Of a DNA stretch of 64,000 nucleotides, positions 1 to 64,000 are shown in pieces. Each line of letters begins with the position of its first letter. The stretch's first letter is position 1. The position numbers and the translations under genes are program-made. This DNA comes from Bacteroidales bacterium UBA4814 (GTDB lineage: Bacteria > Bacteroidota > Bacteroidia > Bacteroidales > UBA7960), in NCBI GenBank assembly GCA_002402465.1, contig DHFW01000049.1:148541-212540 (forward strand), given 5' to 3'. The notes below the pieces were generated by a model that saw only the letters and a program-made list of their open reading frames with translations, did no database searches and had not been told where the DNA came from.

Positions 1-552
1 GAGGGCTGCAAAAAAGTTGTCGGTGTAAGGCACCACGGTGCCCATATATTTTTTGATCAGCTCTGGATATTCTTGCACAGCCTCGCTGAACGAGCAAAAG
101 ATTACGCCCTTTTCTGCCAGGGTTGAACGGAAAGTCGTGGCTACTGACACGCTGTCCATTACGGCATCGACGGCCACGCCAGCCAGCATTTTTTGTTCTT
201 CGAGCGGAATACCCAACTTTTCGAAGGTTTCGAGCAATTCAGGGTCCACCTCGTTTAGGCTCTCCAACTTGGGCTTTTTCAGGGGAGCCGAGTAGTAAAT
301 GATATCCTGGTAATCGATGGGCGGATATTGAACATGGGCCCAGCGGGGCTCTTTCAGGGTTTGCCAGTGGCGAAACGCCTTGAGCCTGATGTTGAGCATA
401 AACTCAGGTTCGTTCTTTTTTGCCGAGATAAACCGGATGGTGTCTTCGGTGAGCCCTTTAGGGGCTTGCTCCATCTCCACGTCAGTGTAAAAACCATACT
501 TGTATTCACTGCCGGTTACTTCTTCAAGAATATCGTTGTTTTTGTCTTCCAT
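1..552 (-). CDS. sufB: Fe-S cluster assembly protein SufB, N-terminal part (gene runs off the left edge)
   Basis: Absent from the ORF track because it is open at the window edge. Own translation of the minus strand from the ATG (complement of 550-552) gives [64 protein letters not shown]...[28 protein letters not shown], a typical SufB N-terminus. Confidence 0.85.
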
Positions 553-943
553 CAACAAAAAGATATATGATTGTCTGGTTTTCAGGTTTCTTTGCAGAAA
601 AACATATCTGGTAAAAGCCCTTAACCTTATTTAGATTTAATTAAAATTAGCATGCAAAGATAGCAAAGGTAGCGGGGATATTCAAATGTTTGCCCGGAAT
701 AATTTGTCAATAATACTGGGCTTAAGATCAGGGAGAAAGAATGCTGGCTTCGCCCACCATTTCCAGGCCGGCATTAGTGTCTGAATCACCTAAGAAGTAT
801 ATTTCCCTGAGGATCGAACTGTTTTCGTTGAATGTTTGCGTTGAAATTTTCATGAATCACACGCTCCATATTGCCTGAAACGGGCGCTTTCAAATGTCCT
901 TTTTCGCCTTTTTCTGCAGCAATACTGGGGAACGGGCCGGTTC

Positions 944-1335
944 TCAAAAATTCAAATTTCGCATTAAAAAGCCGATTTCATGTGGCAAGTCTAGTTCAAA
1001 TCCCTTTTCTGAAAAAAAGTTTGGACCCATTGCAACAGAGAAACCTTGGCCGGAATATTAAAAGGCTTCGAGCGGATAGCTGAAGTACCACGTCTGACCG
1101 GTTTTGCCATTAATGGCCTGCACAAATGAGTGGCTGTCGGCTCCATTATTGATATTCCGGGAATAAAAGCCATAGAATGCCCGCCATTTTCACTAACCGA
1201 TTTGAAATACCAGCCTTCGAAATAGTTTTTCTTCTGCCGATTTTCCTCGAACCAGGAAGGATTCCAGATTCTCTTAAAGGAATAGGAGGCCTCTTGTTTT
1301 TGGTGAAATGAAAGGAAGGGATTGTTTTTCTCCAT
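944..1335 (-). pseudogene. Decayed tocopherol-cyclase-family gene (frameshift, in-frame stop, 3' truncation)
   Basis: The ORF 991..1335 starts ...NYFEGWYFKSV...AFIPGIS, the hallmark FEGWYF motif of the tocopherol cyclase family. After GIS the plausible continuation NNGADSHSFVQAINGKTGQTWYFSYPLEAF lies in another frame (1-nt loss). It is then interrupted by TAA, continues YSGQGFSVAMGPNFFSEKGFELDLPHEIGF and stops at 944-946. Only about 0.4-0.6 kb is left of a gene that is normally about 1 kb. Confidence 0.55.
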
Positions 1336-1349
1336 TGCAAATGGCCGGT

Positions 1350-1559
1350 TTATTGGTTTTTATCCTGATTGAGTTCTTCCAGAATTTTCTTCACTTCCTC
1401 TTCAGTGGTGTGCAGTGCCTTTCGGCAAATGCCAATCAGAATAGAGGCTCTTTTCACTTTTTCCGAAAGCACATCAACCGAGATATCCTCGTTCTCTATT
1501 TCATTTACAATGGCCTCCAGTTCTTCAATGGCCTCTGAATAGGTTGTTTCATTTTTCAT
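1350..1559 (-). CDS. xseB: Exodeoxyribonuclease VII small subunit
   Basis: MKNETTYSEAIEELEAIVNEIENEDISVDVLSEKVKRA... is a typical XseB. It overlaps the xseA stop by 11 nt. The internal ATG at 1559 is preferred over the track start at 1583. Confidence 0.9.
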   Translation of the reverse strand: MKNETTYSEAIEELEAIVNEIENEDISVDVLSEKVKRASILIGICRKALHTTEEEVKKILEELNQDKNQ

Positions 1560-2826
1560 TTTCGGTAGTTTTTGGCTGAACAATACTTTCGATGCTTCCT
1601 TGCATAAGCCTTGTGGTTATCCGGTCGCCGGGCTTAAGCTCATGCTCGTTTTTTATAGTTTTCCCGTTAAAGAGCGTAATGGAAAATCCCCTTTTCAGAA
1701 TTTTTTCGGGTCGCAGCAAATTGATTTTTGCATCCAAGTGTTCCAACTCTCTTTCTTGCTTATCAATAAACCTCAAAGTGCTGCTTTGCAGGCCATTTAC
1801 CAGGCTGGTCATCATTATACTTTCTTTTTGAAGCGCTTTGGTTGAGAAAGATTTCAGATAGCCGACCGAACGCATCAGGCGCTGGTTTTCGGTTCCCAGA
1901 ATTTGTTGCGATCTGTTGTTGATAATGTTTAAGGCCGCCAGGGTGCGGCTTTCGAACTCTGCAAAACGGCCAATTACAAAATAGGCTACATCGGTAGGAG
2001 TGACTTTGTTTTGCCAGGCCACCATTTCGGCAATGGTTTCGTTGGTGGCGTGACCAATGCCGGTAATTATGGGTATAGGGAAGTTGGCGATTTCGCGCGA
2101 AAGCGTGTAATGATCGTAGCAGTTAAGGCCCACATCGCCGCCGCCACCGCGTATTATTGCAGCCATGTCGAACAAGTGTGCCTTTTTTCTTATCAGCCTG
2201 AGCTGTGCGGTCAGGCTTTCCACGGCCTTGTCGCCCTGCAAAAGTGCTGGAAAGAGTTTGTGCCAAACGGTGAACCGTTCACTGTAACCGGCCAAAATTT
2301 TCAGAAAGTCGTGATAGCCCTTGCTGGTTTCTACCGATACCACTGCCAGCCTGCGCGGCAGCAAAGGCATTTCGAGGGTTTTGTTGCGGTCGAAAATGCC
2401 TTCGGCCTTGAGCCGTTCAATGGTTTTTTGTTTTTCGTAGGCCATCTGGCCCAGGGTAAACGAGGGCTCGATTTGGTGAATTTGCAGTGACAAACCGTAA
2501 ACCGGGTGGTAAGTAACGCTGGTTTGAAAAAGTATGGCCATGCCTTCGCTGAGTGGTTCTCCGGTAACTTCGATAAATTTCTGGTTTATGATCTTATAAT
2601 CGCCGGCCCACAGCGTGGCCCGCATCTGCGCCACCACTTGTTCGCCGGTTTTCTCCACCAGGTCGGGGTAGCAATGGCCGCTGCGCGGATAATGGTTTAG
2701 CTTGGCAATTTCAGCCTTTACCCAATAGGTGCCCGAATAGTTGCGCTCGATAACCGAACGCAGGCTGCGTGCAAGGTCGCTAAGCGAAAAAATTTTCCTT
2801 TCTTCCTCCATGGTACAATAAATCAA
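1549..2826 (-). CDS. xseA: Exodeoxyribonuclease VII large subunit
   Basis: 425 aa with an OB-fold N-terminus (YWVKAEIAKLNHYPRSGHCYPDLVEK), the catalytic core IIRGGGG and a C-terminal coiled coil. It lies directly upstream of xseB. The start may be the ATG at 2811. Confidence 0.93.
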   Translation of the reverse strand: MIYCTMEEERKIFSLSDLARSLRSVIERNYSGTYWVKAEIAKLNHYPRSGHCYPDLVEKTGEQVVAQMRATLWAGDYKIINQKFIEVTGEPLSEGMAILFQTSVTYHPVYGLSLQIHQIEPSFTLGQMAYEKQKTIERLKAEGIFDRNKTLEMPLLPRRLAVVSVETSKGYHDFLKILAGYSERFTVWHKLFPALLQGDKAVESLTAQLRLIRKKAHLFDMAAIIRGGGGDVGLNCYDHYTLSREIANFPIPIITGIGHATNETIAEMVAWQNKVTPTDVAYFVIGRFAEFESRTLAALNIINNRSQQILGTENQRLMRSVGYLKSFSTKALQKESIMMTSLVNGLQSSTLRFIDKQERELEHLDAKINLLRPEKILKRGFSITLFNGKTIKNEHELKPGDRITTRLMQGSIESIVQPKTTENEK

Positions 2827-2934
2827 AACGTAAAATGCCGGGCTTGTGCCAGCATTTTATGGGCTAATATAAGAAATTTGAGAATGAAAGGAAAGTTTGA
2901 ACGAAAATTCTTTCCGCAACAAACGGCTAAAAAG

Positions 2935-3642
2935 TTATATGTCCTGGTTCACCACCAGCTTAAAACCTTTTCCGTGCACGTTGATGAGCTCCACCTCGGG
3001 GTCTTCCTTGAGGTATTTGCGCAATTTAGCAATGTACACATCCATGCTTCGGGCGTTAAAGTAGTTATCGTCGAGCCAGATTTTGGTAAGGGCTTCGGAG
3101 CGGTCGAGCACGTCGTTGGTGCGGTCGCAGAGCATTTTCAGCAACTGGGCTTCTTTAGAGGTAAGCTTCTGTTCGTTGTCTTCAAATTTTAGGGTTTGCC
3201 GCGAGTAATCAAACACATATTTGCCCACCTGGAACAAGGTTTTGTCGGTATCGCCGCTCTGCTCGGGGTTGGCGCGGCGGTAAATGGCGTTTATGCGCAG
3301 CAGCAGTTCTTCCATGCTGAAGGGCTTGGTTATGTAATCGTCGGCTCCAATTTTGAGTCCTTCGATAATATCCTCCTGCATGGCTTTGGCCGTAAGGAAA
3401 AGAATGGGAATCTTTTTGTCAACTTTGCGGATTTCCCTGGCAAGGGTAAAGCCATCTTTTATGGGCATCATCACATCGAGGATGCAAAAATGAAAGACTT
3501 CTTTCAGGAATGCCTCATAGGCTTCCTGGCCGTTTACACAAAGGCGGGTGGGGAAGCCCTTGGCTTCCAGGTAGGCCTTGAGGATGGTTCCCAGGTTGGG
3601 ATCGTCTTCGGCCAGTAAAATCTTAATATTTGATTCTTCCAT
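2935..3642 (-). CDS. OmpR-family response regulator (receiver plus winged helix)
   Basis: KILLAEDDPNLG...ILDVMMPIKDGF...LTAK receiver motifs and a C-terminal trans_reg_C-like LTSKEAQLLKML...VYIAKLRKYL. Operonic with the kinase upstream. Confidence 0.9.
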   Translation of the reverse strand: MEESNIKILLAEDDPNLGTILKAYLEAKGFPTRLCVNGQEAYEAFLKEVFHFCILDVMMPIKDGFTLAREIRKVDKKIPILFLTAKAMQEDIIEGLKIGADDYITKPFSMEELLLRINAIYRRANPEQSGDTDKTLFQVGKYVFDYSRQTLKFEDNEQKLTSKEAQLLKMLCDRTNDVLDRSEALTKIWLDDNYFNARSMDVYIAKLRKYLKEDPEVELINVHGKGFKLVVNQDI

Positions 3643-3651
3643 GGTTGCTTT

Positions 3652-5295
3652 TTAAGATAATTCCTGATCTTCTTTTTGGTATCCGTTAAAACCGAAAGGG
3701 ATGAAAATGCTGAAACGTGATCCTTTCTTGAGTTCGCTTTCGAGCGAAATATAGCCGCCATGCTTTTCCACAATGGCTTTAACATAACTCAGGCCGAGCC
3801 CGAACCCTTTCACATCGTGAATGTTTCCGGTAGAAACGCGGTAAAGATTATCAAAGATCTTTTTCTGGTTTGCCCGGCTAATGCCAATGCCATGGTCTTT
3901 TATATGCACCAGTATGCCCCGGCTGGTGTTCTCTGTGCTGACTTCAATTTGCGGGGTCGTGGGCGAATATTTGTTGGCATTGTCAAGCAAATTTACGAAT
4001 ACATTTGTTAAATGTACTTTATCTGCTTCAATAAAACTGTAATCGGCCTTAAGATTGGTAGTAATTTTTCCGTGTTTGGCCTCCACCTGCAGGCTGATCT
4101 TTCTCACCGCCTCGTTTATCAGGTCGTGCGCATCGAGCCCGGTACGGTTGAGCCTTAGCTTGCCCTTTTCAATAATGGCCGTTTGCAGGACCTTTTCGGT
4201 CATTAGCCCCAGTCGCTGGTTTTCCTCATCAATCATACGGATATAGCTCTGGTAAAGGTCTTCCGACTTGTTGATTTCCTGATCTTTCAGAGCCTGGCAG
4301 GCCAGTGAAATGGTAGATATGGGCGTTTTGAGCTCGTGGGTCATGTTGTTGATGAAGTCGTTTTTCATTACCGAGAGCTTCTTTTGCCTGATTACGGTAA
4401 AAATGGTAAAGGCGAATGACGAAATTATAACCAGGATAAACAGCGAGGAGGTAGCCAGCATGGTATTTATCTGCGACACTATGTACCTTTTCTGCTGGGG
4501 GAAGTACATCAGCAGAAATTCTGGGTTTATGAAGATGTCGTTGGGAAAAAGGTTGAATTGGTAGGGGCTTTGTAGCAATGACTGGGTGTTTTTGCCAGTT
4601 TTTTCGGCAACCAGGGCATTGTAGGCTGGGTTGTAAACTGCAAAATCGTACTCGGTCTTTATTCCCTGGCTCTTGAGTTCGGTATTGAGCAGGGAGTCGA
4701 GCACGCCAATGCTTTCTTCGCCCGAAAACTGAAAAGAGAACCTGTTGGAAAACATGTCGTCGAACATGTCGTTGATAAACTTGCTGCGCTCAAAAAACAG
4801 CCGTATTGGATCTTCGTTAGCCGTTGCGTCCTGGTTGGGAAGGTATCCGGGCTGGTTGCCCCCGAACACTGACTCGCGCACATAGGAGGTGTCGAATGCC
4901 CTTATCTGTTGCCCGTTTTCTTGTTCACTGATATTGAGTTGAAACGACTCGCGGATATAGGAAGCATTGATGTCGGCGCCGGTTTCCTGCTGGCCGGCCG
5001 GGTTCACAATGGCATTGTAGTATTCGCGGTTGAGCGAGTCGAGCAACTCGTAGTATTTGTTCATCTGGGCATTTCTTTCCTGCTGCAGCAGGAGTTTTCG
5101 GGCCATCTCTATCTTGTTGAACTTATAGATGGCTTTGCTTACCGCTTCGCCCACCCCACGGTCAAAATTCATTTCCTTTACCGAAAGGGCATTTTTAATC
5201 CAGTAAATTTGGATACCCACCAATCCAAGCAATGAAACGGTTATGGCAACAATAAGCAAAATGATAAACCTTTTCTTCATGCCAAAAAAAAACAA
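3652..5295 (-). CDS. Sensor histidine kinase (two TM segments, periplasmic loop, HisKA and HATPase_c)
   Basis: H-box FINNMTHELKTPIS, N-box LLDNANKYS and G-boxes DHGIGI / GFGLGLSYVK. N-terminal TM plus a second TM before the H-box. Confidence 0.9.
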   Translation of the reverse strand: MFFFGMKKRFIILLIVAITVSLLGLVGIQIYWIKNALSVKEMNFDRGVGEAVSKAIYKFNKIEMARKLLLQQERNAQMNKYYELLDSLNREYYNAIVNPAGQQETGADINASYIRESFQLNISEQENGQQIRAFDTSYVRESVFGGNQPGYLPNQDATANEDPIRLFFERSKFINDMFDDMFSNRFSFQFSGEESIGVLDSLLNTELKSQGIKTEYDFAVYNPAYNALVAEKTGKNTQSLLQSPYQFNLFPNDIFINPEFLLMYFPQQKRYIVSQINTMLATSSLFILVIISSFAFTIFTVIRQKKLSVMKNDFINNMTHELKTPISTISLACQALKDQEINKSEDLYQSYIRMIDEENQRLGLMTEKVLQTAIIEKGKLRLNRTGLDAHDLINEAVRKISLQVEAKHGKITTNLKADYSFIEADKVHLTNVFVNLLDNANKYSPTTPQIEVSTENTSRGILVHIKDHGIGISRANQKKIFDNLYRVSTGNIHDVKGFGLGLSYVKAIVEKHGGYISLESELKKGSRFSIFIPFGFNGYQKEDQELS

Positions 5296-5541
5296 ATTTG
5301 TGGTAAAGGGGTTTGGTAAAACCCAAATGTTTCTACGTTATATACCAAGCCCTGGTTTCATTGCAAAAGTAAGTTGTAAAGGAATGGCATTAGGGGGTTT
5401 AACACAATTTAACACCCCTTTAACTTTTTTTAAATCAGGCGGAAAGGACATTTACTTTACCTTTGTTTCAAGGCAAAGAACTATACCTAAAATGTTCTAT
5501 TGGTTTTTTAGTGTATAAGTTTTGTGGTTATAAATTGTGGG

Positions 5542-5575
5542 AAAGAGAGGGCTTTTGCGGCCCTCTCTTTTTTTC
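5542..5575. terminator. Strong GC hairpin with a flanking A/T run, immediately 3' of sodB
   Basis: AAAGAGAGGGC-ttttgcg-GCCCTCTCTTT followed by a T7 run on the plus strand. On the sodB (minus) strand the U-tract is mostly absorbed into the stem. Confidence 0.6.
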
Positions 5576-6151
5576 TTACAGTCTGCTTTCCACTTTGCTC
5601 CAGTTCACAAGTTTCCAGAACGACTCAATGTAGTCGGGCCGGCGGTTCTGGTAGTCAAGGTAGTAGGCATGTTCCCACACGTCGCAGGTGAGCAGGGGTT
5701 TTTTGCCGCTGCGCAAAGGGTTTCCGGCATTGCTTTCCTTCACGATTTCGAGTTTTTCGCCTTCGTTTTTTACAAGCCAGGCCCATCCGGAGCCAAACAG
5801 GGTGGCAGCAGCCTGGGAAAACTCTTCCTTAAACTTTGAAAAGCTTCCGAAGGCCTCTTCAATGGCTTCCATGAGCTTGCCTTTTGGCTCAGCGCCCCCT
5901 TTCGGGGAAAAACTTTCCCAGTAGAAGGTGTGGTTCCATACCTGGGCAGCATTATTAAAAATGCCCCCTTCGGCTTTCTTAATGATATCTTCCAGGCTGG
6001 CACTTTCGAAAGGGCTGCCTGGCAGCAGCTTGTTCAGATTGTTTACATAGGCCTGGTGGTGCTTACCGTAATGAAATTCAATGGTTTTTGCCGAAATGAC
6101 CGGTTCAAGGGCATTTGGTTCGTACGGCAATTTGGGCAATGCATGTGTCAT
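5576..6151 (-). CDS. sodB: Superoxide dismutase, Fe type
   Basis: [13 protein letters not shown]...[11 protein letters not shown]...[11 protein letters not shown]...[18 protein letters not shown]. The AxQxWNHxFYW motif favours the Fe type. Confidence 0.95.
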
Positions 6152-6181
6152 GGTGATGGTTTTTTGAGTTTACATATTAAG

Positions 6182-6212
6182 CAAATTTATATAAAATAAC
6201 GGTCCTATGCAA
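6182..6212 (-). promoter_or_regulatory. Canonical Bacteroidota promoter for sodB (TTG-N20-TAAATTTG)
   Basis: Read on the minus strand: TTG (6212-6210), a 20-nt spacer, then TAAATTTG (6189-6182), 30 nt before the ATG. Confidence 0.5.
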
Positions 6213-6242
6213 ATTTCGGCCCCAAAAATCCTGCATTTTTTG

Positions 6243-6250
6243 TAAGTTTG
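6243..6250 (+). promoter_or_regulatory. -7 box TAAGTTTG for the small lipoprotein gene
   Basis: Perfect TAnnTTTG 26 nt upstream of the ATG at 6277. Confidence 0.4.
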
Positions 6251-6276
6251 TTCAAACCATTCAACTCCCAGGTTAA

Positions 6277-6486
6277 ATGAAAAGATCGTTATTCAGGGTT
6301 TCAGCCATCATTTTTTCTTTTTCTGCTTTGATGTTTTTTACGGCCTGCGGCCCCACTGCCCAGCAAAGAGAAGAGCAACGCATTGAAGATTCACTTCGCT
6401 TAGACCTGGAGCGGCGCGAGTTGCTCGAGCGCACCGGGCGAATGATCGATTCGATAAGGCCTGCACCGACCGACAGCCCGCAATAA
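6277..6486 (+). CDS. Small lipoprotein (69 aa), function unknown
   Basis: Signal peptide ending in the lipobox-like FFTAC. Charged, Arg/Glu-rich mature part. Own promoter box and terminator. Confidence 0.6.
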   Translation: MKRSLFRVSAIIFSFSALMFFTACGPTAQQREEQRIEDSLRLDLERRELLERTGRMIDSIRPAPTDSPQ

Positions 6487-6512
6487 AAAAGCCTCCCGCG
6501 AAGGAGGCTTTT
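6487..6512. terminator. Bidirectional hairpin between the lipoprotein gene and tRNA-Leu
   Basis: AAAAGCCTCC-cgcgaa-GGAGGCTTTT, a 10-bp stem flanked by A and T runs. Confidence 0.7.
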
Positions 6513-6519
6513 AACAGAG

Positions 6520-6603
6520 TACCCGGGGCCGGGATCGAACCGGCACGGTATTGCTACCATTGGTGTTTGAGACCAACGCGTCTACCAATTCCGCCACCCG
6601 GGC
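6520..6603 (-). tRNA. tRNA-Leu(CAA): tRNA-Leu, anticodon CAA (class II, long variable arm)
   Basis: The reverse complement reads GCCCGGG-TG-GCG-GAATTGGTAGAC-GCG-T-TTGGT-CTCAAAC-ACCAA-TGGTAGCAATACCGT-GCCGG-TTCGATC-CCGGC-CCCGGGT-A. Cloverleaf folded by hand, with a G1-U72 wobble and no encoded CCA. Confidence 0.9.
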
Positions 6604-6720
6604 AAAAGCTGGTTTACAGCGCGTTTTTTCAGGTGTGCAAATTTAACCAATACTTTCATTCCCACAAAAAATTTTCCCAAAATCATAACAGGCTTAAAGG
6701 ACTAAGTCTGATATTATTTC

Positions 6721-6728
6721 TATTTTTG
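6721..6728 (+). promoter_or_regulatory. -7 box TATTTTTG for prs
   Basis: Perfect TAnnTTTG 40 nt upstream of the ATG at 6769. Confidence 0.45.
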
Positions 6729-6768
6729 CGGAACCCAATCATTCTTTCTTACCACAAAACCGCTCGCT

Positions 6769-7713
6769 ATGTCCTCGGTCGTCAAAATTTTTTCCGGTTC
6801 GGCATCTCGCTACCTGGCTCAAAAAATTGCAGAACACTATGGAATACCTCTTGGAAAAGAGATTGTTGCACGGTTTTCTGATGGTGAGTTTCAGCCTTCT
6901 TTTGAGGAAACCCTGAGGGGGAAAGAAGTTTTTATTGTGCAGAGCACATTTCCCCCGGCCGAAAACATGATGGAGCTTTTGCTCATGATCGATGCAGCCC
7001 GGCGTGCCTCGGCCAACCAGGTGGTGGCCGTTATTCCTTATTTTGGCCTGGCCCGGCAAGATCGCAAAGACAAGCCCCGCGTACCCATAGGTGCCAAGCT
7101 TGTGGCCAACCTGCTTACCGCTGCAGGTGTTAGCAGGGTGATTACCATGGATCTGCATGCCGACCAGATACAGGGCTTTTTTGATGTGCCGGTCGATCAT
7201 TTGTATGCATCGGCCATTTTTGTACCCTACCTCAAAAAGCTTAACCTGCCCAACCTGGTTATGGCTTCGCCCGACACCGGCGGCACCAGACGTGCCGGAG
7301 CCTATGCAAAGTTTATGAACTCTGAGCTGGTTATCTGCTATAAACAGCGCATTAAGCCCAACGAGGTAGACCGCATGATGCTGATTGGCGATGTGAAAGG
7401 CAAGGACGTGGTGCTGGTGGACGATATTATTGACACAGCCGGCTCCATTACAAAAGCCGGACAAATGATGATGGACAACGGGGCCACCAGTGTGCGGGCC
7501 ATTTGCACGCATCCCGTATTCAGCGGAAAAGCCCTCGAACGGATCAACAACAGCGTATTTGATGAAGTCATTGTTTCCGACACCATACCGCTGGCCTGCG
7601 AATCACCAAAGATTACGGTGCTGAGTGCATCCAAGCTTTTTGCCGACGTTATTCAGCGGGTGCATTCTCATCAAAGCATCAGCTCGCATTTCGAGTTCTC
7701 AACCATGCTGTAA
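6769..7713 (+). CDS. prs: Ribose-phosphate pyrophosphokinase
   Basis: VKIFSGSASRYLAQKIAE...RFSDGE...YFGLARQDRK...MDLHADQIQGFF...VLVDDIIDTAGS. PRPP-binding loop present. Confidence 0.95.
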   Translation: MSSVVKIFSGSASRYLAQKIAEHYGIPLGKEIVARFSDGEFQPSFEETLRGKEVFIVQSTFPPAENMMELLLMIDAARRASANQVVAVIPYFGLARQDRKDKPRVPIGAKLVANLLTAAGVSRVITMDLHADQIQGFFDVPVDHLYASAIFVPYLKKLNLPNLVMASPDTGGTRRAGAYAKFMNSELVICYKQRIKPNEVDRMMLIGDVKGKDVVLVDDIIDTAGSITKAGQMMMDNGATSVRAICTHPVFSGKALERINNSVFDEVIVSDTIPLACESPKITVLSASKLFADVIQRVHSHQSISSHFEFSTML

Positions 7714-7739
7714 GTTTTTTATAAAATATTCATAGCCAA

Positions 7740-7776
7740 TTGCCTGCAAAGTGTTATCTTTGCAGGCAATTTTTTT
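7740..7776 (+). terminator. prs intrinsic terminator; its 3' arm contains the rplY -7 box
   Basis: TTGCCTGCAAAG-tgttat-CTTTGCAGGCAA followed by T7. TATCTTTG (7755-7762) inside the hairpin is a perfect TAnnTTTG. Confidence 0.75.
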
Positions 7777-7825
7777 GGGGAGTTATGGTTTCCCAAATTT
7801 TTTTAACCAATTAGTAATTAACATT

Positions 7826-8446
7826 ATGAAAAAAGTATCTGTGAGCGGTTCTCTCCGCGAGAACGTAGGGAAAAAAGATGCTAAGCGCCTGCGCCGCGAA
7901 GGCATGGTGCCTTGTGTATTGTATGGCGGTAAAGATCAGATCATGTTTACAGCCTCCGAAAAAGCCTTTAAGGATGTGGTGTATACCCCCGAGGCATGTC
8001 TGATCGACCTTGAAATCGACGGCAAAAAATTCACCGCAGTGTTGCAAGATATTCAGTTTCACCCGGTGAGCGAAAACATTCTCCATGCCGACTTCCTGCA
8101 AATTTTTGAAGACAAACCGGTAAAAGTTGACATTCCTGTTAAACTTTCAGGAGTTAGCCCTGGTGTTTTGAAGGGTGGTAAGCTTCATATTAAATTGCGC
8201 AAGGTGAAGGTTAAAGGCCTTCCCGGCGACTTGCCCGACCAAATTGACGTTTCCATTTCAAAACTGAATATTGGCGATGCCTTTAAAGTAAGTCAGCTTG
8301 AATCGGATAAGCTGGAATTTATGGATCCTGCCAACGCAGTGATTGTAATGGTAAAATCGACCCGCGTGGTAGCTTCTGTTGGCGATGAAGAAGAAGAGGA
8401 AGAAGGAACCGAAAGCGAAGCACCTGCTCCGGCAGCCGAAGAATAA
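7826..8446 (+). CDS. rplY: 50S ribosomal protein L25 / general stress protein Ctc
   Basis: MKKVSVSGSLRENVGKKDAKRLRREGMVPCVLYGGK... with an acidic C-terminal tail. The ATG at 7826 is preferred over the track start at 7751. Confidence 0.9.
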   Translation: MKKVSVSGSLRENVGKKDAKRLRREGMVPCVLYGGKDQIMFTASEKAFKDVVYTPEACLIDLEIDGKKFTAVLQDIQFHPVSENILHADFLQIFEDKPVKVDIPVKLSGVSPGVLKGGKLHIKLRKVKVKGLPGDLPDQIDVSISKLNIGDAFKVSQLESDKLEFMDPANAVIVMVKSTRVVASVGDEEEEEEGTESEAPAPAAEE

Positions 8447-8470
8447 CATCATTTTTTTCTTGAGAAAATA

Positions 8471-8510
8471 AAAGGCACAAGGCGAATCCCTTGTGCCTTT
8501 TTAAGTTTTT
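8471..8510 (+). terminator. rplY intrinsic terminator
   Basis: AAAGGCACAAGG-cgaatc-CCTTGTGCCTTT followed by a T-rich tail. Confidence 0.75.
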
Positions 8511-8587
8511 ATAAACGGGCCTTTTGGTTTATTTTTACAACAGGAATCTGTTATCATTTTGCAGCGCCAAAAAAAACTGTTATTAGC

Positions 8588-9151
8588 ATGAAGTACCTCA
8601 TTGCAGGTTTGGGCAACATTGGCCCCGAATACCACGAAACCCGCCATAATATTGGATTTATGATCCTCGACCTTTTGGCAAAGGAAAAGGAGGTGGTGTT
8701 TTCTCCGGCCCGATACGGCGACAAGGCCGAGTTTAAATTTAAAGGACGCACTTTTATTTTGCTGAAGCCTTCCACATACATGAACCTTAGCGGGCGGGCC
8801 ATTCATTATTGGATGACTCAGCAAAAAATTGAGCTAGAAAACCTGCTGGTAGTGGTCGATGATGTAGCACTTCCGTTGGGTGCCCTGCGCATGAAAGCCA
8901 AGGGCGGGGCCGGAGGGCACAACGGCCTTTCGCATATTATCGATATGCTGGGCACCGACCAATTTGCCCGTTTGCGTTTTGGCATTGGAGCCGACTATCC
9001 CAAGGGCTTTCAGTCGCAATATGTGTTGGGCAAATGGGAGCCTGAAGAACGCGAAATCATCGATCCCCGCATAAAAATGGCCACCGAAATGGTGATTAGT
9101 TTTGGCATGCAGGGCGCTGAACGCACCATGAATCTTTTCAACAAAAAGTAA
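8588..9151 (+). CDS. pth: Peptidyl-tRNA hydrolase
   Basis: MKYLIAGLGNIGPEYHETRHNIGF...MNLSG...DDVALPLGALRMKAKGGAGGHNGL. Confidence 0.95.
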   Translation: MKYLIAGLGNIGPEYHETRHNIGFMILDLLAKEKEVVFSPARYGDKAEFKFKGRTFILLKPSTYMNLSGRAIHYWMTQQKIELENLLVVVDDVALPLGALRMKAKGGAGGHNGLSHIIDMLGTDQFARLRFGIGADYPKGFQSQYVLGKWEPEEREIIDPRIKMATEMVISFGMQGAERTMNLFNKK

Positions 9152-9155
9152 TTGC

Positions 9156-9542
9156 ATGATCAGGGTTACCTGTGCCATTATTAAGGATGGCGACAAGATC
9201 TTTGCTGCCCAGCGCGGGCCCGGAGCCCAGCAGGCCCTGAAGTGGGAATTTCCGGGCGGGAAAGTGGAGCCCGGAGAGTCGGACGAAGAATGCCTGTTCC
9301 GCGAACTTAACGAAGAACTTGAAATGCTGGTAAGCATCGAAAAGAAATTGCCTTCCTTTTTCCATGATTATCCTTCTTTTTCCTTAGAGTTGATTCCCTT
9401 TTTGTGCAGCCTTGAAACCAAAGTACATACGGCCAATGAGCATGCGGGCACAGGCTGGTTTGCCCGCGAGGAACTACAAAAGCTCGATTGGGCTGCGGCC
9501 GATGTGGCCTTAATGCAGTTTGTGCTGGAGAAGGTGCTTTAA
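9156..9542 (+). CDS. Nudix hydrolase (MutT/NudG-like nucleoside triphosphate pyrophosphohydrolase)
   Basis: Nudix box GGKVEPGESDEECLFRELNEELEM. Confidence 0.85.
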   Translation: MIRVTCAIIKDGDKIFAAQRGPGAQQALKWEFPGGKVEPGESDEECLFRELNEELEMLVSIEKKLPSFFHDYPSFSLELIPFLCSLETKVHTANEHAGTGWFAREELQKLDWAAADVALMQFVLEKVL

Positions 9543-10186
9543 ACCAACTGATTTTTTGTGGCGTCGTACATGCGTTTCCATTCAATCAGGCCCATTATGG
9601 CAATGATCAGGAAAATAACAAACTGGAAACTGGTGAATACAAGCCCTTTGATGAAATACAGGGGAATGGAGATGATGTTTCCAACAATCCAGTAAATCCA
9701 GTTTTCGATTTTTTTGCGAGCCATGTACCACATGCCAATCAGGAAAATGGAGGTAGTGAAGGAGTCAACGTATGGCACGTAGGTTTGCATATAACCGCCC
9801 GGATCGTTACGTGTAAAGATCCAGATCAGTCCAAGAATGATCACATACAGCACCGGGATCATTAAAATTCCCAGGGCTTGCTCTTTTTTGGTATTCCAGC
9901 GGATGGGCAACACCTTTTGGTTCTCGTCTTTGCGGGTCCACATATACCAACCATAAATGCTCATGCTGGTGTAAAAAACATTGATGCCCATGTCGGCGTA
10001 GAGCTGGGCAAAGAAGCAAATGAAAATATAGATGACGGTGCTTACAATGCCTGTTGGGTAAACCAGGATGTTGGCCTTGCGGGCAAACCATACGCTGAGT
10101 ATGCCAAATACCACGGCAACGATCTCCCAAATGGAAGATTCACTTAGGTTTTGCAAAAACAGTTCGAAAAAGGTGTTCCAATCCAT
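9539..10186 (-). CDS. pnuC: Nicotinamide riboside transporter PnuC family
   Basis: 215 aa with about 7 TM segments. WEIVAVVFGILSVWFARKANILVYPTGIV...SIYGWYMW is typical of PnuC. It overlaps the Nudix stop by 4 nt (convergent). Confidence 0.8.
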   Translation of the reverse strand: MDWNTFFELFLQNLSESSIWEIVAVVFGILSVWFARKANILVYPTGIVSTVIYIFICFFAQLYADMGINVFYTSMSIYGWYMWTRKDENQKVLPIRWNTKKEQALGILMIPVLYVIILGLIWIFTRNDPGGYMQTYVPYVDSFTTSIFLIGMWYMARKKIENWIYWIVGNIISIPLYFIKGLVFTSFQFVIFLIIAIMGLIEWKRMYDATKNQLV

Positions 10187-10350
10187 TGCTTAAGGTAGTT
10201 TGGGGCCTGTGTTGGCGTGGCAAAGGTAAAAAAATAGAAAAGAAAAACCCCGAACAATTTTTCCGGGCTTTGTTAACCCATTAAGCCACCTGAATTTATT
10301 GAAGCGTTGACTGCTTCTTAAAAAATGGCTGCCATTTTCTCAGATGTTGG

Positions 10351-12612
10351 TTACAACTTTCTGAAATTTAACTCTGCCATTGCGAACCTTACCTCGCTAT
10401 AGGAAAAGTCGCTACCCAATACGGCCATTACATCACCCAGTCGGGTGCTTTCTACGGCTTTCGAAGCTGCAATGATCTGATCTATTTTTTCCTGTTCCAC
10501 AAACCGGGAGGCTTCCAGCTTGCCTTGCTCCACAAACCAGGCCAGGTGGCCTTCTATGGTCGATTCGGCCAGTGAGCGTGTTAGGGCAATGGCTTCAATG
10601 CCAAGTCCTTTTTTGAACAGATCAAAGGTGATGTCGCGAGAGTGGGGTTTGGGTTCCTTTTTCCCGGCGGGCTGTTTGCTTTTCTTTTTGCGACCGCGGC
10701 TGCCTTTTTCGGTTTCTGCTGCGGCTGCCATTAGTTCTCGTTCGAGCTGCCTACCACGGTTTTTCAGGCTTTTTTTGGTCAGCTCATTGTTTTCGAGTAC
10801 CGATTTTACTAACAGTACTACCTTGTGCATGGCTTGCTGCCGGGCATACACCACGCTTTCGAGATCGCGAAGTTCGGCCGAGTATTTTTTCATGCCGCTC
10901 TGACCGCTCACTTCTTTGGTGTGCGCAAAGATTTTCTCCGACAATTCTTTCAGCAGCGGTTCAAAATAATCGGTAGCTGCCTGCAGGCGCTGATGCAATA
11001 GCGGAAACTGGTCTCTTTGCGAGAGGGCGCCCAGTCGCGAAAGCTGGTTCAGAAATTTGCCTGCCACCTCCTTCAGGCTTTTCACCTCTTCGAGCCAGGC
11101 TGCCGCAAAGTGCTTGAAAGCCTGTTTTGCCGAGCGCTTCTCGTCTTTGTTGTAGCTCTTTACAAAGTCTTCGAAGGCCCATACCATGGGGGCCAGTTCA
11201 AAAGTGTGCTGCACCTCCCTGCCAACAAACAGGTTGGTTTCGCTGTTCAGGCGTTGCATCAGGGTTTCGTTGCCGGGCTTGCTGTGTGCAAAACTTACCA
11301 GCGAAGGGTCGAGGCCGGGGCTGCGGTTGGGAAATGGGGCCGTAAGCACCAGCCCCTCGAGGCTACGCAGGCGCGACAGGGCTACATAGGTCTGTCCCGA
11401 AGCAAAGGCGCCCGACACATCGATCACGGCCTTGTCGAAGGTGAGGCCCTGGCTTTTATGAATGGTGATGGCCCATGCCAGCTTCAGGGGCAGGTGCGTG
11501 AAAGTGCCGGCCACTTTTTCTTCAATTTCGTTGGTGGTCTGGTTCAGGCTGAATTTTTTATTTTCCCAGGTGTAAGGCTCCACTTCCGTGGAAGGCGAAC
11601 CGTCAGTAAAACGCACCACAACCGTGTCATCGCTGATGTCGTCCACAATACCGATCTTTCCGTTGAAGTAGCGTCGCTCGCCCGAGTAGTCGTTTTTTAT
11701 GAACATGACCTGGGCGCCAATTTTCAGCTCGAGGGTGTATTCGACAGGAAACTGCGATTCGTTGAAGTCGCCATCTACCCTGGCGTCGAAACGGTACACC
11801 TTGCCCCTGAGTTTTTCGAGGGCTTTGCGGTTTATTTGGTCAGCCTTCTGGTTGTGGGTGGTAAGAAATATCCAGCCTTCGTTTTCGGTGGGGTCGAATC
11901 CGGGCTGGTAGTGGCTGTTGAGCAGGGCCATGTCGCTGGTGCTGAGCTGGTTGTTGCGCAGGTTGTTGAGCAGCTCAATGAAACGCAGATCGCTTTGGCG
12001 GTATATGTTCTCTAGTTCAATATAAAGCGGGGGTTGTTGCTTTAGCGCCTTGGCCTCGAAAAAATGCATGGAGGAGTAGTGCCACCTGAGTAGCTCCCAT
12101 TCGTCGTTTTTAACCACCGGTGGCAACTGCCAAAGGTCGCCGATAAACAGGATTTGCAGCCCGCCGAATGGCAAGTCCCTTTTTCGGCGCACATGCCTCA
12201 AAATGGTGTCGATGGCATCGAGCAGGTCGGCCCGCAGCATACTCACCTCATCGATAATGAGCAGTTCGAGTTCCCTGAGCATGTTGCGTTTGGTGGCGTG
12301 CAACTGAATTTTGCCAATAAGGCTCTGCGGGGTGTTGATCTGGGTGCTGAGGCTGGTGCGGTCCACGCCCTGCAGCGAGGGCAAAAACGATCCGAACGGA
12401 AGCTGAAAAAGTGAGTGAAGGGTAACGCCTCCGGCATTAATTGCGGCAATGCCTGTTGGGGCAGCAACAATTGACTTTTTGTGGGTATATTCCACAATTT
12501 TGCGCAGAAAGGTGGTCTTACCCGTGCCCGCCTTTCCCGTAAGGAAAATATGGCAACCCGTATGGTTGATGAAGCGCGAAGCCAAGGCAGCGGGTGAAGG
12601 GTAGCTTTTCAT
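10351..12612 (-). CDS. Pif1/RecD-like SF1 helicase with a C-terminal helix-turn-helix domain
   Basis: Walker A GKAGTGKTT, Walker B LLIIDEVSM, ITIHKSQG and YVALSR motifs. A Lys-rich linker precedes a C-terminal HTH-like repeat (AESTIEGHLAWFVEQGKL). Confidence 0.85.
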   Translation of the reverse strand: MKSYPSPAALASRFINHTGCHIFLTGKAGTGKTTFLRKIVEYTHKKSIVAAPTGIAAINAGGVTLHSLFQLPFGSFLPSLQGVDRTSLSTQINTPQSLIGKIQLHATKRNMLRELELLIIDEVSMLRADLLDAIDTILRHVRRKRDLPFGGLQILFIGDLWQLPPVVKNDEWELLRWHYSSMHFFEAKALKQQPPLYIELENIYRQSDLRFIELLNNLRNNQLSTSDMALLNSHYQPGFDPTENEGWIFLTTHNQKADQINRKALEKLRGKVYRFDARVDGDFNESQFPVEYTLELKIGAQVMFIKNDYSGERRYFNGKIGIVDDISDDTVVVRFTDGSPSTEVEPYTWENKKFSLNQTTNEIEEKVAGTFTHLPLKLAWAITIHKSQGLTFDKAVIDVSGAFASGQTYVALSRLRSLEGLVLTAPFPNRSPGLDPSLVSFAHSKPGNETLMQRLNSETNLFVGREVQHTFELAPMVWAFEDFVKSYNKDEKRSAKQAFKHFAAAWLEEVKSLKEVAGKFLNQLSRLGALSQRDQFPLLHQRLQAATDYFEPLLKELSEKIFAHTKEVSGQSGMKKYSAELRDLESVVYARQQAMHKVVLLVKSVLENNELTKKSLKNRGRQLERELMAAAAETEKGSRGRKKKSKQPAGKKEPKPHSRDITFDLFKKGLGIEAIALTRSLAESTIEGHLAWFVEQGKLEASRFVEQEKIDQIIAASKAVESTRLGDVMAVLGSDFSYSEVRFAMAELNFRKL

Positions 12613-12750
12613 TCTTGCACGAGATTTTTTTCCGGAAGGGTAAAACTAATAAAATTCGGATAGCCCGAAAAGGAATTTGCCTCCTTTAGGGGAATAAAAA
12701 AAGCGCAGCTGCTGTAGCCACGCTTTTTAAAGGATTGTTGATACGGGGTC

Positions 12751-13419
12751 TTAAAGCCTGTATCCCAGCGAAATACCGAAGCCGGCATTTTTAAAACTGG
12801 CTTCAGTGCTATTCGAAGTGTTTTCAGCATTGATTTCGACCAGACCAAGCTGGGTGTTTATCTGGAAGGAGAGGCCACCAGCCAGTTCGTATCCGAAGAA
12901 CACATTGGCACCAAAGTCGAAAGGCTTGAATTTATTCAATTGCAGACTTCCGTTGTATTCGCTGGTAAAATCGATGTCTTCGTTGTAGGAAATGCTGTTT
13001 AATTTATATTTTGCTTTACCGGTAATACCGTAACCAAGATATGGTCCAAATCCAAGGAAAAACCTTCCGTTGCCCAGCACCGGCTTATACAAAAAGCTCA
13101 AGGGTAGTTCGATATATCCTAAGGTATAATTGATGGCAAGATTTTCAAGTCCGAATAGTTTATCCGTTTTGGCTCCCTTGGTGGAGTATAGCAGGCCGGG
13201 CTGGAAGAAGAAGTCGGGGGCCACCGGGATTTCGAGCACCAAACCGGCATTAAACCGGGGAACCAGGCTATTTTCAAGGATGCCATAGTCTTTTCCATTA
13301 ATATTCTGAAGGTCAAAACCTCCCCTAAGCCCGAAGGAAACCCCCTGGGCCTGGGCAGTGAAGCCGGCCAGGAGGAGAAAAGCAATTGCTGCTAACCATT
13401 TGAATTTTAGGGTTAACAA
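12751..13419 (-). CDS. Outer-membrane beta-barrel protein (PorT/OprW-like small porin family), copy 1
   Basis: Signal peptide ...FTAQAQ, alternating beta-strand pattern, C-terminal GISLGYRL. Paralog of 33621..34319. Confidence 0.8.
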   Translation of the reverse strand: MLTLKFKWLAAIAFLLLAGFTAQAQGVSFGLRGGFDLQNINGKDYGILENSLVPRFNAGLVLEIPVAPDFFFQPGLLYSTKGAKTDKLFGLENLAINYTLGYIELPLSFLYKPVLGNGRFFLGFGPYLGYGITGKAKYKLNSISYNEDIDFTSEYNGSLQLNKFKPFDFGANVFFGYELAGGLSFQINTQLGLVEINAENTSNSTEASFKNAGFGISLGYRL

Positions 13420-13449
13420 ATTATTCTAAAAAACTTGGATTCAAAGCCT

Positions 13450-14124
13450 TTAGTTGCCGGCAGCTTCACGCTCTGCATCCTGCAGCATTTTTTCGTTTGC
13501 GGTGATGGCAAACTCTACGCGTCGATTCTGTGCCCGTCCTTCAGCCGTTTCGTTGCTGTATTTTGGCTGCTCTTCGCCAAAGCCAATAATGGTGAGGCGG
13601 CCGGCCATGACACCCTGGGTAATAAGATAATCGGCCACGGCACCTGCCCTGCGCTCAGAGAGAGTCTGGTTGTAACTGGCAGCACCCACGCTGTCGGTGT
13701 GGCCATGAATTTCAATATCGGTATCGGGATACCTGTTGAGGATAATCACCAGTTTGTCGAGGTTCTCTTTTGCCTGTGCAGTCAGTGCGAAGCTGTCGAA
13801 ACCAAAAAGAATATCGTTGGTAAACTCAACCACAATGCCTTCGCCTACTCTTTCTACATTTACGTCCGGAATTTGTTCCTGAATCTCCTGGGCTTGCTTG
13901 TCCATCTGGTTGCCAATAATGGCACCAGCAGTACCACCTACGGCAGCTCCGATCACCGCTCCAGCAGCAGTATTTCCTGAGGCCCGTCCAATAATGGCGC
14001 CTGCAGCAGTACCAGCGGCGGTGCCTATGGCAGCGCCCTTCTGGGTGCTGTTCAGGGTTTTACAGCCCTGAAAAAGCATGGCTGCCGATAAAATTCCAAT
14101 GAAAAACAGTTTGGTCGTCTTCAT
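13450..14124 (-). CDS. OmpA-family lipoprotein with a glycine-zipper N-domain, copy 1
   Basis: Lipobox LFQGC, a Gly/Ala zipper (GAAIGTAAGTAAGAIIG...) and the OmpA_C motif HGHTDSVGAASYNQTLSERRAGAV...NRRVEF. Paralog of 34375..35058. Confidence 0.9.
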   Translation of the reverse strand: MKTTKLFFIGILSAAMLFQGCKTLNSTQKGAAIGTAAGTAAGAIIGRASGNTAAGAVIGAAVGGTAGAIIGNQMDKQAQEIQEQIPDVNVERVGEGIVVEFTNDILFGFDSFALTAQAKENLDKLVIILNRYPDTDIEIHGHTDSVGAASYNQTLSERRAGAVADYLITQGVMAGRLTIIGFGEEQPKYSNETAEGRAQNRRVEFAITANEKMLQDAEREAAGN

Positions 14125-14343
14125 AAATCTTCAATTTAAGGTTAATATTTATTCATTCCTGGGTGGTTTTCTGAAAACAATGCAAACACAATTGCAATGC
14201 CACCAAATTAGTTTTTAGTTTTTTGGTTTAAGATCAGAAAGTTACAAAAAATATTTTAATGTTTTAGTTTCGTTTGTGTGAAGGCGTTTTCTCATTTTGG
14301 GAAACAAAAACACCTTTTTGTTTCAGTAAAAAAGCCTATTGTT

Positions 14344-16419
14344 TCAATTCTTTTTGTGAAAACTTATGGCTACCCCACCACCGGGAGCCAGCAAAAGGTT
14401 CAAAGAACTTTGTGAGGTTGCCTCCATTTCTTCAATCTTGTAATCGGTTGGGTTATCAAACCAATGCGCATCAGGGGCGTCGGCATAGATCCTTGCAAGA
14501 TAGGTGAAGCCGGGCTCCAGGAAGTCGGTTCTAACGGTAATATTTCTTTTGTCCTCGTTGGTTACGCTACCCAGGAACCAGTTTCCGGTTTCACGCTCCT
14601 GGCGTGCAATGGTTACAAACTCGCCAATTTCGCCATCGAGCACCCTGGTTTGTTCCCAGTCAACCCCCACATCCTTAATGAATTGAAATGCGGGATGACC
14701 TTCATAGTTTTCGGGCAAATCGGCGGCCATTTGAATGGGGCTGTACAGCACCACATAAAGGGCCAGTTGATGCGCCAGTGTGGTGTTTACCTGGTTGTCG
14801 GGCTTGGTTGGTCCGAGTTTGATGTTAAAAATGCCGGGAGTATAATCGATGGGGCTGGCCAGCATGCGGGTAAAGGGCACGATGGTGAGGTGTTCTGGCG
14901 GGTTGCCACCGTCGCTGGCCCAGGCGTTAAATTCCTGACCGCGAAGGTTTTCCATGGAAAATTTGTTGGGCCAGGTACGCCTAAGGCCTGATGCCATGGC
15001 CGTTTCGTGCGAGTTGACTGCCACTTTGTGCCGGGCTGCTGTTTCGATCACTTTTTGGTAATGATTTACCATAAATTGGTTGTGATGATATTCTCCTTCG
15101 GGGATAATGGTGCCTACATACCCTGTTTTAACAGCATTTATGCCCAAATGTTCAATAAGTTTATAAGCAGTGTCGAGTTGCTGCTCGTAAGTGGTTACGG
15201 CTGCGGAAGTTTCGTGGTGCATAATAATATCCACCCCCCGGGCTCTGCCGTAATTCACAACTGCTTCGATGTCATAGTCGGGATAAGGAGTTACGAAATC
15301 ATATATGCCTTCGCGGTTGGCCGTGCCTATCCAGTCTTCCCAACCGGTGTTCCAGCCTTCGATGAGCACGGCATCGATGCCGTTGTCCGCGGCAAAGTCG
15401 ATATAGCGCAAGGCATTGTCGGTGGTGGCGCCATGGCGGCCACCGGCCATAGCCCAGGTCGAAATGTCGAGGTGCATCTCCCACCATATTCCCACGTATT
15501 TGATGGGCTTGAGCCAGGAAGTGTCTTCAATTTTGCTGGGTTCGTTCAGGTTGAGAATCAGTTTTGATTCGATTAGATCGCCGGCGCGATCAGCAATCTG
15601 AATCATGCGCCAGGGAGTATTGAACGGGGTTTTCTGCTCCACTTTGTAATCGCGCCAAGAGCCCACCAGATTGGTGGTCATGCCCAGGTTTTCGGGGTCA
15701 ATGGCAAGCGTCATGGATGAATAATTGACCAGGGCAGCTTCGTGAAAGCTCAGGTACACGCCGTCATTGGTTTTCATAGTAACCGGTGTGTTAACTGCAT
15801 TTTCCGGTATATGCGTTTGCGCAAGATTGGGGTGGCTGCGTTTGCTCAGGGCATCAATCTCACTAAATAGTGTTGTACTGTAAAGGTGCTCAGAAATGTC
15901 CCAGTCGCCGGGTGTCCACCACACTTTGTGGTCGCCTGTAAGGTTAATCTGGGTGCGCTCTTCGGTAATAAACACTTCGCCCATGTTTTCCTGCTCAGGG
16001 AATTCGAAACGGAAGCCCAACCCATCGTCGTAAACGCGGAAAACCAAATCGAACTTCCTTTTCAGGCCTTCTTTTTCGGCGAAAGCCAACTTGAGTTCAT
16101 TGAAGTGGTTATCTACAAAGCGTTGTTCGCCCCAGGGCATTTCCCAGGTTTCGGAGAACTGTCGGGTATCGGTTCCCAGAATTTTCAGGCCGGTTTTCAG
16201 GGGTGGGTCATCACGGAACTCAAAGGCGAGACCCGAAGTATCCACCATCATTTTCCCCTGGTATTGAACGGTATAAGCGGCCTGTCCGTCGGCCAGTGTA
16301 AACACCTCGATCTTAATTTCCCCGGAAGGGGACTCCATGGAAGTAATCAGGTCTTTTTTGCAACCTGACAGATTGAGAAGCAGCAGGGCCGGAAGCCACA
16401 GCGCGATCATTTTTTTCAT
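14344..16419 (-). CDS. Glycoside hydrolase family 97 (SusB-like alpha-glucosidase)
   Basis: 691 aa lipoprotein (LNLSGC). The length and conserved blocks (GIWWEMH, LIEGWNTGWEDW, MHHETS) fit GH97. Confidence 0.85.
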   Translation of the reverse strand: MKKMIALWLPALLLLNLSGCKKDLITSMESPSGEIKIEVFTLADGQAAYTVQYQGKMMVDTSGLAFEFRDDPPLKTGLKILGTDTRQFSETWEMPWGEQRFVDNHFNELKLAFAEKEGLKRKFDLVFRVYDDGLGFRFEFPEQENMGEVFITEERTQINLTGDHKVWWTPGDWDISEHLYSTTLFSEIDALSKRSHPNLAQTHIPENAVNTPVTMKTNDGVYLSFHEAALVNYSSMTLAIDPENLGMTTNLVGSWRDYKVEQKTPFNTPWRMIQIADRAGDLIESKLILNLNEPSKIEDTSWLKPIKYVGIWWEMHLDISTWAMAGGRHGATTDNALRYIDFAADNGIDAVLIEGWNTGWEDWIGTANREGIYDFVTPYPDYDIEAVVNYGRARGVDIIMHHETSAAVTTYEQQLDTAYKLIEHLGINAVKTGYVGTIIPEGEYHHNQFMVNHYQKVIETAARHKVAVNSHETAMASGLRRTWPNKFSMENLRGQEFNAWASDGGNPPEHLTIVPFTRMLASPIDYTPGIFNIKLGPTKPDNQVNTTLAHQLALYVVLYSPIQMAADLPENYEGHPAFQFIKDVGVDWEQTRVLDGEIGEFVTIARQERETGNWFLGSVTNEDKRNITVRTDFLEPGFTYLARIYADAPDAHWFDNPTDYKIEEMEATSQSSLNLLLAPGGGVAISFHKKN

Positions 16420-16437
16420 GACGTTGGTTTTTTTATG

Positions 16438-17538
16438 CTACAGTTTGATAAATATTTTCTTGCGATAAAGGATGGTTGCCGGAATAAACAGGATGCCGAG
16501 AAAAAACGATGCATACAACAGGCTTGCAAGTTTTGGGGCGATGCCAATTCCGGTAAGCCATTGGAAGGCATGCTGGCTGAGTGGAAGTCCGCCGAAGTTG
16601 AGTCGATAGAAAATTAGCGAGAGCAAGCCCGCAAGCACATACACCGCAATGGCATTGGTGCCGAGAATAACCCAGGGTTTTGTGCCAAAGGTTTTTTTCT
16701 CTATATCGATCAGGTAGTAACATGCTGCCAGGGCCATGCTGGCCATACCTGAGGTTACCATTACATACGAGCTGGACCAAATGGGCTTATTGAGCGGGAA
16801 GTGCAGGCTCCACACATAACCGATGATGCTGGCAAGAAATCCTGCCAGGAACATCCAGGTCACTTTTTTTTCATGGCTATAGGGGCTTAAAATAATCTTA
16901 CCTACCAGCATACCTGTTATGCCGGTTGCAATGGCGGGCAGGGTGCTTAGCAGGCCTTCGGGGTCCCATGTGACTTGCCACATGCGGCCGGGCAAAAGAA
17001 AACTGTCGACCCAAGCGGCCAGGTTGGCGCCAGGCTCAAGCATGGGCTGTCCGTAACCGGGAGTCGGAATAAACATCAGCGCCAGCCAGTAAACTATCAA
17101 AATGGCTGTTCCCACTATGGCCTGCGTTTTCCATTTGGTTCCAACAAATAGAAACGCACATGCCACAAATACCAGGGCAATGCGCTGCAGCACACCAGCC
17201 ACCCTGAGTTCGGTAAAGTTGAAATAGGGCCAAAGGTTCAGAAAAATGCCCACGGCAAATATTTTTAATCCTCTGAAAAGGATTTTTCGGTAGATACCCG
17301 GAAGAGGCAAGCCTTTTTCCAGCTGTTTTGTGTAGGCAAGCGCAATGCTGACGCCCACAATAAACAAAAAGAAAGGAAAAATCAGGTCGGTAGGGGTGAT
17401 GCCATGCCATGGCTTGTGCAGCAGGGGCGAATACACATGACCCCAACTGCCGGGATAGTTTACAATGATCATGCCTCCAATGGTGAAGCCGCGGAAGACA
17501 TCAAGCGAAACGAGGCGCTGCGAAAGGGTTTTGTTCAT
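16438..17538 (-). CDS. Heparan-alpha-glucosaminide N-acetyltransferase-like membrane acyltransferase (DUF5009/DUF1624 type)
   Basis: RLVSLDVFRGFTIGGMIIVNYPGSWGHVYSPLLHKPWHGITPTDLIFPFFLFIVG signature; about 10 TM segments. Confidence 0.75.
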   Translation of the reverse strand: MNKTLSQRLVSLDVFRGFTIGGMIIVNYPGSWGHVYSPLLHKPWHGITPTDLIFPFFLFIVGVSIALAYTKQLEKGLPLPGIYRKILFRGLKIFAVGIFLNLWPYFNFTELRVAGVLQRIALVFVACAFLFVGTKWKTQAIVGTAILIVYWLALMFIPTPGYGQPMLEPGANLAAWVDSFLLPGRMWQVTWDPEGLLSTLPAIATGITGMLVGKIILSPYSHEKKVTWMFLAGFLASIIGYVWSLHFPLNKPIWSSSYVMVTSGMASMALAACYYLIDIEKKTFGTKPWVILGTNAIAVYVLAGLLSLIFYRLNFGGLPLSQHAFQWLTGIGIAPKLASLLYASFFLGILFIPATILYRKKIFIKL

Positions 17539-17583
17539 GGGGTGCTCAAAATTTTTCCCTGAAAGGGAGTTGTTTAAATCGTG

Positions 17584-19041
17584 TTATACATTATCATCCT
17601 CACCTTCACCGCCATCGTCCATGTTGTTTACTTCAGGCAAAATCAGGCTGGCTTCGGCGCTGCTTATTGTTTCAACGCTTTTTAGCTTTCGCTGAATGGC
17701 GCGGGTGCGTTTGCCCATCACTTCGTCGATTTGGTTGCTGGCCGTTTGTACATTCTTTTGGGCTTTTTCGAGCATACCGCCAAAGTTTTCAAACTCTTTT
17801 TTTACGGCTCCAAGTATTTTCCATACTTCTCCGCTGCGTTTCTGTATGGCCAGTGTGCGGAAGCCCATTTGCAGGCTGTTGAGAATGGCGGCCAGGGTGG
17901 TTGGTCCGGTAACGATCACTTTGAACTCGCGCTGCAATTGCTCAAGCAGGCTGGCACGACGCACCACCTCGGCATAAATGCCCTCGAAAGGCAAAAACAT
18001 GATGGCAAAATCGGTGGTGTTGGGTGGGTCAATGTATTTTTCGTGAATGTCGCGGGCCATTTTCTTGATGGTAATTTCAAGGGTTTTGCTGGCTGCCTCA
18101 ATCATGGCCGGGTCGGCCACGTCATAAGCATCGAGCATTTTTTCATACACGTCTTTTGGGAACTTGGCGTCGATGGGCAGGTAAACCGACTCGAGGCTGT
18201 CGTCGCGGCCGGGAAGCTTGATGGCAAACTCCACGGCATCGGCCGAGCCTTTTTTGGTTTTCACGTTGGAGTCGTATTGTTCGGGGGCCAGCACCTGCTC
18301 AAGTAGCATGGCCAGTTGTACTTCGCCAATGCCGCCGCGGGCCTTCACATTGCTAAGCACCCGTTTCAGGCCGCCCACATCCTGGGCCAGGGTTTGCATT
18401 TCGCCGAGCCCTTTTTGCACACTCTCCAGTTGCTTGCCCACTAGTTCGAACGACTGCCCCAGGCGCTCGTTGAGCGTTTTTTGCAGCTTCTCATCTACGG
18501 TTTCGCGCATCTGTTCCAGCTTCTTCTCAGTATTCTCAACCAGCTTGTTTTGTGTCACCTCGAGTTGTCCAAATTTTTCTCGCTGCAGATCATTAAATGA
18601 AGCCACATTCTTGTCGAACGACTCCTGAAAATTTTTCATCACTTTTTCGAGCGATTCCCGCATTTGGGTATTGTCTGTCTTGGCCTGATCGGTTAATAAT
18701 TTCAACTTGTCCTGCACCTGGGTGTTGATGAGGCTAAGCTGCTGCAGGTTGCTTTCGTTCAGAGCTTTAAGGGTGCGTGCCAGTTCATCGCGAAGGTCCT
18801 TCAGGCTGTCGTTCAACTCCTTGCGGTTGTCGCGCGTTAAATTGGCAATCTCCTCGCGGTTCATGCGGAAGTCTTCTTTTAGCCCGGCTTCAAACCTGGT
18901 TATGGCTTGGGAGAGTTCGGCCAGGCGGGCCTCCAGTTTTTCTCTTTCTCTTTTCCCTTTCGGGAGAAAAACCAGCATCAGAATAATGGAGATTATTGCA
19001 AGCAAAGCAATGAACAAAAGGAAATAAAACTGGAGGTCCAT
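17584..19041 (-). CDS. rmuC: DNA recombination protein RmuC
   Basis: N-terminal TM, a long coiled coil and the C-terminal RmuC nuclease-like block (LPIDAKFP...AIMFLPFEGIYAE...VTGPTTLAAILNSLQMGF). Confidence 0.9.
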   Translation of the reverse strand: MDLQFYFLLFIALLAIISIILMLVFLPKGKREREKLEARLAELSQAITRFEAGLKEDFRMNREEIANLTRDNRKELNDSLKDLRDELARTLKALNESNLQQLSLINTQVQDKLKLLTDQAKTDNTQMRESLEKVMKNFQESFDKNVASFNDLQREKFGQLEVTQNKLVENTEKKLEQMRETVDEKLQKTLNERLGQSFELVGKQLESVQKGLGEMQTLAQDVGGLKRVLSNVKARGGIGEVQLAMLLEQVLAPEQYDSNVKTKKGSADAVEFAIKLPGRDDSLESVYLPIDAKFPKDVYEKMLDAYDVADPAMIEAASKTLEITIKKMARDIHEKYIDPPNTTDFAIMFLPFEGIYAEVVRRASLLEQLQREFKVIVTGPTTLAAILNSLQMGFRTLAIQKRSGEVWKILGAVKKEFENFGGMLEKAQKNVQTASNQIDEVMGKRTRAIQRKLKSVETISSAEASLILPEVNNMDDGGEGEDDNV

Positions 19042-19150
19042 AAAATCAAACGGTTGAAATAAGTGAATTGAATGTTGAAAATTAGCCTAATTACCAGGAA
19101 AAACCAAAAAACAATTTCATATTTTGCTAACTTGCCAGCAAATTTGTTTT

Positions 19151-20113
19151 ATGAGTGTCCAAACTTTGATGCTGCAATTTGACGCGGCCGTTGCTGAAGC
19201 CCGGGCCAGGCAAAACGAAGTGAGGCTCGAGGTGATGAACAGCTTTGGCGATCCTGCATTATTTCGCGAGTCTCTGAATCTCGGAATGATCAACCGGCAG
19301 GGCCACCCTGACTTTCCTAAATTGTATGATTTTTACGCCTCATTTTTTACCTTACCCGACGAGACTGAAACTTTTGAAGGCTTTGAGGCAACCCTTGCGT
19401 TAAACACTGATCCTTTGTTTATTGAGCGATATGGGCCACATGAAGAAACATGGCTTTACCTTCGTGAACCAGAGCAGGGACAGATCATTGCTGGCGTTGA
19501 CTTCAGCACCTATTTGCTTTCGGAGAATCTTCAGAAAGCATATGGATTCAGCGGCACCAACCATATCATTTACATTTTTGTAAAGCCCGAATACCGCAGC
19601 CTGGGTATCGCAACATACCTGCTTGGGCTAACCGAGGATTATGCCCGGAAGTTTTGCGGAGGCGGTGAGGTGTTGTTTTTCTGTGAGCAAAACGCACCCG
19701 AACTTATGACCGCCGAAGAATATTTTTCTGACAACCTGAATGCGCTAATCGATCAGTGTGAAAGGCTGAAATGGTGGGACCGGCTTGGTTACAAGCGACT
19801 GAACTTTAATTATGTGCAGCCGCCTCTAAACCCCGGTATGGAGCCATGTATAAACCTCACTTTCAATGTTAGGGCAGGAAAGCTTAACCCCATTCCATCA
19901 GCATTGGTAAAAGCCCACCTCGAAAGATTTTTTGTGATAGCCGTTTTCAAAGGCAGGGAGGCTGCCGGTGATCCAGATTTTGAGCGGCAGATTTCATGGC
20001 TCGATGACCATGATCAGGTTCAGTTAAGTGGAAGCGAAGCGGATTACCAATTGCTACGCCAAAAAATCTGGAAGGACCCGGAAAATTGGCGGCCTCAGAA
20101 ATATCTGTTCTGA
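19151..20113 (+). CDS. GNAT-family acyltransferase with N- and C-terminal extensions, function unknown
   Basis: Acetyl-CoA motif A VKPEYRSLGIATYLL (RxxGxA) in a beta-alpha GNAT-like context. The ATG at 19151 is preferred over the track start at 19124. Confidence 0.6.
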   Translation: MSVQTLMLQFDAAVAEARARQNEVRLEVMNSFGDPALFRESLNLGMINRQGHPDFPKLYDFYASFFTLPDETETFEGFEATLALNTDPLFIERYGPHEETWLYLREPEQGQIIAGVDFSTYLLSENLQKAYGFSGTNHIIYIFVKPEYRSLGIATYLLGLTEDYARKFCGGGEVLFFCEQNAPELMTAEEYFSDNLNALIDQCERLKWWDRLGYKRLNFNYVQPPLNPGMEPCINLTFNVRAGKLNPIPSALVKAHLERFFVIAVFKGREAAGDPDFERQISWLDDHDQVQLSGSEADYQLLRQKIWKDPENWRPQKYLF

Positions 20114-20123
20114 TTTTTCTTGC

Positions 20124-22118
20124 CTAAACCCCTGTATCGGAAGCCAGCCGCTCGTATTCGCTAATTGCTTTTTCAACTTCCGTTTTTGGCAAACTTGCCG
20201 GAGTTTCGTCGGTAAGCATATGGATAGCCCAACCATGATGATTGAGCCTTGTGTTTTCGGGCAGGTGCATGAATCCGTTGTTTGCCCAAAACCTGAATTT
20301 TCTGAGTGTTTGCTGATCGCTTTCGTGTGGTACCCTTGCCAGCAGGAACTGAAGACCCCGCCCGTTCTTTTGGAGGGCATCCTGCCTGAGCATTTGCAGC
20401 GAATGGTTTATGAGGCGCTTACCCGTACCATTGTTCCGGAAGTTTTGCCCCACGGCTATACTGTCTATCACCCCGCAACGCGATTCGGGCATATATAATG
20501 AGGTTGCTCCACCAATCACCTCCCCCTCAGCACTCATTGCCAAAGAAACGTGGAAATTGCATTCTTCCGGTTTCCTTCGCATAAGCGCAAACATGCGGTC
20601 GAGCGAAAGGGCCGAAGGCAGGTTTTCGAACTCCGAAAGATAGGTGTCGGCATAGAAATTACAAAGGTGACGAATGCCTTCTTTATTGCCAGCCTGCACT
20701 CCCACCACTTCAACTTCTGATTCCTGGCTTACAAAGTAATTGTCAAAAGTGTCGAGAATTTCACTAATAGAAAATGGCGTTTCAGTTGACAGATTGGTGC
20801 TGAACCAGCCATTGGGGTTTTCCTTTCTGATTTCTTGAAGGCGTTTCAGGAAAAGACTTTCAATATAAGTATTCATCGAAAGACAAAGCTGGTATTTTCT
20901 TACTTTATAGTCTTTGTGGGAGGCAATGTATTGAAAATGGCCAATGCATTTCTCCACCAGGGTATTTGCCAGAAAATGATAATTGGTGGTGTCGGCCAGG
21001 TTGGCGTGTTCAAAAAAGGTGACGCTTTTTCTTGGGGTGAACCCTGGATTGGTTTGGTCAACCAAGGCAAACATGATCCACAGGTAAGCAGAGAAAAAAT
21101 AATTGTCGGCTTTCAGGCTATGCTTCACTTCATAATACTCCAGTTCCATAAGAAATGAAACGCCCAGCGATTCGGCCGAGAGTCTTTTCAGGAATGGCAT
21201 GGCGCGCAAGTCCATCTCATCGCGCTTGTAGTTGTAATACTCTGAGGTGTCGACCAGGCGGCCGCGTATCATGCAATTATAACCGAATTTCTTTCCCTGG
21301 GTTTCATCGCCTTCATGACAAATCATTTCCCAGAGGCTGTTTCCAACCTGGTCATTTTTCAACACAATATTCACTGAGTTCGACTCATCGCCAAACCCAT
21401 ATTGTATCAGCTTGTTTTTTTGCGGAGCGTATTTGATCTGGTAGCTGGGTCCCCACATTAGCCAGTTGTAGGTGAAATAAAGTTCCTCGGGCAGAATGGC
21501 CGTTTCAGGTGGCTGTTCATCGCCAAAAGCAGTGAAATAGTTGCCGAGGATCTTCTCCCAGTCCTCATCATAGCGGTCGTTCAGACCAGTAATAAAGGTT
21601 ATGGGCACAATAAAGCCTTCGTTTATCTCTGTTTGAATAATGAAGGAAACCGGCTCATCGGCCGGTATGGCAAACTTGTCGCTGGCCTTGTTTTGCTTGA
21701 AAAAATCGAAATACGCTTTTACCAGTTCGTTAAATTCGGCGGAAGCCACATCGAAGCACGTATCAATTTTTGCAACGTAAGGTCCTGAATCGCCCTGATC
21801 ATCCAAAAAACGCTTGAAAGTGCGGCGAAACTTTCGCCACCATTGCCGGTTTTGGTGCTGCCCGCCCGTATGGAAAATGGCCAGTTCAATATATACCCGT
21901 ATGAGTTTGCGGGGGCTGTTGTAGCAAATCCATAACACGCTAATAACTTCGGTAAATCTCAACCCAAGAGGACCCAGGAGCCATCGCAGCGGCCTTATAT
22001 AAGGAATGGTAAAAAAAATCAGCCCGGCAGCAATGGCAAAAACCAGAAGCAAGAACTGAATGTAATTGTTTACATAGTCGATGAGATCTCCCAAGCGGGT
22101 CAGAAAATCGGTTAGCAT
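20124..22118 (-). CDS. 664-aa membrane-anchored protein: N-terminal TM segment(s), a roughly 430-aa unrecognised domain and a C-terminal GNAT domain
   Basis: Hydrophobic YIQFLLLVFAIAAGLIFFTIPYI near the N-terminus. No recognisable motif in residues about 70-480. The C-terminus has GNAT motif A VGQNFRNNGTGKRLI (RxxGxG). Confidence 0.6.
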   Translation of the reverse strand: MLTDFLTRLGDLIDYVNNYIQFLLLVFAIAAGLIFFTIPYIRPLRWLLGPLGLRFTEVISVLWICYNSPRKLIRVYIELAIFHTGGQHQNRQWWRKFRRTFKRFLDDQGDSGPYVAKIDTCFDVASAEFNELVKAYFDFFKQNKASDKFAIPADEPVSFIIQTEINEGFIVPITFITGLNDRYDEDWEKILGNYFTAFGDEQPPETAILPEELYFTYNWLMWGPSYQIKYAPQKNKLIQYGFGDESNSVNIVLKNDQVGNSLWEMICHEGDETQGKKFGYNCMIRGRLVDTSEYYNYKRDEMDLRAMPFLKRLSAESLGVSFLMELEYYEVKHSLKADNYFFSAYLWIMFALVDQTNPGFTPRKSVTFFEHANLADTTNYHFLANTLVEKCIGHFQYIASHKDYKVRKYQLCLSMNTYIESLFLKRLQEIRKENPNGWFSTNLSTETPFSISEILDTFDNYFVSQESEVEVVGVQAGNKEGIRHLCNFYADTYLSEFENLPSALSLDRMFALMRRKPEECNFHVSLAMSAEGEVIGGATSLYMPESRCGVIDSIAVGQNFRNNGTGKRLINHSLQMLRQDALQKNGRGLQFLLARVPHESDQQTLRKFRFWANNGFMHLPENTRLNHHGWAIHMLTDETPASLPKTEVEKAISEYERLASDTGV

Positions 22119-22292
22119 AATGGCGGGCTGGTTTGGTTATCCTGAAAAAGAATTATTACGGCTCCGAAATTACGATTTTTATTATGTTGGATAACCGTAT
22201 TATTACGTATTTAGAACCGGTATTTTAATAAGTCGAAGTAAATTACCCGAAAATTTTCTGACTTTGGTTCTCAATTCGTTCAGCGATATTAT

Positions 22293-22541
22293 TTAATTTT
22301 CGATTTTCCCGGGTTTTTTCGGATCAGGCTGGAACTCAGTGGTGAAAATATCCTCAAAGGGCACTTTGAAAACACGTGCAATACGAAAAGCGAGTTCAAG
22401 AGTGGGGAAATATTTACCGTTCTCAATGGCAACAATAGTTTGTCGTGAAACGCCTGTTTTATCGGCAAGTTCCTGTTGGGTCATTTCATTGGCCATGAAG
22501 CGCAAAGTGCGAATATTATTGTTTATCACTATCTTATCCAT
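22293..22541 (-). CDS. XRE-family helix-turn-helix transcriptional regulator (82 aa)
   Basis: MTQQELADKTGVSRQTIVAIENGKYFPTLELAFRIARVFKVPFEDIF is a canonical HTH_3. Confidence 0.85.
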   Translation of the reverse strand: MDKIVINNNIRTLRFMANEMTQQELADKTGVSRQTIVAIENGKYFPTLELAFRIARVFKVPFEDIFTTEFQPDPKKPGKIEN

Positions 22542-22543
22542 AA

Positions 22544-22873
22544 TTAAATTCCTTTCCGGTAATAATTTAGCCCATCCACAATGTCAGAAAGGATGGCCAA
22601 CTGTGTGCTTGGGTTTATGCTTATATCCAGGTAAATATCGCGCTGGCCGGTATTTATGCCATAGGGAATGGTTGGAAACACCATCACCTTAGCTCCCTTA
22701 TTCCAGGCGATTCTGGCGGCTTCTGCCGAAATAAAGTCCGACTCAATGTTATCGGTTGAATAGGGGAGGTGATAATTATGCGCCTCGGTGGCTCCCCATG
22801 GCAAAATTGCCAGTTCAATTTTCTCCTCTTTCAGGGCATCCCAGTTTTTCTCGGCCAGAATATATGGTCTCAT
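22544..22873 (-). pseudogene. Creatininase-family (creatinine amidohydrolase-like) gene truncated after about 109 aa
   Basis: ILPWGATEAHNYHLPYSTD...FPTIPYGINTG...ISINPSTQLAILSDIVDGL matches the N-terminal 40 percent of the family. It ends just before the expected NGHGGN block, and its stop codon is 2 nt from the XRE ATG. Confidence 0.65.
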
Positions 22874-22893
22874 AAAGTTCTGCTGTTTAATTG

Positions 22894-22901
22894 CAAAACT
22901 A
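22894..22901 (-). promoter_or_regulatory. -7 box TAGTTTTG driving the creatininase remnant and XRE transcript
   Basis: Perfect TAnnTTTG on the minus strand, 20 nt upstream of the ATG at 22873. Confidence 0.45.
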
Positions 22902-22935
22902 CCACTATTCAGGCAGATTTTTTATTTAGCGCGAC

Positions 22936-23172
22936 TCAAACCTTCAGCGCCCCATAGCCCCCATCCACGTGAAGCACCTCGGGAAGAAAGCTGCTAAGAT
23001 CGATTTGCAGATCAAGGATGTCCGCTTTAAGATGTTTTGCGCCTTCGGGCAAATCCGGAGCCTCGCTGCGCGAAACGATAAATAATTGAGGGCCTTCCTT
23101 TGAGAGGGTTTCGGACAGAACAGCGCCAATGCCTGAGGTGCCGCCAATAATGAGGTAGTTCCTGGGTTTCAT
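22936..23172 (-). pseudogene. Short-chain dehydrogenase/reductase remnant with a large internal in-frame deletion
   Basis: MKPRNYLIIGGTSGIGAVLSETLSKEG...FIVSR (Rossmann TGxxxGxG start) is joined after about 65 aa directly to VLHVDGGYGALKV, the typical SDR C-terminus. That leaves 78 aa instead of about 240, with the catalytic YxxxK region missing. Confidence 0.6.
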
Positions 23173-23239
23173 TTTGGTTTTTTTAATCAACAACTTTCAA
23201 ATAATTTGTTCCTGAAAAAGCTCGATAATCTGTAAAATA

Positions 23240-23295
23240 TGTAAGACTTATCCAACAAGGTGTAACATATTTTCTTTTTCGGGGTATTAATTTTA
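23240..23295 (+). promoter_or_regulatory. Stress-type promoter S1: TGTAAG-N15-TGTAAC-N21-TAATTTTA
   Basis: Hexamers at 23240-23245 and 23261-23266, with the -7-like box at 23288-23295. The geometry matches S2, S3, S5 and S6. An extra TGTAAA lies at 23231. Confidence 0.55.
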
Positions 23296-23356
23296 CTATG
23301 TGGAAGTTACTTCACAACTGAGCTCGCCAGCTGCGGGCACCAAAACCCATACAAAC

Positions 23357-23692
23357 ATGAAAAAGTTGGTATTCTACATGGCAACAGCCATGCTGTTGAT
23401 TTTTCTGATTCCAACCCAGGTAAAAGCAGGTCCGGTAGATGATCCGGTTACTGCAGTTGCTATTGAAACGGTTGATACTGATGCAGCCCTTGCGGCAGAA
23501 TCAGAAGCATTACTTGCCCGGCTCGAAGAAATAAACGAGATGGACAAAACAGACCTGACCAGGGCTGAAAAGAGAGACCTTCGCAAGGAAGTCCGCCAGA
23601 TTGACAAAACCCTGACCTTAAGTGGCGGAGGTGTTTATCTTTCGGTTGGCGCCATAATTGTTGTAATCCTGCTACTCATCCTTTTGCTGTAA
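23357..23692 (+). CDS. Small secreted/anchored protein (signal peptide, acidic coiled region, C-terminal TM)
   Basis: MKKLVFYMATAMLLIFLIPTQVKA signal and C-terminal GGGVYLSVGAIIVVILLLILLL. First gene downstream of S1. Confidence 0.55.
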   Translation: MKKLVFYMATAMLLIFLIPTQVKAGPVDDPVTAVAIETVDTDAALAAESEALLARLEEINEMDKTDLTRAEKRDLRKEVRQIDKTLTLSGGGVYLSVGAIIVVILLLILLL

Positions 23693-23698
23693 TACATT

Positions 23699-23908
23699 AT
23701 GAAAAAGATCGGCTTGATTGTTTTGGTCATCGGCCTTGTAATCACTCTTTTCACAGGGTTTAAATACATTACCCGCGAAAAGGTGGTCGACATTGGCGAG
23801 ATTCAGATCTCACGCGATAAAACGAACAGGGTTTCCTGGTCGCCACTTATAGGTGTGGCAGTAATGGTTGTTGGCGGTGGCATTCTTTTGTTCGGCCCCA
23901 AAAAGTAA
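23699..23908 (+). CDS. Two-TM small membrane protein (69 aa)
   Basis: Two hydrophobic helices flank a short charged loop. Tightly spaced, 6 nt after the previous gene. Confidence 0.55.
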   Translation: MKKIGLIVLVIGLVITLFTGFKYITREKVVDIGEIQISRDKTNRVSWSPLIGVAVMVVGGGILLFGPKK

Positions 23909-23984
23909 ACCCTGAAAAAGGATTTACAAACATTTTGATACCTCTCTGAGAGGTATTTAACATTAATTTTTAAAAACAAGCATC

Positions 23985-24140
23985 ATGGGAAATTTACTCT
24001 ACATCATCGCAGTGATATTGATCATTGCCTGGGCCGTCGGATTTGTTGGCTTTCAGGCTGGTGGCATTATTCACCTTCTGCTTGTAATTGCTATAATAGC
24101 AATAATTGTTAAGGTAATCCAGGGCAGAAAGATTTTATAA
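23985..24140 (+). CDS. lmo0937-family small membrane protein (51 aa), copy 1
   Basis: Not in the ORF track (under 60 aa). Own translation: MGNLLYIIAVILIIAWAVGFVGFQAGGIIHLLLVIAIIAIIVKVIQGRKIL, the typical lmo0937-family pattern. Confidence 0.7.
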   Translation: MGNLLYIIAVILIIAWAVGFVGFQAGGIIHLLLVIAIIAIIVKVIQGRKIL

Positions 24141-24176
24141 GAAATCAAGAATTATTAACCTTTAAAACTAAATAAA

Positions 24177-24425
24177 ATGAGTGCAGGAAAAGTATTGTTA
24201 GGTGTATTGGCCGGCGTTTCAGCCGGGGCTTTGTTGGGAATTTTATTTGCTCCTGACAAGGGCAAAGTTACCAGGGAAAAAATTTCTCATAAGGGTGAGG
24301 AATATGCCGGATCTATGAAGAAAAAGTTCAAAGAGACGCGCGATAATATTGCCGAGAAATATGACAAGGTAAAAGAAGAGGTAACTGACTATGCCGAAAA
24401 GCATAAAACCAGAGCTAACTTATAA
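24177..24425 (+). CDS. YtxH-domain general-stress-type protein
   Basis: MSAGKVLLGVLAGVSAGALLGILFAPDKGKVTREKI... followed by a Lys/Glu-rich helix. Confidence 0.8.
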   Translation: MSAGKVLLGVLAGVSAGALLGILFAPDKGKVTREKISHKGEEYAGSMKKKFKETRDNIAEKYDKVKEEVTDYAEKHKTRANL

Positions 24426-24448
24426 ACAGTCTTATAAGAATTAATGGC

Positions 24449-24790
24449 ATGGAAGAAAGTGCAAAACTGATAGAGTCGCTTTACGAAAAAGTAGTGGATT
24501 ATGGTGTTACCAGTTTTGAATTGATAAAGTTTAAAGCCCTGGATAAGACATCAGATGTTGCCTCCTCTTTTTTGCCCCATGCTATTGTTCTTTTGGTATT
24601 TGCAACATTTTTACTGTTGCTGAATTTTGGACTGGCTTTGTGGATTGGCGAAATGCTTGGAAAATTATTTCTTGGGTTTTTTATAGTGGCCGGCTTTTAT
24701 GGTTTAGTTGCATTGGTATTGCACTTTTTTTTGCATAAGCAGTTGAAAAAGCATTTCCAGGACTACATCGTTAAATTGATGTTTAAATAA
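24449..24790 (+). CDS. Holin-X (phage_holin_3_6)-like membrane protein, stress-cluster type
   Basis: An amphipathic N-helix plus two TM helices. This is the usual partner of YtxH genes in Bacteroidota. Confidence 0.6.
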   Translation: MEESAKLIESLYEKVVDYGVTSFELIKFKALDKTSDVASSFLPHAIVLLVFATFLLLLNFGLALWIGEMLGKLFLGFFIVAGFYGLVALVLHFFLHKQLKKHFQDYIVKLMFK

Positions 24791-24797
24791 GATTATT

Positions 24798-25196
24798 ATG
24801 GGAAACATAACCTCTGCTGCCGACATAAAAAATGCCATTCGTTTTTTGGAAACCGATCAGGAAGTAAAGGGGCAAGTTTTAAGGGCACAGTTTAACAATA
24901 CTCTTGAAAGCTTTAAGCCCGTAAATATGCTAAAAAGCGCTGTTCGGGAAATATCGTCTTCGCCATTTCTGCTGACAAATATTGCAGGAGCTGCTGTGGG
25001 TTTAGCCACCGGTTATTTCTCGAAAAGAGTGGTTTTTGGCGCTTCAAAAAATATTCTGAAAAGGAGTTTGGGCATTGCCTTGCAATTTGGGATAACAAAC
25101 TTAATAGCCAGGCATCCTGATGATATAATGTCCTTTGGCCAGGGTTTAATTGAACGTCTTTTTTACCAAAAAAAGGCAGCCGCTGAAAAGATCTGA
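24798..25196 (+). CDS. Hypothetical protein (132 aa), last gene of the S1 cluster
   Basis: ORF with good coding appearance and one central hydrophobic segment. Followed by a terminator. Confidence 0.55.
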   Translation: MGNITSAADIKNAIRFLETDQEVKGQVLRAQFNNTLESFKPVNMLKSAVREISSSPFLLTNIAGAAVGLATGYFSKRVVFGASKNILKRSLGIALQFGITNLIARHPDDIMSFGQGLIERLFYQKKAAAEKI

Positions 25197-25236
25197 CAAG
25201 GGCAGAACATACTGTCCTTGATTGTTCTGTGAAAAT

Positions 25237-25282
25237 AACCGGATGGCGCAGCTAAAAACTAAGCTGGCTTTCCGGTTTTTTT
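25237..25282 (+). terminator. Intrinsic terminator of the S1 small-protein cluster
   Basis: AACCGGA...CAGC-loop-GCTG...TCCGGTT composite hairpin followed by T7. Confidence 0.65.
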
Positions 25283-25375
25283 CAATACAGATAATATGCT
25301 GCCGGGATTAGCGGCCAGGCAGCAGTTAACAAACCACGGCATGAAAAAACCGATTTGGATAAATCTTGATATGTT

Positions 25376-26224
25376 ATGGTGAAGATCATTGGTCCGGTAT
25401 TACGAAAGATACCAAAGAATAGGGATGTAAAGAAGCAAGCCGAAAAGCTGGGCGAGAGAACATTTGAGCAAACCCGAATAGCAAATGTTTTCTTTTCAGA
25501 TATCGCTGATTTCTTTTTGTTTTTGTGGCGCACCACCCGCGAAGCTTTTTCGCGCGATTTTGAGTTTAAGGAATTCTTTCGACAGTGCTACCTTATCGGG
25601 TATAAAACCCTGCCGCTTATTTCGATAACTGGCCTGATCATTGGGTTGGTGCTGACCATACAATTGCGACCTGCCCTGGCCGATTTTGGCGCCGTTTCCA
25701 TGCTTCCCGGCATGGTGGCCTTGTCCATTATCAGGGAAATGGGCCCGGTTATTACCGCCCTCATTTGCGCAGGTAAGATTGGATCGGGTATGGGTGCCGA
25801 ACTGGGCTCAATGAGGGTTACCGAACAGATTGATGCCATGGAGGTATCATCGACCAACCCAATACGGTTTCTGGTTGTTACCAGGGTGTTGGCAGCCACT
25901 TTAATGATACCCATTTTGGTTTTGTATGCCGACGCCCTGGGCATCTTGGGAAGCTGGGCCGGCGCAAATATTAAAGGCGATGTAACTTTTGTATTGTTCT
26001 TCTCCCAGGCTTTCAGCGTCATCGATTTTCTTGATTTGTTTCCCGCGGTTATTAAAACCTTCTTTTTTGGCGCTGCCATTGGGTTTGTGGGTTGCTATAA
26101 AGGATATACTGCAGGACGTGGTACCGAAAGCGTGGGCAAAGCCGCCAATTCGGCTGTGGTTCTTTCTTCGCTGCTCGTAATTATTATCGACCTGGTTGCG
26201 GTGCAAATTACCGATATGCTCTAA
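25376..26224 (+). CDS. mlaE: MlaE-family ABC transporter permease
   Basis: MlaE/Ttg2B-type permease pattern: REMGPVITALICAGKIGSGMGAELGSMRVTEQIDAME. Confidence 0.85.
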   Translation: MVKIIGPVLRKIPKNRDVKKQAEKLGERTFEQTRIANVFFSDIADFFLFLWRTTREAFSRDFEFKEFFRQCYLIGYKTLPLISITGLIIGLVLTIQLRPALADFGAVSMLPGMVALSIIREMGPVITALICAGKIGSGMGAELGSMRVTEQIDAMEVSSTNPIRFLVVTRVLAATLMIPILVLYADALGILGSWAGANIKGDVTFVLFFSQAFSVIDFLDLFPAVIKTFFFGAAIGFVGCYKGYTAGRGTESVGKAANSAVVLSSLLVIIIDLVAVQITDML

Positions 26225-26234
26225 AACAGATAAA

Positions 26235-27014
26235 ATGAAGGAGATGGCTGAATCTGTACCCCTTGTTAAAGAATTTATTAAAACACCCAAAGAGGTGGTT
26301 GAAATAGAAAACCTAAGCATTGGTTTTGAAAACCTTAAGGTATTGGATGATTTTTCGCTCAAGCTATACAATGGCGAAAACCTGGTGGTGCTCGGAAAAT
26401 CAGGCTCGGGGAAATCCGTCTTGATAAAATGCATTGTGCGCTTGCTAATGCCCGACTCAGGAACCGTAAAAGTGCTTGGCGAAGATGTAAATGAAATGGG
26501 CAGGAAGGAGTTGGCCGAGGTGCGCAAAAAAATTGGTTTTCTTTTTCAGAGCGGTGCCCTGTATGATTCAATGACCATTAAAGAGAACCTTGAATTTCCC
26601 TTGAAAAGAGTCAGAAAGGATCTTTCCAGAAAAGAAATGAATGAAAAAGTGGAAGAAGCCCTTGAAAATGTGGGACTGGCAGACACTTTAGATAAAATGC
26701 CTTCACAGCTTTCGGGCGGAATGCGAAAGCGGGTTAGTTTAGCACGTACCGTTGTGGTTGATCCCTTGATCATGCTTTACGACGAACCAACCACAGGGCT
26801 CGACCCCCTTACCTCAGATGAAATCAGTGAGCTCATTAATAAAGTGCAAAAAAAATACAAAACCTCATCACTAATTATTACCCACGATATTGAATGCGCC
26901 CGCGCTACTGCCGACCGAATAATTATGTTGCAAAACGGTGCGGTTTATCTTGAAGGGAAACTTGTTGATTTTGAAAAGTCGGCGGATGTTTTTATCAAGT
27001 CTTTTTTCAGATAA
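26235..27014 (+). CDS. mlaF: MlaF-like ABC transporter ATP-binding protein
   Basis: Walker A GKSGSGKS, signature LSGGMRKRVSLAR and Walker B IMLYDEPTTGLD. The ATG at 26235 is preferred. Confidence 0.9.
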   Translation: MKEMAESVPLVKEFIKTPKEVVEIENLSIGFENLKVLDDFSLKLYNGENLVVLGKSGSGKSVLIKCIVRLLMPDSGTVKVLGEDVNEMGRKELAEVRKKIGFLFQSGALYDSMTIKENLEFPLKRVRKDLSRKEMNEKVEEALENVGLADTLDKMPSQLSGGMRKRVSLARTVVVDPLIMLYDEPTTGLDPLTSDEISELINKVQKKYKTSSLIITHDIECARATADRIIMLQNGAVYLEGKLVDFEKSADVFIKSFFR

Positions 27015-27050
27015 TGATTTAACCAGGAAATAATTTAACACAATATAATC

Positions 27051-28022
27051 ATGGATGCTAAAACTCAAAATTTTAAAGTCAAGCTTGGGATTTTTATTTT
27101 TATTGGCTTGATAATTTTTGTTATTGCCATTTTTTTCATAGGCAAGCAAAAGAACCTGTTTAGCCCGGTGTTTAAAGTAACAACCAGTTTTTATAACATT
27201 AGCGGCTTGCAGGTGGGAAACAATGTCAGGTTCTCTGGCATAAACGTGGGCATTGTTGATAACATTATGATTATAAATGACTCAACGGTGCAAGTCGACG
27301 TGCTAATAAGGAAAAACGTACAGGAATTCATTAAAGCGGATAGCCAGGCCAGTATAGGATCATCAGGCATTATTGGCGACCGTATTTTAACTATTACCCA
27401 GGGCAGCTTTGAATCACCCATAATCAGGGACGGACAAAACATTGAATCGAAAGAACCGGTTGAAACAGACGCCATTATGGCGAGTTTGAGTGCAACTGCC
27501 GGAAATGTTGAAATAATTACCCTGGAACTTGCTGAGATTATGGTAAATATAAATAGCGGACAAGGCGCCCTGGGCAGGTTAATTTCAGATTCAACCATCG
27601 CAGAAAATATCAGTCAGACCATTGGAAATTTCAAGAAAAGTTCGGCCGGGCTTGATGAAACCATTGAAACGACCAAAACAAACGTGTATGCATTCATGGA
27701 GAGCTTGCAGCAAACCGCATCAAAAACAGAAATTGCCTCGCATCAACTGGGTGAAATCATGGTGCGGATTAACAGCGGAGAGGGAACCATTGGCACTTTA
27801 ATACAGGATACTACAATGGCCGGCAACCTGAATCAGACAATGCTGAACCTGAAGAGAAGCTCCCAAGGGCTCGATGAAAATATGGAAGCCCTCAAGCATA
27901 ATTTCCTTTTCAGGGGGTATTTCAGAAGAAAAGCCAAGGAGGATGAAAAAGCCAGGCTTGACTCCTTATCGAGGGAAGCAACACGGATTACTACACCTTT
28001 TATCGACCCAACTAATCAATAA
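27051..28022 (+). CDS. mlaD: MlaD/MCE-domain protein with an extended helical C-terminus
   Basis: N-terminal TM, an MCE block (ISGLQVGNNVRFSGINVGIVDNI) and repeated GALGRLISDST / GTIGTLIQDTT segments. Confidence 0.85.
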   Translation: MDAKTQNFKVKLGIFIFIGLIIFVIAIFFIGKQKNLFSPVFKVTTSFYNISGLQVGNNVRFSGINVGIVDNIMIINDSTVQVDVLIRKNVQEFIKADSQASIGSSGIIGDRILTITQGSFESPIIRDGQNIESKEPVETDAIMASLSATAGNVEIITLELAEIMVNINSGQGALGRLISDSTIAENISQTIGNFKKSSAGLDETIETTKTNVYAFMESLQQTASKTEIASHQLGEIMVRINSGEGTIGTLIQDTTMAGNLNQTMLNLKRSSQGLDENMEALKHNFLFRGYFRRKAKEDEKARLDSLSREATRITTPFIDPTNQ

Positions 28023-28059
28023 AACAAGTCAGGTTTTTCATACAGCAATGTGTGAATTA

Positions 28060-28115
28060 TGTAATAAATTCTTGAATTTTCGTAACATTTTAAGCACGCC
28101 GGTGCTTTAACTTTG
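28060..28115 (+). promoter_or_regulatory. Stress-type promoter S2: TGTAAT-N15-CGTAAC-N21-TAACTTTG
   Basis: Hexamers at 28060 and 28081, with a perfect -7 box at 28108-28115, 44 nt before the ATG at 28160. Confidence 0.6.
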
Positions 28116-28159
28116 AAAAAACTATTTTCTCAAAACCCTAAACCTAAACCCAAATTATC

Positions 28160-28345
28160 ATGTCGCTACTTACCGTTTTAGTTGTACTTATTGTTGCAGG
28201 CCTCCTTTTATGGCTGGTTAACAATTACATACCTATGGATCGTAAAATAAAAACGATTCTGAATGTGGTTGTGGTTATCGTTGTAATCATTTGGCTGTTA
28301 AAGGCATTCGGCCTCTTCGATTCGCTCAGCAACATTCAATTGTAA
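28160..28345 (+). CDS. Thivi_2564-family small membrane protein
   Basis: MSLLTVLVVLIVAGLLLWLVNNYIPMDRKIKTILNVVVVIVVIIWLLKAFGLF is the typical two-helix family pattern. Confidence 0.7.
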   Translation: MSLLTVLVVLIVAGLLLWLVNNYIPMDRKIKTILNVVVVIVVIIWLLKAFGLFDSLSNIQL

Positions 28346-28378
28346 GCGTTTCTGCTTTGTCCTATCAAATTCAATCGT

Positions 28379-28564
28379 ATGGAACCACTAACCACAATAA
28401 CCTGGGATGAGAGAAAAGAAAAGCTCAAGCAACAGTTCCCAGATATTACCGAAGAAGATTTGCACTATAATGATGGCAAGGAAGCGGTAATGATTGAGCG
28501 CCTGGCTCATAAACTGGGAAAGACAAGTGCCGAACTTCGCTACATAATTCATGCGGTAACCTGA
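28379..28564 (+). CDS. CsbD-like general stress protein
   Basis: W-x3-K-x-KLKQQF...EEDL-Y-x-GKE...L-x-KLGKT-x-EL pattern, as in Bacteroidota CsbD-family proteins. Confidence 0.65.
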   Translation: MEPLTTITWDERKEKLKQQFPDITEEDLHYNDGKEAVMIERLAHKLGKTSAELRYIIHAVT

Positions 28565-28587
28565 GTAAAAACCAGACCCGTGATTTT

Positions 28588-28643
28588 TGTAATTCTTTAA
28601 AGAAAAGGTGTAACGCTTTCAGCTTCAAAAAGCATAACCTTTG
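28588..28643 (+). promoter_or_regulatory. Stress-type promoter S3: TGTAAT-N15-TGTAAC-N21-AACCTTTG
   Basis: Hexamers at 28588 and 28609, with the -7-like box at 28636-28643. It shares TGTAATTCTTT with S6 and AAGGTGTAAC with S1. Confidence 0.6.
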
Positions 28644-28680
28644 TATTGTGAAACCGATTTCACCCACAAAAATTTACCCT

Positions 28681-28917
28681 ATGGAAACGTTTGGAAAAAA
28701 TGAAAAACAGAAAATCAAGCCTGATGATGTAAAACAAGAGTTTTTGGGATCTGCCGCTTTTGAGCCCTTGGTTTACAAGGCAGCGGCCGAAGTGCGGTAT
28801 GTGGAAATGCTTGCTTTGCTTGATAAGGCGAAAACAGAAATTTCAAAGATTATTACCGGACATCGCGTTGATTTTTTAATTAAAAAAATTAATCAGGTTG
28901 AAAACAACCAGAACTAA
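28681..28917 (+). CDS. Hypothetical small protein (78 aa)
   Basis: ORF downstream of S3. The ATG at 28681 is preferred because the track start at 28648 would lie at or upstream of the predicted transcription start. Confidence 0.45.
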   Translation: METFGKNEKQKIKPDDVKQEFLGSAAFEPLVYKAAAEVRYVEMLALLDKAKTEISKIITGHRVDFLIKKINQVENNQN

Positions 28918-28989
28918 TTTCCTTACCCGAACATTGTTTCTGTTCAGGTTGGCAGCTATGATGGCCTTTTCAATGAATTCAAGAACCAA

Positions 28990-29790
28990 ATGAAAAAAAC
29001 ATTTTTTTTGCTTGTCATCACCTTGCTGCTGGCAGGCTGTGCCCTAAACCAGGTTACTGGCCGAAAACAGCTGAACTTAGTCAGCGAATCAGAGATGCAA
29101 ATGATGGCGGTTGACCAATACGGGGCCTTTTTGAGCGAACACAAGGTGTTAAGCCCGGGCAACAACCAAAATGCTGCCATGGTAACCAGGGTTGGATCGC
29201 GCATTGCCAAGGCCGTTACAGCCTATTATACCAGTCAGGGTATGGGGTCTATACTCGAAGGGTATAGCTGGCAATTCAGCACCATAGACGAAAAAGATGT
29301 GGTCAATGCCTGGTGTATGCCAGGCGGTAAAGTGGCCGTATATACCGGCATATTGCCGGTAACCCAAAATGAAACAGCGTTGGCTATTGTTATGGGCCAT
29401 GAGATTGCTCATGCCATTGCCAAACATGGCAATGAACGAATGAGCCAGGCTATGGTGCAGCAATTGGGAGGTGTGGCCCTGCAGGTTGCATTGGCCCAGC
29501 AACCCCAGCAAACCCAGGATCTGTTTTTAATGTCGTATGGCATTGGAAGCACCGTGGGGGCCATGTTGCCCTGGTCGCGGCAACAGGAAACAGAAGCCGA
29601 TAAATACGGGCTGATATTTGCTGCCATGGCTGGTTATGACCCGCGCGAAGCCATCCCATTCTGGGAAAGGATGTCAGCAGCAGGCGGGGAAAGCCCACCA
29701 GAGTTCCTGAGCACCCACCCTTCTGATAATACCAGAATGAGAAAACTGAGGCAGTTTATGCCCGAAGCACTGACCTATTATAAGCCCTGA
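28990..29790 (+). CDS. M48-family zinc metalloprotease lipoprotein (YcaL/LoiP-like)
   Basis: Lipobox LLAGC, the HEIAHAIAKHGNE zinc motif and the downstream EADKYG. Confidence 0.85.
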   Translation: MKKTFFLLVITLLLAGCALNQVTGRKQLNLVSESEMQMMAVDQYGAFLSEHKVLSPGNNQNAAMVTRVGSRIAKAVTAYYTSQGMGSILEGYSWQFSTIDEKDVVNAWCMPGGKVAVYTGILPVTQNETALAIVMGHEIAHAIAKHGNERMSQAMVQQLGGVALQVALAQQPQQTQDLFLMSYGIGSTVGAMLPWSRQQETEADKYGLIFAAMAGYDPREAIPFWERMSAAGGESPPEFLSTHPSDNTRMRKLRQFMPEALTYYKP

Positions 29791-29889
29791 TTTTTTTTAT
29801 TGAAAAAGGGGGAGGGAGCGCGGTTTTTTTTTGGGTTTTGATTAAACTTGCATCTTGGGAATTTTCCCATTTTATAAAAACCAAAAAGG

Positions 29890-29960
29890 TGTAAGGTGCA
29901 GGGCCACAGATCGGGCAATACAACAAGGTGTAGCGCATTTTCGGTTTTTTCTTAATTTAG
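29890..29960 (+). promoter_or_regulatory. Degenerate stress-type site S4 upstream of the CheB/CheR fusion gene
   Basis: AAGGTGTAAG (29890) and CAACAAGGTGTAGCGCATTTTC (29929). The latter is nearly identical to the S1 proximal site CAACAAGGTGTAACATATTTTC. The hexamer spacing is 39 rather than 21, and the -7-like box TAATTTAG is at 29953. Confidence 0.35.
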
Positions 29961-29970
29961 CGTATAATAA

Positions 29971-32913
29971 ATGGCAAAATTTACTAAAAACCGGCCCGAA
30001 TCAACCCTCATTGCTTCCAAAAAGGTTTCTGAGAGCCTTGCATTGGAGTCAAAAACAAAACTTTTTCCCATTGTTGCAATTGGAGCCTCGGCCGGTGGCC
30101 TGGAAGCCATTGAACAGTTTCTGGCCAATGTGCCCGAAAACAGTGGCATGGCTTATGTGGTAATACAACATTTAGATCCTACACAAAAGGGCATGCTGCC
30201 TGAGTTATTGCAGCGCATTTCTAAAATGAAGGTTTCCCAGGCAAAAGACGGTATGGTGGTTAAGCCAAACTGTGTGTATGTCATTCCCCCCAACAAGAGC
30301 ATGTCGATTTTAAACGGCAACCTTTACTTGTTTGAGCCCATGGAAGCCAGAGGCTTGCGGCTACCCATCGATTTTTTCATGCGCTCCCTTGCCGATGACC
30401 TCCAAGACTTTGGTGTTGGCGTTATTCTTTCGGGCATGGGCTCCGACGGAAGCACAGGGTTAAAGGCTATAAAAGAGAAAAATGGGATCGTATTGGTTCA
30501 GGACCCGGAAACGGCCAAATTTGACAGCATGCCCAGAAATGCCATTAATTCCGTTTTGGTTGACATTGTGGCTCCGGCCAGCAAATTGCCCGAAAAGCTC
30601 CTGGAATTTCAAAAACTTCTTCCGCAGGTAAAAATTTCCACTGAAACCGAAGTGAAGGATAAAAGTGCCCTCGAAAAGATTATCATCCTGCTGCGAACCT
30701 TTACCGGTAATGACTTCTCGTTGTATAAAAAAAGTACGCTCTACCGCCGTATCGAGAGGCGCATGGGGGTCCACAAAATCGACAGAATCTCTTCATACGT
30801 CACCTTGCTGCAAGAAAACCCAAAGGAAATAGACATTCTTTTCAGGGAACTGCTCATTGGGGTCACCAATTTCTTTCGCGACAAAAAAGTTTGGGAAAAG
30901 TTTGAAAGAATTGTTTTTCCCGAAATTTTGCTGAGGCAAAATGCCGGTGCAACGCTCAGGGCATGGGTGGCCGGTTGTTCTACTGGAGAAGAAGCTTACT
31001 CTCTGGCCATTATCTTTAAGGAAGTACTGGAGAACATTAAGCCCAGCCGCAACATTTCCCTGCAGATATTTGCCACCGACCTCGATCAGGATTCCATTGA
31101 AATTGCAAGAAGGGGCCTGTACCCAGAGAATATTTCTGCTGATGTTTCGCCCGAACGACTGAACCGGTTTTTTGTCAAAACAGATGAGGGTTACCGTATT
31201 AACAGCGAAATAAGGGAGATGGTAGTATTTGCCCAGCATAATATTATCATGCATCCGCCATTTACTAAGATTGATATTCTTTCGTGCCGAAACCTGCTGA
31301 TTTATCTGGACCCCGAATTGCAGATCAAGGTATTAAAGCTTTTCTATTATAGTTTGAAACCCGAGGGGATAATGCTTCTGGGCAGTTCAGAATCACTGGG
31401 TGCCCGCAGCAATCTTTTTAAACCAGTTGACTCTGTGTTGAAAATTTATCAACGATCGGCCGATGCAATGGAGCCTGGTTTGTTCAATTTCCCTTCCTCC
31501 TTTTCGCGCAGCCGAGCCGAGCATATTGAAAAACAAACCGCCGCGATTCCTGCCCCGAATATTCATGACCTGGTCGATCAGCTGCTCTTGCAGCATTATT
31601 CGCCTCCGGGATTGCTGGTAAATGAAGATGGAGATATTATATATATCTCGGGCCGCACAGGTAAATACCTGGAGCCCGTTGCCGGAAAAGCGAACATGAA
31701 TGTGTTTGCCATGTTGCACGAAGGATTGCGAAAGGAATTTCCGGTGGCTTTTAACCAGGCTATTAGAAAAAAGGGAACCGTTGTATTGCGAAACATGTAC
31801 GTGGGCACCAATGGGGGTAAGCAAAAGCTGAACATTACCATACAATGGATTGACAAACCAGAGTCGTTAAAGAATATGGTATTGATAATTTTTTCTGATA
31901 TAACCGAAGCTCGCGACTTAAAAATGAAAACAAGGAGTAGTAGGGAATCGCTGAACAGTTCAAGGGAAGCAGCGCTTGAGAAAGAGCTGCAGAGCACCCT
32001 TGAAAAGATGCAAAGTACGATGGAAGAAATGCAGGCCTCACAGGAGGAGCTCAAATCGGCCAACGAAGAACTGCAATCGGCCAATGAGGAGTTGCAATCA
32101 ACCAACGAGGAGCTTACCAGCTCAAAAGAGGAGATGCAAAGCCTCAATGAAGAGCTTCAAACCGTTAATGCAGAGCTGCAGGCCAAGGTAGATGACTATT
32201 CGCACCTTGATAACGACATGAAAAACCTGCTCAACAGCACCGATATTGCTACTTTGTTTCTCGACAAAGAGTTGAACATCCGCCGTTATACCAACCAGGC
32301 AACCAAGATCTTTAAATTGATAAAAAGTGATATCGGGCGTCCCATCACCGACCAGGTCTCTAATATTAATTACCCTGAAATGGCTAAGGATGCCCTGGAG
32401 GTTTTAAACTCCCTGGTATTTATCGAAAAACAGATCTCCGGAAAGGATGGGCAATGGTTTAACGTTCGGATAATGCCCTACCGGACTTTCGAAGATCGCA
32501 TAGATGGCCTGGTCATCACCTTTATCAATATTTCAGAACTTAAGAGGATGGAGAAAGAATGCAACGAAACAAAAAAGAAAGAACGTTTGTTATTAAATAG
32601 TTCTGATGATCCTGTTTTTATTTTATCAGACGAATTGAACATTATGGAACTGAACCCCGTGGCCGAGAAATTCCTTGGTATCAAACGTGAGGATGCATTA
32701 AGCCAAAACTGGATAAATTTTTGTGTCGCCGAGCCGGAAAGAAAAAAGGCAGAAGATCAATTGCAGAAAATGCTGACAGGAATGGAGGGAGGAACTATGC
32801 AGATTCTGTTACAAAAAAACGGAGATAAAAAGGCCTTGGTTGAGTGTGAGGTAAAATTAGCAGGCAACAACCGGAAAAACACTGATGGAATATTGATTTT
32901 CATAAGAAAATAA
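29971..32913 (+). CDS. CheB methylesterase - CheR methyltransferase - coiled coil - PAS/PAC fusion protein (no kinase output)
   Basis: CheB block PIVAIGASAGGLEAIEQF...VVIQHLDP, CheR block FFRDKKVWEKF...WVAGCSTGEEAYSLAI, the heptad run ELQSANEELQSTNEEL and C-terminal PAS folds. No HisKA or HATPase motifs. Confidence 0.88.
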   Translation: MAKFTKNRPESTLIASKKVSESLALESKTKLFPIVAIGASAGGLEAIEQFLANVPENSGMAYVVIQHLDPTQKGMLPELLQRISKMKVSQAKDGMVVKPNCVYVIPPNKSMSILNGNLYLFEPMEARGLRLPIDFFMRSLADDLQDFGVGVILSGMGSDGSTGLKAIKEKNGIVLVQDPETAKFDSMPRNAINSVLVDIVAPASKLPEKLLEFQKLLPQVKISTETEVKDKSALEKIIILLRTFTGNDFSLYKKSTLYRRIERRMGVHKIDRISSYVTLLQENPKEIDILFRELLIGVTNFFRDKKVWEKFERIVFPEILLRQNAGATLRAWVAGCSTGEEAYSLAIIFKEVLENIKPSRNISLQIFATDLDQDSIEIARRGLYPENISADVSPERLNRFFVKTDEGYRINSEIREMVVFAQHNIIMHPPFTKIDILSCRNLLIYLDPELQIKVLKLFYYSLKPEGIMLLGSSESLGARSNLFKPVDSVLKIYQRSADAMEPGLFNFPSSFSRSRAEHIEKQTAAIPAPNIHDLVDQLLLQHYSPPGLLVNEDGDIIYISGRTGKYLEPVAGKANMNVFAMLHEGLRKEFPVAFNQAIRKKGTVVLRNMYVGTNGGKQKLNITIQWIDKPESLKNMVLIIFSDITEARDLKMKTRSSRESLNSSREAALEKELQSTLEKMQSTMEEMQASQEELKSANEELQSANEELQSTNEELTSSKEEMQSLNEELQTVNAELQAKVDDYSHLDNDMKNLLNSTDIATLFLDKELNIRRYTNQATKIFKLIKSDIGRPITDQVSNINYPEMAKDALEVLNSLVFIEKQISGKDGQWFNVRIMPYRTFEDRIDGLVITFINISELKRMEKECNETKKKERLLLNSSDDPVFILSDELNIMELNPVAEKFLGIKREDALSQNWINFCVAEPERKKAEDQLQKMLTGMEGGTMQILLQKNGDKKALVECEVKLAGNNRKNTDGILIFIRK

Positions 32914-32978
32914 AAACCATAAGTTTTCTGCTAATCACTTTAATAGAATAACAATAATGAACCCTAAATAACATAGCC

Positions 32979-33536
32979 ATGGTAATTGAAGATAATGATT
33001 ATACGAACCCCCGTACTCTGCGCAAGAAAGCAGAAGAAATTCTTCGCCTGAAAAAAGAAAAAAAGTCAAAGGAAAACCTGGAGATTGATGCAAAGAAAAT
33101 ACTGCATGAATTACAGGTGCACCAGATTGAGCTCGAAATGCAGAATGAAGAGTTGCTTGCGGCCATTGAAACCGCAGAAGCGGCCCTTAAAAAATATACG
33201 CTTTTGTTTGACCTTGCACCAGTGGGATTTTTCACCCTTGAGTCAGACGGTACCATTAGCGACCTGAATTTTACTGCTGCTGAAATACTCAATGAAAAAA
33301 GATTCAGCTTGCTGGGAAGCAACTTTAAACTTTTTGTTTCCGATGACTCCAAGCCGATTTTTAACCAATTCTTTGGCAAAGTTTTTAGAAGTAAAGCAAA
33401 GCAATCCTGCGAAGTGAAACTTGGTTATGACAGTAAAACCCTTTGCCTGGTTCATATGGAAGGCATCGTAACCGGCGTAGAACCAAAATGCCAGTTGTCG
33501 GTTGTAGATATTACAAGCTTCAAACACACGCCATAA
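32979..33536 (+). CDS. Stand-alone coiled-coil plus single PAS domain protein
   Basis: LHELQVHQIELEMQNEELLAA leader, typical of multi-PAS sensor proteins, followed by a PAS fold (LFDLAPVGFFTLESDGTISDLNFTAAEIL). It ends without an output domain. Confidence 0.7.
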   Translation: MVIEDNDYTNPRTLRKKAEEILRLKKEKKSKENLEIDAKKILHELQVHQIELEMQNEELLAAIETAEAALKKYTLLFDLAPVGFFTLESDGTISDLNFTAAEILNEKRFSLLGSNFKLFVSDDSKPIFNQFFGKVFRSKAKQSCEVKLGYDSKTLCLVHMEGIVTGVEPKCQLSVVDITSFKHTP

Positions 33537-33620
33537 ATAAAGGGGCTGCCTTTAAGATGTTTTATCACCCTTAAGACAGCCCCTGAAATTAATCCTGGGT
33601 ATTCTACTTATTTTTATCTG

Positions 33621-34319
33621 TTAAAACCGGTATCCAAGAGATACACCGTAACCAGTGTTTCTATACTCCCTTTTGTTATCACCGGGGAACCTGTTATCTT
33701 CAGGATTAATTTTCAGCAATCCCAATTGGGTATTTAGTTGAAAGAATAAGCCGCCGGCCAGCTCGTATCCGGCAAAAATGTTTGCGCCTGCATCGAGGGC
33801 TTTAAAATAACTGCCTAAAATATCATCAGTGGCATCTACCACATTTACAAATTCAATATCATTCTCGTAATTAACAGAGCCGGATTCAAATTTATCCTTG
33901 CCTTTAAAAGCGTAACCAACGTAGGGGCCAAAACCCACCATCACGTATCCATTTCCCAGCAAGCCTTTATAAACCAGGTTCAGGGGAACTTCAATATACG
34001 ACAGGTTTATTGTTCTTGTTGTTTCTAATATTCCTGTAATAGGGTCACTTACGTTTTTTGCGCCCTTGGTTGAAAACAGCACGCCAGGCTGGAGATAAAA
34101 ATCTGACGCAATGGGTATCTGAATATTCAATCCGGCATGATAACCAATGATCATATCATTTTCAAGTTTATCTCCGGAGAAATTCTTGCCATTAATGTTC
34201 TGTAAGTTTACGCCTCCGAGAATACCGAATGCGGTTTTTTGTGCTCCGGGTCTTTGCGCAATGGCCATAGAAGCGGTTAGCATAAGAATCATTGCAATTG
34301 AAAAAATTTTGTTTTTCAT
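33621..34319 (-). CDS. Outer-membrane beta-barrel protein, copy 2
   Basis: Signal peptide ...MAIAQ and C-terminal GVSLGYRF. Alignable by eye along its full length with 12751..13419 (roughly 45 percent identity). Confidence 0.8.
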   Translation of the reverse strand: MKNKIFSIAMILMLTASMAIAQRPGAQKTAFGILGGVNLQNINGKNFSGDKLENDMIIGYHAGLNIQIPIASDFYLQPGVLFSTKGAKNVSDPITGILETTRTINLSYIEVPLNLVYKGLLGNGYVMVGFGPYVGYAFKGKDKFESGSVNYENDIEFVNVVDATDDILGSYFKALDAGANIFAGYELAGGLFFQLNTQLGLLKINPEDNRFPGDNKREYRNTGYGVSLGYRF

Positions 34320-34374
34320 TTAATTGTTTTGTTTAAGTGAATAAATAACTGGTTTTTTGTTTAAGGAATTAATT

Positions 34375-35058
34375 TTACTGATTTGCAGCTGCAGCAGCTT
34401 CTGCTTCAGCGCGCATTTTGTCATTGGCCGTAATTACGAACTCAACCCTGCGATTTTGTGCACGACCATCTTCGGTGTCGTTCACATATTTCGGTAAAGT
34501 TTCGCCGTATCCAACAACTGTTAAACGGCCAACGGAAACGTTTTTCGTAATCAGGTAATCTGAAACGGCAGTAGCACGCCTTTCAGACAAACCCTGGTTG
34601 TAAGTTAAACTACCCTTGCTGTCGGTATGCCCCTGAATTTCAATGTCAGTATCAGGATAGCCTTCCAGCACCTTTACCAGTTTATCAAGGCTGGTTTTTG
34701 CATCATTCGACAGGCCCGACTGGTCGAATCCAAACAATACGGCACTGCTGAATTCTACTATGATACCTTCGCCTACACGAAGCACCTTGGCATCGGGAAC
34801 GGTTTTTGCAATTTCTTCAGCCTGTTTGTCCATTTGGTTGCCAATTACGGCACCAGCGGTACCTCCAACAGCAGCACCTATGATTGCACCCATGGCGGTA
34901 TTGCCAGAAGCCTTGCCAATTACAGCACCCATGGCACCGCCGGTAGCGGTTCCCACTGCAGCTCCTTTTTGTGTTTTATTCATCGACGAGCAACTTGCAA
35001 ATATTACAGTTGCCATCAGCATCATTATCATTGTTAAGCTCAATCTAAACTTTTTCAT
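34375..35058 (-). CDS. OmpA-family lipoprotein with a glycine-zipper N-domain, copy 2
   Basis: Lipobox FASC, a Gly zipper and QGHTDSKGSLTYNQGLSERRATAV...NRRVEF. Roughly 60 percent identical by eye to 13450..14124. Confidence 0.9.
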   Translation of the reverse strand: MKKFRLSLTMIMMLMATVIFASCSSMNKTQKGAAVGTATGGAMGAVIGKASGNTAMGAIIGAAVGGTAGAVIGNQMDKQAEEIAKTVPDAKVLRVGEGIIVEFSSAVLFGFDQSGLSNDAKTSLDKLVKVLEGYPDTDIEIQGHTDSKGSLTYNQGLSERRATAVSDYLITKNVSVGRLTVVGYGETLPKYVNDTEDGRAQNRRVEFVITANDKMRAEAEAAAAANQ

Positions 35059-35082
35059 AATTTAAGGGATTTATCATTTGTA

Positions 35083-35138
35083 CAAAGGTAGCTTCCTAAT
35101 GCCTGGTTAATGTTACACAACTTACCCTAAGAGTTACA
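35083..35138 (-). promoter_or_regulatory. Stress-type promoter S5: TGTAAC-N15-TGTAAC-N21-TACCTTTG (minus strand)
   Basis: The reverse complement reads TGTAAC (35138-35133), TGTAAC (35117-35112) and a perfect -7 box (35090-35083), 24 nt before the OmpA copy 2 ATG. Confidence 0.65.
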
Positions 35139-35361
35139 TTATTCACGCCTTTTAAATATTTTACTTGATTTTTGCGTTTGGCTGTCATCTGGGGTTTTAA
35201 AAACCATATGCAGTAGCGTTAAATATTGACAGAATGGATTTTTCTTTGTACCTTTCTAAAGATTTTCCCCTTGTGAAACTGGCATGAGGAGACCGTTCAT
35301 TCATAGGAGAATAATCTATATGTGAGTTCCATCTACAAATGAAAAAACAAATGCTGAAAAG

Positions 35362-35922
35362 ATGAAACTCTTTATTAAGTATATGGTCAGCCTTCGGTGC
35401 AAGATGGTGGTCATGGAGGAGCTTGAAAAACTTGGGATCAAATTTTTCTCGGTTGACCTTGGCGTGGTTGAGACCCAGGAAGACATTTCGCAGGAGCAGC
35501 ATGATGCCCTTAAGGTAAATCTGAAAAAATCGGGACTGGAGTTGCTGGATGACCATAAAAGCATCCTGATTGAGCAAATCAAAAATGTGGTCATTGAAAT
35601 GATCCACTTTTCCGACGAACTACCCAAGGTTAACTATTCTGATTACATCAGCGAAAAGGTGGGGTATAAATACACCTACCTTTCCAATCTTTTTTCGGAG
35701 GTGAAGGGTATTACACTTCAACAGTTTATTATTATGCACCGTATTGAGAAGGTAAAGGAACTGTTGCTTTACGATGAGCTGAATCTTACCGAGATTTCAT
35801 ATAGATTGCAATACAGCAGCGTTGCCCACCTTTCAAACCAATTCCGGAAAATTACCGGACTTACCCCCTCCTTCTATAAACAGCTAAAGAAAAAGCGCAG
35901 GAAAAACCTCGAGAACCTGTGA
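35362..35922 (+). CDS. AraC/XylS-family transcriptional regulator (small N-domain plus HTH_18)
   Basis: C-terminal dual HTH: YLSNLFSEVKGITLQQFIIMHRIEKVKELLLYDELNLTEISYRLQYSSVAHLSNQFRKITGLTPSFY. Confidence 0.85.
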   Translation: MKLFIKYMVSLRCKMVVMEELEKLGIKFFSVDLGVVETQEDISQEQHDALKVNLKKSGLELLDDHKSILIEQIKNVVIEMIHFSDELPKVNYSDYISEKVGYKYTYLSNLFSEVKGITLQQFIIMHRIEKVKELLLYDELNLTEISYRLQYSSVAHLSNQFRKITGLTPSFYKQLKKKRRKNLENL

Positions 35923-35926
35923 AATC

Positions 35927-35982
35927 TGTAATTCTTTTTCACTAAAGTGTAATGCTTTTTCAGGCTTTGCTGCCCACCTTTG
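35927..35982 (+). promoter_or_regulatory. Stress-type promoter S6: TGTAAT-N15-TGTAAT-N21-CACCTTTG
   Basis: Hexamers at 35927 and 35948, with the -7-like box at 35975-35982, 23 nt before the ATG at 36006. It starts 5 nt after the AraC stop codon. Confidence 0.6.
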
Positions 35983-36005
35983 GTATAATCAAAACTGGGC
36001 TAACC

Positions 36006-36173
36006 ATGAGAACTGCATTGTATATAATTACAGCCATCCTGCTAATAGTTTGGGCTGTTGGAACACTTGGATACGATGCCGGCGGCACATTCCATTTAGT
36101 GCTTGTTTTGGCACTTATTACATTATTAATTCCCTATGTTGCCGGACGAAAGTTGATTAAGAAAAACCCGTAG
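36006..36173 (+). CDS. lmo0937-family small membrane protein, copy 2
   Basis: MRTALYIITAILLIVWAVGTLGYDAGGTFHLVLVLALITLLIPYVAGRKL. The internal ATG is preferred over the track start at 35952. Confidence 0.7.
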   Translation: MRTALYIITAILLIVWAVGTLGYDAGGTFHLVLVLALITLLIPYVAGRKLIKKNP

Positions 36174-36211
36174 TACAAAGTTCAGTAATTACCTTACCAA
36201 AATAAATTGCC

Positions 36212-36367
36212 ATGTCACACGAAAGGGAAGGAAAAGAAAAATCGGATAAGAAAGCTCCGCAGAAAAGCCTGAAGGAAAAGCGCGCCGCAAAAGCCGCAAA
36301 AAGGGATGAAAAGGGATCGGTGAATAAAATCATGATCACTCCTCCCGATTCTAAATCTGCCAAATAG
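36212..36367 (+). CDS. Possible small Lys-rich protein (51 aa)
   Basis: Own translation: MSHEREGKEKSDKKAPQKSLKEKRAAKAAKRDEKGSVNKIMITPPDSKSAK. Preferred over the antisense track ORF 36157..36363, which has an odd composition. Weak support only. Confidence 0.3.
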   Translation: MSHEREGKEKSDKKAPQKSLKEKRAAKAAKRDEKGSVNKIMITPPDSKSAK

Positions 36368-36396
36368 AAGGCCAGATCAAACCAAACATAAGACCA

Positions 36397-36618
36397 TTGA
36401 ATTTAACCACCTCCCGGAAAATCCGGAAGCAAAACAAAAAACCATTTTGCGAATTCGCAACAAATAATGTTGGGATAGATTTCATCCTTGGACTGGAAAA
36501 TAACTTCAAAGAAATACCTTTCAATATAAGCATAGACTGGAAACCTGCCTATAATCTAACTGGCTATAGTGGGTTCTGGGCTGATGGCGGGGCAATATCC
36601 ATTCGCTATATTTTTTAA
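36397..36618 (+). pseudogene. C-terminal fragment of an outer-membrane beta-barrel gene
   Basis: It ends in alternating beta-strand sequence and a terminal aromatic (GIDFILGLENNFKEIPFNISIDWKPAYNLTGYSGFWADGGAISIRYIF). There is no signal peptide or N-terminal barrel. Confidence 0.4.
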
Positions 36619-36637
36619 TCAGGTTTTAATATAAACG

Positions 36638-36676
36638 ATACCTCCCAATAATACCTCCCAATAATACCTCCCGCAA
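36638..36676. repeat. 13-nt tandem repeat ATACCTCCCAATA x2 plus a diverged third copy
   Basis: Units at 36638-36650, 36651-36663 and 36664-36676 (ATACCTCCCGCAA). The minus strand reads GGGAGGTAT three times. Confidence 0.8.
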
Positions 36677-36714
36677 TGAGGCGACCAAACGCGAAAGCAC
36701 GAGGTTGCCTCATT
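36675..36714 (+). terminator. Long imperfect hairpin after the beta-barrel fragment
   Basis: AATGAGGC...GCCTCATT outer stem with partially paired interior, followed by TGCATTTTGGG. Confidence 0.4.
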
Positions 36715-36817
36715 TGCATTTTGGGCTGGTTGTCTTTGCCCAAAAGCATGTAATTATTTTTATCCTTTAAATAAGTGGAGCGCAAAACAGTTCAGAAAAT
36801 TTGCCATTTCAAGGGAG

Positions 36818-36973
36818 CTATCTAAGCCTGTTAAGGATCACCAGGGCGGCTATTACCCCGGGCACCCATCCCGCAAGGGTAAGGATAAAAACGATTACTA
36901 TGGAACCGCAACCCTGATCGAACACGGTCAGGGGTGGGAATAAAATGGATAAAATGACTCGCCAGATGGACAT
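36818..36973 (-). CDS. YqaE/Pmp3-family proteolipid membrane protein (51 aa)
   Basis: Not in the ORF track. Own translation: MSIWRVILSILFPPLTVFDQGCGSIVIVFILTLAGWVPGVIAALVILNRLR, the Pmp3 signature LLPPL...LLTLLGWIPGVI-like. Confidence 0.75.
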   Translation of the reverse strand: MSIWRVILSILFPPLTVFDQGCGSIVIVFILTLAGWVPGVIAALVILNRLR

Positions 36974-37165
36974 AGCGCTTATTTATTGATTTTCATTGTG
37001 GCTTCAGCAACGGGTAAAAAGCTATTTGAAAGCCAGAGGGATATCAAACCTTCTTGGTTTAAGTTTAGTAGGTTGGGCAAATATAATAAAGATTTTGGCG
37101 GGTATTGAGCCGTTGTTTTTGCCGTTGATTTTTTCATTTGCTGCGGCTGGTGTTTTCTTATGCCC

Positions 37166-37173
37166 TACATTTG
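37166..37173 (+). promoter_or_regulatory. -7 box TACATTTG
   Basis: Perfect TAnnTTTG 22 nt before the ATG at 37196. Confidence 0.4.
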
Positions 37174-37195
37174 TTGTTTTATAAAAACATGGTAT

Positions 37196-37645
37196 ATGAC
37201 CGAGCGTCAGGAAAAAGCGAAAGCGGCCTTTCTGGAAGGCCATAATTGTGCCCAGTCAGTATTGCTTGCCTTTAATACCGATATTGGCATAAAGGACGAA
37301 GACTTATTGCGGATTTCTTCGGGTTTTGGCTCGGGCATGGGCCGCATGCAGGAAACCTGCGGCGCCCTCACCGGGGGCATGATGGTAATCAGCTATCTTT
37401 ATGGAAAATACCGGGTGGGCGACCTTGCCTCCAAAGAACTGAGCATTGAAATGATCGGCGCCTTTGTCAAAGCGTTTCGCAAAAAACACCTGGATACCAC
37501 CTGTCGTAAACTGCTGGGGGTGGACCTTGGAACGGAAGAGGGACAGAAAGAGGCTTCAGAAAATCCTGCATACAAAAGAAAATGCACTGCCTACGTGACC
37601 GACGCGGTGAAAATTCTGGAGAGAGATATTTTGAAGTTGCAATAA
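37196..37645 (+). CDS. C_GCAxxG_C_C-family putative redox-active protein
   Basis: FLEGHNCAQSVLLAF...ETCGALTGG...CRKLLG...KCTAYV cysteine pattern. Confidence 0.75.
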   Translation: MTERQEKAKAAFLEGHNCAQSVLLAFNTDIGIKDEDLLRISSGFGSGMGRMQETCGALTGGMMVISYLYGKYRVGDLASKELSIEMIGAFVKAFRKKHLDTTCRKLLGVDLGTEEGQKEASENPAYKRKCTAYVTDAVKILERDILKLQ

Positions 37646-37680
37646 GAAAATAAGGGCTTCTATTGAGGCTCTTCTTTTTG

Positions 37681-38025
37681 TTAATGCTGGTAATACACCT
37701 TGCTCACCATTTTCCAGCCATCCTCAAATTTATATAGCGAGATATAATCTGTAAAAATGCGCTGCCTGTCGCGGTGCAGCTCCAGTTTTACCAAGGCCTC
37801 CGTACCGGTAATCTCCACTTCAAGGAATTTTCCTGTAATGTTTGGCGGTGTCGAGAGCGGATTGGCCTGGCGTTGCTCAACCCGTTCCATCCAGTCTTTA
37901 ATACTTAGTTTCGACATTTGCCCATCGCGACACAGCAGAATCTCAAAATCGGGATGAAAACCTTTGCGGGCCACCTCAAGGTCGCCCAGGTTTTGCATGG
38001 CATCGATATAGGCTTCATGCACCAC
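37681..38025 (-). CDS. NTF2-like (SnoaL/lumazine-binding-type) small protein
   Basis: About 114 aa with the alpha+beta cone pattern ...GFHPDF...KLELHRDRQRIFTDYISLYKFEDGWKMVSKVY. The track start is GTG. An in-frame signal-peptide-like extension lies upstream without a canonical start (see findings). Confidence 0.65.
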   Translation of the reverse strand: MVHEAYIDAMQNLGDLEVARKGFHPDFEILLCRDGQMSKLSIKDWMERVEQRQANPLSTPPNITGKFLEVEITGTEALVKLELHRDRQRIFTDYISLYKFEDGWKMVSKVYYQH

Positions 38026-38153
38026 TTTAATTACCGCTTCTTCTTCGCTTTGCGCGAAAAGGGCAGTTGGCAGGCAAAAGAGAAGAAAGATAAAGATTAG
38101 TACCTTATCTTTTAACTTGATGTTTTTTTGGCATAATATTTTTAACCGACTTC

Positions 38154-38180
38154 TGTAACTCTTTATTGACGGGTATTACA
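38154..38180. promoter_or_regulatory. Palindromic variant S7: TGTAAC-N15-ATTACA
   Basis: TTCTGTAAC-tctttattgacgggt-ATTACAGAA. The hexamer and 21-nt start-to-start spacing match S1-S6, but the orientation is inverted. It lies in the 313-nt gap upstream of the NTF2-like gene. Confidence 0.35.
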
Positions 38181-38338
38181 GAAGAAATTTTTTTATCCAA
38201 CTTTTTAAAACCTGTTTGGTTCTGGCTTGTCCAGGTTAGGTTTTGAATGTCTCGTGATCAAAGTCCGGTTTGGGGAACCTTGCAAGGTTATCAAAATTAT
38301 AAAAATAAACGTTTAAAACAACCGTTGCTGAAACACGT

Positions 38339-39190
38339 TCAGATTTCCAGTAATTTGCTGAAGAGTGCCTCAAGATCAGCCTCCAGCGAAGGGTTTTCTT
38401 TTAACAGGTGGTTAATGTAAGCTTCGCCCCCGGCATAAAATGCCAGCCGGCTGAGGCTGCCGCTGCGTCCCACCCGGTTGTTTTCGAGGCCGAGTTGATG
38501 CCTGAGTTTATTTTCAATAAATAATGCGAAGCCTTCTTTCCATTCCTGCCAAACCATATATTGGTAATCGAAAGGGCTTAGCATAGATTGCAGTGCTTTC
38601 CGGTTTAGCCAAATGCCTTCGTCATCGTCAATGTCGAGCGCATGTATAAATCGCCGGTAAGTCTCTTCCACGCTTTTTTCCCCGTAAGGGAAAGGGTACA
38701 ACATCTCCCACATGTAATCTTGGTTTTCGTTTGCGTGGAGGGCCAGGGGCAGGCTCTGGCGCAGGGCAGGCTCCACGGTTTCCCATTGGTGGCAGTGGAT
38801 AAACTCATGAAAAATTGTAACATAACCCAGGGGGGTATCGAACACATCACCGGTGACTATACATGCGGCCTTTCCCCCGTAAAAATCGAGCGGGAAGGCC
38901 GCCCGCACCCCTTCAGGCACGGGCATGTTTGTGGGTGAGTGAACTACCAGCTCGTATCTGGTTTTTTCAGAATTCAGGTCAAAAACATAAAAATGGTCGT
39001 TCTGCACCACTGCAATGGGGTAGAGGTGCTTCACAAAGGGATGCACACCTTTGAGGATGTCGCGGTATTCAAACACCCGCACCAAGGGCTCCTTATACTG
39101 ACGGGCCACCGCATCGGCCGTCAGCATGGGTGCGCCGGCAAGTTGCCCCATTAGCAGCATGGAAAGAAAAAATAGCTTGACTGATTTCAT
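38339..39190 (-). CDS. Secreted hypothetical protein with an HExxH motif (putative metallopeptidase-like)
   Basis: Signal peptide MKSVKLFFLSMLLMGQLAGA; HEFIHCHQ motif at about residue 128. Confidence 0.6.
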   Translation of the reverse strand: MKSVKLFFLSMLLMGQLAGAPMLTADAVARQYKEPLVRVFEYRDILKGVHPFVKHLYPIAVVQNDHFYVFDLNSEKTRYELVVHSPTNMPVPEGVRAAFPLDFYGGKAACIVTGDVFDTPLGYVTIFHEFIHCHQWETVEPALRQSLPLALHANENQDYMWEMLYPFPYGEKSVEETYRRFIHALDIDDDEGIWLNRKALQSMLSPFDYQYMVWQEWKEGFALFIENKLRHQLGLENNRVGRSGSLSRLAFYAGGEAYINHLLKENPSLEADLEALFSKLLEI

Positions 39191-39273
39191 TATTTTTTAA
39201 GGCTTTAATGCCATTTCAAATTTAATGAAAAATGCCTGAAAACCAGCCGAAAAGCCATTATTTTTATTTTTTG

Positions 39274-39281
39274 TATCTTTG
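39274..39281 (+). promoter_or_regulatory. -7 box TATCTTTG for treS
   Basis: Perfect TAnnTTTG 43 nt before the ATG at 39325. Confidence 0.45.
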
Positions 39282-39324
39282 TAATTACTTGAATTTCTGC
39301 ATTATAATTTTTAACATTTATTTT

Positions 39325-42300
39325 ATGAACACAAACGTTTCTGAAAAAAACAATCCCTTATGGTATAAAGATGCCATCATTTATCAGGCGCATGTGCGCT
39401 CTTTTTTCGATAGCAATGGTGATGGCATTGGCGATTTCAGAGGACTTATTCAGAAACTCGATTACATACAAAGCCTGGGTGTGAATGCGCTTTGGCTGCT
39501 GCCCTTTTACCCTTCGCCCCTGAAGGATGGCGGGTACGATATTGCCGATTTTACCGGTATTCATCCCTCATACGGCACCCTGGCCGATTTCAAACGTTTT
39601 ATAAAAGAGGCTCACCGGCGAGGCCTGCGAATAATTACCGAGCTGGTACTTAACCACACTTCTACCGAGCACCGGTGGTTCCAACGGGCCCGCAAGGCCA
39701 AACCCGGAAGCCTGTATCGCGATTTTTATGTGTGGAGCGATACGCCCGAAAAATATCAGGATGCCCGCATTATTTTTCAGGATTTTGAAGTGTCGAACTG
39801 GACCTACGACCACGAAGCCAGGGCTTATTACTGGCATCGCTTTTATTCGCACCAGCCCGACCTGAACTTCGAAAACCCGAGAGTGCAGCAGGAAATTTAC
39901 AAAATATTGGATTTCTGGTTTCAGATTGGGGTGGATGGCTTTCGCCTGGATGCGGTGCCTTATCTTTTCGAGGCCGAAGGCACCAACTGCGAGAACCTGC
40001 CCCAAACCCATGAATACCTGAAAAAACTTCGCAAATATGTAGACGAAAATTATCAGGATAAACTGCTGCTTGCCGAAGCCAATCAGTGGCCCAACGACTC
40101 GCGCGATTATTTTGGTGACGGAGACGAATGCCACATGGCTTTTCATTTTCCGCTGATGCCCCGCTTGTATATGGCCCTGCGCATGGAAGACCGTTTTCCG
40201 GTGGTCGATATCATGGAACAGACCCCGCAGATTCCGGATAACTGCCAGTGGGCCATTTTCCTGCGCAACCACGATGAGCTGACCCTCGAAATGGTTTCTG
40301 ACGAAGAGCGCGATTACATGTACAAATCGTTTGCAAAAGATCCGGAAAAGAGGATCAATGTGGGTATCCGCCGGAGGCTTTTTCCACTTCTGGGCAACGA
40401 TACCCGCAGCATCGAGATGCTTAACTTTTTGCTATTCTCCATGCCAGGAACGCCCATAGTTTACTATGGCGATGAAATTGGCATGGGCGACAATTACTAC
40501 CTGGGCGACCGCGACGGGGTGCGCACCCCCATGCAATGGTCGCCCGATAAAAATGCAGGCTTTTCGACAGCAGATCCACAAAAGCTGTTTCTTCCCGTAG
40601 TAATAGATTACAACTATCACTACGCCACCGTGAACGTAGAAAACCAGGAGCGTAATCCTTCGTCATTTCTTTGGTGGAAGCGCAGGGTAATTAATAAACG
40701 TAAACAATTTAAGGCATTTGGCCGCGGAAGCATACGCTTTATCAATACCAACAATCCCAAGGTGCTTGCCTTTGTCAGGGAGTTTGAAGAAGAGACCATA
40801 CTGGTGGTGGTTAACCTTTCGCGCTATTCGCAGAGCGTGGAGCTCGACCTGCATGAATTTGCCGGGTCGGTGCCTATGGAGGTGTTCAGCCGAAACGACT
40901 TTCCGCTTATTTCGGAGGAGCCCTGGAAGTTCAGCATGCAGTTCAAAAATTATTTCTGGTTCGAGCTGCGTAAGCCCGGCAAAGAAATGGCCGTCGCAGC
41001 AATAAGCAGCGAGCCCCTTCAGTTCAGTGCCCAACAATGGCTCGAAATGAAGCCTTCATTGCAGCATACTATCAAGCAATCTATTTATGGTTATATCCTT
41101 CAGAGTAAATGGTTCCGGGGCGATGCCCGGAAGTTGCGCGACATAAAGGTTATTGATGTAATTTCTTTACAGAAAAAGAAGCAGACCCCCTACCTGTTTA
41201 TTCTGCAGCTCGATCTGATAGAAGGGAACAAAGATGTTTACGTTATGCCGGTTTCGCTGGTAACGAATACTATAGCCGTTGAGGTGCGATCAAAATTTCC
41301 GGATGCCGTGATTGCCCCTGTTGAAACAGAAGGTGAGGAAGGTTTGCTTTTTGACGGGGTTTACGATCAGTATTTGCATGAGGCGTTCTTAAGCTTAATC
41401 AGGAAGCGGGGCAAACTAAAGGGGATAAATGGTGAGTTGGAAGGTTCTTCGGGCCGCCTGCTTAGGCAGTTCAGCGAAAACGACTTGCCTCTGAAACCTC
41501 AGGTGGTGGCCTGCAAGTGCAGCAACACCTCGGTAACTCTGGGCGACAAGTATTTCTTCAAAATTTATCGCAGTCCACAGGAAGGTGAAAATCCCGATGT
41601 CGAGGTGTTAAAAAACCTGACCCGGCATACTGATTTTGGGCATATCCCGGCTTATGTGGGTCGCATCCATTACAATAATCCGGAGTTGGAAACGACTTCG
41701 ATTGGCATGCTCGAAGACCTGATCCCTAACGCAGGCAATGCATGGGAGATGACCGAAACCGCCATCGAGAGTTTCTTTGATAAAGTGCTGAGCGAAAAGG
41801 AAGAACTGGGCAAGACTGGCACCTACCCTGAGCAGGAACTGGAGGACATTATCGGGCCATTTTTCCTTGAAATGGTGGCTTTGCTGGGCGAGCGAACCGC
41901 ACAACTGCATCAGGCCATGGCTTCCATTAAAGAGGTGAAAGGCTTTGAACCCGAGCCATTCTCAATACTCTACCAGAAATCATTGTACCAGTCGATGCGT
42001 ACCTTTGCCAAGCGCACCTTTGCTTTTGCTAAAACCCGCATGGAAAAACTGAAAACCGACAAGCAGGAGTTGCTAAGGGATGTATTGGAAGAGCAGAACG
42101 TTTATCTCGATCATATGCAGCAGATACTGGAGCAGGGCAAGATCGACACCTTTAAGATCCGGATTCACGGAAACTTTAAACTCGACAAACTGCTGTTTAC
42201 AGGTAAGGATTTTATATTTACCGATTTCGAAGGCGAAGTGGAGTTCCCGATCAGTATCAGAAAAATTAAGCACTGCCCTCTTAAAGATGTGGCTTCTATT

Positions 42301-42627
42301 CTTACCTCCTTCCATTACATCATTTACGATGGATATTTCAATCGAAAGGAATTTGTTCCAGTGGATGAAAACTTCCTGAAGCCTCTGGTTGAACGCTGGT
42401 ATGAAAAAGTGTTCGGAACCTTTACAAGCGCTTATGTTGCCGAAGCCCGAAAAACAAGCCTTATTCCGGTAAGCGACAGGCATGTAAGAGACCTGATTGA
42501 TCTTTACATTTTTGAAAAGGCAGTGCGCGAGATCGGCAATTTTATTGAAAACGAGCCCCGCTCGCTTATTATCCCCGTTAAGGCTTTGCGCCGGATCAAA
42601 GACAGAATAGAACAACAGAAAGCTTAA
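39325..42627 (+). CDS. treS: Trehalose synthase (maltose alpha-D-glucosyltransferase) fused to a maltokinase (Pep2/Mak)-like domain
   Basis: The N-terminal GH13_16 blocks are WYKDAIIYQAHVRSFFDSNGDGIGDF, GFRLDAVPYLFE and FLRNHDELTLE. The C-terminal 550 aa or so has a kinase-like region (FTDFEGE). The ATG at 39325 is preferred over 39232. Confidence 0.88.
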   Translation: MNTNVSEKNNPLWYKDAIIYQAHVRSFFDSNGDGIGDFRGLIQKLDYIQSLGVNALWLLPFYPSPLKDGGYDIADFTGIHPSYGTLADFKRFIKEAHRRGLRIITELVLNHTSTEHRWFQRARKAKPGSLYRDFYVWSDTPEKYQDARIIFQDFEVSNWTYDHEARAYYWHRFYSHQPDLNFENPRVQQEIYKILDFWFQIGVDGFRLDAVPYLFEAEGTNCENLPQTHEYLKKLRKYVDENYQDKLLLAEANQWPNDSRDYFGDGDECHMAFHFPLMPRLYMALRMEDRFPVVDIMEQTPQIPDNCQWAIFLRNHDELTLEMVSDEERDYMYKSFAKDPEKRINVGIRRRLFPLLGNDTRSIEMLNFLLFSMPGTPIVYYGDEIGMGDNYYLGDRDGVRTPMQWSPDKNAGFSTADPQKLFLPVVIDYNYHYATVNVENQERNPSSFLWWKRRVINKRKQFKAFGRGSIRFINTNNPKVLAFVREFEEETILVVVNLSRYSQSVELDLHEFAGSVPMEVFSRNDFPLISEEPWKFSMQFKNYFWFELRKPGKEMAVAAISSEPLQFSAQQWLEMKPSLQHTIKQSIYGYILQSKWFRGDARKLRDIKVIDVISLQKKKQTPYLFILQLDLIEGNKDVYVMPVSLVTNTIAVEVRSKFPDAVIAPVETEGEEGLLFDGVYDQYLHEAFLSLIRKRGKLKGINGELEGSSGRLLRQFSENDLPLKPQVVACKCSNTSVTLGDKYFFKIYRSPQEGENPDVEVLKNLTRHTDFGHIPAYVGRIHYNNPELETTSIGMLEDLIPNAGNAWEMTETAIESFFDKVLSEKEELGKTGTYPEQELEDIIGPFFLEMVALLGERTAQLHQAMASIKEVKGFEPEPFSILYQKSLYQSMRTFAKRTFAFAKTRMEKLKTDKQELLRDVLEEQNVYLDHMQQILEQGKIDTFKIRIHGNFKLDKLLFTGKDFIFTDFEGEVEFPISIRKIKHCPLKDVASILTSFHYIIYDGYFNRKEFVPVDENFLKPLVERWYEKVFGTFTSAYVAEARKTSLIPVSDRHVRDLIDLYIFEKAVREIGNFIENEPRSLIIPVKALRRIKDRIEQQKA

Positions 42628-42657
42628 CCCTTGCCAAAACAGGCTGACAAGAACAAA

Positions 42658-44520
42658 ATGCAGCTTCAAGCCAACCAACAGCTTCGTCCTGGTATCCATT
42701 TTTCTGAAAATAGGCTACCCGTGGCCATCTGTTGGGCGCCCTTTGTTTCGAGGCTTGAGCTGGAGGCAGAAGGCCGGGGATGTTTTGCTTTCAGCAAGCT
42801 GAAGGACGGATACTGGAGCTGCGAATGCCCCGGCCTTAAGCCCGGAGATCGCTATTTTTTGAAAATAAATGGCAAGAAAGTCTTTCCCGACCCGGCATCG
42901 CTGTCACAGCCCGATGGGGTGCATCAAGCTTCGCAGTGTGTCGACCTTGAGGCCATCAAAAAGCAGAGATTGGCAGGCTGGAAAGGTATTCCATTGAAGG
43001 ATATGGTCATTTATGAACTTCATGTTGGCACCTTTTCTCCTGCAGGAACCTTTATTGGAGTCGCCGAAAAACTTCCATACCTGAAAAGCCTGGGAGTGAA
43101 TGCTATAGAGATAATGCCCGTGGCTTCCTTTCCGGGCAGCCGCAACTGGGGCTACGACGGGGTTTTTCCTTACTCGGTGCAATACTCATACGGAGGAGCC
43201 CTCTGTCTGGCACAACTGGTAAGGGCTTGCCACGAGCAGGGCATGGCCGTGATACTCGATGTAGTTTTCAATCACCTGGGCCCTGAAGGAAATTACCTTG
43301 GCCATTTCGGGCCATATTTCAACAAAAGGCATAAAACCCCCTGGGGGCCTGCCATAAATTTTGATGGGGAGGACTGTGAGGCGGTGCGCCATTATTTCAT
43401 AGAAAACGCCCTGATGTGGCTGCGCGATTTCGATATCGACGGCCTGCGCCTCGATGCCATTCATGCCATTATTGACAAAAGCCGTAAGCACTTTTTGAAA
43501 GAACTGAGTGAAAAAGTGGAGAAACTCAACAGCGTAAAGGGCCGCAGGCACTTTCTTATCGCCGAAAGCGACCTGAACGATGTTCGGGTTATAGATAAAA
43601 TAGATAATGAGGGATTTGGAATTGATTCGCAGTGGTGCGATGACTGGCATCACAGCCTGCACGCCCTGCTAACCCGGGAGCGAATGGGCTATTATGCCGA
43701 CTTTGGGAACCTGGATCATTTGGTAAAGACCTTTAACCATGCCTTTGTATATGATGGCATTTTTTCCGGTTATCGAAACAAGGTTTTTGGCACCTCCACC
43801 AAAGGTCGGCCCGGCCATCATTTTGTGGTATATGCCCAGAATCACGATCAGGTTGGAAACCGCATAAAAGGCGACCGGCTGAGTACAATCCTCAGCTTTG
43901 AAAGCCTGAAGCTTGCAGCGGCAGCTCTGCTCTTCAGCCCCTTTGTGCCCATGCTCTTCATGGGAGAGGAGTATGGGGAGGAAAGCCCGTTTTTGTTCTT
44001 CACCAGCCATGGCGACAAACAATTGGTGGGAAAGGTGCGTCGCGGCCGTAAAAGAGAGTACCGGGCATTTATGAAAGATGCCGAACTCCCGGACCCGCAG
44101 GCTGAAGAGAGTTTCATGCTTTCAAAACTGAAGTGGGATTTTCCGGGAAACCCGCAAAAAGAAAGCTTGCTGGCCTTTTATAAGAAATGTATTGGGTTGA
44201 GAAAATCCTTGCGGATTCTCAGACCCGGAACCCGGGAAAACATCCTTGCCAGGAAAATTGGCAAAGAGGCCATGCTGCTTTCTGTAAAAGGCGAAATGGA
44301 AAGTTTTCTGGCAGTTTTCAATTTTTCCGCTGAAACCTTTTCCGCTAATCTGGAGGTAATGTCCGTGGGCAAGGCAGTTTTGCTCCTTTACTCGGCGCAT
44401 AAGCAATGGGGCAGCCGGGTGGCTAACGGGCATAATCCTGCAAAAACCCAAGATGGGAAAGCCCCGGAGGTAATACTTGAACCCAGGTCGGTTGCCGTTT
44501 ATTTGGTGAAAAATATCTGA
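42658..44520 (+). CDS. treZ: Malto-oligosyltrehalose trehalohydrolase-like GH13 enzyme
   Basis: YELHVGTFSPAGTF...LGVNAIEIMPVASFPGSRNWGYDGV...LDVVFNHLGPEGNYL...TPWGPAINFDG...GLRLDAIHAI blocks are typical of TreZ. Confidence 0.8.
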   Translation: MQLQANQQLRPGIHFSENRLPVAICWAPFVSRLELEAEGRGCFAFSKLKDGYWSCECPGLKPGDRYFLKINGKKVFPDPASLSQPDGVHQASQCVDLEAIKKQRLAGWKGIPLKDMVIYELHVGTFSPAGTFIGVAEKLPYLKSLGVNAIEIMPVASFPGSRNWGYDGVFPYSVQYSYGGALCLAQLVRACHEQGMAVILDVVFNHLGPEGNYLGHFGPYFNKRHKTPWGPAINFDGEDCEAVRHYFIENALMWLRDFDIDGLRLDAIHAIIDKSRKHFLKELSEKVEKLNSVKGRRHFLIAESDLNDVRVIDKIDNEGFGIDSQWCDDWHHSLHALLTRERMGYYADFGNLDHLVKTFNHAFVYDGIFSGYRNKVFGTSTKGRPGHHFVVYAQNHDQVGNRIKGDRLSTILSFESLKLAAAALLFSPFVPMLFMGEEYGEESPFLFFTSHGDKQLVGKVRRGRKREYRAFMKDAELPDPQAEESFMLSKLKWDFPGNPQKESLLAFYKKCIGLRKSLRILRPGTRENILARKIGKEAMLLSVKGEMESFLAVFNFSAETFSANLEVMSVGKAVLLLYSAHKQWGSRVANGHNPAKTQDGKAPEVILEPRSVAVYLVKNI

Positions 44521-44704
44521 CCGTATTTCTTGTATAAGCACCTGTTAATTAATTTAACAGGGTTAGCGGCCGCTTCTCTTGCCGATTTATGATGCTTTGC
44601 TTTGCCTGATCCGGCAGTTTGGAATTCTGCCAGAATATTATTATATTCGTGATTTGTATTTATATAAAAACCCTAAATATAACTATCTTTTTAAATCGCT
44701 ATTT

Positions 44705-46276
44705 ATGGAAGACCCAATAAAAGAATCCGCAGCAATAAAAAAAATCGACGCCCTTATTTTTGACCTTGATGGGGTGATAACCCAAACCCGCAAAACCCAC
44801 AAAAAGGCATGGAAAGAAATGTTCGGCCAGTTTTTCGATAAGCAGTATCCTGATCAGGCACCCTTGTCGGAAGAAGATTATCAGCAATTTATTGATGGCA
44901 AACCCCGCTACCAGGGCGTGAAGAGCTTTCTCGCCTCCAGAGGTATAGCGTTGCCTTTCGGCGATGCAGATGATGCGCCCGGTTTTGAAACTATTTGCGC
45001 ATTGGGAAATATTAAAAATCAGGTTTTCAATGAGATCGTTGACCGCGACGGGGTGGAGCTTTACCAGGATACCCTGCAGTGGCTTAAAAAGTGGAAAGAC
45101 AAGGGCCTGAAAACCGCCATAGTTTCTTCGAGCAAAAACTGCAAAAAAATTATTGAGGCTGCTGGCATAGAAGCCCTTTTCGATACACGGGTTGACGGCT
45201 TGGTTTCGGAAGAAGCAGGCCTGAAAGGCAAACCCGATCCTGATATCTTTACCGAAGCCGCCAAACGGTTGGAAGCCCGTCCTGAAAAATCGGTGGTATT
45301 TGAAGATGCCATTTCAGGTGTGCAAGCCGGGCAAAGTGGTTTCTTTGGCCTGGTGGTGGGAGTAAATCGCTTCGACAATCGTGAGGCTTTGCTTGAAAAC
45401 GGGGCCGATATCTGCATTGAACATTTCTCTGAGCTTGATCTTGAAAGCCCGGAACTGCTTGAGGATTATTTCTCGCAGCAAGGCAAACCCATTTTCCCGG
45501 GGAACCGGGAAATTTTTGAAATTTTTGAAAAAAGAAAACCGGCTATATTTCTCGATTATGATGGCACCCTTACACCCATTGTGCCCCGGCCCGAAGATGC
45601 CGTTCTTTCTGATAAGATGAAAGACACGCTTCGTGAACTTGCCAGGGTCTTTACCGTGGCGGTGGTTACCGGACGCGACAAGGAAGATGTGGAGAACCTG
45701 GTGGGCCTCGAAGAGATTATCTATGCCGGTAGTCACGGGTATATAATCAGCGGTCCCGGTGGGCTGTCGATGGAGCACCCCGACTCGAAAAAGATCATCC
45801 CAAAACTTGATGAGATCGAGGCCGAGCTGAAGGAACTGCTGGAGAAAAAGACCAAAGGGACACAGCTCGATCGCAAGCGCTACGCAATTGGCATTCATTA
45901 TCGCAATGCACGGCCTGAGGATGAAGTGGTTGTGCAAAAAATTGCCAGGCAAATGCTGGATAAATATCCCGGACATAAAATAGGTGAAGGCAAAAAAATT
46001 GTAGAGATCAAACCCGATCTCGACTGGCACAAAGGCAAAGCCGTGGAGTGGATTCTTGATGCCCTTGAACTTTCAGGAAAAAAGGAAATCATCCCCGTGT
46101 TTATTGGCGATGACATTACCGATGAGGATGCCTTTGAAACCCTTAAAGACAAAGGCATCGGAATTCTTGTTGGGGGTCACGGTCAGAAAACCCACGCTAA
46201 ATATGCCCTGAAAAACGTGTTTCAGGTGAGGATATTTTTTGAAAAGCTGATTAAAATATATGTAAACCGGCCATAA
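44705..46276 (+). CDS. Fusion of a beta-phosphoglucomutase-like HAD-IA domain and a trehalose-6-phosphate phosphatase (OtsB-like) domain
   Basis: The N-half has LIFDLDGVITQT...KGKPDPDIF...FEDAISGVQAG. The C-half has IFLDYDGTLTPIV...VVTGRDKEDV...GSHG...FIGDDITDEDAF. Confidence 0.8.
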   Translation: MEDPIKESAAIKKIDALIFDLDGVITQTRKTHKKAWKEMFGQFFDKQYPDQAPLSEEDYQQFIDGKPRYQGVKSFLASRGIALPFGDADDAPGFETICALGNIKNQVFNEIVDRDGVELYQDTLQWLKKWKDKGLKTAIVSSSKNCKKIIEAAGIEALFDTRVDGLVSEEAGLKGKPDPDIFTEAAKRLEARPEKSVVFEDAISGVQAGQSGFFGLVVGVNRFDNREALLENGADICIEHFSELDLESPELLEDYFSQQGKPIFPGNREIFEIFEKRKPAIFLDYDGTLTPIVPRPEDAVLSDKMKDTLRELARVFTVAVVTGRDKEDVENLVGLEEIIYAGSHGYIISGPGGLSMEHPDSKKIIPKLDEIEAELKELLEKKTKGTQLDRKRYAIGIHYRNARPEDEVVVQKIARQMLDKYPGHKIGEGKKIVEIKPDLDWHKGKAVEWILDALELSGKKEIIPVFIGDDITDEDAFETLKDKGIGILVGGHGQKTHAKYALKNVFQVRIFFEKLIKIYVNRP

Positions 46277-46297
46277 GAGGCAGAAAGGAATTTTTAA

Positions 46298-48721
46298 ATG
46301 ACAAACGACTGGAAATTAGTTTATAATGGTTTCAATAAGGAAGAGCATCCGCTTCAGGAAGCCCTTTGCTCGCTGGGCAACGGTTACTTTGTGACCCGCG
46401 GTGCCCTGGAAATGGAGCGGAATAAGATTAAGGATAAGGTTGAGGGAAAGGAGTGGAATTATCCTGGAACTTATTTGGCAGGAGGCTACAACCGCCTCAA
46501 ATCTGCCGTTCAGGATAAAGTGATTGAAAACGAAGACCTGGTGAACTGGCCTAACTGGCTTTATTTGACCTTCAGAATTGATGGAGGCGAATGGTTTGAC
46601 CTTGAGCAGGTGGAAATTCTGGAGTATGAAACCAAGCTTCACCTTAAGCAGGGCATCCTGGAGCGTAACATACGCTTTCGCGATAAGCAGGACAGGGAGA
46701 CCACCCTTAATAGCCGAAGGTTAGTGAGCATGGACAATTACCATCTGGCGGCATTGCAATGGCATTTTACTCCTGAGAATTGGAGTGGGCAACTGACTGT
46801 CCGCTCGGGTATTGATGGCCACATCATTAACAACAACGTGGAGCGCTACGCCGACCTCAACCAAGATCATATTGAAGTGCTCGAAAAAGGGACGATTGAT
46901 CAGAACAGTATTTTCCTGGTGAGCCGCAGCCGGCAGTCGAATATTGTGGTTGCTCAGGCTGCACTAACAAGGATATTTAAACAACGGGAGCAAATGGAGT
47001 TGAAACAGAGGGCAGTAGAGGATACTGACTTTATTGCCGGTGAATTTTCGGTTCAGTGCAATCAGGGCGAAACTCTTGTTATTGAAAAAACCAGCGCTTT
47101 TTATACTTCTCGCGATTTTGCCCTCAGCGACCCCCTCAATGAAGCACGGAACCAGATAACGCGTATGCCTGCTTTTGCGGTTCTTGAAAAGAACCACAAA
47201 ATGGTTTGGGAACAATTGTGGCACTTTAACGACATTGGTATTAAAACCAGCAATGGGTTGGATCAGCTGGTATTGCGGCTGCACATTTTTCATTTGTACC
47301 AAACGGTTTCTTACAACAGCATCGACTACGACATTGGCATCCCGGCCCGCGGCTGGCATGGCGAGGCTTATCGTGGGCATATTTTCTGGGATGAACTTTA
47401 CATATTGCCTTTTATAAACTTGCATTATCCACAACTTTCACGCTCACTTTTGATGTATCGTTACCGGCGCCTGCCCGAAGCCCGCTATGCGGCCAAAGAA
47501 GCTGGCTTTCGCGGAGCCATGTTCCCCTGGCAAAGTGGCAGCAACGGCAGGGAGGAAACCCAAAAAGTGCACCTGAACCCTGAGTCAGGGCGCTGGCTGC
47601 CCGATGTGTCCCATTTACAGTACCATATCAATGCAGCCATTCCATACAATGTTTGGCACTACTACCAAAGTACCGGCGATATGGATTTCCTGCTCTCGCA
47701 CGGTGCCGAAATTATTCTTTCCACAGCCCTGTTCTGGTCGTCGGTTACTCATTTCAACAAGGAACGTGGAAGGTATGAGATTCATGGTGTGATGGGACCT
47801 GACGAGTATCATACCCATTACCCTGGTGCCGAAAAGCCCGGCCTGAACAACAACGCATACACCAACATTATGGCGGTGTGGGTTATTCAGCACGCACTGG
47901 ATATGCTCGAATTGCTGGATGAAACGTGCTGCAGAAACCTGGAGAATACGGTGGGTTACACCCAGGAAGACATAAAAAAGTGGAAAGACATTACGAGAAA
48001 AATGTACGTGCCCTTCAACCAGGAGCAGATCATCCTGCAGTTCGAAGGTTATGAGAAGCTCAAAGAACTGGATTGGGAGCATTATTACGAAAAGTACAAC
48101 AGCAAATCCCTCAGGCTCGATCGCATACTGGAGGCCGAGGGTGATTCATGCAATCAATACAAGGCCAGTAAGCAGGCCGATGTGCTCATGCTGTTCTATC
48201 TTTTTTCCAGGGAAGAGATTACAGCGATATTCAAAAAGCTGGGATATGATTTTGATCCGGAGAGCATTCCTAAGAATATTGAATATTACCGCAAGCGCAC
48301 CGCACATGGATCCACCCTTAGCCAGGTGATTCATGCCTGGGTGTATGCCCGCTCGCACCGCAACGAGTCGTGGAAGCGCTTTCGCGAAGCCCTGATGAGC
48401 GATTTCAGGGATGTGCAGGGTGGCACCACCCACGAAGGCATTCACCTGGGTGCTATGGCAGGCACCCTCGACCTGATTCAGCGCTGCTACACCGGACTGG
48501 AGATACGCGACGATGTGCTGTGGTTTAACCCAAGACTCCCTGACTATATGGAGTCGGTGAGCTTTCACCTGCGCTACCGAAGCCACTGGATGAAGCTTCA
48601 CATCAATCACCAAAAATTAAGCATTACCTTCGATAAGGGCTGGGCTGAGCCAATTACCATTGCGGTGAGGGGCAAATCGCACCTGTTCAGATCAAACGAC
48701 CACAAAGAGTTAGCATTATAA
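46298..48721 (+). CDS. Glycoside hydrolase family 65 disaccharide phosphorylase (maltose/trehalose/kojibiose phosphorylase type)
   Basis: 807 aa. N-terminal beta-sandwich, (alpha/alpha)6 core blocks GEAYRGHIFWDELY, FPWQSGSNGREETQ, KQADVLML and HEGIHLGAMAG. Confidence 0.88.
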   Translation: MTNDWKLVYNGFNKEEHPLQEALCSLGNGYFVTRGALEMERNKIKDKVEGKEWNYPGTYLAGGYNRLKSAVQDKVIENEDLVNWPNWLYLTFRIDGGEWFDLEQVEILEYETKLHLKQGILERNIRFRDKQDRETTLNSRRLVSMDNYHLAALQWHFTPENWSGQLTVRSGIDGHIINNNVERYADLNQDHIEVLEKGTIDQNSIFLVSRSRQSNIVVAQAALTRIFKQREQMELKQRAVEDTDFIAGEFSVQCNQGETLVIEKTSAFYTSRDFALSDPLNEARNQITRMPAFAVLEKNHKMVWEQLWHFNDIGIKTSNGLDQLVLRLHIFHLYQTVSYNSIDYDIGIPARGWHGEAYRGHIFWDELYILPFINLHYPQLSRSLLMYRYRRLPEARYAAKEAGFRGAMFPWQSGSNGREETQKVHLNPESGRWLPDVSHLQYHINAAIPYNVWHYYQSTGDMDFLLSHGAEIILSTALFWSSVTHFNKERGRYEIHGVMGPDEYHTHYPGAEKPGLNNNAYTNIMAVWVIQHALDMLELLDETCCRNLENTVGYTQEDIKKWKDITRKMYVPFNQEQIILQFEGYEKLKELDWEHYYEKYNSKSLRLDRILEAEGDSCNQYKASKQADVLMLFYLFSREEITAIFKKLGYDFDPESIPKNIEYYRKRTAHGSTLSQVIHAWVYARSHRNESWKRFREALMSDFRDVQGGTTHEGIHLGAMAGTLDLIQRCYTGLEIRDDVLWFNPRLPDYMESVSFHLRYRSHWMKLHINHQKLSITFDKGWAEPITIAVRGKSHLFRSNDHKELAL

Positions 48722-48732
48722 AAAACATTGAC

Positions 48733-50925
48733 ATGAGATTATTGATCGTTTCGAACCGTTTACCGGTTTCCGTGAGCCGCAAAAACGGGGAGTTTCATTA
48801 CGAGAAAAGTGCTGGCGGCCTGGTTTCCGGCCTGAGTGATTTTTTAAATGGACTGGGAAAAGATCAGGCCGACATCGACGATTACATCTGGATGGGATGG
48901 CCCGGAATGACCATTGAAAAAGAAAACCAGGAACACATCCGCGCCACCGTAGAGAAAAAGTACAAGGCTTCGCCGGTTTTTCTTTCGCAAAAGCTTATGG
49001 ATAAAGTTTACCTGGGTTTTTGCAATAAAACCATATGGCCGCTGTTTCATTATTTTCCCAATTATGCCAGCTTTGAAAACGAATTCTGGGATGAGTACAT
49101 TAAATCCAACAAGATATTCAGGGATGAAATTCTGAAAGTGCTCAAACCCGATGATATTGTTTGGGTGCACGACTATCATCTTATGCTTTTGCCGGCCATG
49201 CTCAGGGAAAAGGTCAGCAACCCCATAGGTTTTTTCCTGCATATCCCGTTTCCCGAATTTGAGATGTACCGCCTCTTCCCCAAAGAGAGCCGCTCCGAGA
49301 TATTGAGCGGTTTGCTGGGTTCTGACCTGATTGGTTTCCATACCCACGACTATACGCAGTATTTTTTGCGCTCGGTTTTGCGCATACTGGGGCTCGAAAA
49401 CCATATGGGAACCATCGACCTGCCCGACAGGGTGGTAAAAGTGGCTACCTTCCCCATGGGGATTGAATTCGATAAGTTTCACCAGATGGATGTGTCGCCA
49501 TTCCCTTCTGAGAAACCGGGTCCCGACCAACCAAAAGTGGTGCTTTCGGTTGACCGGCTCGACTATTCCAAGGGGATTGAGAATCGCCTGCTGGGCTTTG
49601 AGTTATTTTTGAAAAAACACCCCGAATGGCATGGAAAAGTATTTCTGAACATGATTGTGGTACCTTCGCGCACTGGGGTTACTTCCTATCAAAAGATAAA
49701 GCGCCGGCTCGATGAGTTGGTGGGCAATATCAACGGCAACTTTGGAAACGTGAACTGGACACCCATCATATACCAGTTTACCAGTTTGCCGCACAAGGAA
49801 CTCATTGCCCAGTACCGCATGAGTGCCGTATCGCTCATAACCCCCCTGCGCGATGGCATGAACCTGGTGGCCAAGGAGTATATTGCCTCTTTGTGCGACA
49901 AGCGCGGCGTGCTGGTACTCAGTGAGTTTACGGGAGCTGCCAAGGAGCTGGGCGAAAGCATCACCATCAATCCAAATAATATTAATGAAATTGCCGATGG
50001 TATTTATGAGGCCCTCAATATTCCGGATGACGAGCAAATTCGCCGTAATAATATTATGCAAAAGCGGCTGAAACGCTACAATGTTTCCAAGTGGGTCAAT
50101 GATTTTACCGAAAGCCTGCTGAACATCAGTAAAATTTCGAATTACACGGCCAAAGCCAAATTGCTGAAACCCGATCTGCGCGAAGCCTTGCTGAAGAATT
50201 ACCAGGAAGCTGTTCACCGCCTTATTATCGTAAACTATGATGGTACGCTGGTGCCATTTTACGATAATCCCTCCAGGGCCAAACCCGCCCCGGAACTGCT
50301 CAGTATGCTGGCTAATCTGAACACCAACGAAAAAACCGATATGGTTATTATTAGCGGACGCGGAAAGGATGACCTCGATGCATGGCTGGGTGAAACCCCC
50401 GTAAACCTGACCGCCGAACATGGATGCTGGATACGTGAAGCCCGCCAAAGGGATTGGAAACTCTTTAAGCCCCTGTCAAATGAGTGGAAGCAGGAGGTGC
50501 AGCCCATACTCGAAATGTATACCGACCGCCTGCCAGGCGCCTACATTACTGAGCGCGACTACTCCATTTCATGGTATTATCACAAGGCCGATATAGAGCA
50601 ATCGGCATTCCTCTCAAAGGAGGTGAGCGATCATTTGCTTTCTATCACCACAAATATCGGGGTGCAGGTACTTTCGGGGCATAAGGTGATTGAAGTAAGC
50701 AATTCGGGCATCAACAAAGGCGAGCTGGCCATGCATTGGCTTTCGGGAAAGCCATATGATTTTGTGATGGCCATCGGGGCTGGCTGGTCGGATGAATTGT
50801 TGTTTCAAACTTTGCCCGAACATGCCTGGTCCATTAGGGTTGGTATGCTGATGACGGATGCCAACTTTGTGCTCAAGAGGCAGGAAGATGCCCTGGAACT
50901 GCTAAGAATGCTGGAGAAGCACTAA
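48733..50925 (+). CDS. otsA: Bifunctional trehalose-6-phosphate synthase (GT20) / trehalose-6-phosphate phosphatase
   Basis: N-half: [13 protein letters not shown]...GGLVSGL...[12 protein letters not shown]...[11 protein letters not shown]-half: [13 protein letters not shown]...ISGRGKDDL. Confidence 0.9.
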
Positions 50926-50936
50926 CCGCCGGGATT

Positions 50937-51857
50937 TTATTTTTGGCGTGCTTCGGGAAGTACAACCCGTGTTCTTGGCAGGCTCTGCGGGTATTCGCGC
51001 TGGATAAATTCGATCAACTTTTCCCTCACGTAAACCCTGAGGTCCCAGGCCTGCGGGCTGGTGGCAGCGCTCATCAGGGCACGTATCTCAATGGTGTTTT
51101 CGCGCGCATCAGTAACCTGCAGCACATTTACCTTTCCGTCCCACAAAGGAGTGGCTTCGAGCAGGCGGGTCAGCTCTTTGCGCAGGGGTTCAAAAGGCAT
51201 GGTGTAATCGGTATAAATAAAAACCGACCCCAGGATATCTGCTGAGGTTCTGGTCCAGTTCTGGAAAGGCTTTTCCAGGAAATAAGTGGTCGGTACCACC
51301 AGCCTTCGCTTATCCCAGAGCCTTATCACCACATAGGTCAGGTTAATTTCTTCAATCCATCCCCATTCGTTTTCCACAATAACCACATCATCAAGGCGAA
51401 TAGGCTGCGTAATGGCAATCTGCAATCCGGCCAGGATGGTACCCAGGGCTTTTTGTGCCGACAAACCCAATATGATACCTGCCACCCCTGCCGAAGCAAA
51501 CAAGCTGATTCCGATATTTCGCACCCCATCAAACAACATCAGGGCAACCGCGGTTGCAATAACTATAATTATAAATATCAGAATCTTTTCAAGGATATTG
51601 TACTGGGTATGCACCTTACGCATTTTCAGGTTGTCCGCCTGGCTGATGTCGTAATTTTTAAGCAGCTGGTTTTTTAAGATTCGGATAATAGCAATTATTG
51701 TCAGGGTGATGCTCAAAATAAAGAGCACCTCACCCGTTTTTTTTAGCCCGGCGATCAACTCCTCCTGGGTGATACCAATTGGTTCAATTCCATATTGAAG
51801 GAAAAAAGCGAGAAATAGAATAAAAGCAGGGGCAATAAATCTTCCAAAAATCTTCAT
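50937..51857 (-). CDS. MscS-family mechanosensitive channel
   Basis: Three N-terminal TM helices and the beta-domain block ITQPIRLDDVVIVENEWGWIEEINLTYVVIRLWDKRRLVVP. Confidence 0.85.
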   Translation of the reverse strand: MKIFGRFIAPAFILFLAFFLQYGIEPIGITQEELIAGLKKTGEVLFILSITLTIIAIIRILKNQLLKNYDISQADNLKMRKVHTQYNILEKILIFIIIVIATAVALMLFDGVRNIGISLFASAGVAGIILGLSAQKALGTILAGLQIAITQPIRLDDVVIVENEWGWIEEINLTYVVIRLWDKRRLVVPTTYFLEKPFQNWTRTSADILGSVFIYTDYTMPFEPLRKELTRLLEATPLWDGKVNVLQVTDARENTIEIRALMSAATSPQAWDLRVYVREKLIEFIQREYPQSLPRTRVVLPEARQK

Positions 51858-51960
51858 TTAAAATGCTTTAATGAAACCTTAAGCCGTTAAGCGGCACCAA
51901 TGGCTGCCTGTAAAACAAATAAAAGGTGGGGAGGTTCAAAAGGCATATTTCCATTATCAG

Positions 51961-52051
51961 CCACAAAGGCTCAAAACCTCAAAGGTCCACAAGCGTTAAA
52001 AAACAATTAAATAATTCTTTGTGAATTCTTAGCGCCTTCGTGGCTTGGTGG
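51961..52051. repeat. Dyad cluster of CAC(A/G)AAGG-like octamers around an AT-rich centre
   Basis: The left arm is CCACAAAGGCTCAAAACCTCAAAGGTCCACAAGC. The reverse complement of the right arm is CCACCAAGCCACGAAGGCGCTAAGAATTCACAAAGA. The word content is shared but the symmetry is imperfect. Confidence 0.6.
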
Positions 52052-52053
52052 TA

Positions 52054-52086
52054 AAAAAAAAGGACTTTTGAGTCTACCTTTTTTGT
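52054..52086 (-). terminator. Dipeptidase terminator (A/T-flanked hairpin)
   Basis: On the minus strand: AAAAAAGGTAGAC-tcaaaa-GTCCTTTTTTTTT directly after the stop at 52095. Confidence 0.6.
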
Positions 52087-52094
52087 GTCAGCAA

Positions 52095-53330
52095 TTACCG
52101 TTTTCCTGCGATTTTTTCGTTTTCTCTGAATACCCGCATGAAGTTTCCGGCCCAGATTTTTTCGATGTCTTTTTTGCTGTAACCCCGGCGCACCAGTTCC
52201 AGGGTAATATTACCCATTTCGGTCACATCGTAGCAGTCTTCCAAAGCCCCCCCGCCATCGAAGTCGGTTCCAATGCCCACGTAATCGATACCAATCAGAT
52301 TTACGATATGGTCGATATGGTCAACCAGGTCGGAAACCGTGGCCATTGGTGCGGGGAACAGCCCATTGAGTTCATCCCATTGCCGGCGCACCTCTTCCAT
52401 TTCTTCATCGGAAAGATCTTCAAAGTTATTGTAACGCTGGCGCAGATCGGCAAAAGCGGAATCGCGCTCGGGGTATGGCGGCATTTCCTTTACATAGCTG
52501 CTAAGCACACACATTTGAATGACGCCTCCATTGGCTGCCAAGGCCTTAAGCATGTCGTCATCGAGGTTGCGGGGGCTGTCGCAAATGGTACGTGCATTGG
52601 AGTGCGAGGCGATAATGGGCGCTTTGGTCACTTCCAGCACATCGTAAAAGGCTTTATCGGAAATGTGGCTCACATCTACCATCATACCCAGGCGGTTCAT
52701 TTCGCGCACCACTTCACGGCCGAAGTCCGACAAGCCATCATGCAAAGGGCCGTCAGGGTCGGTCGATGAGTCGCAAACCTGGTTGTTGCGGGTGTGCGAA
52801 AGGGTAATATAGCGGGCCCCCATATCGTAAAATGCCTCCACCATCGAAAGGTCTTCGCCCAGCGGGTAGGCGTTTTCCAGCCCGATGTAAATGGCCCGTT
52901 TCCCTTCTTCTTTCAGTCGGTATGCGTCTTCGGGTGTCAGGGCAATTTCGGCCAATTCAGGATGTGCTTCAATTTGGGAGTGGATCATGTCGAAAATTTC
53001 GATGGCCTGCCTTTTAACCACCTCGTATGACTCGTGATTCATTGCTCCCTGTCCCAGAAAAACGGCGAAGAAAGCCGCATCCAGCCCGCCTTCTTCCATG
53101 CGTGGGAGGTCTATCTTGCCGCCCTGCTCGCGGGAGTCATGACGCTGGCTGATGTCGAAACCACTACGCATCATTCGCAAGGGTGTGTCGGTATGGCTGT
53201 CAAGCGTAAGCACCTGCCGGTGAATCTTTTCGGCCTTCTGCCGGAGCTTTTCTTCGCTGGGGGTGCAAGATGTGTTAATTAACATTGCAGATAAAGCAAT
53301 AATAAGGGAAAGGAGGATAAATCGTTTCAT
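52095..53330 (-). CDS. Membrane dipeptidase (peptidase family M19), lipoprotein
   Basis: LDSHTDTP...GGLDAAFF...ITLSHTRNN...VDVSHISD...ASHSNAR...IGTDFDGG motifs. The ATG at 53330 (MKRFILLSL...NTSC) is preferred. Confidence 0.9.
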   Translation of the reverse strand: MKRFILLSLIIALSAMLINTSCTPSEEKLRQKAEKIHRQVLTLDSHTDTPLRMMRSGFDISQRHDSREQGGKIDLPRMEEGGLDAAFFAVFLGQGAMNHESYEVVKRQAIEIFDMIHSQIEAHPELAEIALTPEDAYRLKEEGKRAIYIGLENAYPLGEDLSMVEAFYDMGARYITLSHTRNNQVCDSSTDPDGPLHDGLSDFGREVVREMNRLGMMVDVSHISDKAFYDVLEVTKAPIIASHSNARTICDSPRNLDDDMLKALAANGGVIQMCVLSSYVKEMPPYPERDSAFADLRQRYNNFEDLSDEEMEEVRRQWDELNGLFPAPMATVSDLVDHIDHIVNLIGIDYVGIGTDFDGGGALEDCYDVTEMGNITLELVRRGYSKKDIEKIWAGNFMRVFRENEKIAGKR

Positions 53331-53534
53331 TACGGCTAAGTTTTTCAGGCCGTAAAAATAGGGATTTTTATTAAAGTTTGCGGTTCGGAGTTTAAAGTTC
53401 AAAGTTTATGGTTCAAGGATTGGTGTCCTGGCTCCCCCTTTGGATGGGGCTGGGGGGAGGTTCTTGATTTCTTTCAGTGAGCTCTCCGCTAGCTAGCGGA
53501 TCGGTTGCAGATTAACGATTTTAGATTTTAAAGT

Positions 53535-54107
53535 CTAGATCCTGCGTGTTGTTTTACTCCTAGTTAAAAATGGCCTGATTCTTCCCCAAAGGATTACAAG
53601 CACGAGTGCTAATACTGAAATCACAACCATAGTCCATTTAAGCATTCCGGCAGCAGATGCAATTCTGGCAACCACATCCATTTGCCTGGGAAAGGAGCCA
53701 AGCATGATGATAATTCCAGCATTTTCAATGAAATCGAAAACCAGTGCGGCAAATGGCAGTAAATTCAGGTACTGCCATTTCTGGCTTTTCAAAGGGATGC
53801 CATTCAGGAACCAGCTTATTGCCAATGCAAGCAGTCCGGCATAAACAAAAGGGTAAATGCTGTCGGCAACGGCGGTAGTTTTTATAGCTCCGCTGCGGCC
53901 GGCCGCGCCATAGTCTGAAATGATAGTATAGGCCTGCTCCGGGCTGAAGCCAAACATCAGGTCGAGCATTTGCTGGCCTTCTCCCGGACCAAATTGCCGC
54001 GTAAAAAACGGGAAAACCCAAAAGTTGAAAAAAAGTTGAAGTACCAGGAAAACCACAACCATTCTTTCGTTTGCCTTGCGGCTGATCCAATCTGAAAATC
54101 GCTTCAA
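53535..54107 (-). CDS. Integral membrane protein, function unknown (190 aa, about 5 TM)
   Basis: ORF with multiple hydrophobic helices. Tightly coupled (6 nt) to the upstream LolA-like gene. Confidence 0.55.
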   Translation of the reverse strand: MKRFSDWISRKANERMVVVFLVLQLFFNFWVFPFFTRQFGPGEGQQMLDLMFGFSPEQAYTIISDYGAAGRSGAIKTTAVADSIYPFVYAGLLALAISWFLNGIPLKSQKWQYLNLLPFAALVFDFIENAGIIIMLGSFPRQMDVVARIASAAGMLKWTMVVISVLALVLVILWGRIRPFLTRSKTTRRI

Positions 54108-54113
54108 CCTATC

Positions 54114-54848
54114 TTATTGTTTTAAAGCAGCCTTGCTGAAAATATGCTCAGGAATATCCTGGTTGAATTTTATGCTGGTCATGCGAAACTCCGTGCCGTC
54201 ACCTTGCTTAAGCATATCCTTGTAAAGGACCGTGGTAGGAAACCATCGGCCTTCGATCTGCTTCACATCGGTCAGGGTTGTTTGTTTGAGCAATTGTCCG
54301 CTTTTGGCAAAGAGCTCTTCACGCAGCGGGACAAACCTTTCGGAATCAATCCAGATCTTTCTTGAGTCGTAGGCAATATCGCTTACCGTAGCTTTGAGAA
54401 GCAAAACATAGGTGTTCCGGTCATCAATCATTTCGCGGCCAATGATCTCTGCCTTGTAAACGTCGGTAAGCTTGCGGTCTTCCATCATGTCCTCGTAAGA
54501 GAGGTCAGAACCCATAACCGATTGCCGCAGCATATGTCCGGAAATTTGAATGATACGGTCGGTGGAAGGGGAGTAGATCCAAAGCTGGTTTTCGAGCTTC
54601 AGCATTTTGGTGCCAGCTTCGCGCGCCGGCGACAGATACTCAGTGAAGGATTGCTTCTCGCCAACCGAATAGGAACGCGCAGTAATGGTGCGGCTTCCCC
54701 GCTGCCCGTGAATGGTCATGCTTGACTCCACAATCCGGTTCTCCGAGAATATGTTGCGGTCAACCTTTTCCAAAATTTCATTGGCAGTGGGCTGGGAAAA
54801 GCCAGTTAAAGTCAGTGTTAATAAAAAGAGAAATGAGGGGGTTTTCAT
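54114..54848 (-). CDS. Outer-membrane lipoprotein-sorting (LolA-like) protein
   Basis: Signal peptide. Blocks FTEYLSPAREAGTKMLKLENQLWIYSPSTDRIIQISGHMLRQSVMGSDLSYEDMME are typical of this family. Confidence 0.75.
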   Translation of the reverse strand: MKTPSFLFLLTLTLTGFSQPTANEILEKVDRNIFSENRIVESSMTIHGQRGSRTITARSYSVGEKQSFTEYLSPAREAGTKMLKLENQLWIYSPSTDRIIQISGHMLRQSVMGSDLSYEDMMEDRKLTDVYKAEIIGREMIDDRNTYVLLLKATVSDIAYDSRKIWIDSERFVPLREELFAKSGQLLKQTTLTDVKQIEGRWFPTTVLYKDMLKQGDGTEFRMTSIKFNQDIPEHIFSKAALKQ

Positions 54849-54861
54849 GATTCCTTTTTTT

Positions 54862-54903
54862 AGTCATCAGTCATCAGTCCTCAGTCCTCAGTCATCAGTG
54901 GTC
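54862..54903. repeat. Heptanucleotide tandem repeat (AGTCMTC) x6
   Basis: AGTCATC AGTCATC AGTCCTC AGTCCTC AGTCATC AGTGGTC, beginning 14 nt upstream of the LolA-like ATG, in its 5' leader. Confidence 0.85.
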
Positions 54904-54930
54904 AGAATAAGCCTCACATTCAGTATTCAT

Positions 54931-55051
54931 TTCTAATCTTTTGTCCCCTTTTCTCCCCTCGCTTTCTCTCCCCTTCTCATTTTCATAACCTCCCACCTCA
55001 CCTTTCGTTTTTCATTCTCTAACCTTCACTTTTTCTCCCCGTCACTCCCTC
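54931..55051. repeat. Polypyrimidine (C/T-rich) tract of about 120 nt on the plus strand
   Basis: CTTTTGTCCCCTTTTCTCCCCTCGCTTTCTCTCCCCTTCTCATTTTCATAACCTCCCACCTCACCTTTCG...CCCCGTCACTCCCTCTC. It is purine-rich with many GGAG/GAGG on the transcribed minus strand. Confidence 0.8.
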
Positions 55052-55633
55052 TCAAGAAACCGGCATTATTCCAAAGGTGAAGAGACTGGAAAGCTCCATT
55101 ACCAGCTCCTGGGGGCTGTCATACATTTTCAGAAGGGTTTCATTGGTAATCATTTCACTTATTTTGGAAGTTACTATAAGGAAAAGTTCGGGCTTGAAAT
55201 CCTTTCGAAGCCATCCTTTTTCCTGGGCTTTGCGATAATCCTGTATGATATCGTTCCACACCTGCCTGGTTTTTTCTTCCACATAAGCTGAAAGCCCCAG
55301 CTCAGGATTGCTGTAAAAGTCTTTCAGGAACTCCTGGCTTATGTCGTTGGTGCCTTCCAGTTTCATCTGAAGCATTTGCTGCATTTTTACCACAGGCGAA
55401 GTAGTTTCATCGGCCATGATCTCCCGGAACCTTTGAATCCCTTCGTTGGCCACCTGGTCATAAACGCGCTTGGCCAGTTCTGTTTTGTTTTTGAAATACC
55501 TGTAAAAAGTCATTTTGCTTACCAGGGCTTTATGGCAAATTTCTTCAACGGAAACCCTTCTGAATCCATGTTTCCAGAATAGCTCACGGGCTGCCTCCAT
55601 AATGGCCTGGTGTTTCCTGCTTGTTTTTTTCAT
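55052..55633 (-). CDS. TetR/AcrR-family transcriptional regulator
   Basis: N-terminal HTH: IMEAARELFWKHGFRRVSVEEICHKALVSKMTFYRYFKNK. Confidence 0.9.
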   Translation of the reverse strand: MKKTSRKHQAIMEAARELFWKHGFRRVSVEEICHKALVSKMTFYRYFKNKTELAKRVYDQVANEGIQRFREIMADETTSPVVKMQQMLQMKLEGTNDISQEFLKDFYSNPELGLSAYVEEKTRQVWNDIIQDYRKAQEKGWLRKDFKPELFLIVTSKISEMITNETLLKMYDSPQELVMELSSLFTFGIMPVS

Positions 55634-55637
55634 GGAA

Positions 55638-55648
55638 ATTGTTACAAT
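55638..55648. promoter_or_regulatory. Candidate TetR operator palindrome ATTGT-T-ACAAT
   Basis: An 11-bp perfect palindrome 5 nt upstream of the TetR ATG, in the divergent region shared with the TonB-dependent receptor. Confidence 0.3.
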
Positions 55649-55711
55649 ATTTTTATAAAATTACGAAAAAGTTTTAATCACAAACATATCGTAATAAAAA
55701 AAATGAAAAAA

Positions 55712-55719
55712 TATTTTTG
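55712..55719 (+). promoter_or_regulatory. -7 box TATTTTTG for the TonB-dependent receptor
   Basis: Perfect TAnnTTTG 39 nt before the ATG at 55759. Confidence 0.4.
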
Positions 55720-55758
55720 TTTCAACAAGAAGGGGTTTTGGTTGTTGTTTATTTGAGT

Positions 55759-57852
55759 ATGTGCAAAAAAAGTATCTTCTTTTTTCTGATTTTATTGTTT
55801 CCTTTTTTGTTGAAAGGACAGGAACCTGAGCCTGTGGTGTCCGAAGAACAAACCCTCGACGAGGTGGTAGTCACTGCATTCAATGTTTCGCGCAGGCTGC
55901 TTTCAACCCCTGGTTCGCTGTCGCTTATTGGTCCGGAGCAGATTGAAGCATCACGCCCTGCCACCGTTTTGCCACTGCTCAACCAGGCCAGCGGCGTATT
56001 TGCACATGCAGGCACGCTGAGCACCAGCCGTATTACCATTCGTGGTATAGGAGCGCGCGAGCCCTATGCTACCGGAAAGATCAGGGCTTATTTCAACAGT
56101 ATTCCGCTTACCAATGGCTCGGGCATATCAATTGTGGAGCACATCGACCCTTCTGTTATCGAACGTATTGAAATCATTAAAGGACCTGCCACCAGTGCAT
56201 ACGGGGCAGGCCTGGGCGGAACCATTCTTATTACCGCACGCGAGCCTTCGCAGAGGGGAAGCGGCATTACCAACTCGTTTCAGGCCGGATCATTCGGGCT
56301 TTTGCGCAACAGCCTGATGCTCGATGGAAGTAGGGAGGGTATGGCAGGAAGCCTTGTTTACAGCCGCACCAACATGGACGGCTACCGCCAAAACAGCCAG
56401 TACCGCCGCGATGCGCTAACTGGCCTTGGGCAATTCAGTTTGGGCAACAAAACGCGTGGCACGGCCCTGCTGTATTATTCTGACATGAAGGGGTTTATTC
56501 CCAGCAGTATCGACAGCCTGAGCTTTGTGAACAACCCCCGCGCCGCCGCCCAAAATTGGCTGAATGCCCGCGGCTACGAAGACACACAGAAGTTGCTTGC
56601 CGGGGTTTCAGCAACACACCAGCTTAATGCAGAGCTTTTGCTTGACATTAGTCTTTTCACCACACTGCATTACGAAAAGGAACGCCGCCCCTGGGATTTC
56701 CTTTACGAAGACCGCGAGAGCGCAGGCACCCGAATGAAGTTGAACTGGTTCAGGCAAACGGGCATGGCCCAATGGCGCATTATGGGCGGAGCCGAACTTT
56801 TCTTTGAAAACTTTCGCTACAAAACGTATCAAAATGCAGGCGGGGCAGGCGAGCAGGGCGCTATCATCAGCAACAATCGCGAAGGCATCCGGTTTTTCAA
56901 TTTCTTTGCCCAGGCCGATCTGGATTACGAGAGCCTGAATCTTTCAGCGGGCATCAATGCCAACACCAACCGTATCAACTACCGCGACATTCAGCAGATT
57001 GGAGGTATCGACCGTTCGGATGTTTACAATTACGGCTTGATTCTTTCGCCCCGACTGAGCGCCAACTACCGCCTGGGAAACTACCATGCGGTTTTTGCCA
57101 CCTTCAGCCACGGCTTTTCACCGCCGGCGCTTTCTGAAACCCTGACCCCCGAAGGCTTTGTGAATCTCGATATTTTGCCCGAGAAAAGCTGGAGCTACGA
57201 AGCGGGTTTCAGGGGCGGCATCTTTGGCAACAAATTGTTTTACGACCTGGGCGTTTATCGCATGCAAGTAAAGGACTTGCTCGTAGCAGAACGAACCGGT
57301 CCTGACGCCTGGGTGGGAAAGAATGCCGGGCGTTCGGTGCACCAGGGTGTGGAGGCCGAACTGAGCGGAAAACTGTTTCAAAATGCCGCCTCCGCGGGAA
57401 AATGGCTCAGCACAAAGGAAATTAGCTGGCGTGCTTCTTACAGCTACAACCATTACCGATTTTCCGATTATGTCGATCGCGATGTTGATTATTCAGGGAA
57501 AAGCATACCGGGCGTTCCTGAACATTTGTTAAATGCCGGGCTCCAATTTGTTTTTTCAGGCGGTTTGTATGTTCACACCATCCTTACAACAACTGGTCGC
57601 ATGCCCATGAACGACTTGAATACCCGCTTTGCCAATGGCTACCACGTGCTTGATGCAAGGATTGGATACAAAAAGAATGTGGGAAGATGGAATCTGGATG
57701 CTTTTGGTGCAGTCAACAACCTGACTAACCAACATTATGCTTCAATGATTCTGGTAAACGCGCCATCCTATGGAAGTACGCCCCCAAGATATTATTACCC
57801 GGGATTGCCGGTTAATTTTTCATTTGGCCTCAGACTGGGCTTTGCCGGTTAA
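55759..57852 (+). CDS. TonB-dependent outer-membrane receptor
   Basis: Signal peptide, a plug (DEVVVTA...IEIIKGPATSAYGAGLGGTI), a beta-barrel and a terminal aromatic region. The ATG at 55759 is preferred. Confidence 0.9.
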   Translation: MCKKSIFFFLILLFPFLLKGQEPEPVVSEEQTLDEVVVTAFNVSRRLLSTPGSLSLIGPEQIEASRPATVLPLLNQASGVFAHAGTLSTSRITIRGIGAREPYATGKIRAYFNSIPLTNGSGISIVEHIDPSVIERIEIIKGPATSAYGAGLGGTILITAREPSQRGSGITNSFQAGSFGLLRNSLMLDGSREGMAGSLVYSRTNMDGYRQNSQYRRDALTGLGQFSLGNKTRGTALLYYSDMKGFIPSSIDSLSFVNNPRAAAQNWLNARGYEDTQKLLAGVSATHQLNAELLLDISLFTTLHYEKERRPWDFLYEDRESAGTRMKLNWFRQTGMAQWRIMGGAELFFENFRYKTYQNAGGAGEQGAIISNNREGIRFFNFFAQADLDYESLNLSAGINANTNRINYRDIQQIGGIDRSDVYNYGLILSPRLSANYRLGNYHAVFATFSHGFSPPALSETLTPEGFVNLDILPEKSWSYEAGFRGGIFGNKLFYDLGVYRMQVKDLLVAERTGPDAWVGKNAGRSVHQGVEAELSGKLFQNAASAGKWLSTKEISWRASYSYNHYRFSDYVDRDVDYSGKSIPGVPEHLLNAGLQFVFSGGLYVHTILTTTGRMPMNDLNTRFANGYHVLDARIGYKKNVGRWNLDAFGAVNNLTNQHYASMILVNAPSYGSTPPRYYYPGLPVNFSFGLRLGFAG

Positions 57853-57855
57853 ATA

Positions 57856-58074
57856 TTATTCACGGCTTTCATTTTCCTCTTGTTGCTTACGCAGCCATCT
57901 TCGCCACAGGTAATAAAATACAACCACGGCAATTGGCAGCACAATAAACAATATGACATTGGCTACCGAATCAAAAAAACCAACGGGCTCATTATTTGTG
58001 GGAATATGCGTGGGGCGTTGGGCTAGAAGTGCAAAGGCCTGAAAAAGCAATATGATGGAAAATACGATGCGCAT
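57856..58074 (-). CDS. Small signal-peptide plus TM protein (72 aa), unknown
   Basis: MRIVFSIILLFQAFALLAQ signal, one TM and a basic/acidic tail. Convergent with the receptor gene. Confidence 0.45.
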   Translation of the reverse strand: MRIVFSIILLFQAFALLAQRPTHIPTNNEPVGFFDSVANVILFIVLPIAVVVFYYLWRRWLRKQQEENESRE

Positions 58075-58138
58075 GGCTGGAATTTTTCTGGTTACATTAA
58101 ACTAACGGCAGGGAAAAGCTTTGGTTCAATGCATACTG

Positions 58139-59032
58139 TCAGTTAACGCAAAGCTGATTGTCCTTCATCAGCTCAAAGACAATTTCCTTCTGTTCATTTG
58201 TTAATGGTAGCAGGGGTTTTCTTGATGGGCCTCCATACAGGCCGCAATGCTGCATGGCTTCCTTCAGGGCAGGTACGCCCCATTTGCGCGTTACTGTAAT
58301 GTTAAGCTCAATGATTTTCTGCTGCAGGACTTCGGCCTCTTCCAATTGCCCTTCATTGTATAAACGGTAAATATCAATGCACTGAGCGGGTGCAATATTG
58401 GCCAGAGCCAGAATGCCACCGACTGCGCCCAGTTTCAGTGCCGCAAGCAGGAAGCCTGCCGATCCGGCAAGCACCTGAAAACCGGGCTTGGCGTTCCGAA
58501 TAACTTGCTCCATTTTTTCCAGGTTGCCGCCCGAATCTTTGAGCCCAATGATGTTTGGGTGCTCCGAAATAGCCAGAATGGTTTCAGCGCCCATGTCTAA
58601 CCCGCTGTTTGAAGGCATGTTGTATATAATCACCGGAATAGAAGAAGCTTCCGCCACTGCAAAAAAGTGCTTCACCAGGGTTTCATGGGTTAGCTGGCCC
58701 TTGTAATAAAAAGGGTTAAGCACCAGGGCGGCGTCGGCTTCTGCCTTGGCGGCTTCACGCGTCAGCGCAATGGTTTCGCGGGTCGATTCGCAGCCGGTGC
58801 CGGCCAGCATTAGCCGGCCGGGCTCAATGGCTTCGCGGGCAGCATGAAAGGCTTCTACTTTTTCATTGTGGCTGAGCATTACCAACTCCCCATTCGAACC
58901 CAGAATCAGAAAACCCGAAAGGTCGTGGCGGCTGAGCCGCTGAATGTTGAATCTGATCTTATCCGTGCGGAGGTTTTCCTCCTTGTCGAAAGTGGTGGTC
59001 AGGGGCGGAAAGATACCGCTGAGGTCAATCAT
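58139..59032 (-). CDS. Dihydrodipicolinate synthase (DapA)/N-acetylneuraminate lyase-family class I aldolase
   Basis: FPPLTTTF...GFLILGSNGE...AGTG...YNMPSNSGLDM...IIGLKDSGG, including the Schiff-base Lys context. Confidence 0.8.
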   Translation of the reverse strand: MIDLSGIFPPLTTTFDKEENLRTDKIRFNIQRLSRHDLSGFLILGSNGELVMLSHNEKVEAFHAAREAIEPGRLMLAGTGCESTRETIALTREAAKAEADAALVLNPFYYKGQLTHETLVKHFFAVAEASSIPVIIYNMPSNSGLDMGAETILAISEHPNIIGLKDSGGNLEKMEQVIRNAKPGFQVLAGSAGFLLAALKLGAVGGILALANIAPAQCIDIYRLYNEGQLEEAEVLQQKIIELNITVTRKWGVPALKEAMQHCGLYGGPSRKPLLPLTNEQKEIVFELMKDNQLCVN

Positions 59033-59111
59033 ATAATGTGGTTTGAAAAATTCGAACGAATATAATGCATTTTTTTATGGCCGCTTTCGCGGGAAAAGAC
59101 TTTTCAGGCTG

Positions 59112-60041
59112 TCAGTATCCTTTTTTTCGGTCCACCAGGTTCAGAAGGGGCTGGTTTTGCAAAGTACGACGATAATTCTCCACGATCTGCGGGGCCACCG
59201 AATCGGGATCGGTAAGGCTGGCAACATGTGGCGTTATGTGGACTTTTTTGTGCGCCCAAAAGGGATGGTCTTCGGGCAGGGGTTCTTTATGGAAAACATC
59301 CAGGTTGGCGCCAGCCAGGTGGCCTGAGTCTAGCAGTTTAATCAGATCCTCATCGACCAACAGCGGGCCACGACCCAGGTTCACTACCCAGGCCCCGGCA
59401 GGGAGCATGCAAAGGGTGTTTTTGTTCAATATGCCGCGGGTATCAGGGGTAAGTGGCAGCAGGCAAATGAGTATGTCGGTATTTTTAAGGAATTCCTCCA
59501 GCTGTTCCTGACCAAAATACTTTTTGTAGGCAGTGGGCTGGCCTTCTGACCGGCTCCAGCCCAAAACGTGGAAGCCAACGCGCTGCAGGTTCGATGCCAC
59601 ATGGTGTCCGATCACGCCCGTACCCATTACGCCAACGCTGACCTGGTCCATTCGCAGGTAGCGTTTTTTCTTCCATAGCTTTTGGTGCTGGTTTTCACGA
59701 AAGTGGAGCAGGTTTTTTATCCGGCTCATAATTACGGCCAGTGCAAATTCAAACATATCCTGCGAAAGCCGGGGGTCAATGATTCTTACTATGTCGATGT
59801 GGGAAGGGATATCTGGGTCTTTGAGCAAGTGATCTACCCCGGCGCCCATTGATGATATGGTTTTCAGGTTTGTGAATTGCATGAAAATGCCCGGGGGGTG
59901 GTTCCATGCCAGGGCGAATTTCACATTTGTGTAATCCGTTAAATCGGTATGCAACAAAACTTCTACCTTCGGATCGGCCTTTTTCAGGGCGCTGATCCAG
60001 GGCTGGGGATTGGCAAAATCACTTACAATTACTATGGCCAT
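59112..60041 (-). CDS. D-isomer-specific 2-hydroxyacid dehydrogenase (GhrA-like)
   Basis: NAD fold VGVMGTGVIGHHVA, catalytic blocks NLGRGPLLVDEDL and ANLDVFHKEPLPEDHPFW...VHITPHVAS. Confidence 0.85.
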   Translation of the reverse strand: MAIVIVSDFANPQPWISALKKADPKVEVLLHTDLTDYTNVKFALAWNHPPGIFMQFTNLKTISSMGAGVDHLLKDPDIPSHIDIVRIIDPRLSQDMFEFALAVIMSRIKNLLHFRENQHQKLWKKKRYLRMDQVSVGVMGTGVIGHHVASNLQRVGFHVLGWSRSEGQPTAYKKYFGQEQLEEFLKNTDILICLLPLTPDTRGILNKNTLCMLPAGAWVVNLGRGPLLVDEDLIKLLDSGHLAGANLDVFHKEPLPEDHPFWAHKKVHITPHVASLTDPDSVAPQIVENYRRTLQNQPLLNLVDRKKGY

Positions 60042-60643
60042 GGTAAGGAAGTTTTTTCTTTTTTCTGTTCTTTCATTAGCCAGTAAAGGCCTTTCACACC
60101 ACTCCTGATGCGGTCGAGGCGAAGCAGTACCAGAATTTTCTCAAAATAGGCGATCACACCCCAGCCTACAGCAATGTAGTAAAACCAGGGAATAAAACCG
60201 AAGGCAAACAGCACAAAGAAGAACACACCCTGTATATAGCCAGCAGCTACTGCTCCATAAAGGTGCAGGCCGGGAACGGTTTTGAAGCGGTAAAAGCCTA
60301 TAATATAGCTTATTACAAAAAAGGTAAGAAACAAATACAACAGCCAGGCATGGGGCTGAACTTCGGCCCACTTAAAGGTAAATATCCCGAAAAGGGCCAG
60401 GATGTACATGCCAAGGTCGGCCAGGTTGTCGAGTGCAGCCCCAAACCGGGTTTGCAGGTTGAAGAAGCGGGCAATGCTGCCATCGAGCATGTCGGTAACA
60501 AGGCTTATGCACAGCAAGAGGGCAAACCACCAGTCGTGGCCCACAATTCCAATGTACAGAATAACAGGAAAACTTATCAGGCGGTAGAAACTCAATGCAT
60601 TGGGTACATTGAGTATGTTTTCATCCCTGACAATGATTTTCAT
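60032..60643 (-). CDS. CDP-alcohol phosphatidyltransferase-family membrane enzyme, copy 1
   Basis: Signature D-x2-DG-x2-AR-x8-G-x3-D-x3-D present: TDMLDGSIARFFNLQTRFGAALDNLAD. It overlaps the dehydrogenase start by 10 nt. Confidence 0.85.
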   Translation of the reverse strand: MKIIVRDENILNVPNALSFYRLISFPVILYIGIVGHDWWFALLLCISLVTDMLDGSIARFFNLQTRFGAALDNLADLGMYILALFGIFTFKWAEVQPHAWLLYLFLTFFVISYIIGFYRFKTVPGLHLYGAVAAGYIQGVFFFVLFAFGFIPWFYYIAVGWGVIAYFEKILVLLRLDRIRSGVKGLYWLMKEQKKEKTSLPWP

Positions 60644-60654
60644 AAGAAGGATTT

Positions 60655-61335
60655 TTAAAGAAACAATAATAGCATAAGCAGTACGCTCAAAGGAATAAAA
60701 AGATTGTCGGTACCTCTCCAGCTAAACATCTCAGCCAGGGTGCTCACCACGGCAATGCCCAGGGCCAGCCAGAAAGTTTTCAGATCGAATACCATGCGGT
60801 TAAAATAAAGTGCAAAAATGCTGATAATAAAGCTTGAAAGCAAGAAAGAGCCGGAACCCAGAAAGGTCTTCTTAAGTTCTTTTCCGAAAATTTTAATCCT
60901 ATGGTTGTAATCCTGGAAGTTTAGTCCCAGCATGCCCGCCACCGGGTCGCTAATAGCCAGCACCAGCATGGGCAGGATGAAAAGAAGTTTTTCATGAGCT
61001 CCGGTTTTTATATAAATGAGAAATGTAAGATAGATGGCTGCAGGCAGCATGTAACTGCCCACCGACTTGCGGTCGATGTCGTGAATGGATCTGAGTTGGG
61101 AGCCGTGGCGGCTTACAAACAGTAACAAAAAGAAAAATATGGCTAACACAAGAACATACCAATGATCAGAAAAAAGGTAAGGGAAGGTAACCGTGGATAG
61201 CGTGGCCGTAAAATGGGCAAACTTGCGGGTTATTTCACCTTTTAGCCCCAGGCGGCGGTAGATCAGCTCAGTGAAAGTAAGCAGCAGAATTAATGCTACC
61301 AGGAAAATAAACGTAAGTGCAATTTGGTTTACCAT
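60655..61335 (-). CDS. SEC59/DGK1/VTE5-like (CTP-dependent polyprenol/phytol-kinase-type) membrane protein
   Basis: Multi-TM with the ITRKFAHF motif characteristic of the dolichol/phytol kinase branch of the CTP_transf_1 superfamily. The assignment is by motif only. Confidence 0.55.
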   Translation of the reverse strand: MVNQIALTFIFLVALILLLTFTELIYRRLGLKGEITRKFAHFTATLSTVTFPYLFSDHWYVLVLAIFFFLLLFVSRHGSQLRSIHDIDRKSVGSYMLPAAIYLTFLIYIKTGAHEKLLFILPMLVLAISDPVAGMLGLNFQDYNHRIKIFGKELKKTFLGSGSFLLSSFIISIFALYFNRMVFDLKTFWLALGIAVVSTLAEMFSWRGTDNLFIPLSVLLMLLLFL

Positions 61336-61358
61336 GACGTAGGGTTTTTCTTATACAG

Positions 61359-62090
61359 TCAAAACACATCCATTAATAAAGAAAGGAAGGCGATCCAGGC
61401 CCCTCCGCCAATGAGGCTGTCGAAGCGGTCGAGGAAGCCCCCGTGTCCTGGAATAAGACGGTTGAAGTCCTTAACCCCGTATTGCCTTTTGTACCATGAG
61501 GTGGCCACATCGCCTACCAGGGCAAAAACCGCCACGCCTGCTGCCATGAGCATGGCATCGGTTGGCGAAGCGCTGATCAGGCCCTCAATCAGCACCGCGC
61601 TCACAATGGCAATCAGCACCCCGCCAATAAGGCCCTCCACAGTTTTATTGGGGCTTATTTTCGGAAAAATTTTGTGCCGCCCGAAAAGCTGCCCCGTAAC
61701 CTGGCTGAAGGCATCGAAGATGGAAAGGACCAGGAAGGTGAAAAGGATCAAGCCCTGGCTTAAACCGCTGAATACCAAAAATCCAAACGAGAATACGAGA
61801 AAAATGAGCAAAAATGCGGCGAAAAACCTTTTTTTCTGATATCCTGACCTGAAAAACAGGTGGAAAAGTTCAAAAATTCCCGTTGCAACAATAATAACAG
61901 CAAGCCACCGAAAGGCCCTGGGATCAATTACGATGCTTAAAAAAAGCACATGAATAATGACAAAGTAACTGGCATATTTAACCCAGCCCTGGCGCGCCTG
62001 CTGGGGCTCTTTATTCCGGTTAATGAAATAAAATGCCAGGCCGCCCAGCAGGAAATAAGTCAGAATTATGAAGTAAATGTTGCGGATCAT
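61359..62090 (-). CDS. Phosphatidate cytidylyltransferase (CdsA)-like protein
   Basis: C-terminal signature GDVATSWYKRQYGVKDFNRLIPGHGGFLDRFDSL. Confidence 0.8.
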   Translation of the reverse strand: MIRNIYFIILTYFLLGGLAFYFINRNKEPQQARQGWVKYASYFVIIHVLFLSIVIDPRAFRWLAVIIVATGIFELFHLFFRSGYQKKRFFAAFLLIFLVFSFGFLVFSGLSQGLILFTFLVLSIFDAFSQVTGQLFGRHKIFPKISPNKTVEGLIGGVLIAIVSAVLIEGLISASPTDAMLMAAGVAVFALVGDVATSWYKRQYGVKDFNRLIPGHGGFLDRFDSLIGGGAWIAFLSLLMDVF

Positions 62091-62120
62091 GTGTTCTTTT
62101 TTTAGCGAAAATCTTCCCCA

Positions 62121-62942
62121 TTAACTAAAGATTATAATTAACCCAAAAAAAGCTATGGCAAATGCATACCAAGATTTAATTGAACCTTCTTTTCGGGCGA
62201 TCCTGACATTGGCCAGAAAACGGGCGCCAAAAAACGCCCCGATCACAGCGCCTCCTGCCAGAAAGTAAACCAGGGTCATATCTATCTGCCCTACCAAAAA
62301 GTGTGCGCCCAGGGCCGAAAAGGTGTTGATAAAAATGACCATAAGTGAGGTGCCTACCACCAGTTTTAATGGCAAACCAAGGGCAAACAATCCTGCCAGA
62401 ACAGGCGCGGTGCCGCTGGTGCCAAAAGTGCCGGTAATCAGGCCTCCAACAAATCCATAAAACGAGCCCCGGCTAATCCTGCCGGCGGTTAAGCCATTGG
62501 GAATTTCTTTGCTCTTAGCCTTTGCCCTATTGTCGCGATAATTGTTGAAAACCATTAAAAGGGCCAGCAAAATGGAGTACATCCCAAAGGTGGTTTTCAG
62601 GGTTTCGGCGGTCATTAGTCCGGTGAGGCTGGCCCCCAGCAATGCACCCAGAATGCCTGCAGCACCGAATATCATACCCATTCGCACATCAATGTTATTG
62701 TGGCGGTAATGGCCAATGGCACCCACCATGCAAATGGGCAGGGTGGCGGCCAGCGAAGTGGCCACCGCTACCTGGGCATCGACCTTAAAAAACAGCATAA
62801 GAATAGGAGGGAAGAAAAAACCACCGCCACCACCAATGATGGCTGCAAGCAAGCCAATAATGAAACCCACCAGGGGCAGCCAAAGGTAATTGGGCTCAAA
62901 AGCAGAGTGAAAAATCATACCTGTTGGTTTTCGGAAAATCAA
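62121..62942 (-). CDS. TauE/SafE-family anion permease
   Basis: About 8 TM with internal duplication and Gly-rich helices (IIGGGGGFFFPPIL ... GTFGTSGTAPVL). Confidence 0.8.
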   Translation of the reverse strand: MIFRKPTGMIFHSAFEPNYLWLPLVGFIIGLLAAIIGGGGGFFFPPILMLFFKVDAQVAVATSLAATLPICMVGAIGHYRHNNIDVRMGMIFGAAGILGALLGASLTGLMTAETLKTTFGMYSILLALLMVFNNYRDNRAKAKSKEIPNGLTAGRISRGSFYGFVGGLITGTFGTSGTAPVLAGLFALGLPLKLVVGTSLMVIFINTFSALGAHFLVGQIDMTLVYFLAGGAVIGAFFGARFLANVRIARKEGSIKSWYAFAIAFFGLIIIFS

Positions 62943-62952
62943 TAAGTAATCG

Positions 62953-62977
62953 TAAGTTGCTTATAAATAGCAACTTA
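62953..62977. other. Perfect 9-bp hairpin between the distal transferase gene and the TauE gene
   Basis: TAAGTTGCT-tataaat-AGCAACTTA. There is no clear U-tract on the minus strand, so it may be an intercistronic processing or attenuation element. Confidence 0.4.
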
Positions 62978-63084
62978 GGTTTGTTTCCAGGGAAATATCC
63001 TCCCGATTTTCCCCGAAAGGTAAACAATTTATTGCAATATATAAATGTGTGGAAAAAAGCCCGAATTTATAAATCATTATCAAC

Positions 63085-63669
63085 CTATTGATTATCAGAC
63101 TTTTTTTCTTTTAGGATCCAGTAAAGGCCCCTGGCATTGGAACGCATTTCCTTAATGATCAACTGTATGGTAATATGCTCAAGAGAGGCAAGGATGCCCC
63201 AGATAACCATGAAATAATACAGTGGGGTGACAAAACCATAGCTGAAAAGCACAATGAAAAAGAAGCCTTGTATATAACCACCAATTTTAAATGAATAAAG
63301 GTGAAAACTGGAAAAACGTTTGAATTTGACCAGCGACACGATCACGGTAGAAATCATAAGGAAAAACCATAACACGAAACTGTAGATATGCGGCAGAAAG
63401 TCGTCGAGCTTAAAAACAAAAATTCCCGTAAAGGCCAGCAGGTAGGTGAAGTTGTCGGCCATGGAGTCGAGCCTTGCACCGAATTCAGTTGCAAGGTTAA
63501 ACTTTCGGGCAATGATGCCATCGGCCACATCGGTAAGCAGGTTAATAACCAGAAAAATGGCAAAAAGGCTTTCTTTTCCCGTAAAGATAAAATACAAAAT
63601 GACCGGAAACATGAACAAGCGGTAAAAACCCAGAAGATTTGGAACCGTAAAAAGATCTCTTCGTTTCAT
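63085..63669 (-). CDS. CDP-alcohol phosphatidyltransferase-family membrane enzyme, copy 2
   Basis: TDVADGIIARKFNLATEFGARLDSMAD signature. Alignable along its full length with copy 1 (FYRL..FPVILY, GYIQG.FF.VLF, GLYW). Confidence 0.85.
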   Translation of the reverse strand: MKRRDLFTVPNLLGFYRLFMFPVILYFIFTGKESLFAIFLVINLLTDVADGIIARKFNLATEFGARLDSMADNFTYLLAFTGIFVFKLDDFLPHIYSFVLWFFLMISTVIVSLVKFKRFSSFHLYSFKIGGYIQGFFFIVLFSYGFVTPLYYFMVIWGILASLEHITIQLIIKEMRSNARGLYWILKEKKSDNQ

Positions 63670-63859
63670 CCGAAAATAATTTGTTTATTAAGGTTGAATG
63701 AACCCCGAAAGGTTCACTAAAGGTAAACTCGCATGATGATTTTCATCCGTGTTTATGCCTAACGAATCATGCTCGTTTCATAAATCATGCTTGTAATACA
63801 AAAAATCGGAAGCAATGATTTTGACGCCCCAAAATTAAAACTTTTTTCCTGTATTGGTT

Positions 63860-64000
63860 CTAAAGGGTTTTGCTTGTCTTAAAGAGATCAATGGAATTGT
63901 TTTCTACTAATTGCAAGGCATCCCGCAAAAGTAGTGATTTGTTTCCTTTTGGACCATTCAAGACTTTGGCGGGGTTTTGCTGCTGCTGGTTCGAGTTTTT
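63860..64000 (-). CDS. Possible 3' end of a gene entering from the right edge
   Basis: Own translation of the minus strand is open from the window edge to TAG (63862-63860): KNSNQQQQNPAKVLNGPKGNKSLLLRDALQLVENNSIDLFKTSKTL. No family recognised. Confidence 0.25.
   Translation of the reverse strand, partial: KNSNQQQQNPAKVLNGPKGNKSLLLRDALQLVENNSIDLFKTSKTL

Follow-up and report, generated by a model that had tools for sequence, protein, structure and literature searches.

Class II operators of the AraC/XylS family, exemplified by AraC at I1-I2, XylS at Pm and RhaS, consist of two directly oriented sites whose centres are 21 bp apart. The proximal site extends to the -35-equivalent position, each site comprises two sub-elements about one helical turn apart, and the cognate protein carries an AraC domain with two helix-turn-helix (HTH) motifs. 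AraC-family proteins with tandem direct repeats ending at -35, such as AraC, XylS and RhaS, are mostly activators. MarA, SoxS and Rob of Enterobacteria are small AraC-family proteins that serve dispersed stress regulons from class I or class II positions, each binding as a monomer to a single asymmetric box of 20 bp that can face either way. Within the Bacteroidota, the AraC-type hybrid two-component systems of Bacteroides have predicted operators that are direct repeats with a 20-21 bp period (16+5, 12+9 and 14+6 bp; PMC3878776). These regulators, which control polysaccharide utilisation loci, are large membrane sensors that include kinase and receiver domains. Finally, sigma-B (Bacillus, Listeria), RpoS (E. 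coli) and EcfG (Alphaproteobacteria) direct general stress regulons containing CsbD/YjbJ, YtxH, lmo0937, universal stress, OmpA-like/envelope and catalase-like proteins. Here we describe five promoter sites that are probably operators of one transcription factor, most likely a 186-aa AraC-family protein encoded among them, acting as a class II-type activator of a general-stress-like regulon.

All five sites in the window, the whole 64-kb stretch of DNA that was analysed, are intergenic and oriented toward the downstream gene. They share the class II geometry: a distal and a proximal hexamer are separated by 15 nt, and a -7-like box follows after a further 21 nt. A third conserved element (TGTGA, CGTGA or TGTAA) begins 9 nt 5′ of the distal hexamer at 5/5 sites; in its fuller form, AAA-n-n-TGTGA, it lies 4 nt 5′ of that hexamer, and TGTGA-N4-TGTAAY corresponds to the paired sub-elements of a class II site. 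On the plus strand, S1 (23226-23295) has an A-rich run, TGTAA at 23231-23235, TGTAAG at 23240-23245, TGTAAC at 23261-23266 and the -7 box TAATTTTA at 23288-23295. S2 (28046-28115, plus) combines TGTGA (28051-28055), TGTAAT (28060-28065), CGTAAC (28081-28086) and TAACTTTG (28108-28115). The nearby S3 (28574-28643, plus) reads CGTGA (28579-28583), TGTAAT (28588-28593), TGTAAC (28609-28614) and AACCTTTG (28636-28643). S5 occupies 35083-35152 of the minus strand, with CGTGA at 35147-35143, TGTAAC at both 35138-35133 and 35117-35112, and TACCTTTG at 35090-35083. S6 (35913-35982, plus) consists of TGTGA (35918-35922), TGTAAT (35927-35932 and again 35948-35953) and CACCTTTG (35975-35982).

TGTAAY-N15-YGTAAY has four exact matches in the window, compared with 0.01 on average over 100 dinucleotide shuffles; S1 matches with one mismatch, in its distal TGTAAG. 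Scored with a 71-nt position matrix derived from 52 sites, S1, S2, S3, S5 and S6 reach 44.2, 48.8, 56.4, 49.9 and 49.7 bits, respectively; elsewhere in the 64 kb, counting both strands, no position exceeds -2.9. A relaxed scan of the window (up to one mismatch per hexamer, N14-16) revealed no further site with the full architecture. A sequence-only reading of this DNA had described the five sites with their N15 and 21-nt spacings, and all were recovered at exactly those positions and spacings, as were the flanks it had considered common to sites: S3 shares TGTAATTCTTT with S6 and AAGGTGTAAC with S1.

The genes downstream are a general-stress or envelope-stress-like set. S1 precedes a six-gene unit (23357-25196, plus) encoding a 111-aa secreted or transmembrane protein, a 69-aa transmembrane protein, DUF5670/lmo0937 (23985-24140), YtxH (24177-24425), a Holin-X-like protein (24449-24790; its match is slightly under the Pfam threshold) and a 132-aa protein. 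Families of this unit recur downstream of the motif in further genomes, such as at loci L059 and L025. The S2 unit (28160-28564, plus) encodes a Thivi_2564 family membrane protein (28160-28345) and a CsbD-like 61-aa protein (28379-28564) that clusters with proteins above the Pfam CsbD threshold. Cluster K1, cited for this unit, is the most frequent first gene 3′ of the motif (43 cases), and one member scores 50 bits against a CsbD cut-off of 40. Downstream of S3 (28681-29790, plus) lie genes for a 78-aa protein (28681-28917) and an M48 lipoprotein peptidase (28990-29790), whose co-transcription is inferred. S5 faces a minus-strand unit (33621-35058) of a glycine-zipper/OmpA-family protein (34375-35058) and an outer-membrane beta-barrel protein (33621-34319), for which the cited clusters K3 and K8 recur 3′ of the motif elsewhere. 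The S6 unit (36006-36367, plus) comprises a second DUF5670/lmo0937 copy (36006-36173) and a Lys-rich 51-aa protein (36212-36367, cluster K11). Domain matches and clustering thus bear out the labels assigned by the sequence-only reading, namely lmo0937, YtxH, Holin-X-like (sub-threshold), M48, OmpA/barrel, Thivi_2564 and CsbD-like.

The same reading had proposed a matrix scan of relatives as a check. We fetched 80 genome loci via homologues of the regulator (65-84% identical) from Bacteroidota, Balneolales, Ignavibacteriota and Calditrichota. Together with the window, these loci yielded 178 matrix matches above 8 bits versus 1 in shuffles; the 80 loci alone contain 47 exact hexamer pairs versus 0-5. 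Spacing histograms of unselected hexamers gave single sharp peaks at N15 between hexamers (46 versus about 1-3) and at TGTGA-N4 (45 versus about 1.5), and a sharp peak at hexamer-N24-CTTTG (34, versus 10 at N23 and 5 at N25). An ORF starts 5-120 nt past the box at 126 of 158 sites, compared with 40% of random positions, and only 20% of sites, versus 80% of random positions, fall within long open frames. In these loci, matches far exceed shuffles, sites are promoter-proximal, and the N4, N15 and N21 spacings stand out sharply.

The shuffle controls also refute chance similarity, a dispersed repeat or mobile-element end, or a structured RNA as the origin of the sites, a reading to which we assign practically no weight. 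Mere sequence likeness among the sites is all that speaks for it, whereas the sites are intergenic, oriented and placed 20-60 nt before start codons, have no Rfam match and give folding z-scores of only -2.4 to +0.7, and their repeats are direct rather than inverted and lie 5′ of the -7 box.

The sequence-only reading raised a different possibility as its alternative, in which an ECF-type alternative sigma factor recognises TGTAAC at -35. In its favour, AAC is usual in the -35 elements of such factors, and the genes served are stress genes. Nonetheless, two more conserved elements lie 21 and 30 nt 5′ of TGTAAC, and conservation reaches about 75 nt 5′ of the predicted start. Nothing is conserved at the ECF spacing of 16-17 nt, and the sole conserved downstream element is a sigma-A-type nAnCTTTG 21 nt away (24 nt from hexamer to CTTTG). 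Furthermore, ECF-sigma-like genes occur in merely 3/120 loci selected by motif and 3/81 regulator loci. The upstream conservation, the sigma-A-type box and the scarcity of ECF genes disfavour this alternative, which we regard as very improbable.

The candidate regulator gene lies between S5 and S6 (35362-35922, plus; Pfam HTH_18, 4e-18). In its product, residues 1-62 form a beta-alpha-beta-beta-alpha-beta N-domain and residues 65-82 a linker helix; DNA binding falls to a two-HTH AraC domain, modelled by AlphaFold2 in standard form (mean pLDDT 85). Foldseek matched the model to the DNA-binding domains of MarA, SoxS, Rob and AdpA. In contrast to MarA, SoxS and Rob, with which there is no sequence relationship past the family domain, the sites here are two and phased, with a third element, and always in one orientation. 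NCBIfam scores fall far under every equivalog cut-off. No ligand-binding or receiver domain of known function can be recognised in the protein; unlike class II AraC/XylS regulators, it is only 186 aa long, with a ferredoxin-like N-domain in place of a cupin or sugar-binding domain. It shares phylum, type of DNA-binding domain and repeat period with the Bacteroides hybrid systems (PMC3878776), but is small, cytoplasmic and conserved across phyla, and their motifs are of other sequence and genus-specific. No matrix match was found on the plus strand 5′ of the gene, where a likely promoter of its own, TTG-N20-TACCTTTC without a hexamer pair, was read by eye (35226-35256, plus). Neither this adjacent gene nor the upstream TGTGA element featured in the sequence-only reading.

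Operator and regulator gene are physically coupled. The TGTGA of S6 is part of the last Leu codon and the stop codon of the regulator gene, an overlap not shared with class II AraC/XylS systems. A site lies within 200 nt 3′ of the regulator stop codon in 60/81 loci and exactly 4 nt past it in 33/81, from several phyla, though the downstream gene varies. The genome loci were picked for holding the regulator, and only a set of 120 metagenome contigs, short and chosen by DNA motif alone, tests linkage independently. There the regulator is present in 20 contigs and absent from 100, and its AraC family is the only recurrent DNA-binding family. These comparisons establish the motif, its phasing, promoter-proximal position, phylogenetic spread and linkage to the regulator gene. 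Regulator and operator form a module conserved over Bacteroidota and into Balneolales, Ignavibacteriota and Calditrichota.

We nonetheless considered that another protein might read the motif, for instance a response regulator fed by the linked CheB/CheR-PAS hybrid kinases or a LytTR-type factor, with the AraC-family gene a mere regulon member or neighbour. Kinases of this kind (PAS, HisKA, HATPase, REC and HPt domains) neighbour the motif more often than any other family (25/120 loci), small receiver-domain proteins occur in 4 motif-selected loci, and LytTR regulators use direct repeats of a similar period, about 21 bp. This attribution appears unlikely, given the absence of any other recurrent DNA-binding family in the motif-selected loci and the fusion of operator to AraC stop codon. 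Moreover, the two recognition helices, which resemble each other (YTYL[S/A]NxF and VAHLSNQF), are nearly invariant over the 80 loci and match the near-invariant operator core.

Assignment of the sites to the AraC-family protein is inferred from gene linkage and geometry, without binding, expression or transcription-start data. In the mechanism we propose, two protomers would sit 21 bp apart on the DNA, in tandem and oriented as direct repeats. Of these, the distal one would read TGTGA-N4-TGTAAY via its two HTH motifs, and the proximal one may read chiefly TGTAAC; the proximal site is only weakly conserved in its upstream half. The core promoter, in contrast to class II AraC/XylS promoters, is of the Bacteroidota sigma-A type (-7 box TAnnTTTG, -33 element replaced). 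When the sigma-A -7 box is set to span -12 to -5 (PMC9723704), the proximal hexamer falls at about -39 to -34, the usual place of the Bacteroidota -33 element, the distal hexamer at -60 to -55, TGTGA at -69 to -65 and the A-run at about -74. With no canonical -33 TTTG, the motif promoters would need the bound factor, which may recruit RNA polymerase carrying the primary sigma factor, that is, class II-type activation.

The same protein on the same operator could instead repress, blocking RNA polymerase at -33 until stress releases it. A site on the -33 position could equally occlude polymerase, and the regulator gene is apparently under its own ordinary promoter. Repression would also suit the extra palindrome that some promoters carry at the predicted start, with a half-site (TGTGAA) resembling the upstream element: GTGAA-N6-TTCAC (28648-28663, plus) lies 4 nt 3′ of the S3 -7 box, and the imperfect GTGGA-N6-TTCAC (23300-23315, plus) begins at the predicted start of S1. 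However, the spacing to the -7 box is fixed (the N24 peak), as is typical of factors needing contact with RNA polymerase. The missing -33 TTTG, a first box position that is often C rather than T, as in weak activator-dependent promoters, and the mostly activating role of AraC-family tandem sites ending at -35 also disfavour repression, which remains a minor possibility. Overall, the class II AraC/XylS layout suggested by the sequence-only reading gains support from sharp phylum-wide phasing, AraC-only linkage and the Bacteroides repeats (PMC3878776), with binding by the regulator, activation as opposed to repression, the transcription start and the inducing signal all inferred.

Motif-served genes encode CsbD, YtxH, lmo0937/DUF5670, Usp, OmpA/glycine-zipper, barrel proteins, MlaEFD, cupins, ice-binding-like proteins and an AI-2E transporter; further products resemble catalase (one locus), YceI and band-7 proteins by sequence. 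These are stress genes, in contrast to the catabolic operons of AraC/XylS systems, and their content overlaps the sigma-B, RpoS and EcfG regulons. Unlike those regulons, control here would combine an activator with the primary sigma factor, without sigma replacement, and no partner-switching module was seen; the general-stress label follows gene content, and stress induction has not been shown. We found no description of such a Bacteroidota regulon in the searchable literature, in agreement with the sequence-only reading, and the conserved site and regulator are suggestive of a hitherto undescribed master switch governing general-stress-like genes. The CheB/CheR-PAS kinase neighbours hint at a pathway component still unaccounted for. 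A further point against the assignment is that Chryseobacterium has degenerate sites (11-23 bits) despite unchanged recognition helices.

Five intergenic sites in the window, S1 (23226-23295), S2, S3 (28574-28643), S5 (minus strand) and S6 (distal hexamer at 35927-35932), had been proposed in a sequence-only reading to share one geometry of paired hexamers and a −7 box. All five positions were correct and the geometry exact, with N15 between the hexamers in 5/5. The pattern TGTAAY-N15-YGTAAY matched four times in the 64-kb window, whereas 100 dinucleotide-preserving shuffles gave 0.01 matches on average, and S1, whose distal hexamer is TGTAAG, joined it at one mismatch. A relaxed scan of the window (≤1 mismatch per hexamer, N14-16) returned no additional site that also had a correctly spaced −7-like box. 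Scored with a 71-nt position matrix of the site, the window was cleanly bimodal, because the five sites reached 44-56 bits and the next best position on either strand scored −2.9. Each site is intergenic and oriented toward a gene that starts 20-70 nt past the box. A third element and a regulator gene had escaped the earlier reading. The element is a TGTGA pentamer that starts 9 nt ahead of the distal hexamer in 5/5 sites (CGTGA in S3 and S5, TGTAA in S1) and is itself preceded by an A-rich run. The gene, at 35362-35922 (+) between S5 and S6, encodes a 186-aa AraC-family protein (HTH_18, E = 4e-18; HTH_AraC also matched). A Logan assembly contains the same 76-kb contig as that of the window, which comes from an uncultured bacterium.

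S1 precedes six small genes, among them DUF5670/lmo0937, YtxH and a Holin-X-like protein, and S2 precedes genes for a Thivi_2564 family membrane protein and a 61-aa CsbD-like protein. The S3 unit encodes a 78-aa protein followed by an M48 lipoprotein peptidase, the S5 unit a glycine-zipper/OmpA protein and an outer-membrane barrel protein, and the S6 unit a second DUF5670 protein with a Lys-rich 51-aa protein. Between the S1 and S2 units lies an MlaE-MlaF-MlaD transporter (25376-28022) without a site of its own, separated from the S1 unit by a hairpin and T-run; in 8 cases on other metagenome contigs, the gene that comes first after the motif is MlaE. The stress island also contains genes for a 980-aa CheB-CheR-PAS protein without a kinase domain (29971-32913) and a 185-aa PAS protein (32979-33536), and it is adjoined by the gene of a stress-type small membrane protein of the Pmp3 family (36818-36973, minus strand) that has no motif site. 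The matrix scan found no sixth site before MlaE (25197-25375) or before the CheB/CheR gene (29791-29970), where there is no more than a degenerate half-site at 29929.

A genome scan with one genome per species yielded at least 590 stretches encoding a relative of the regulator, from which 80 loci (1.37 Mb) with 65-84% identity were kept. These include Bacteroidales, Cytophagales, Chitinophagales, Saprospiraceae, Sphingobacteriia and Flavobacteriales (Chryseobacterium, Aquimarina and Flavobacterium among them), as well as Balneolales, one Melioribacteraceae genome (Ignavibacteriota) and one Calditrichota genome. Exact hexamer pairs numbered 47 in the 80 loci versus 0-5 in shuffles, and matrix matches above 8 bits numbered 178 in these loci plus the window versus 1 in shuffles; readings of the motif as chance or as a repeat element were contradicted by specific tests. 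The 15- and 21-nt spacings of the window sites appear in the relatives as single sharp peaks in histograms computed on unselected hexamers: hexamer-N15-hexamer was found 46 times versus about 1-3 at other spacings, TGTGA-N4-hexamer 45 times versus about 1.5, and hexamer-N24-CTTTG (equal to N21 to the box) 34 times, with 10 at N23. Across 379 sites the consensus is AAA-t-G-TGTGA-A-T-n-A-TGTAAC-(T-rich)-...-A-r-T-T-r-TGTAAC-a-N20-n-A-n-C-T-T-T-G, or in short AAA-nn-TGTGA-N4-TGTAAY-N15-TGTAAC-N21-nAnCTTTG. The observation made in the window is confirmed and considerably strengthened. An RNA element was also considered; a search of 22500-37500 against Rfam at E up to 1 gave two chance eukaryotic matches and no family, the five sites showed no consistent folding signal, and the reading was dropped on these results.

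Operator and regulator are closely linked. A same-strand site lies ≤200 nt after the regulator stop codon in 60/81 loci (the 80 and the window). At S6 the two are fused, such that TGTGA (35918-35922) consists of the TG of the last Leu codon (CTG) and the stop codon TGA; the distal hexamer begins exactly 4 nt past the stop, as it does in 33/81 loci across phyla. This leaves no space for a terminator between stop codon and operator, so regulator transcripts should run into the target gene. The identity of that gene varies, and may be CsbD, cupin, Lys-rich peptide, TM69, DUF5670, ice-binding-like, OmpA or a second AraC paralogue. Such a paralogue, ~60-66% identical, was seen in L010 (10001-11222), L023 (3969-5230), L064 and L079 of the fetched loci, with a motif site before it and a PAS hybrid histidine kinase after it; it directly follows the first copy in L010, L023 and L064, and two small genes intervene in L079.

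Because these loci had been chosen through the regulator, linkage in them is not independent, and metagenome contigs were therefore scanned with TGTGA-N4-TGTAAY-N15-TGTAAC only, with no regulator criterion. The resulting 120 contigs (mean length ~6 kb) held 221 matrix matches, and CTTTG stood at the exact distance in 103 cases. A regulator homologue was present in 20/120 of these contigs. In an unbiased clustering of all ORFs ≥90 aa the regulator, at 19 loci, was the second most frequent neighbour family, and it was the sole recurrent DNA-binding protein among the ORF clusters. The most frequent neighbour, at 25/120 loci, was a CheB/CheR-PAS-HisKA-HATPase-REC-HPt hybrid kinase family, whose genes sometimes lie downstream of the motif. 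That a different factor binds the motif, for example one fed by these linked hybrid kinases, cannot be excluded.

The sites have the context of promoters. An ATG-started ORF begins 5-120 nt after the box at 126/158 sites versus 40% of random positions, 20% of the sites lie inside a long open frame versus 80% of random positions, and the distance from box to start codon is most often 20-60 nt. The Bacteroidota sigma-A −7 element is TAnnTTTG (PMC7366714) and is located at −12 to −5 in Flavobacterium psychrophilum (PMC9723704). The box derived from 379 sites is n-A(88%)-n-C(61%)-T(96%)-T(97%)-T(74%)-G(60%), with C (39%) or T (25%) in first position; it is a variant of that element, and the −7 box expected of a Bacteroidota sigma-A promoter is present. 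The −33 TTTG expected ~19-21 nt upstream of the box is not conserved, its place being taken by the proximal TGTAAC. With the box set at −12 to −5 from the predicted start, the proximal hexamer falls at −39 to −34, the distal hexamer at −60 to −55, TGTGA at −69 to −65 and the A-run at about −74 to −72. If each protomer has a 15-bp site, the midpoints of the two sites would lie near −41 and −62. A spacer of 21 nt separates the proximal hexamer from the −7 box, so that it stands at the −35-equivalent element and at a fixed distance from the core promoter, as in class II activator operators, for a start that is predicted and unmapped.

An ECF sigma factor recognizing the hexamer had been offered as the alternative. 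An ECF −10 (often CGT) would lie 16-17 nt past the hexamer, where nothing is conserved, and nAnCTTTG follows after 21 nt instead. Linkage to a sigma/anti-sigma pair was likewise not seen, as RpoE tblastn matches occurred in 3/120 and 3/81 loci; the proposal is thus contradicted by box position, by the lack of conservation at 16-17 nt and by the few ECF-sigma-like genes. The non-canonical promoter motif PM2 of B. thetaiotaomicron is near-palindromic with −10 and −30 boxes, a form that rules it out as the identity of the motif (PMC7366714). The F. psychrophilum transcriptome paper describes sigma-type motifs SM1-6 only, and the string GTAA does not occur in it (PMC9723704).

The best-supported interpretation is that two protomers of the AraC-family protein would bind in tandem and, once bound, activate the sigma-A holoenzyme in a class II-type manner, both binding and activation being inferred. 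The class II AraC/XylS layout first suggested for the window gains support from the direct repeats at ~21 bp centre to centre, the fixed box distance and the linked AraC gene. Sequence by itself does not exclude repression by occlusion; activation is favoured because the distance to the −7 box is rigid, the −33 element is missing, the first base of the box is frequently non-T, and the family offers precedent, including the Bacteroides AraC-type hybrid two-component systems with predicted 20-21 bp direct repeats (PMC3878776).

A palindrome conserved in sequence, GTGAA-N6-TTCAC (consensus tGTGAAAATtcATTCACa), was observed at 23300-23315 (S1) and 28648-28663 (S3). Its start lies exactly 60 nt past the distal hexamer and 4 nt past the −7 box, at the predicted transcription start. 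The palindrome occurs in 42/379 sites of related loci versus 0.25% of random 60-nt windows, and mostly precedes genes of the CsbD and ice-binding-like kinds. Its half-site resembles the upstream TGTGAA, so a second operator is one possibility; a 5′-terminal mRNA hairpin is the other.

The best 120 database homologues of the regulator are 75-100% identical over the full length and derive from Bacteroidales, Cyclobacteriaceae, Perlabentimonas, Fulvivirga, Algoriphagus, Rhodocytophaga, Reichenbachiella and Ekhidna; a Bacteroidales MAG supplies the closest named one (95% identical). The protein is extraordinarily conserved. An AlphaFold2 model (mean pLDDT 85, pTM 0.70) has three parts: an N-domain of beta-alpha-beta-beta-alpha-beta topology (residues 1-62), a long linker helix (residues 65-82) and an AraC DNA-binding domain of seven helices. 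Foldseek matched the DNA-binding domain to AraT, MarA, YesN, AdpA, SoxS and Rob, and the N-domain weakly to ACT-like and HMA-like folds. A PDB sequence search with the regulator matched the AraC domain and nothing else. Taken with the HTH_18/HTH_AraC matches and gene linkage, the model and Foldseek results point to a cognate regulator with the two-HTH AraC domain. NCBIfam holds no model specific to the regulator, and membership in MarA/SoxS/Rob was rejected by its equivalog cut-offs (SoxS 28.8 bits versus 174, RamA 23.8 versus 180, Rob 16 versus 426). Taken by itself, the N-domain gives a family of 1296 representative clusters (E ≤0.001); most of the representatives listed do not exceed ~190 aa, and those of full length have ~186 aa. 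An invariant R12-C13-K14 occupies the loop joining strand 1 to helix 1 of the N-domain, which is where the HMA fold carries its CxxC motif; the regulator reads SxxC.

The recognition helices YTYL[S/A]NxFSE and VAHLSNQFKK are almost invariant over the 80 loci and resemble each other, a likeness that would fit an invariant operator with the similar sub-elements TGTGA and TGTAA, although this correspondence is inferred. In Chryseobacterium and Epilithonimonas (L030-L035, L049 and L053), the regulator-adjacent sites were seen to be degenerate (11-32 bits), with TGTAGC, TACAAC or TATAGC as proximal hexamer and the CTTTG box displaced by 1 nt. The helices are unchanged there despite the degenerate sites; being invariable, they make a comparison for covariation with operator variants uninformative.

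The regulon was surveyed by clustering 736 ORFs downstream of sites in the genome and metagenome sets, with cluster representatives labelled by Pfam. CsbD-like proteins are the largest group (64 ORFs, first gene in 43 cases), followed by PAS hybrid histidine kinases (34), OmpA/glycine-zipper proteins (33), Cupin_2 proteins of ~116 aa (32), DUF5670/lmo0937 (30), a coiled-coil lipoprotein of ~149 aa (26), ice-binding-like proteins (26, with an additional type IX secretion sorting domain in the representative), outer-membrane barrels (20), a 69-aa membrane protein (17), the regulator or its paralogue (17, of which 9 directly follow the motif as first gene), a Lys-rich peptide (15) and YtxH (15). 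Among the smaller sets are MlaE/F/D, an AI-2E transporter and Usp, and further products resemble, by sequence, YceI, band-7 proteins and catalase. One element thus stands before dispersed stress-protection genes (CsbD, YtxH, DUF5670, Usp, OmpA, MlaEFD and others) in many genomes. In other phyla such gene sets are under sigma-B, RpoS or EcfG. The set is, by its annotations, of the general-stress kind; stress induction has not been shown, and there are no expression data for any carrier.

To our knowledge, Bacteroidota and the neighbouring FCB phyla lack RpoS and sigma-B, and the general stress response of Bacteroidota is poorly understood; their primary sigma factor is unusual. We put forward tentatively, and with not quite even confidence, that a single, very highly conserved one-component AraC-family activator working with the primary sigma factor and a three-part operator may run the general stress response of the FCB group. 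The activator would have an ACT/HMA-like N-domain with one invariant cysteine, the regulator gene and its first operator, which takes in the stop codon, would form a fused module whose cargo gene is swapped freely, and CheB/CheR-PAS hybrid kinases may feed the pathway.

The sequence-only reading knew of no described Bacteroidota regulon with this operator, and we likewise found none in the full-text literature, a search that left out most subscription journals. Within the same coverage there was no description of the regulator or operator, so that an earlier one is not fully excluded, and no master regulator for csbD, ytxH or lmo0937-type genes in Bacteroidota. The kind of mechanism is already known; what appears undescribed in the literature found, with the same reservation, is the regulator, the operator, their cross-phylum spread, the stop-codon fusion and the stress-gene cargo. 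Bacteroidota stress genes are now supplied with a precise, testable operator and a named candidate regulator. The candidate occurs in the cultivable genera Chryseobacterium, Algoriphagus, Echinicola, Pontibacter, Dyadobacter and Aquimarina, and what controls Bacteroidota general stress genes becomes a directly testable question. The operator would permit regulon prediction in thousands of environmental genomes and, for a phylum in which genetic tools are scarce, would provide a promoter part inducible by stress.

Three further features of the window were observed. Upstream of the CheB/CheR gene, 29886-29942 contains aaggTGTAAG, then 33 nt, then aaggTGTAGCgcattttc; it resembles the proximal half-sites of the motif, but the spacing is wrong and it has no matrix score. 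In the gap between two minus-strand genes, TTTAAC-N15-TTTAAC (5398-5424) repeats another hexamer at the identical 21-bp phasing, and a TTACCTTTG box is present farther downstream at a distance that is not that of the motif. Directly upstream of S1, three consecutive ORFs in different frames (22293-23172, minus strand) resemble pieces of a single short-chain dehydrogenase gene (N-terminal GGTSGIG), and may represent a frameshifted pseudogene or an assembly error.
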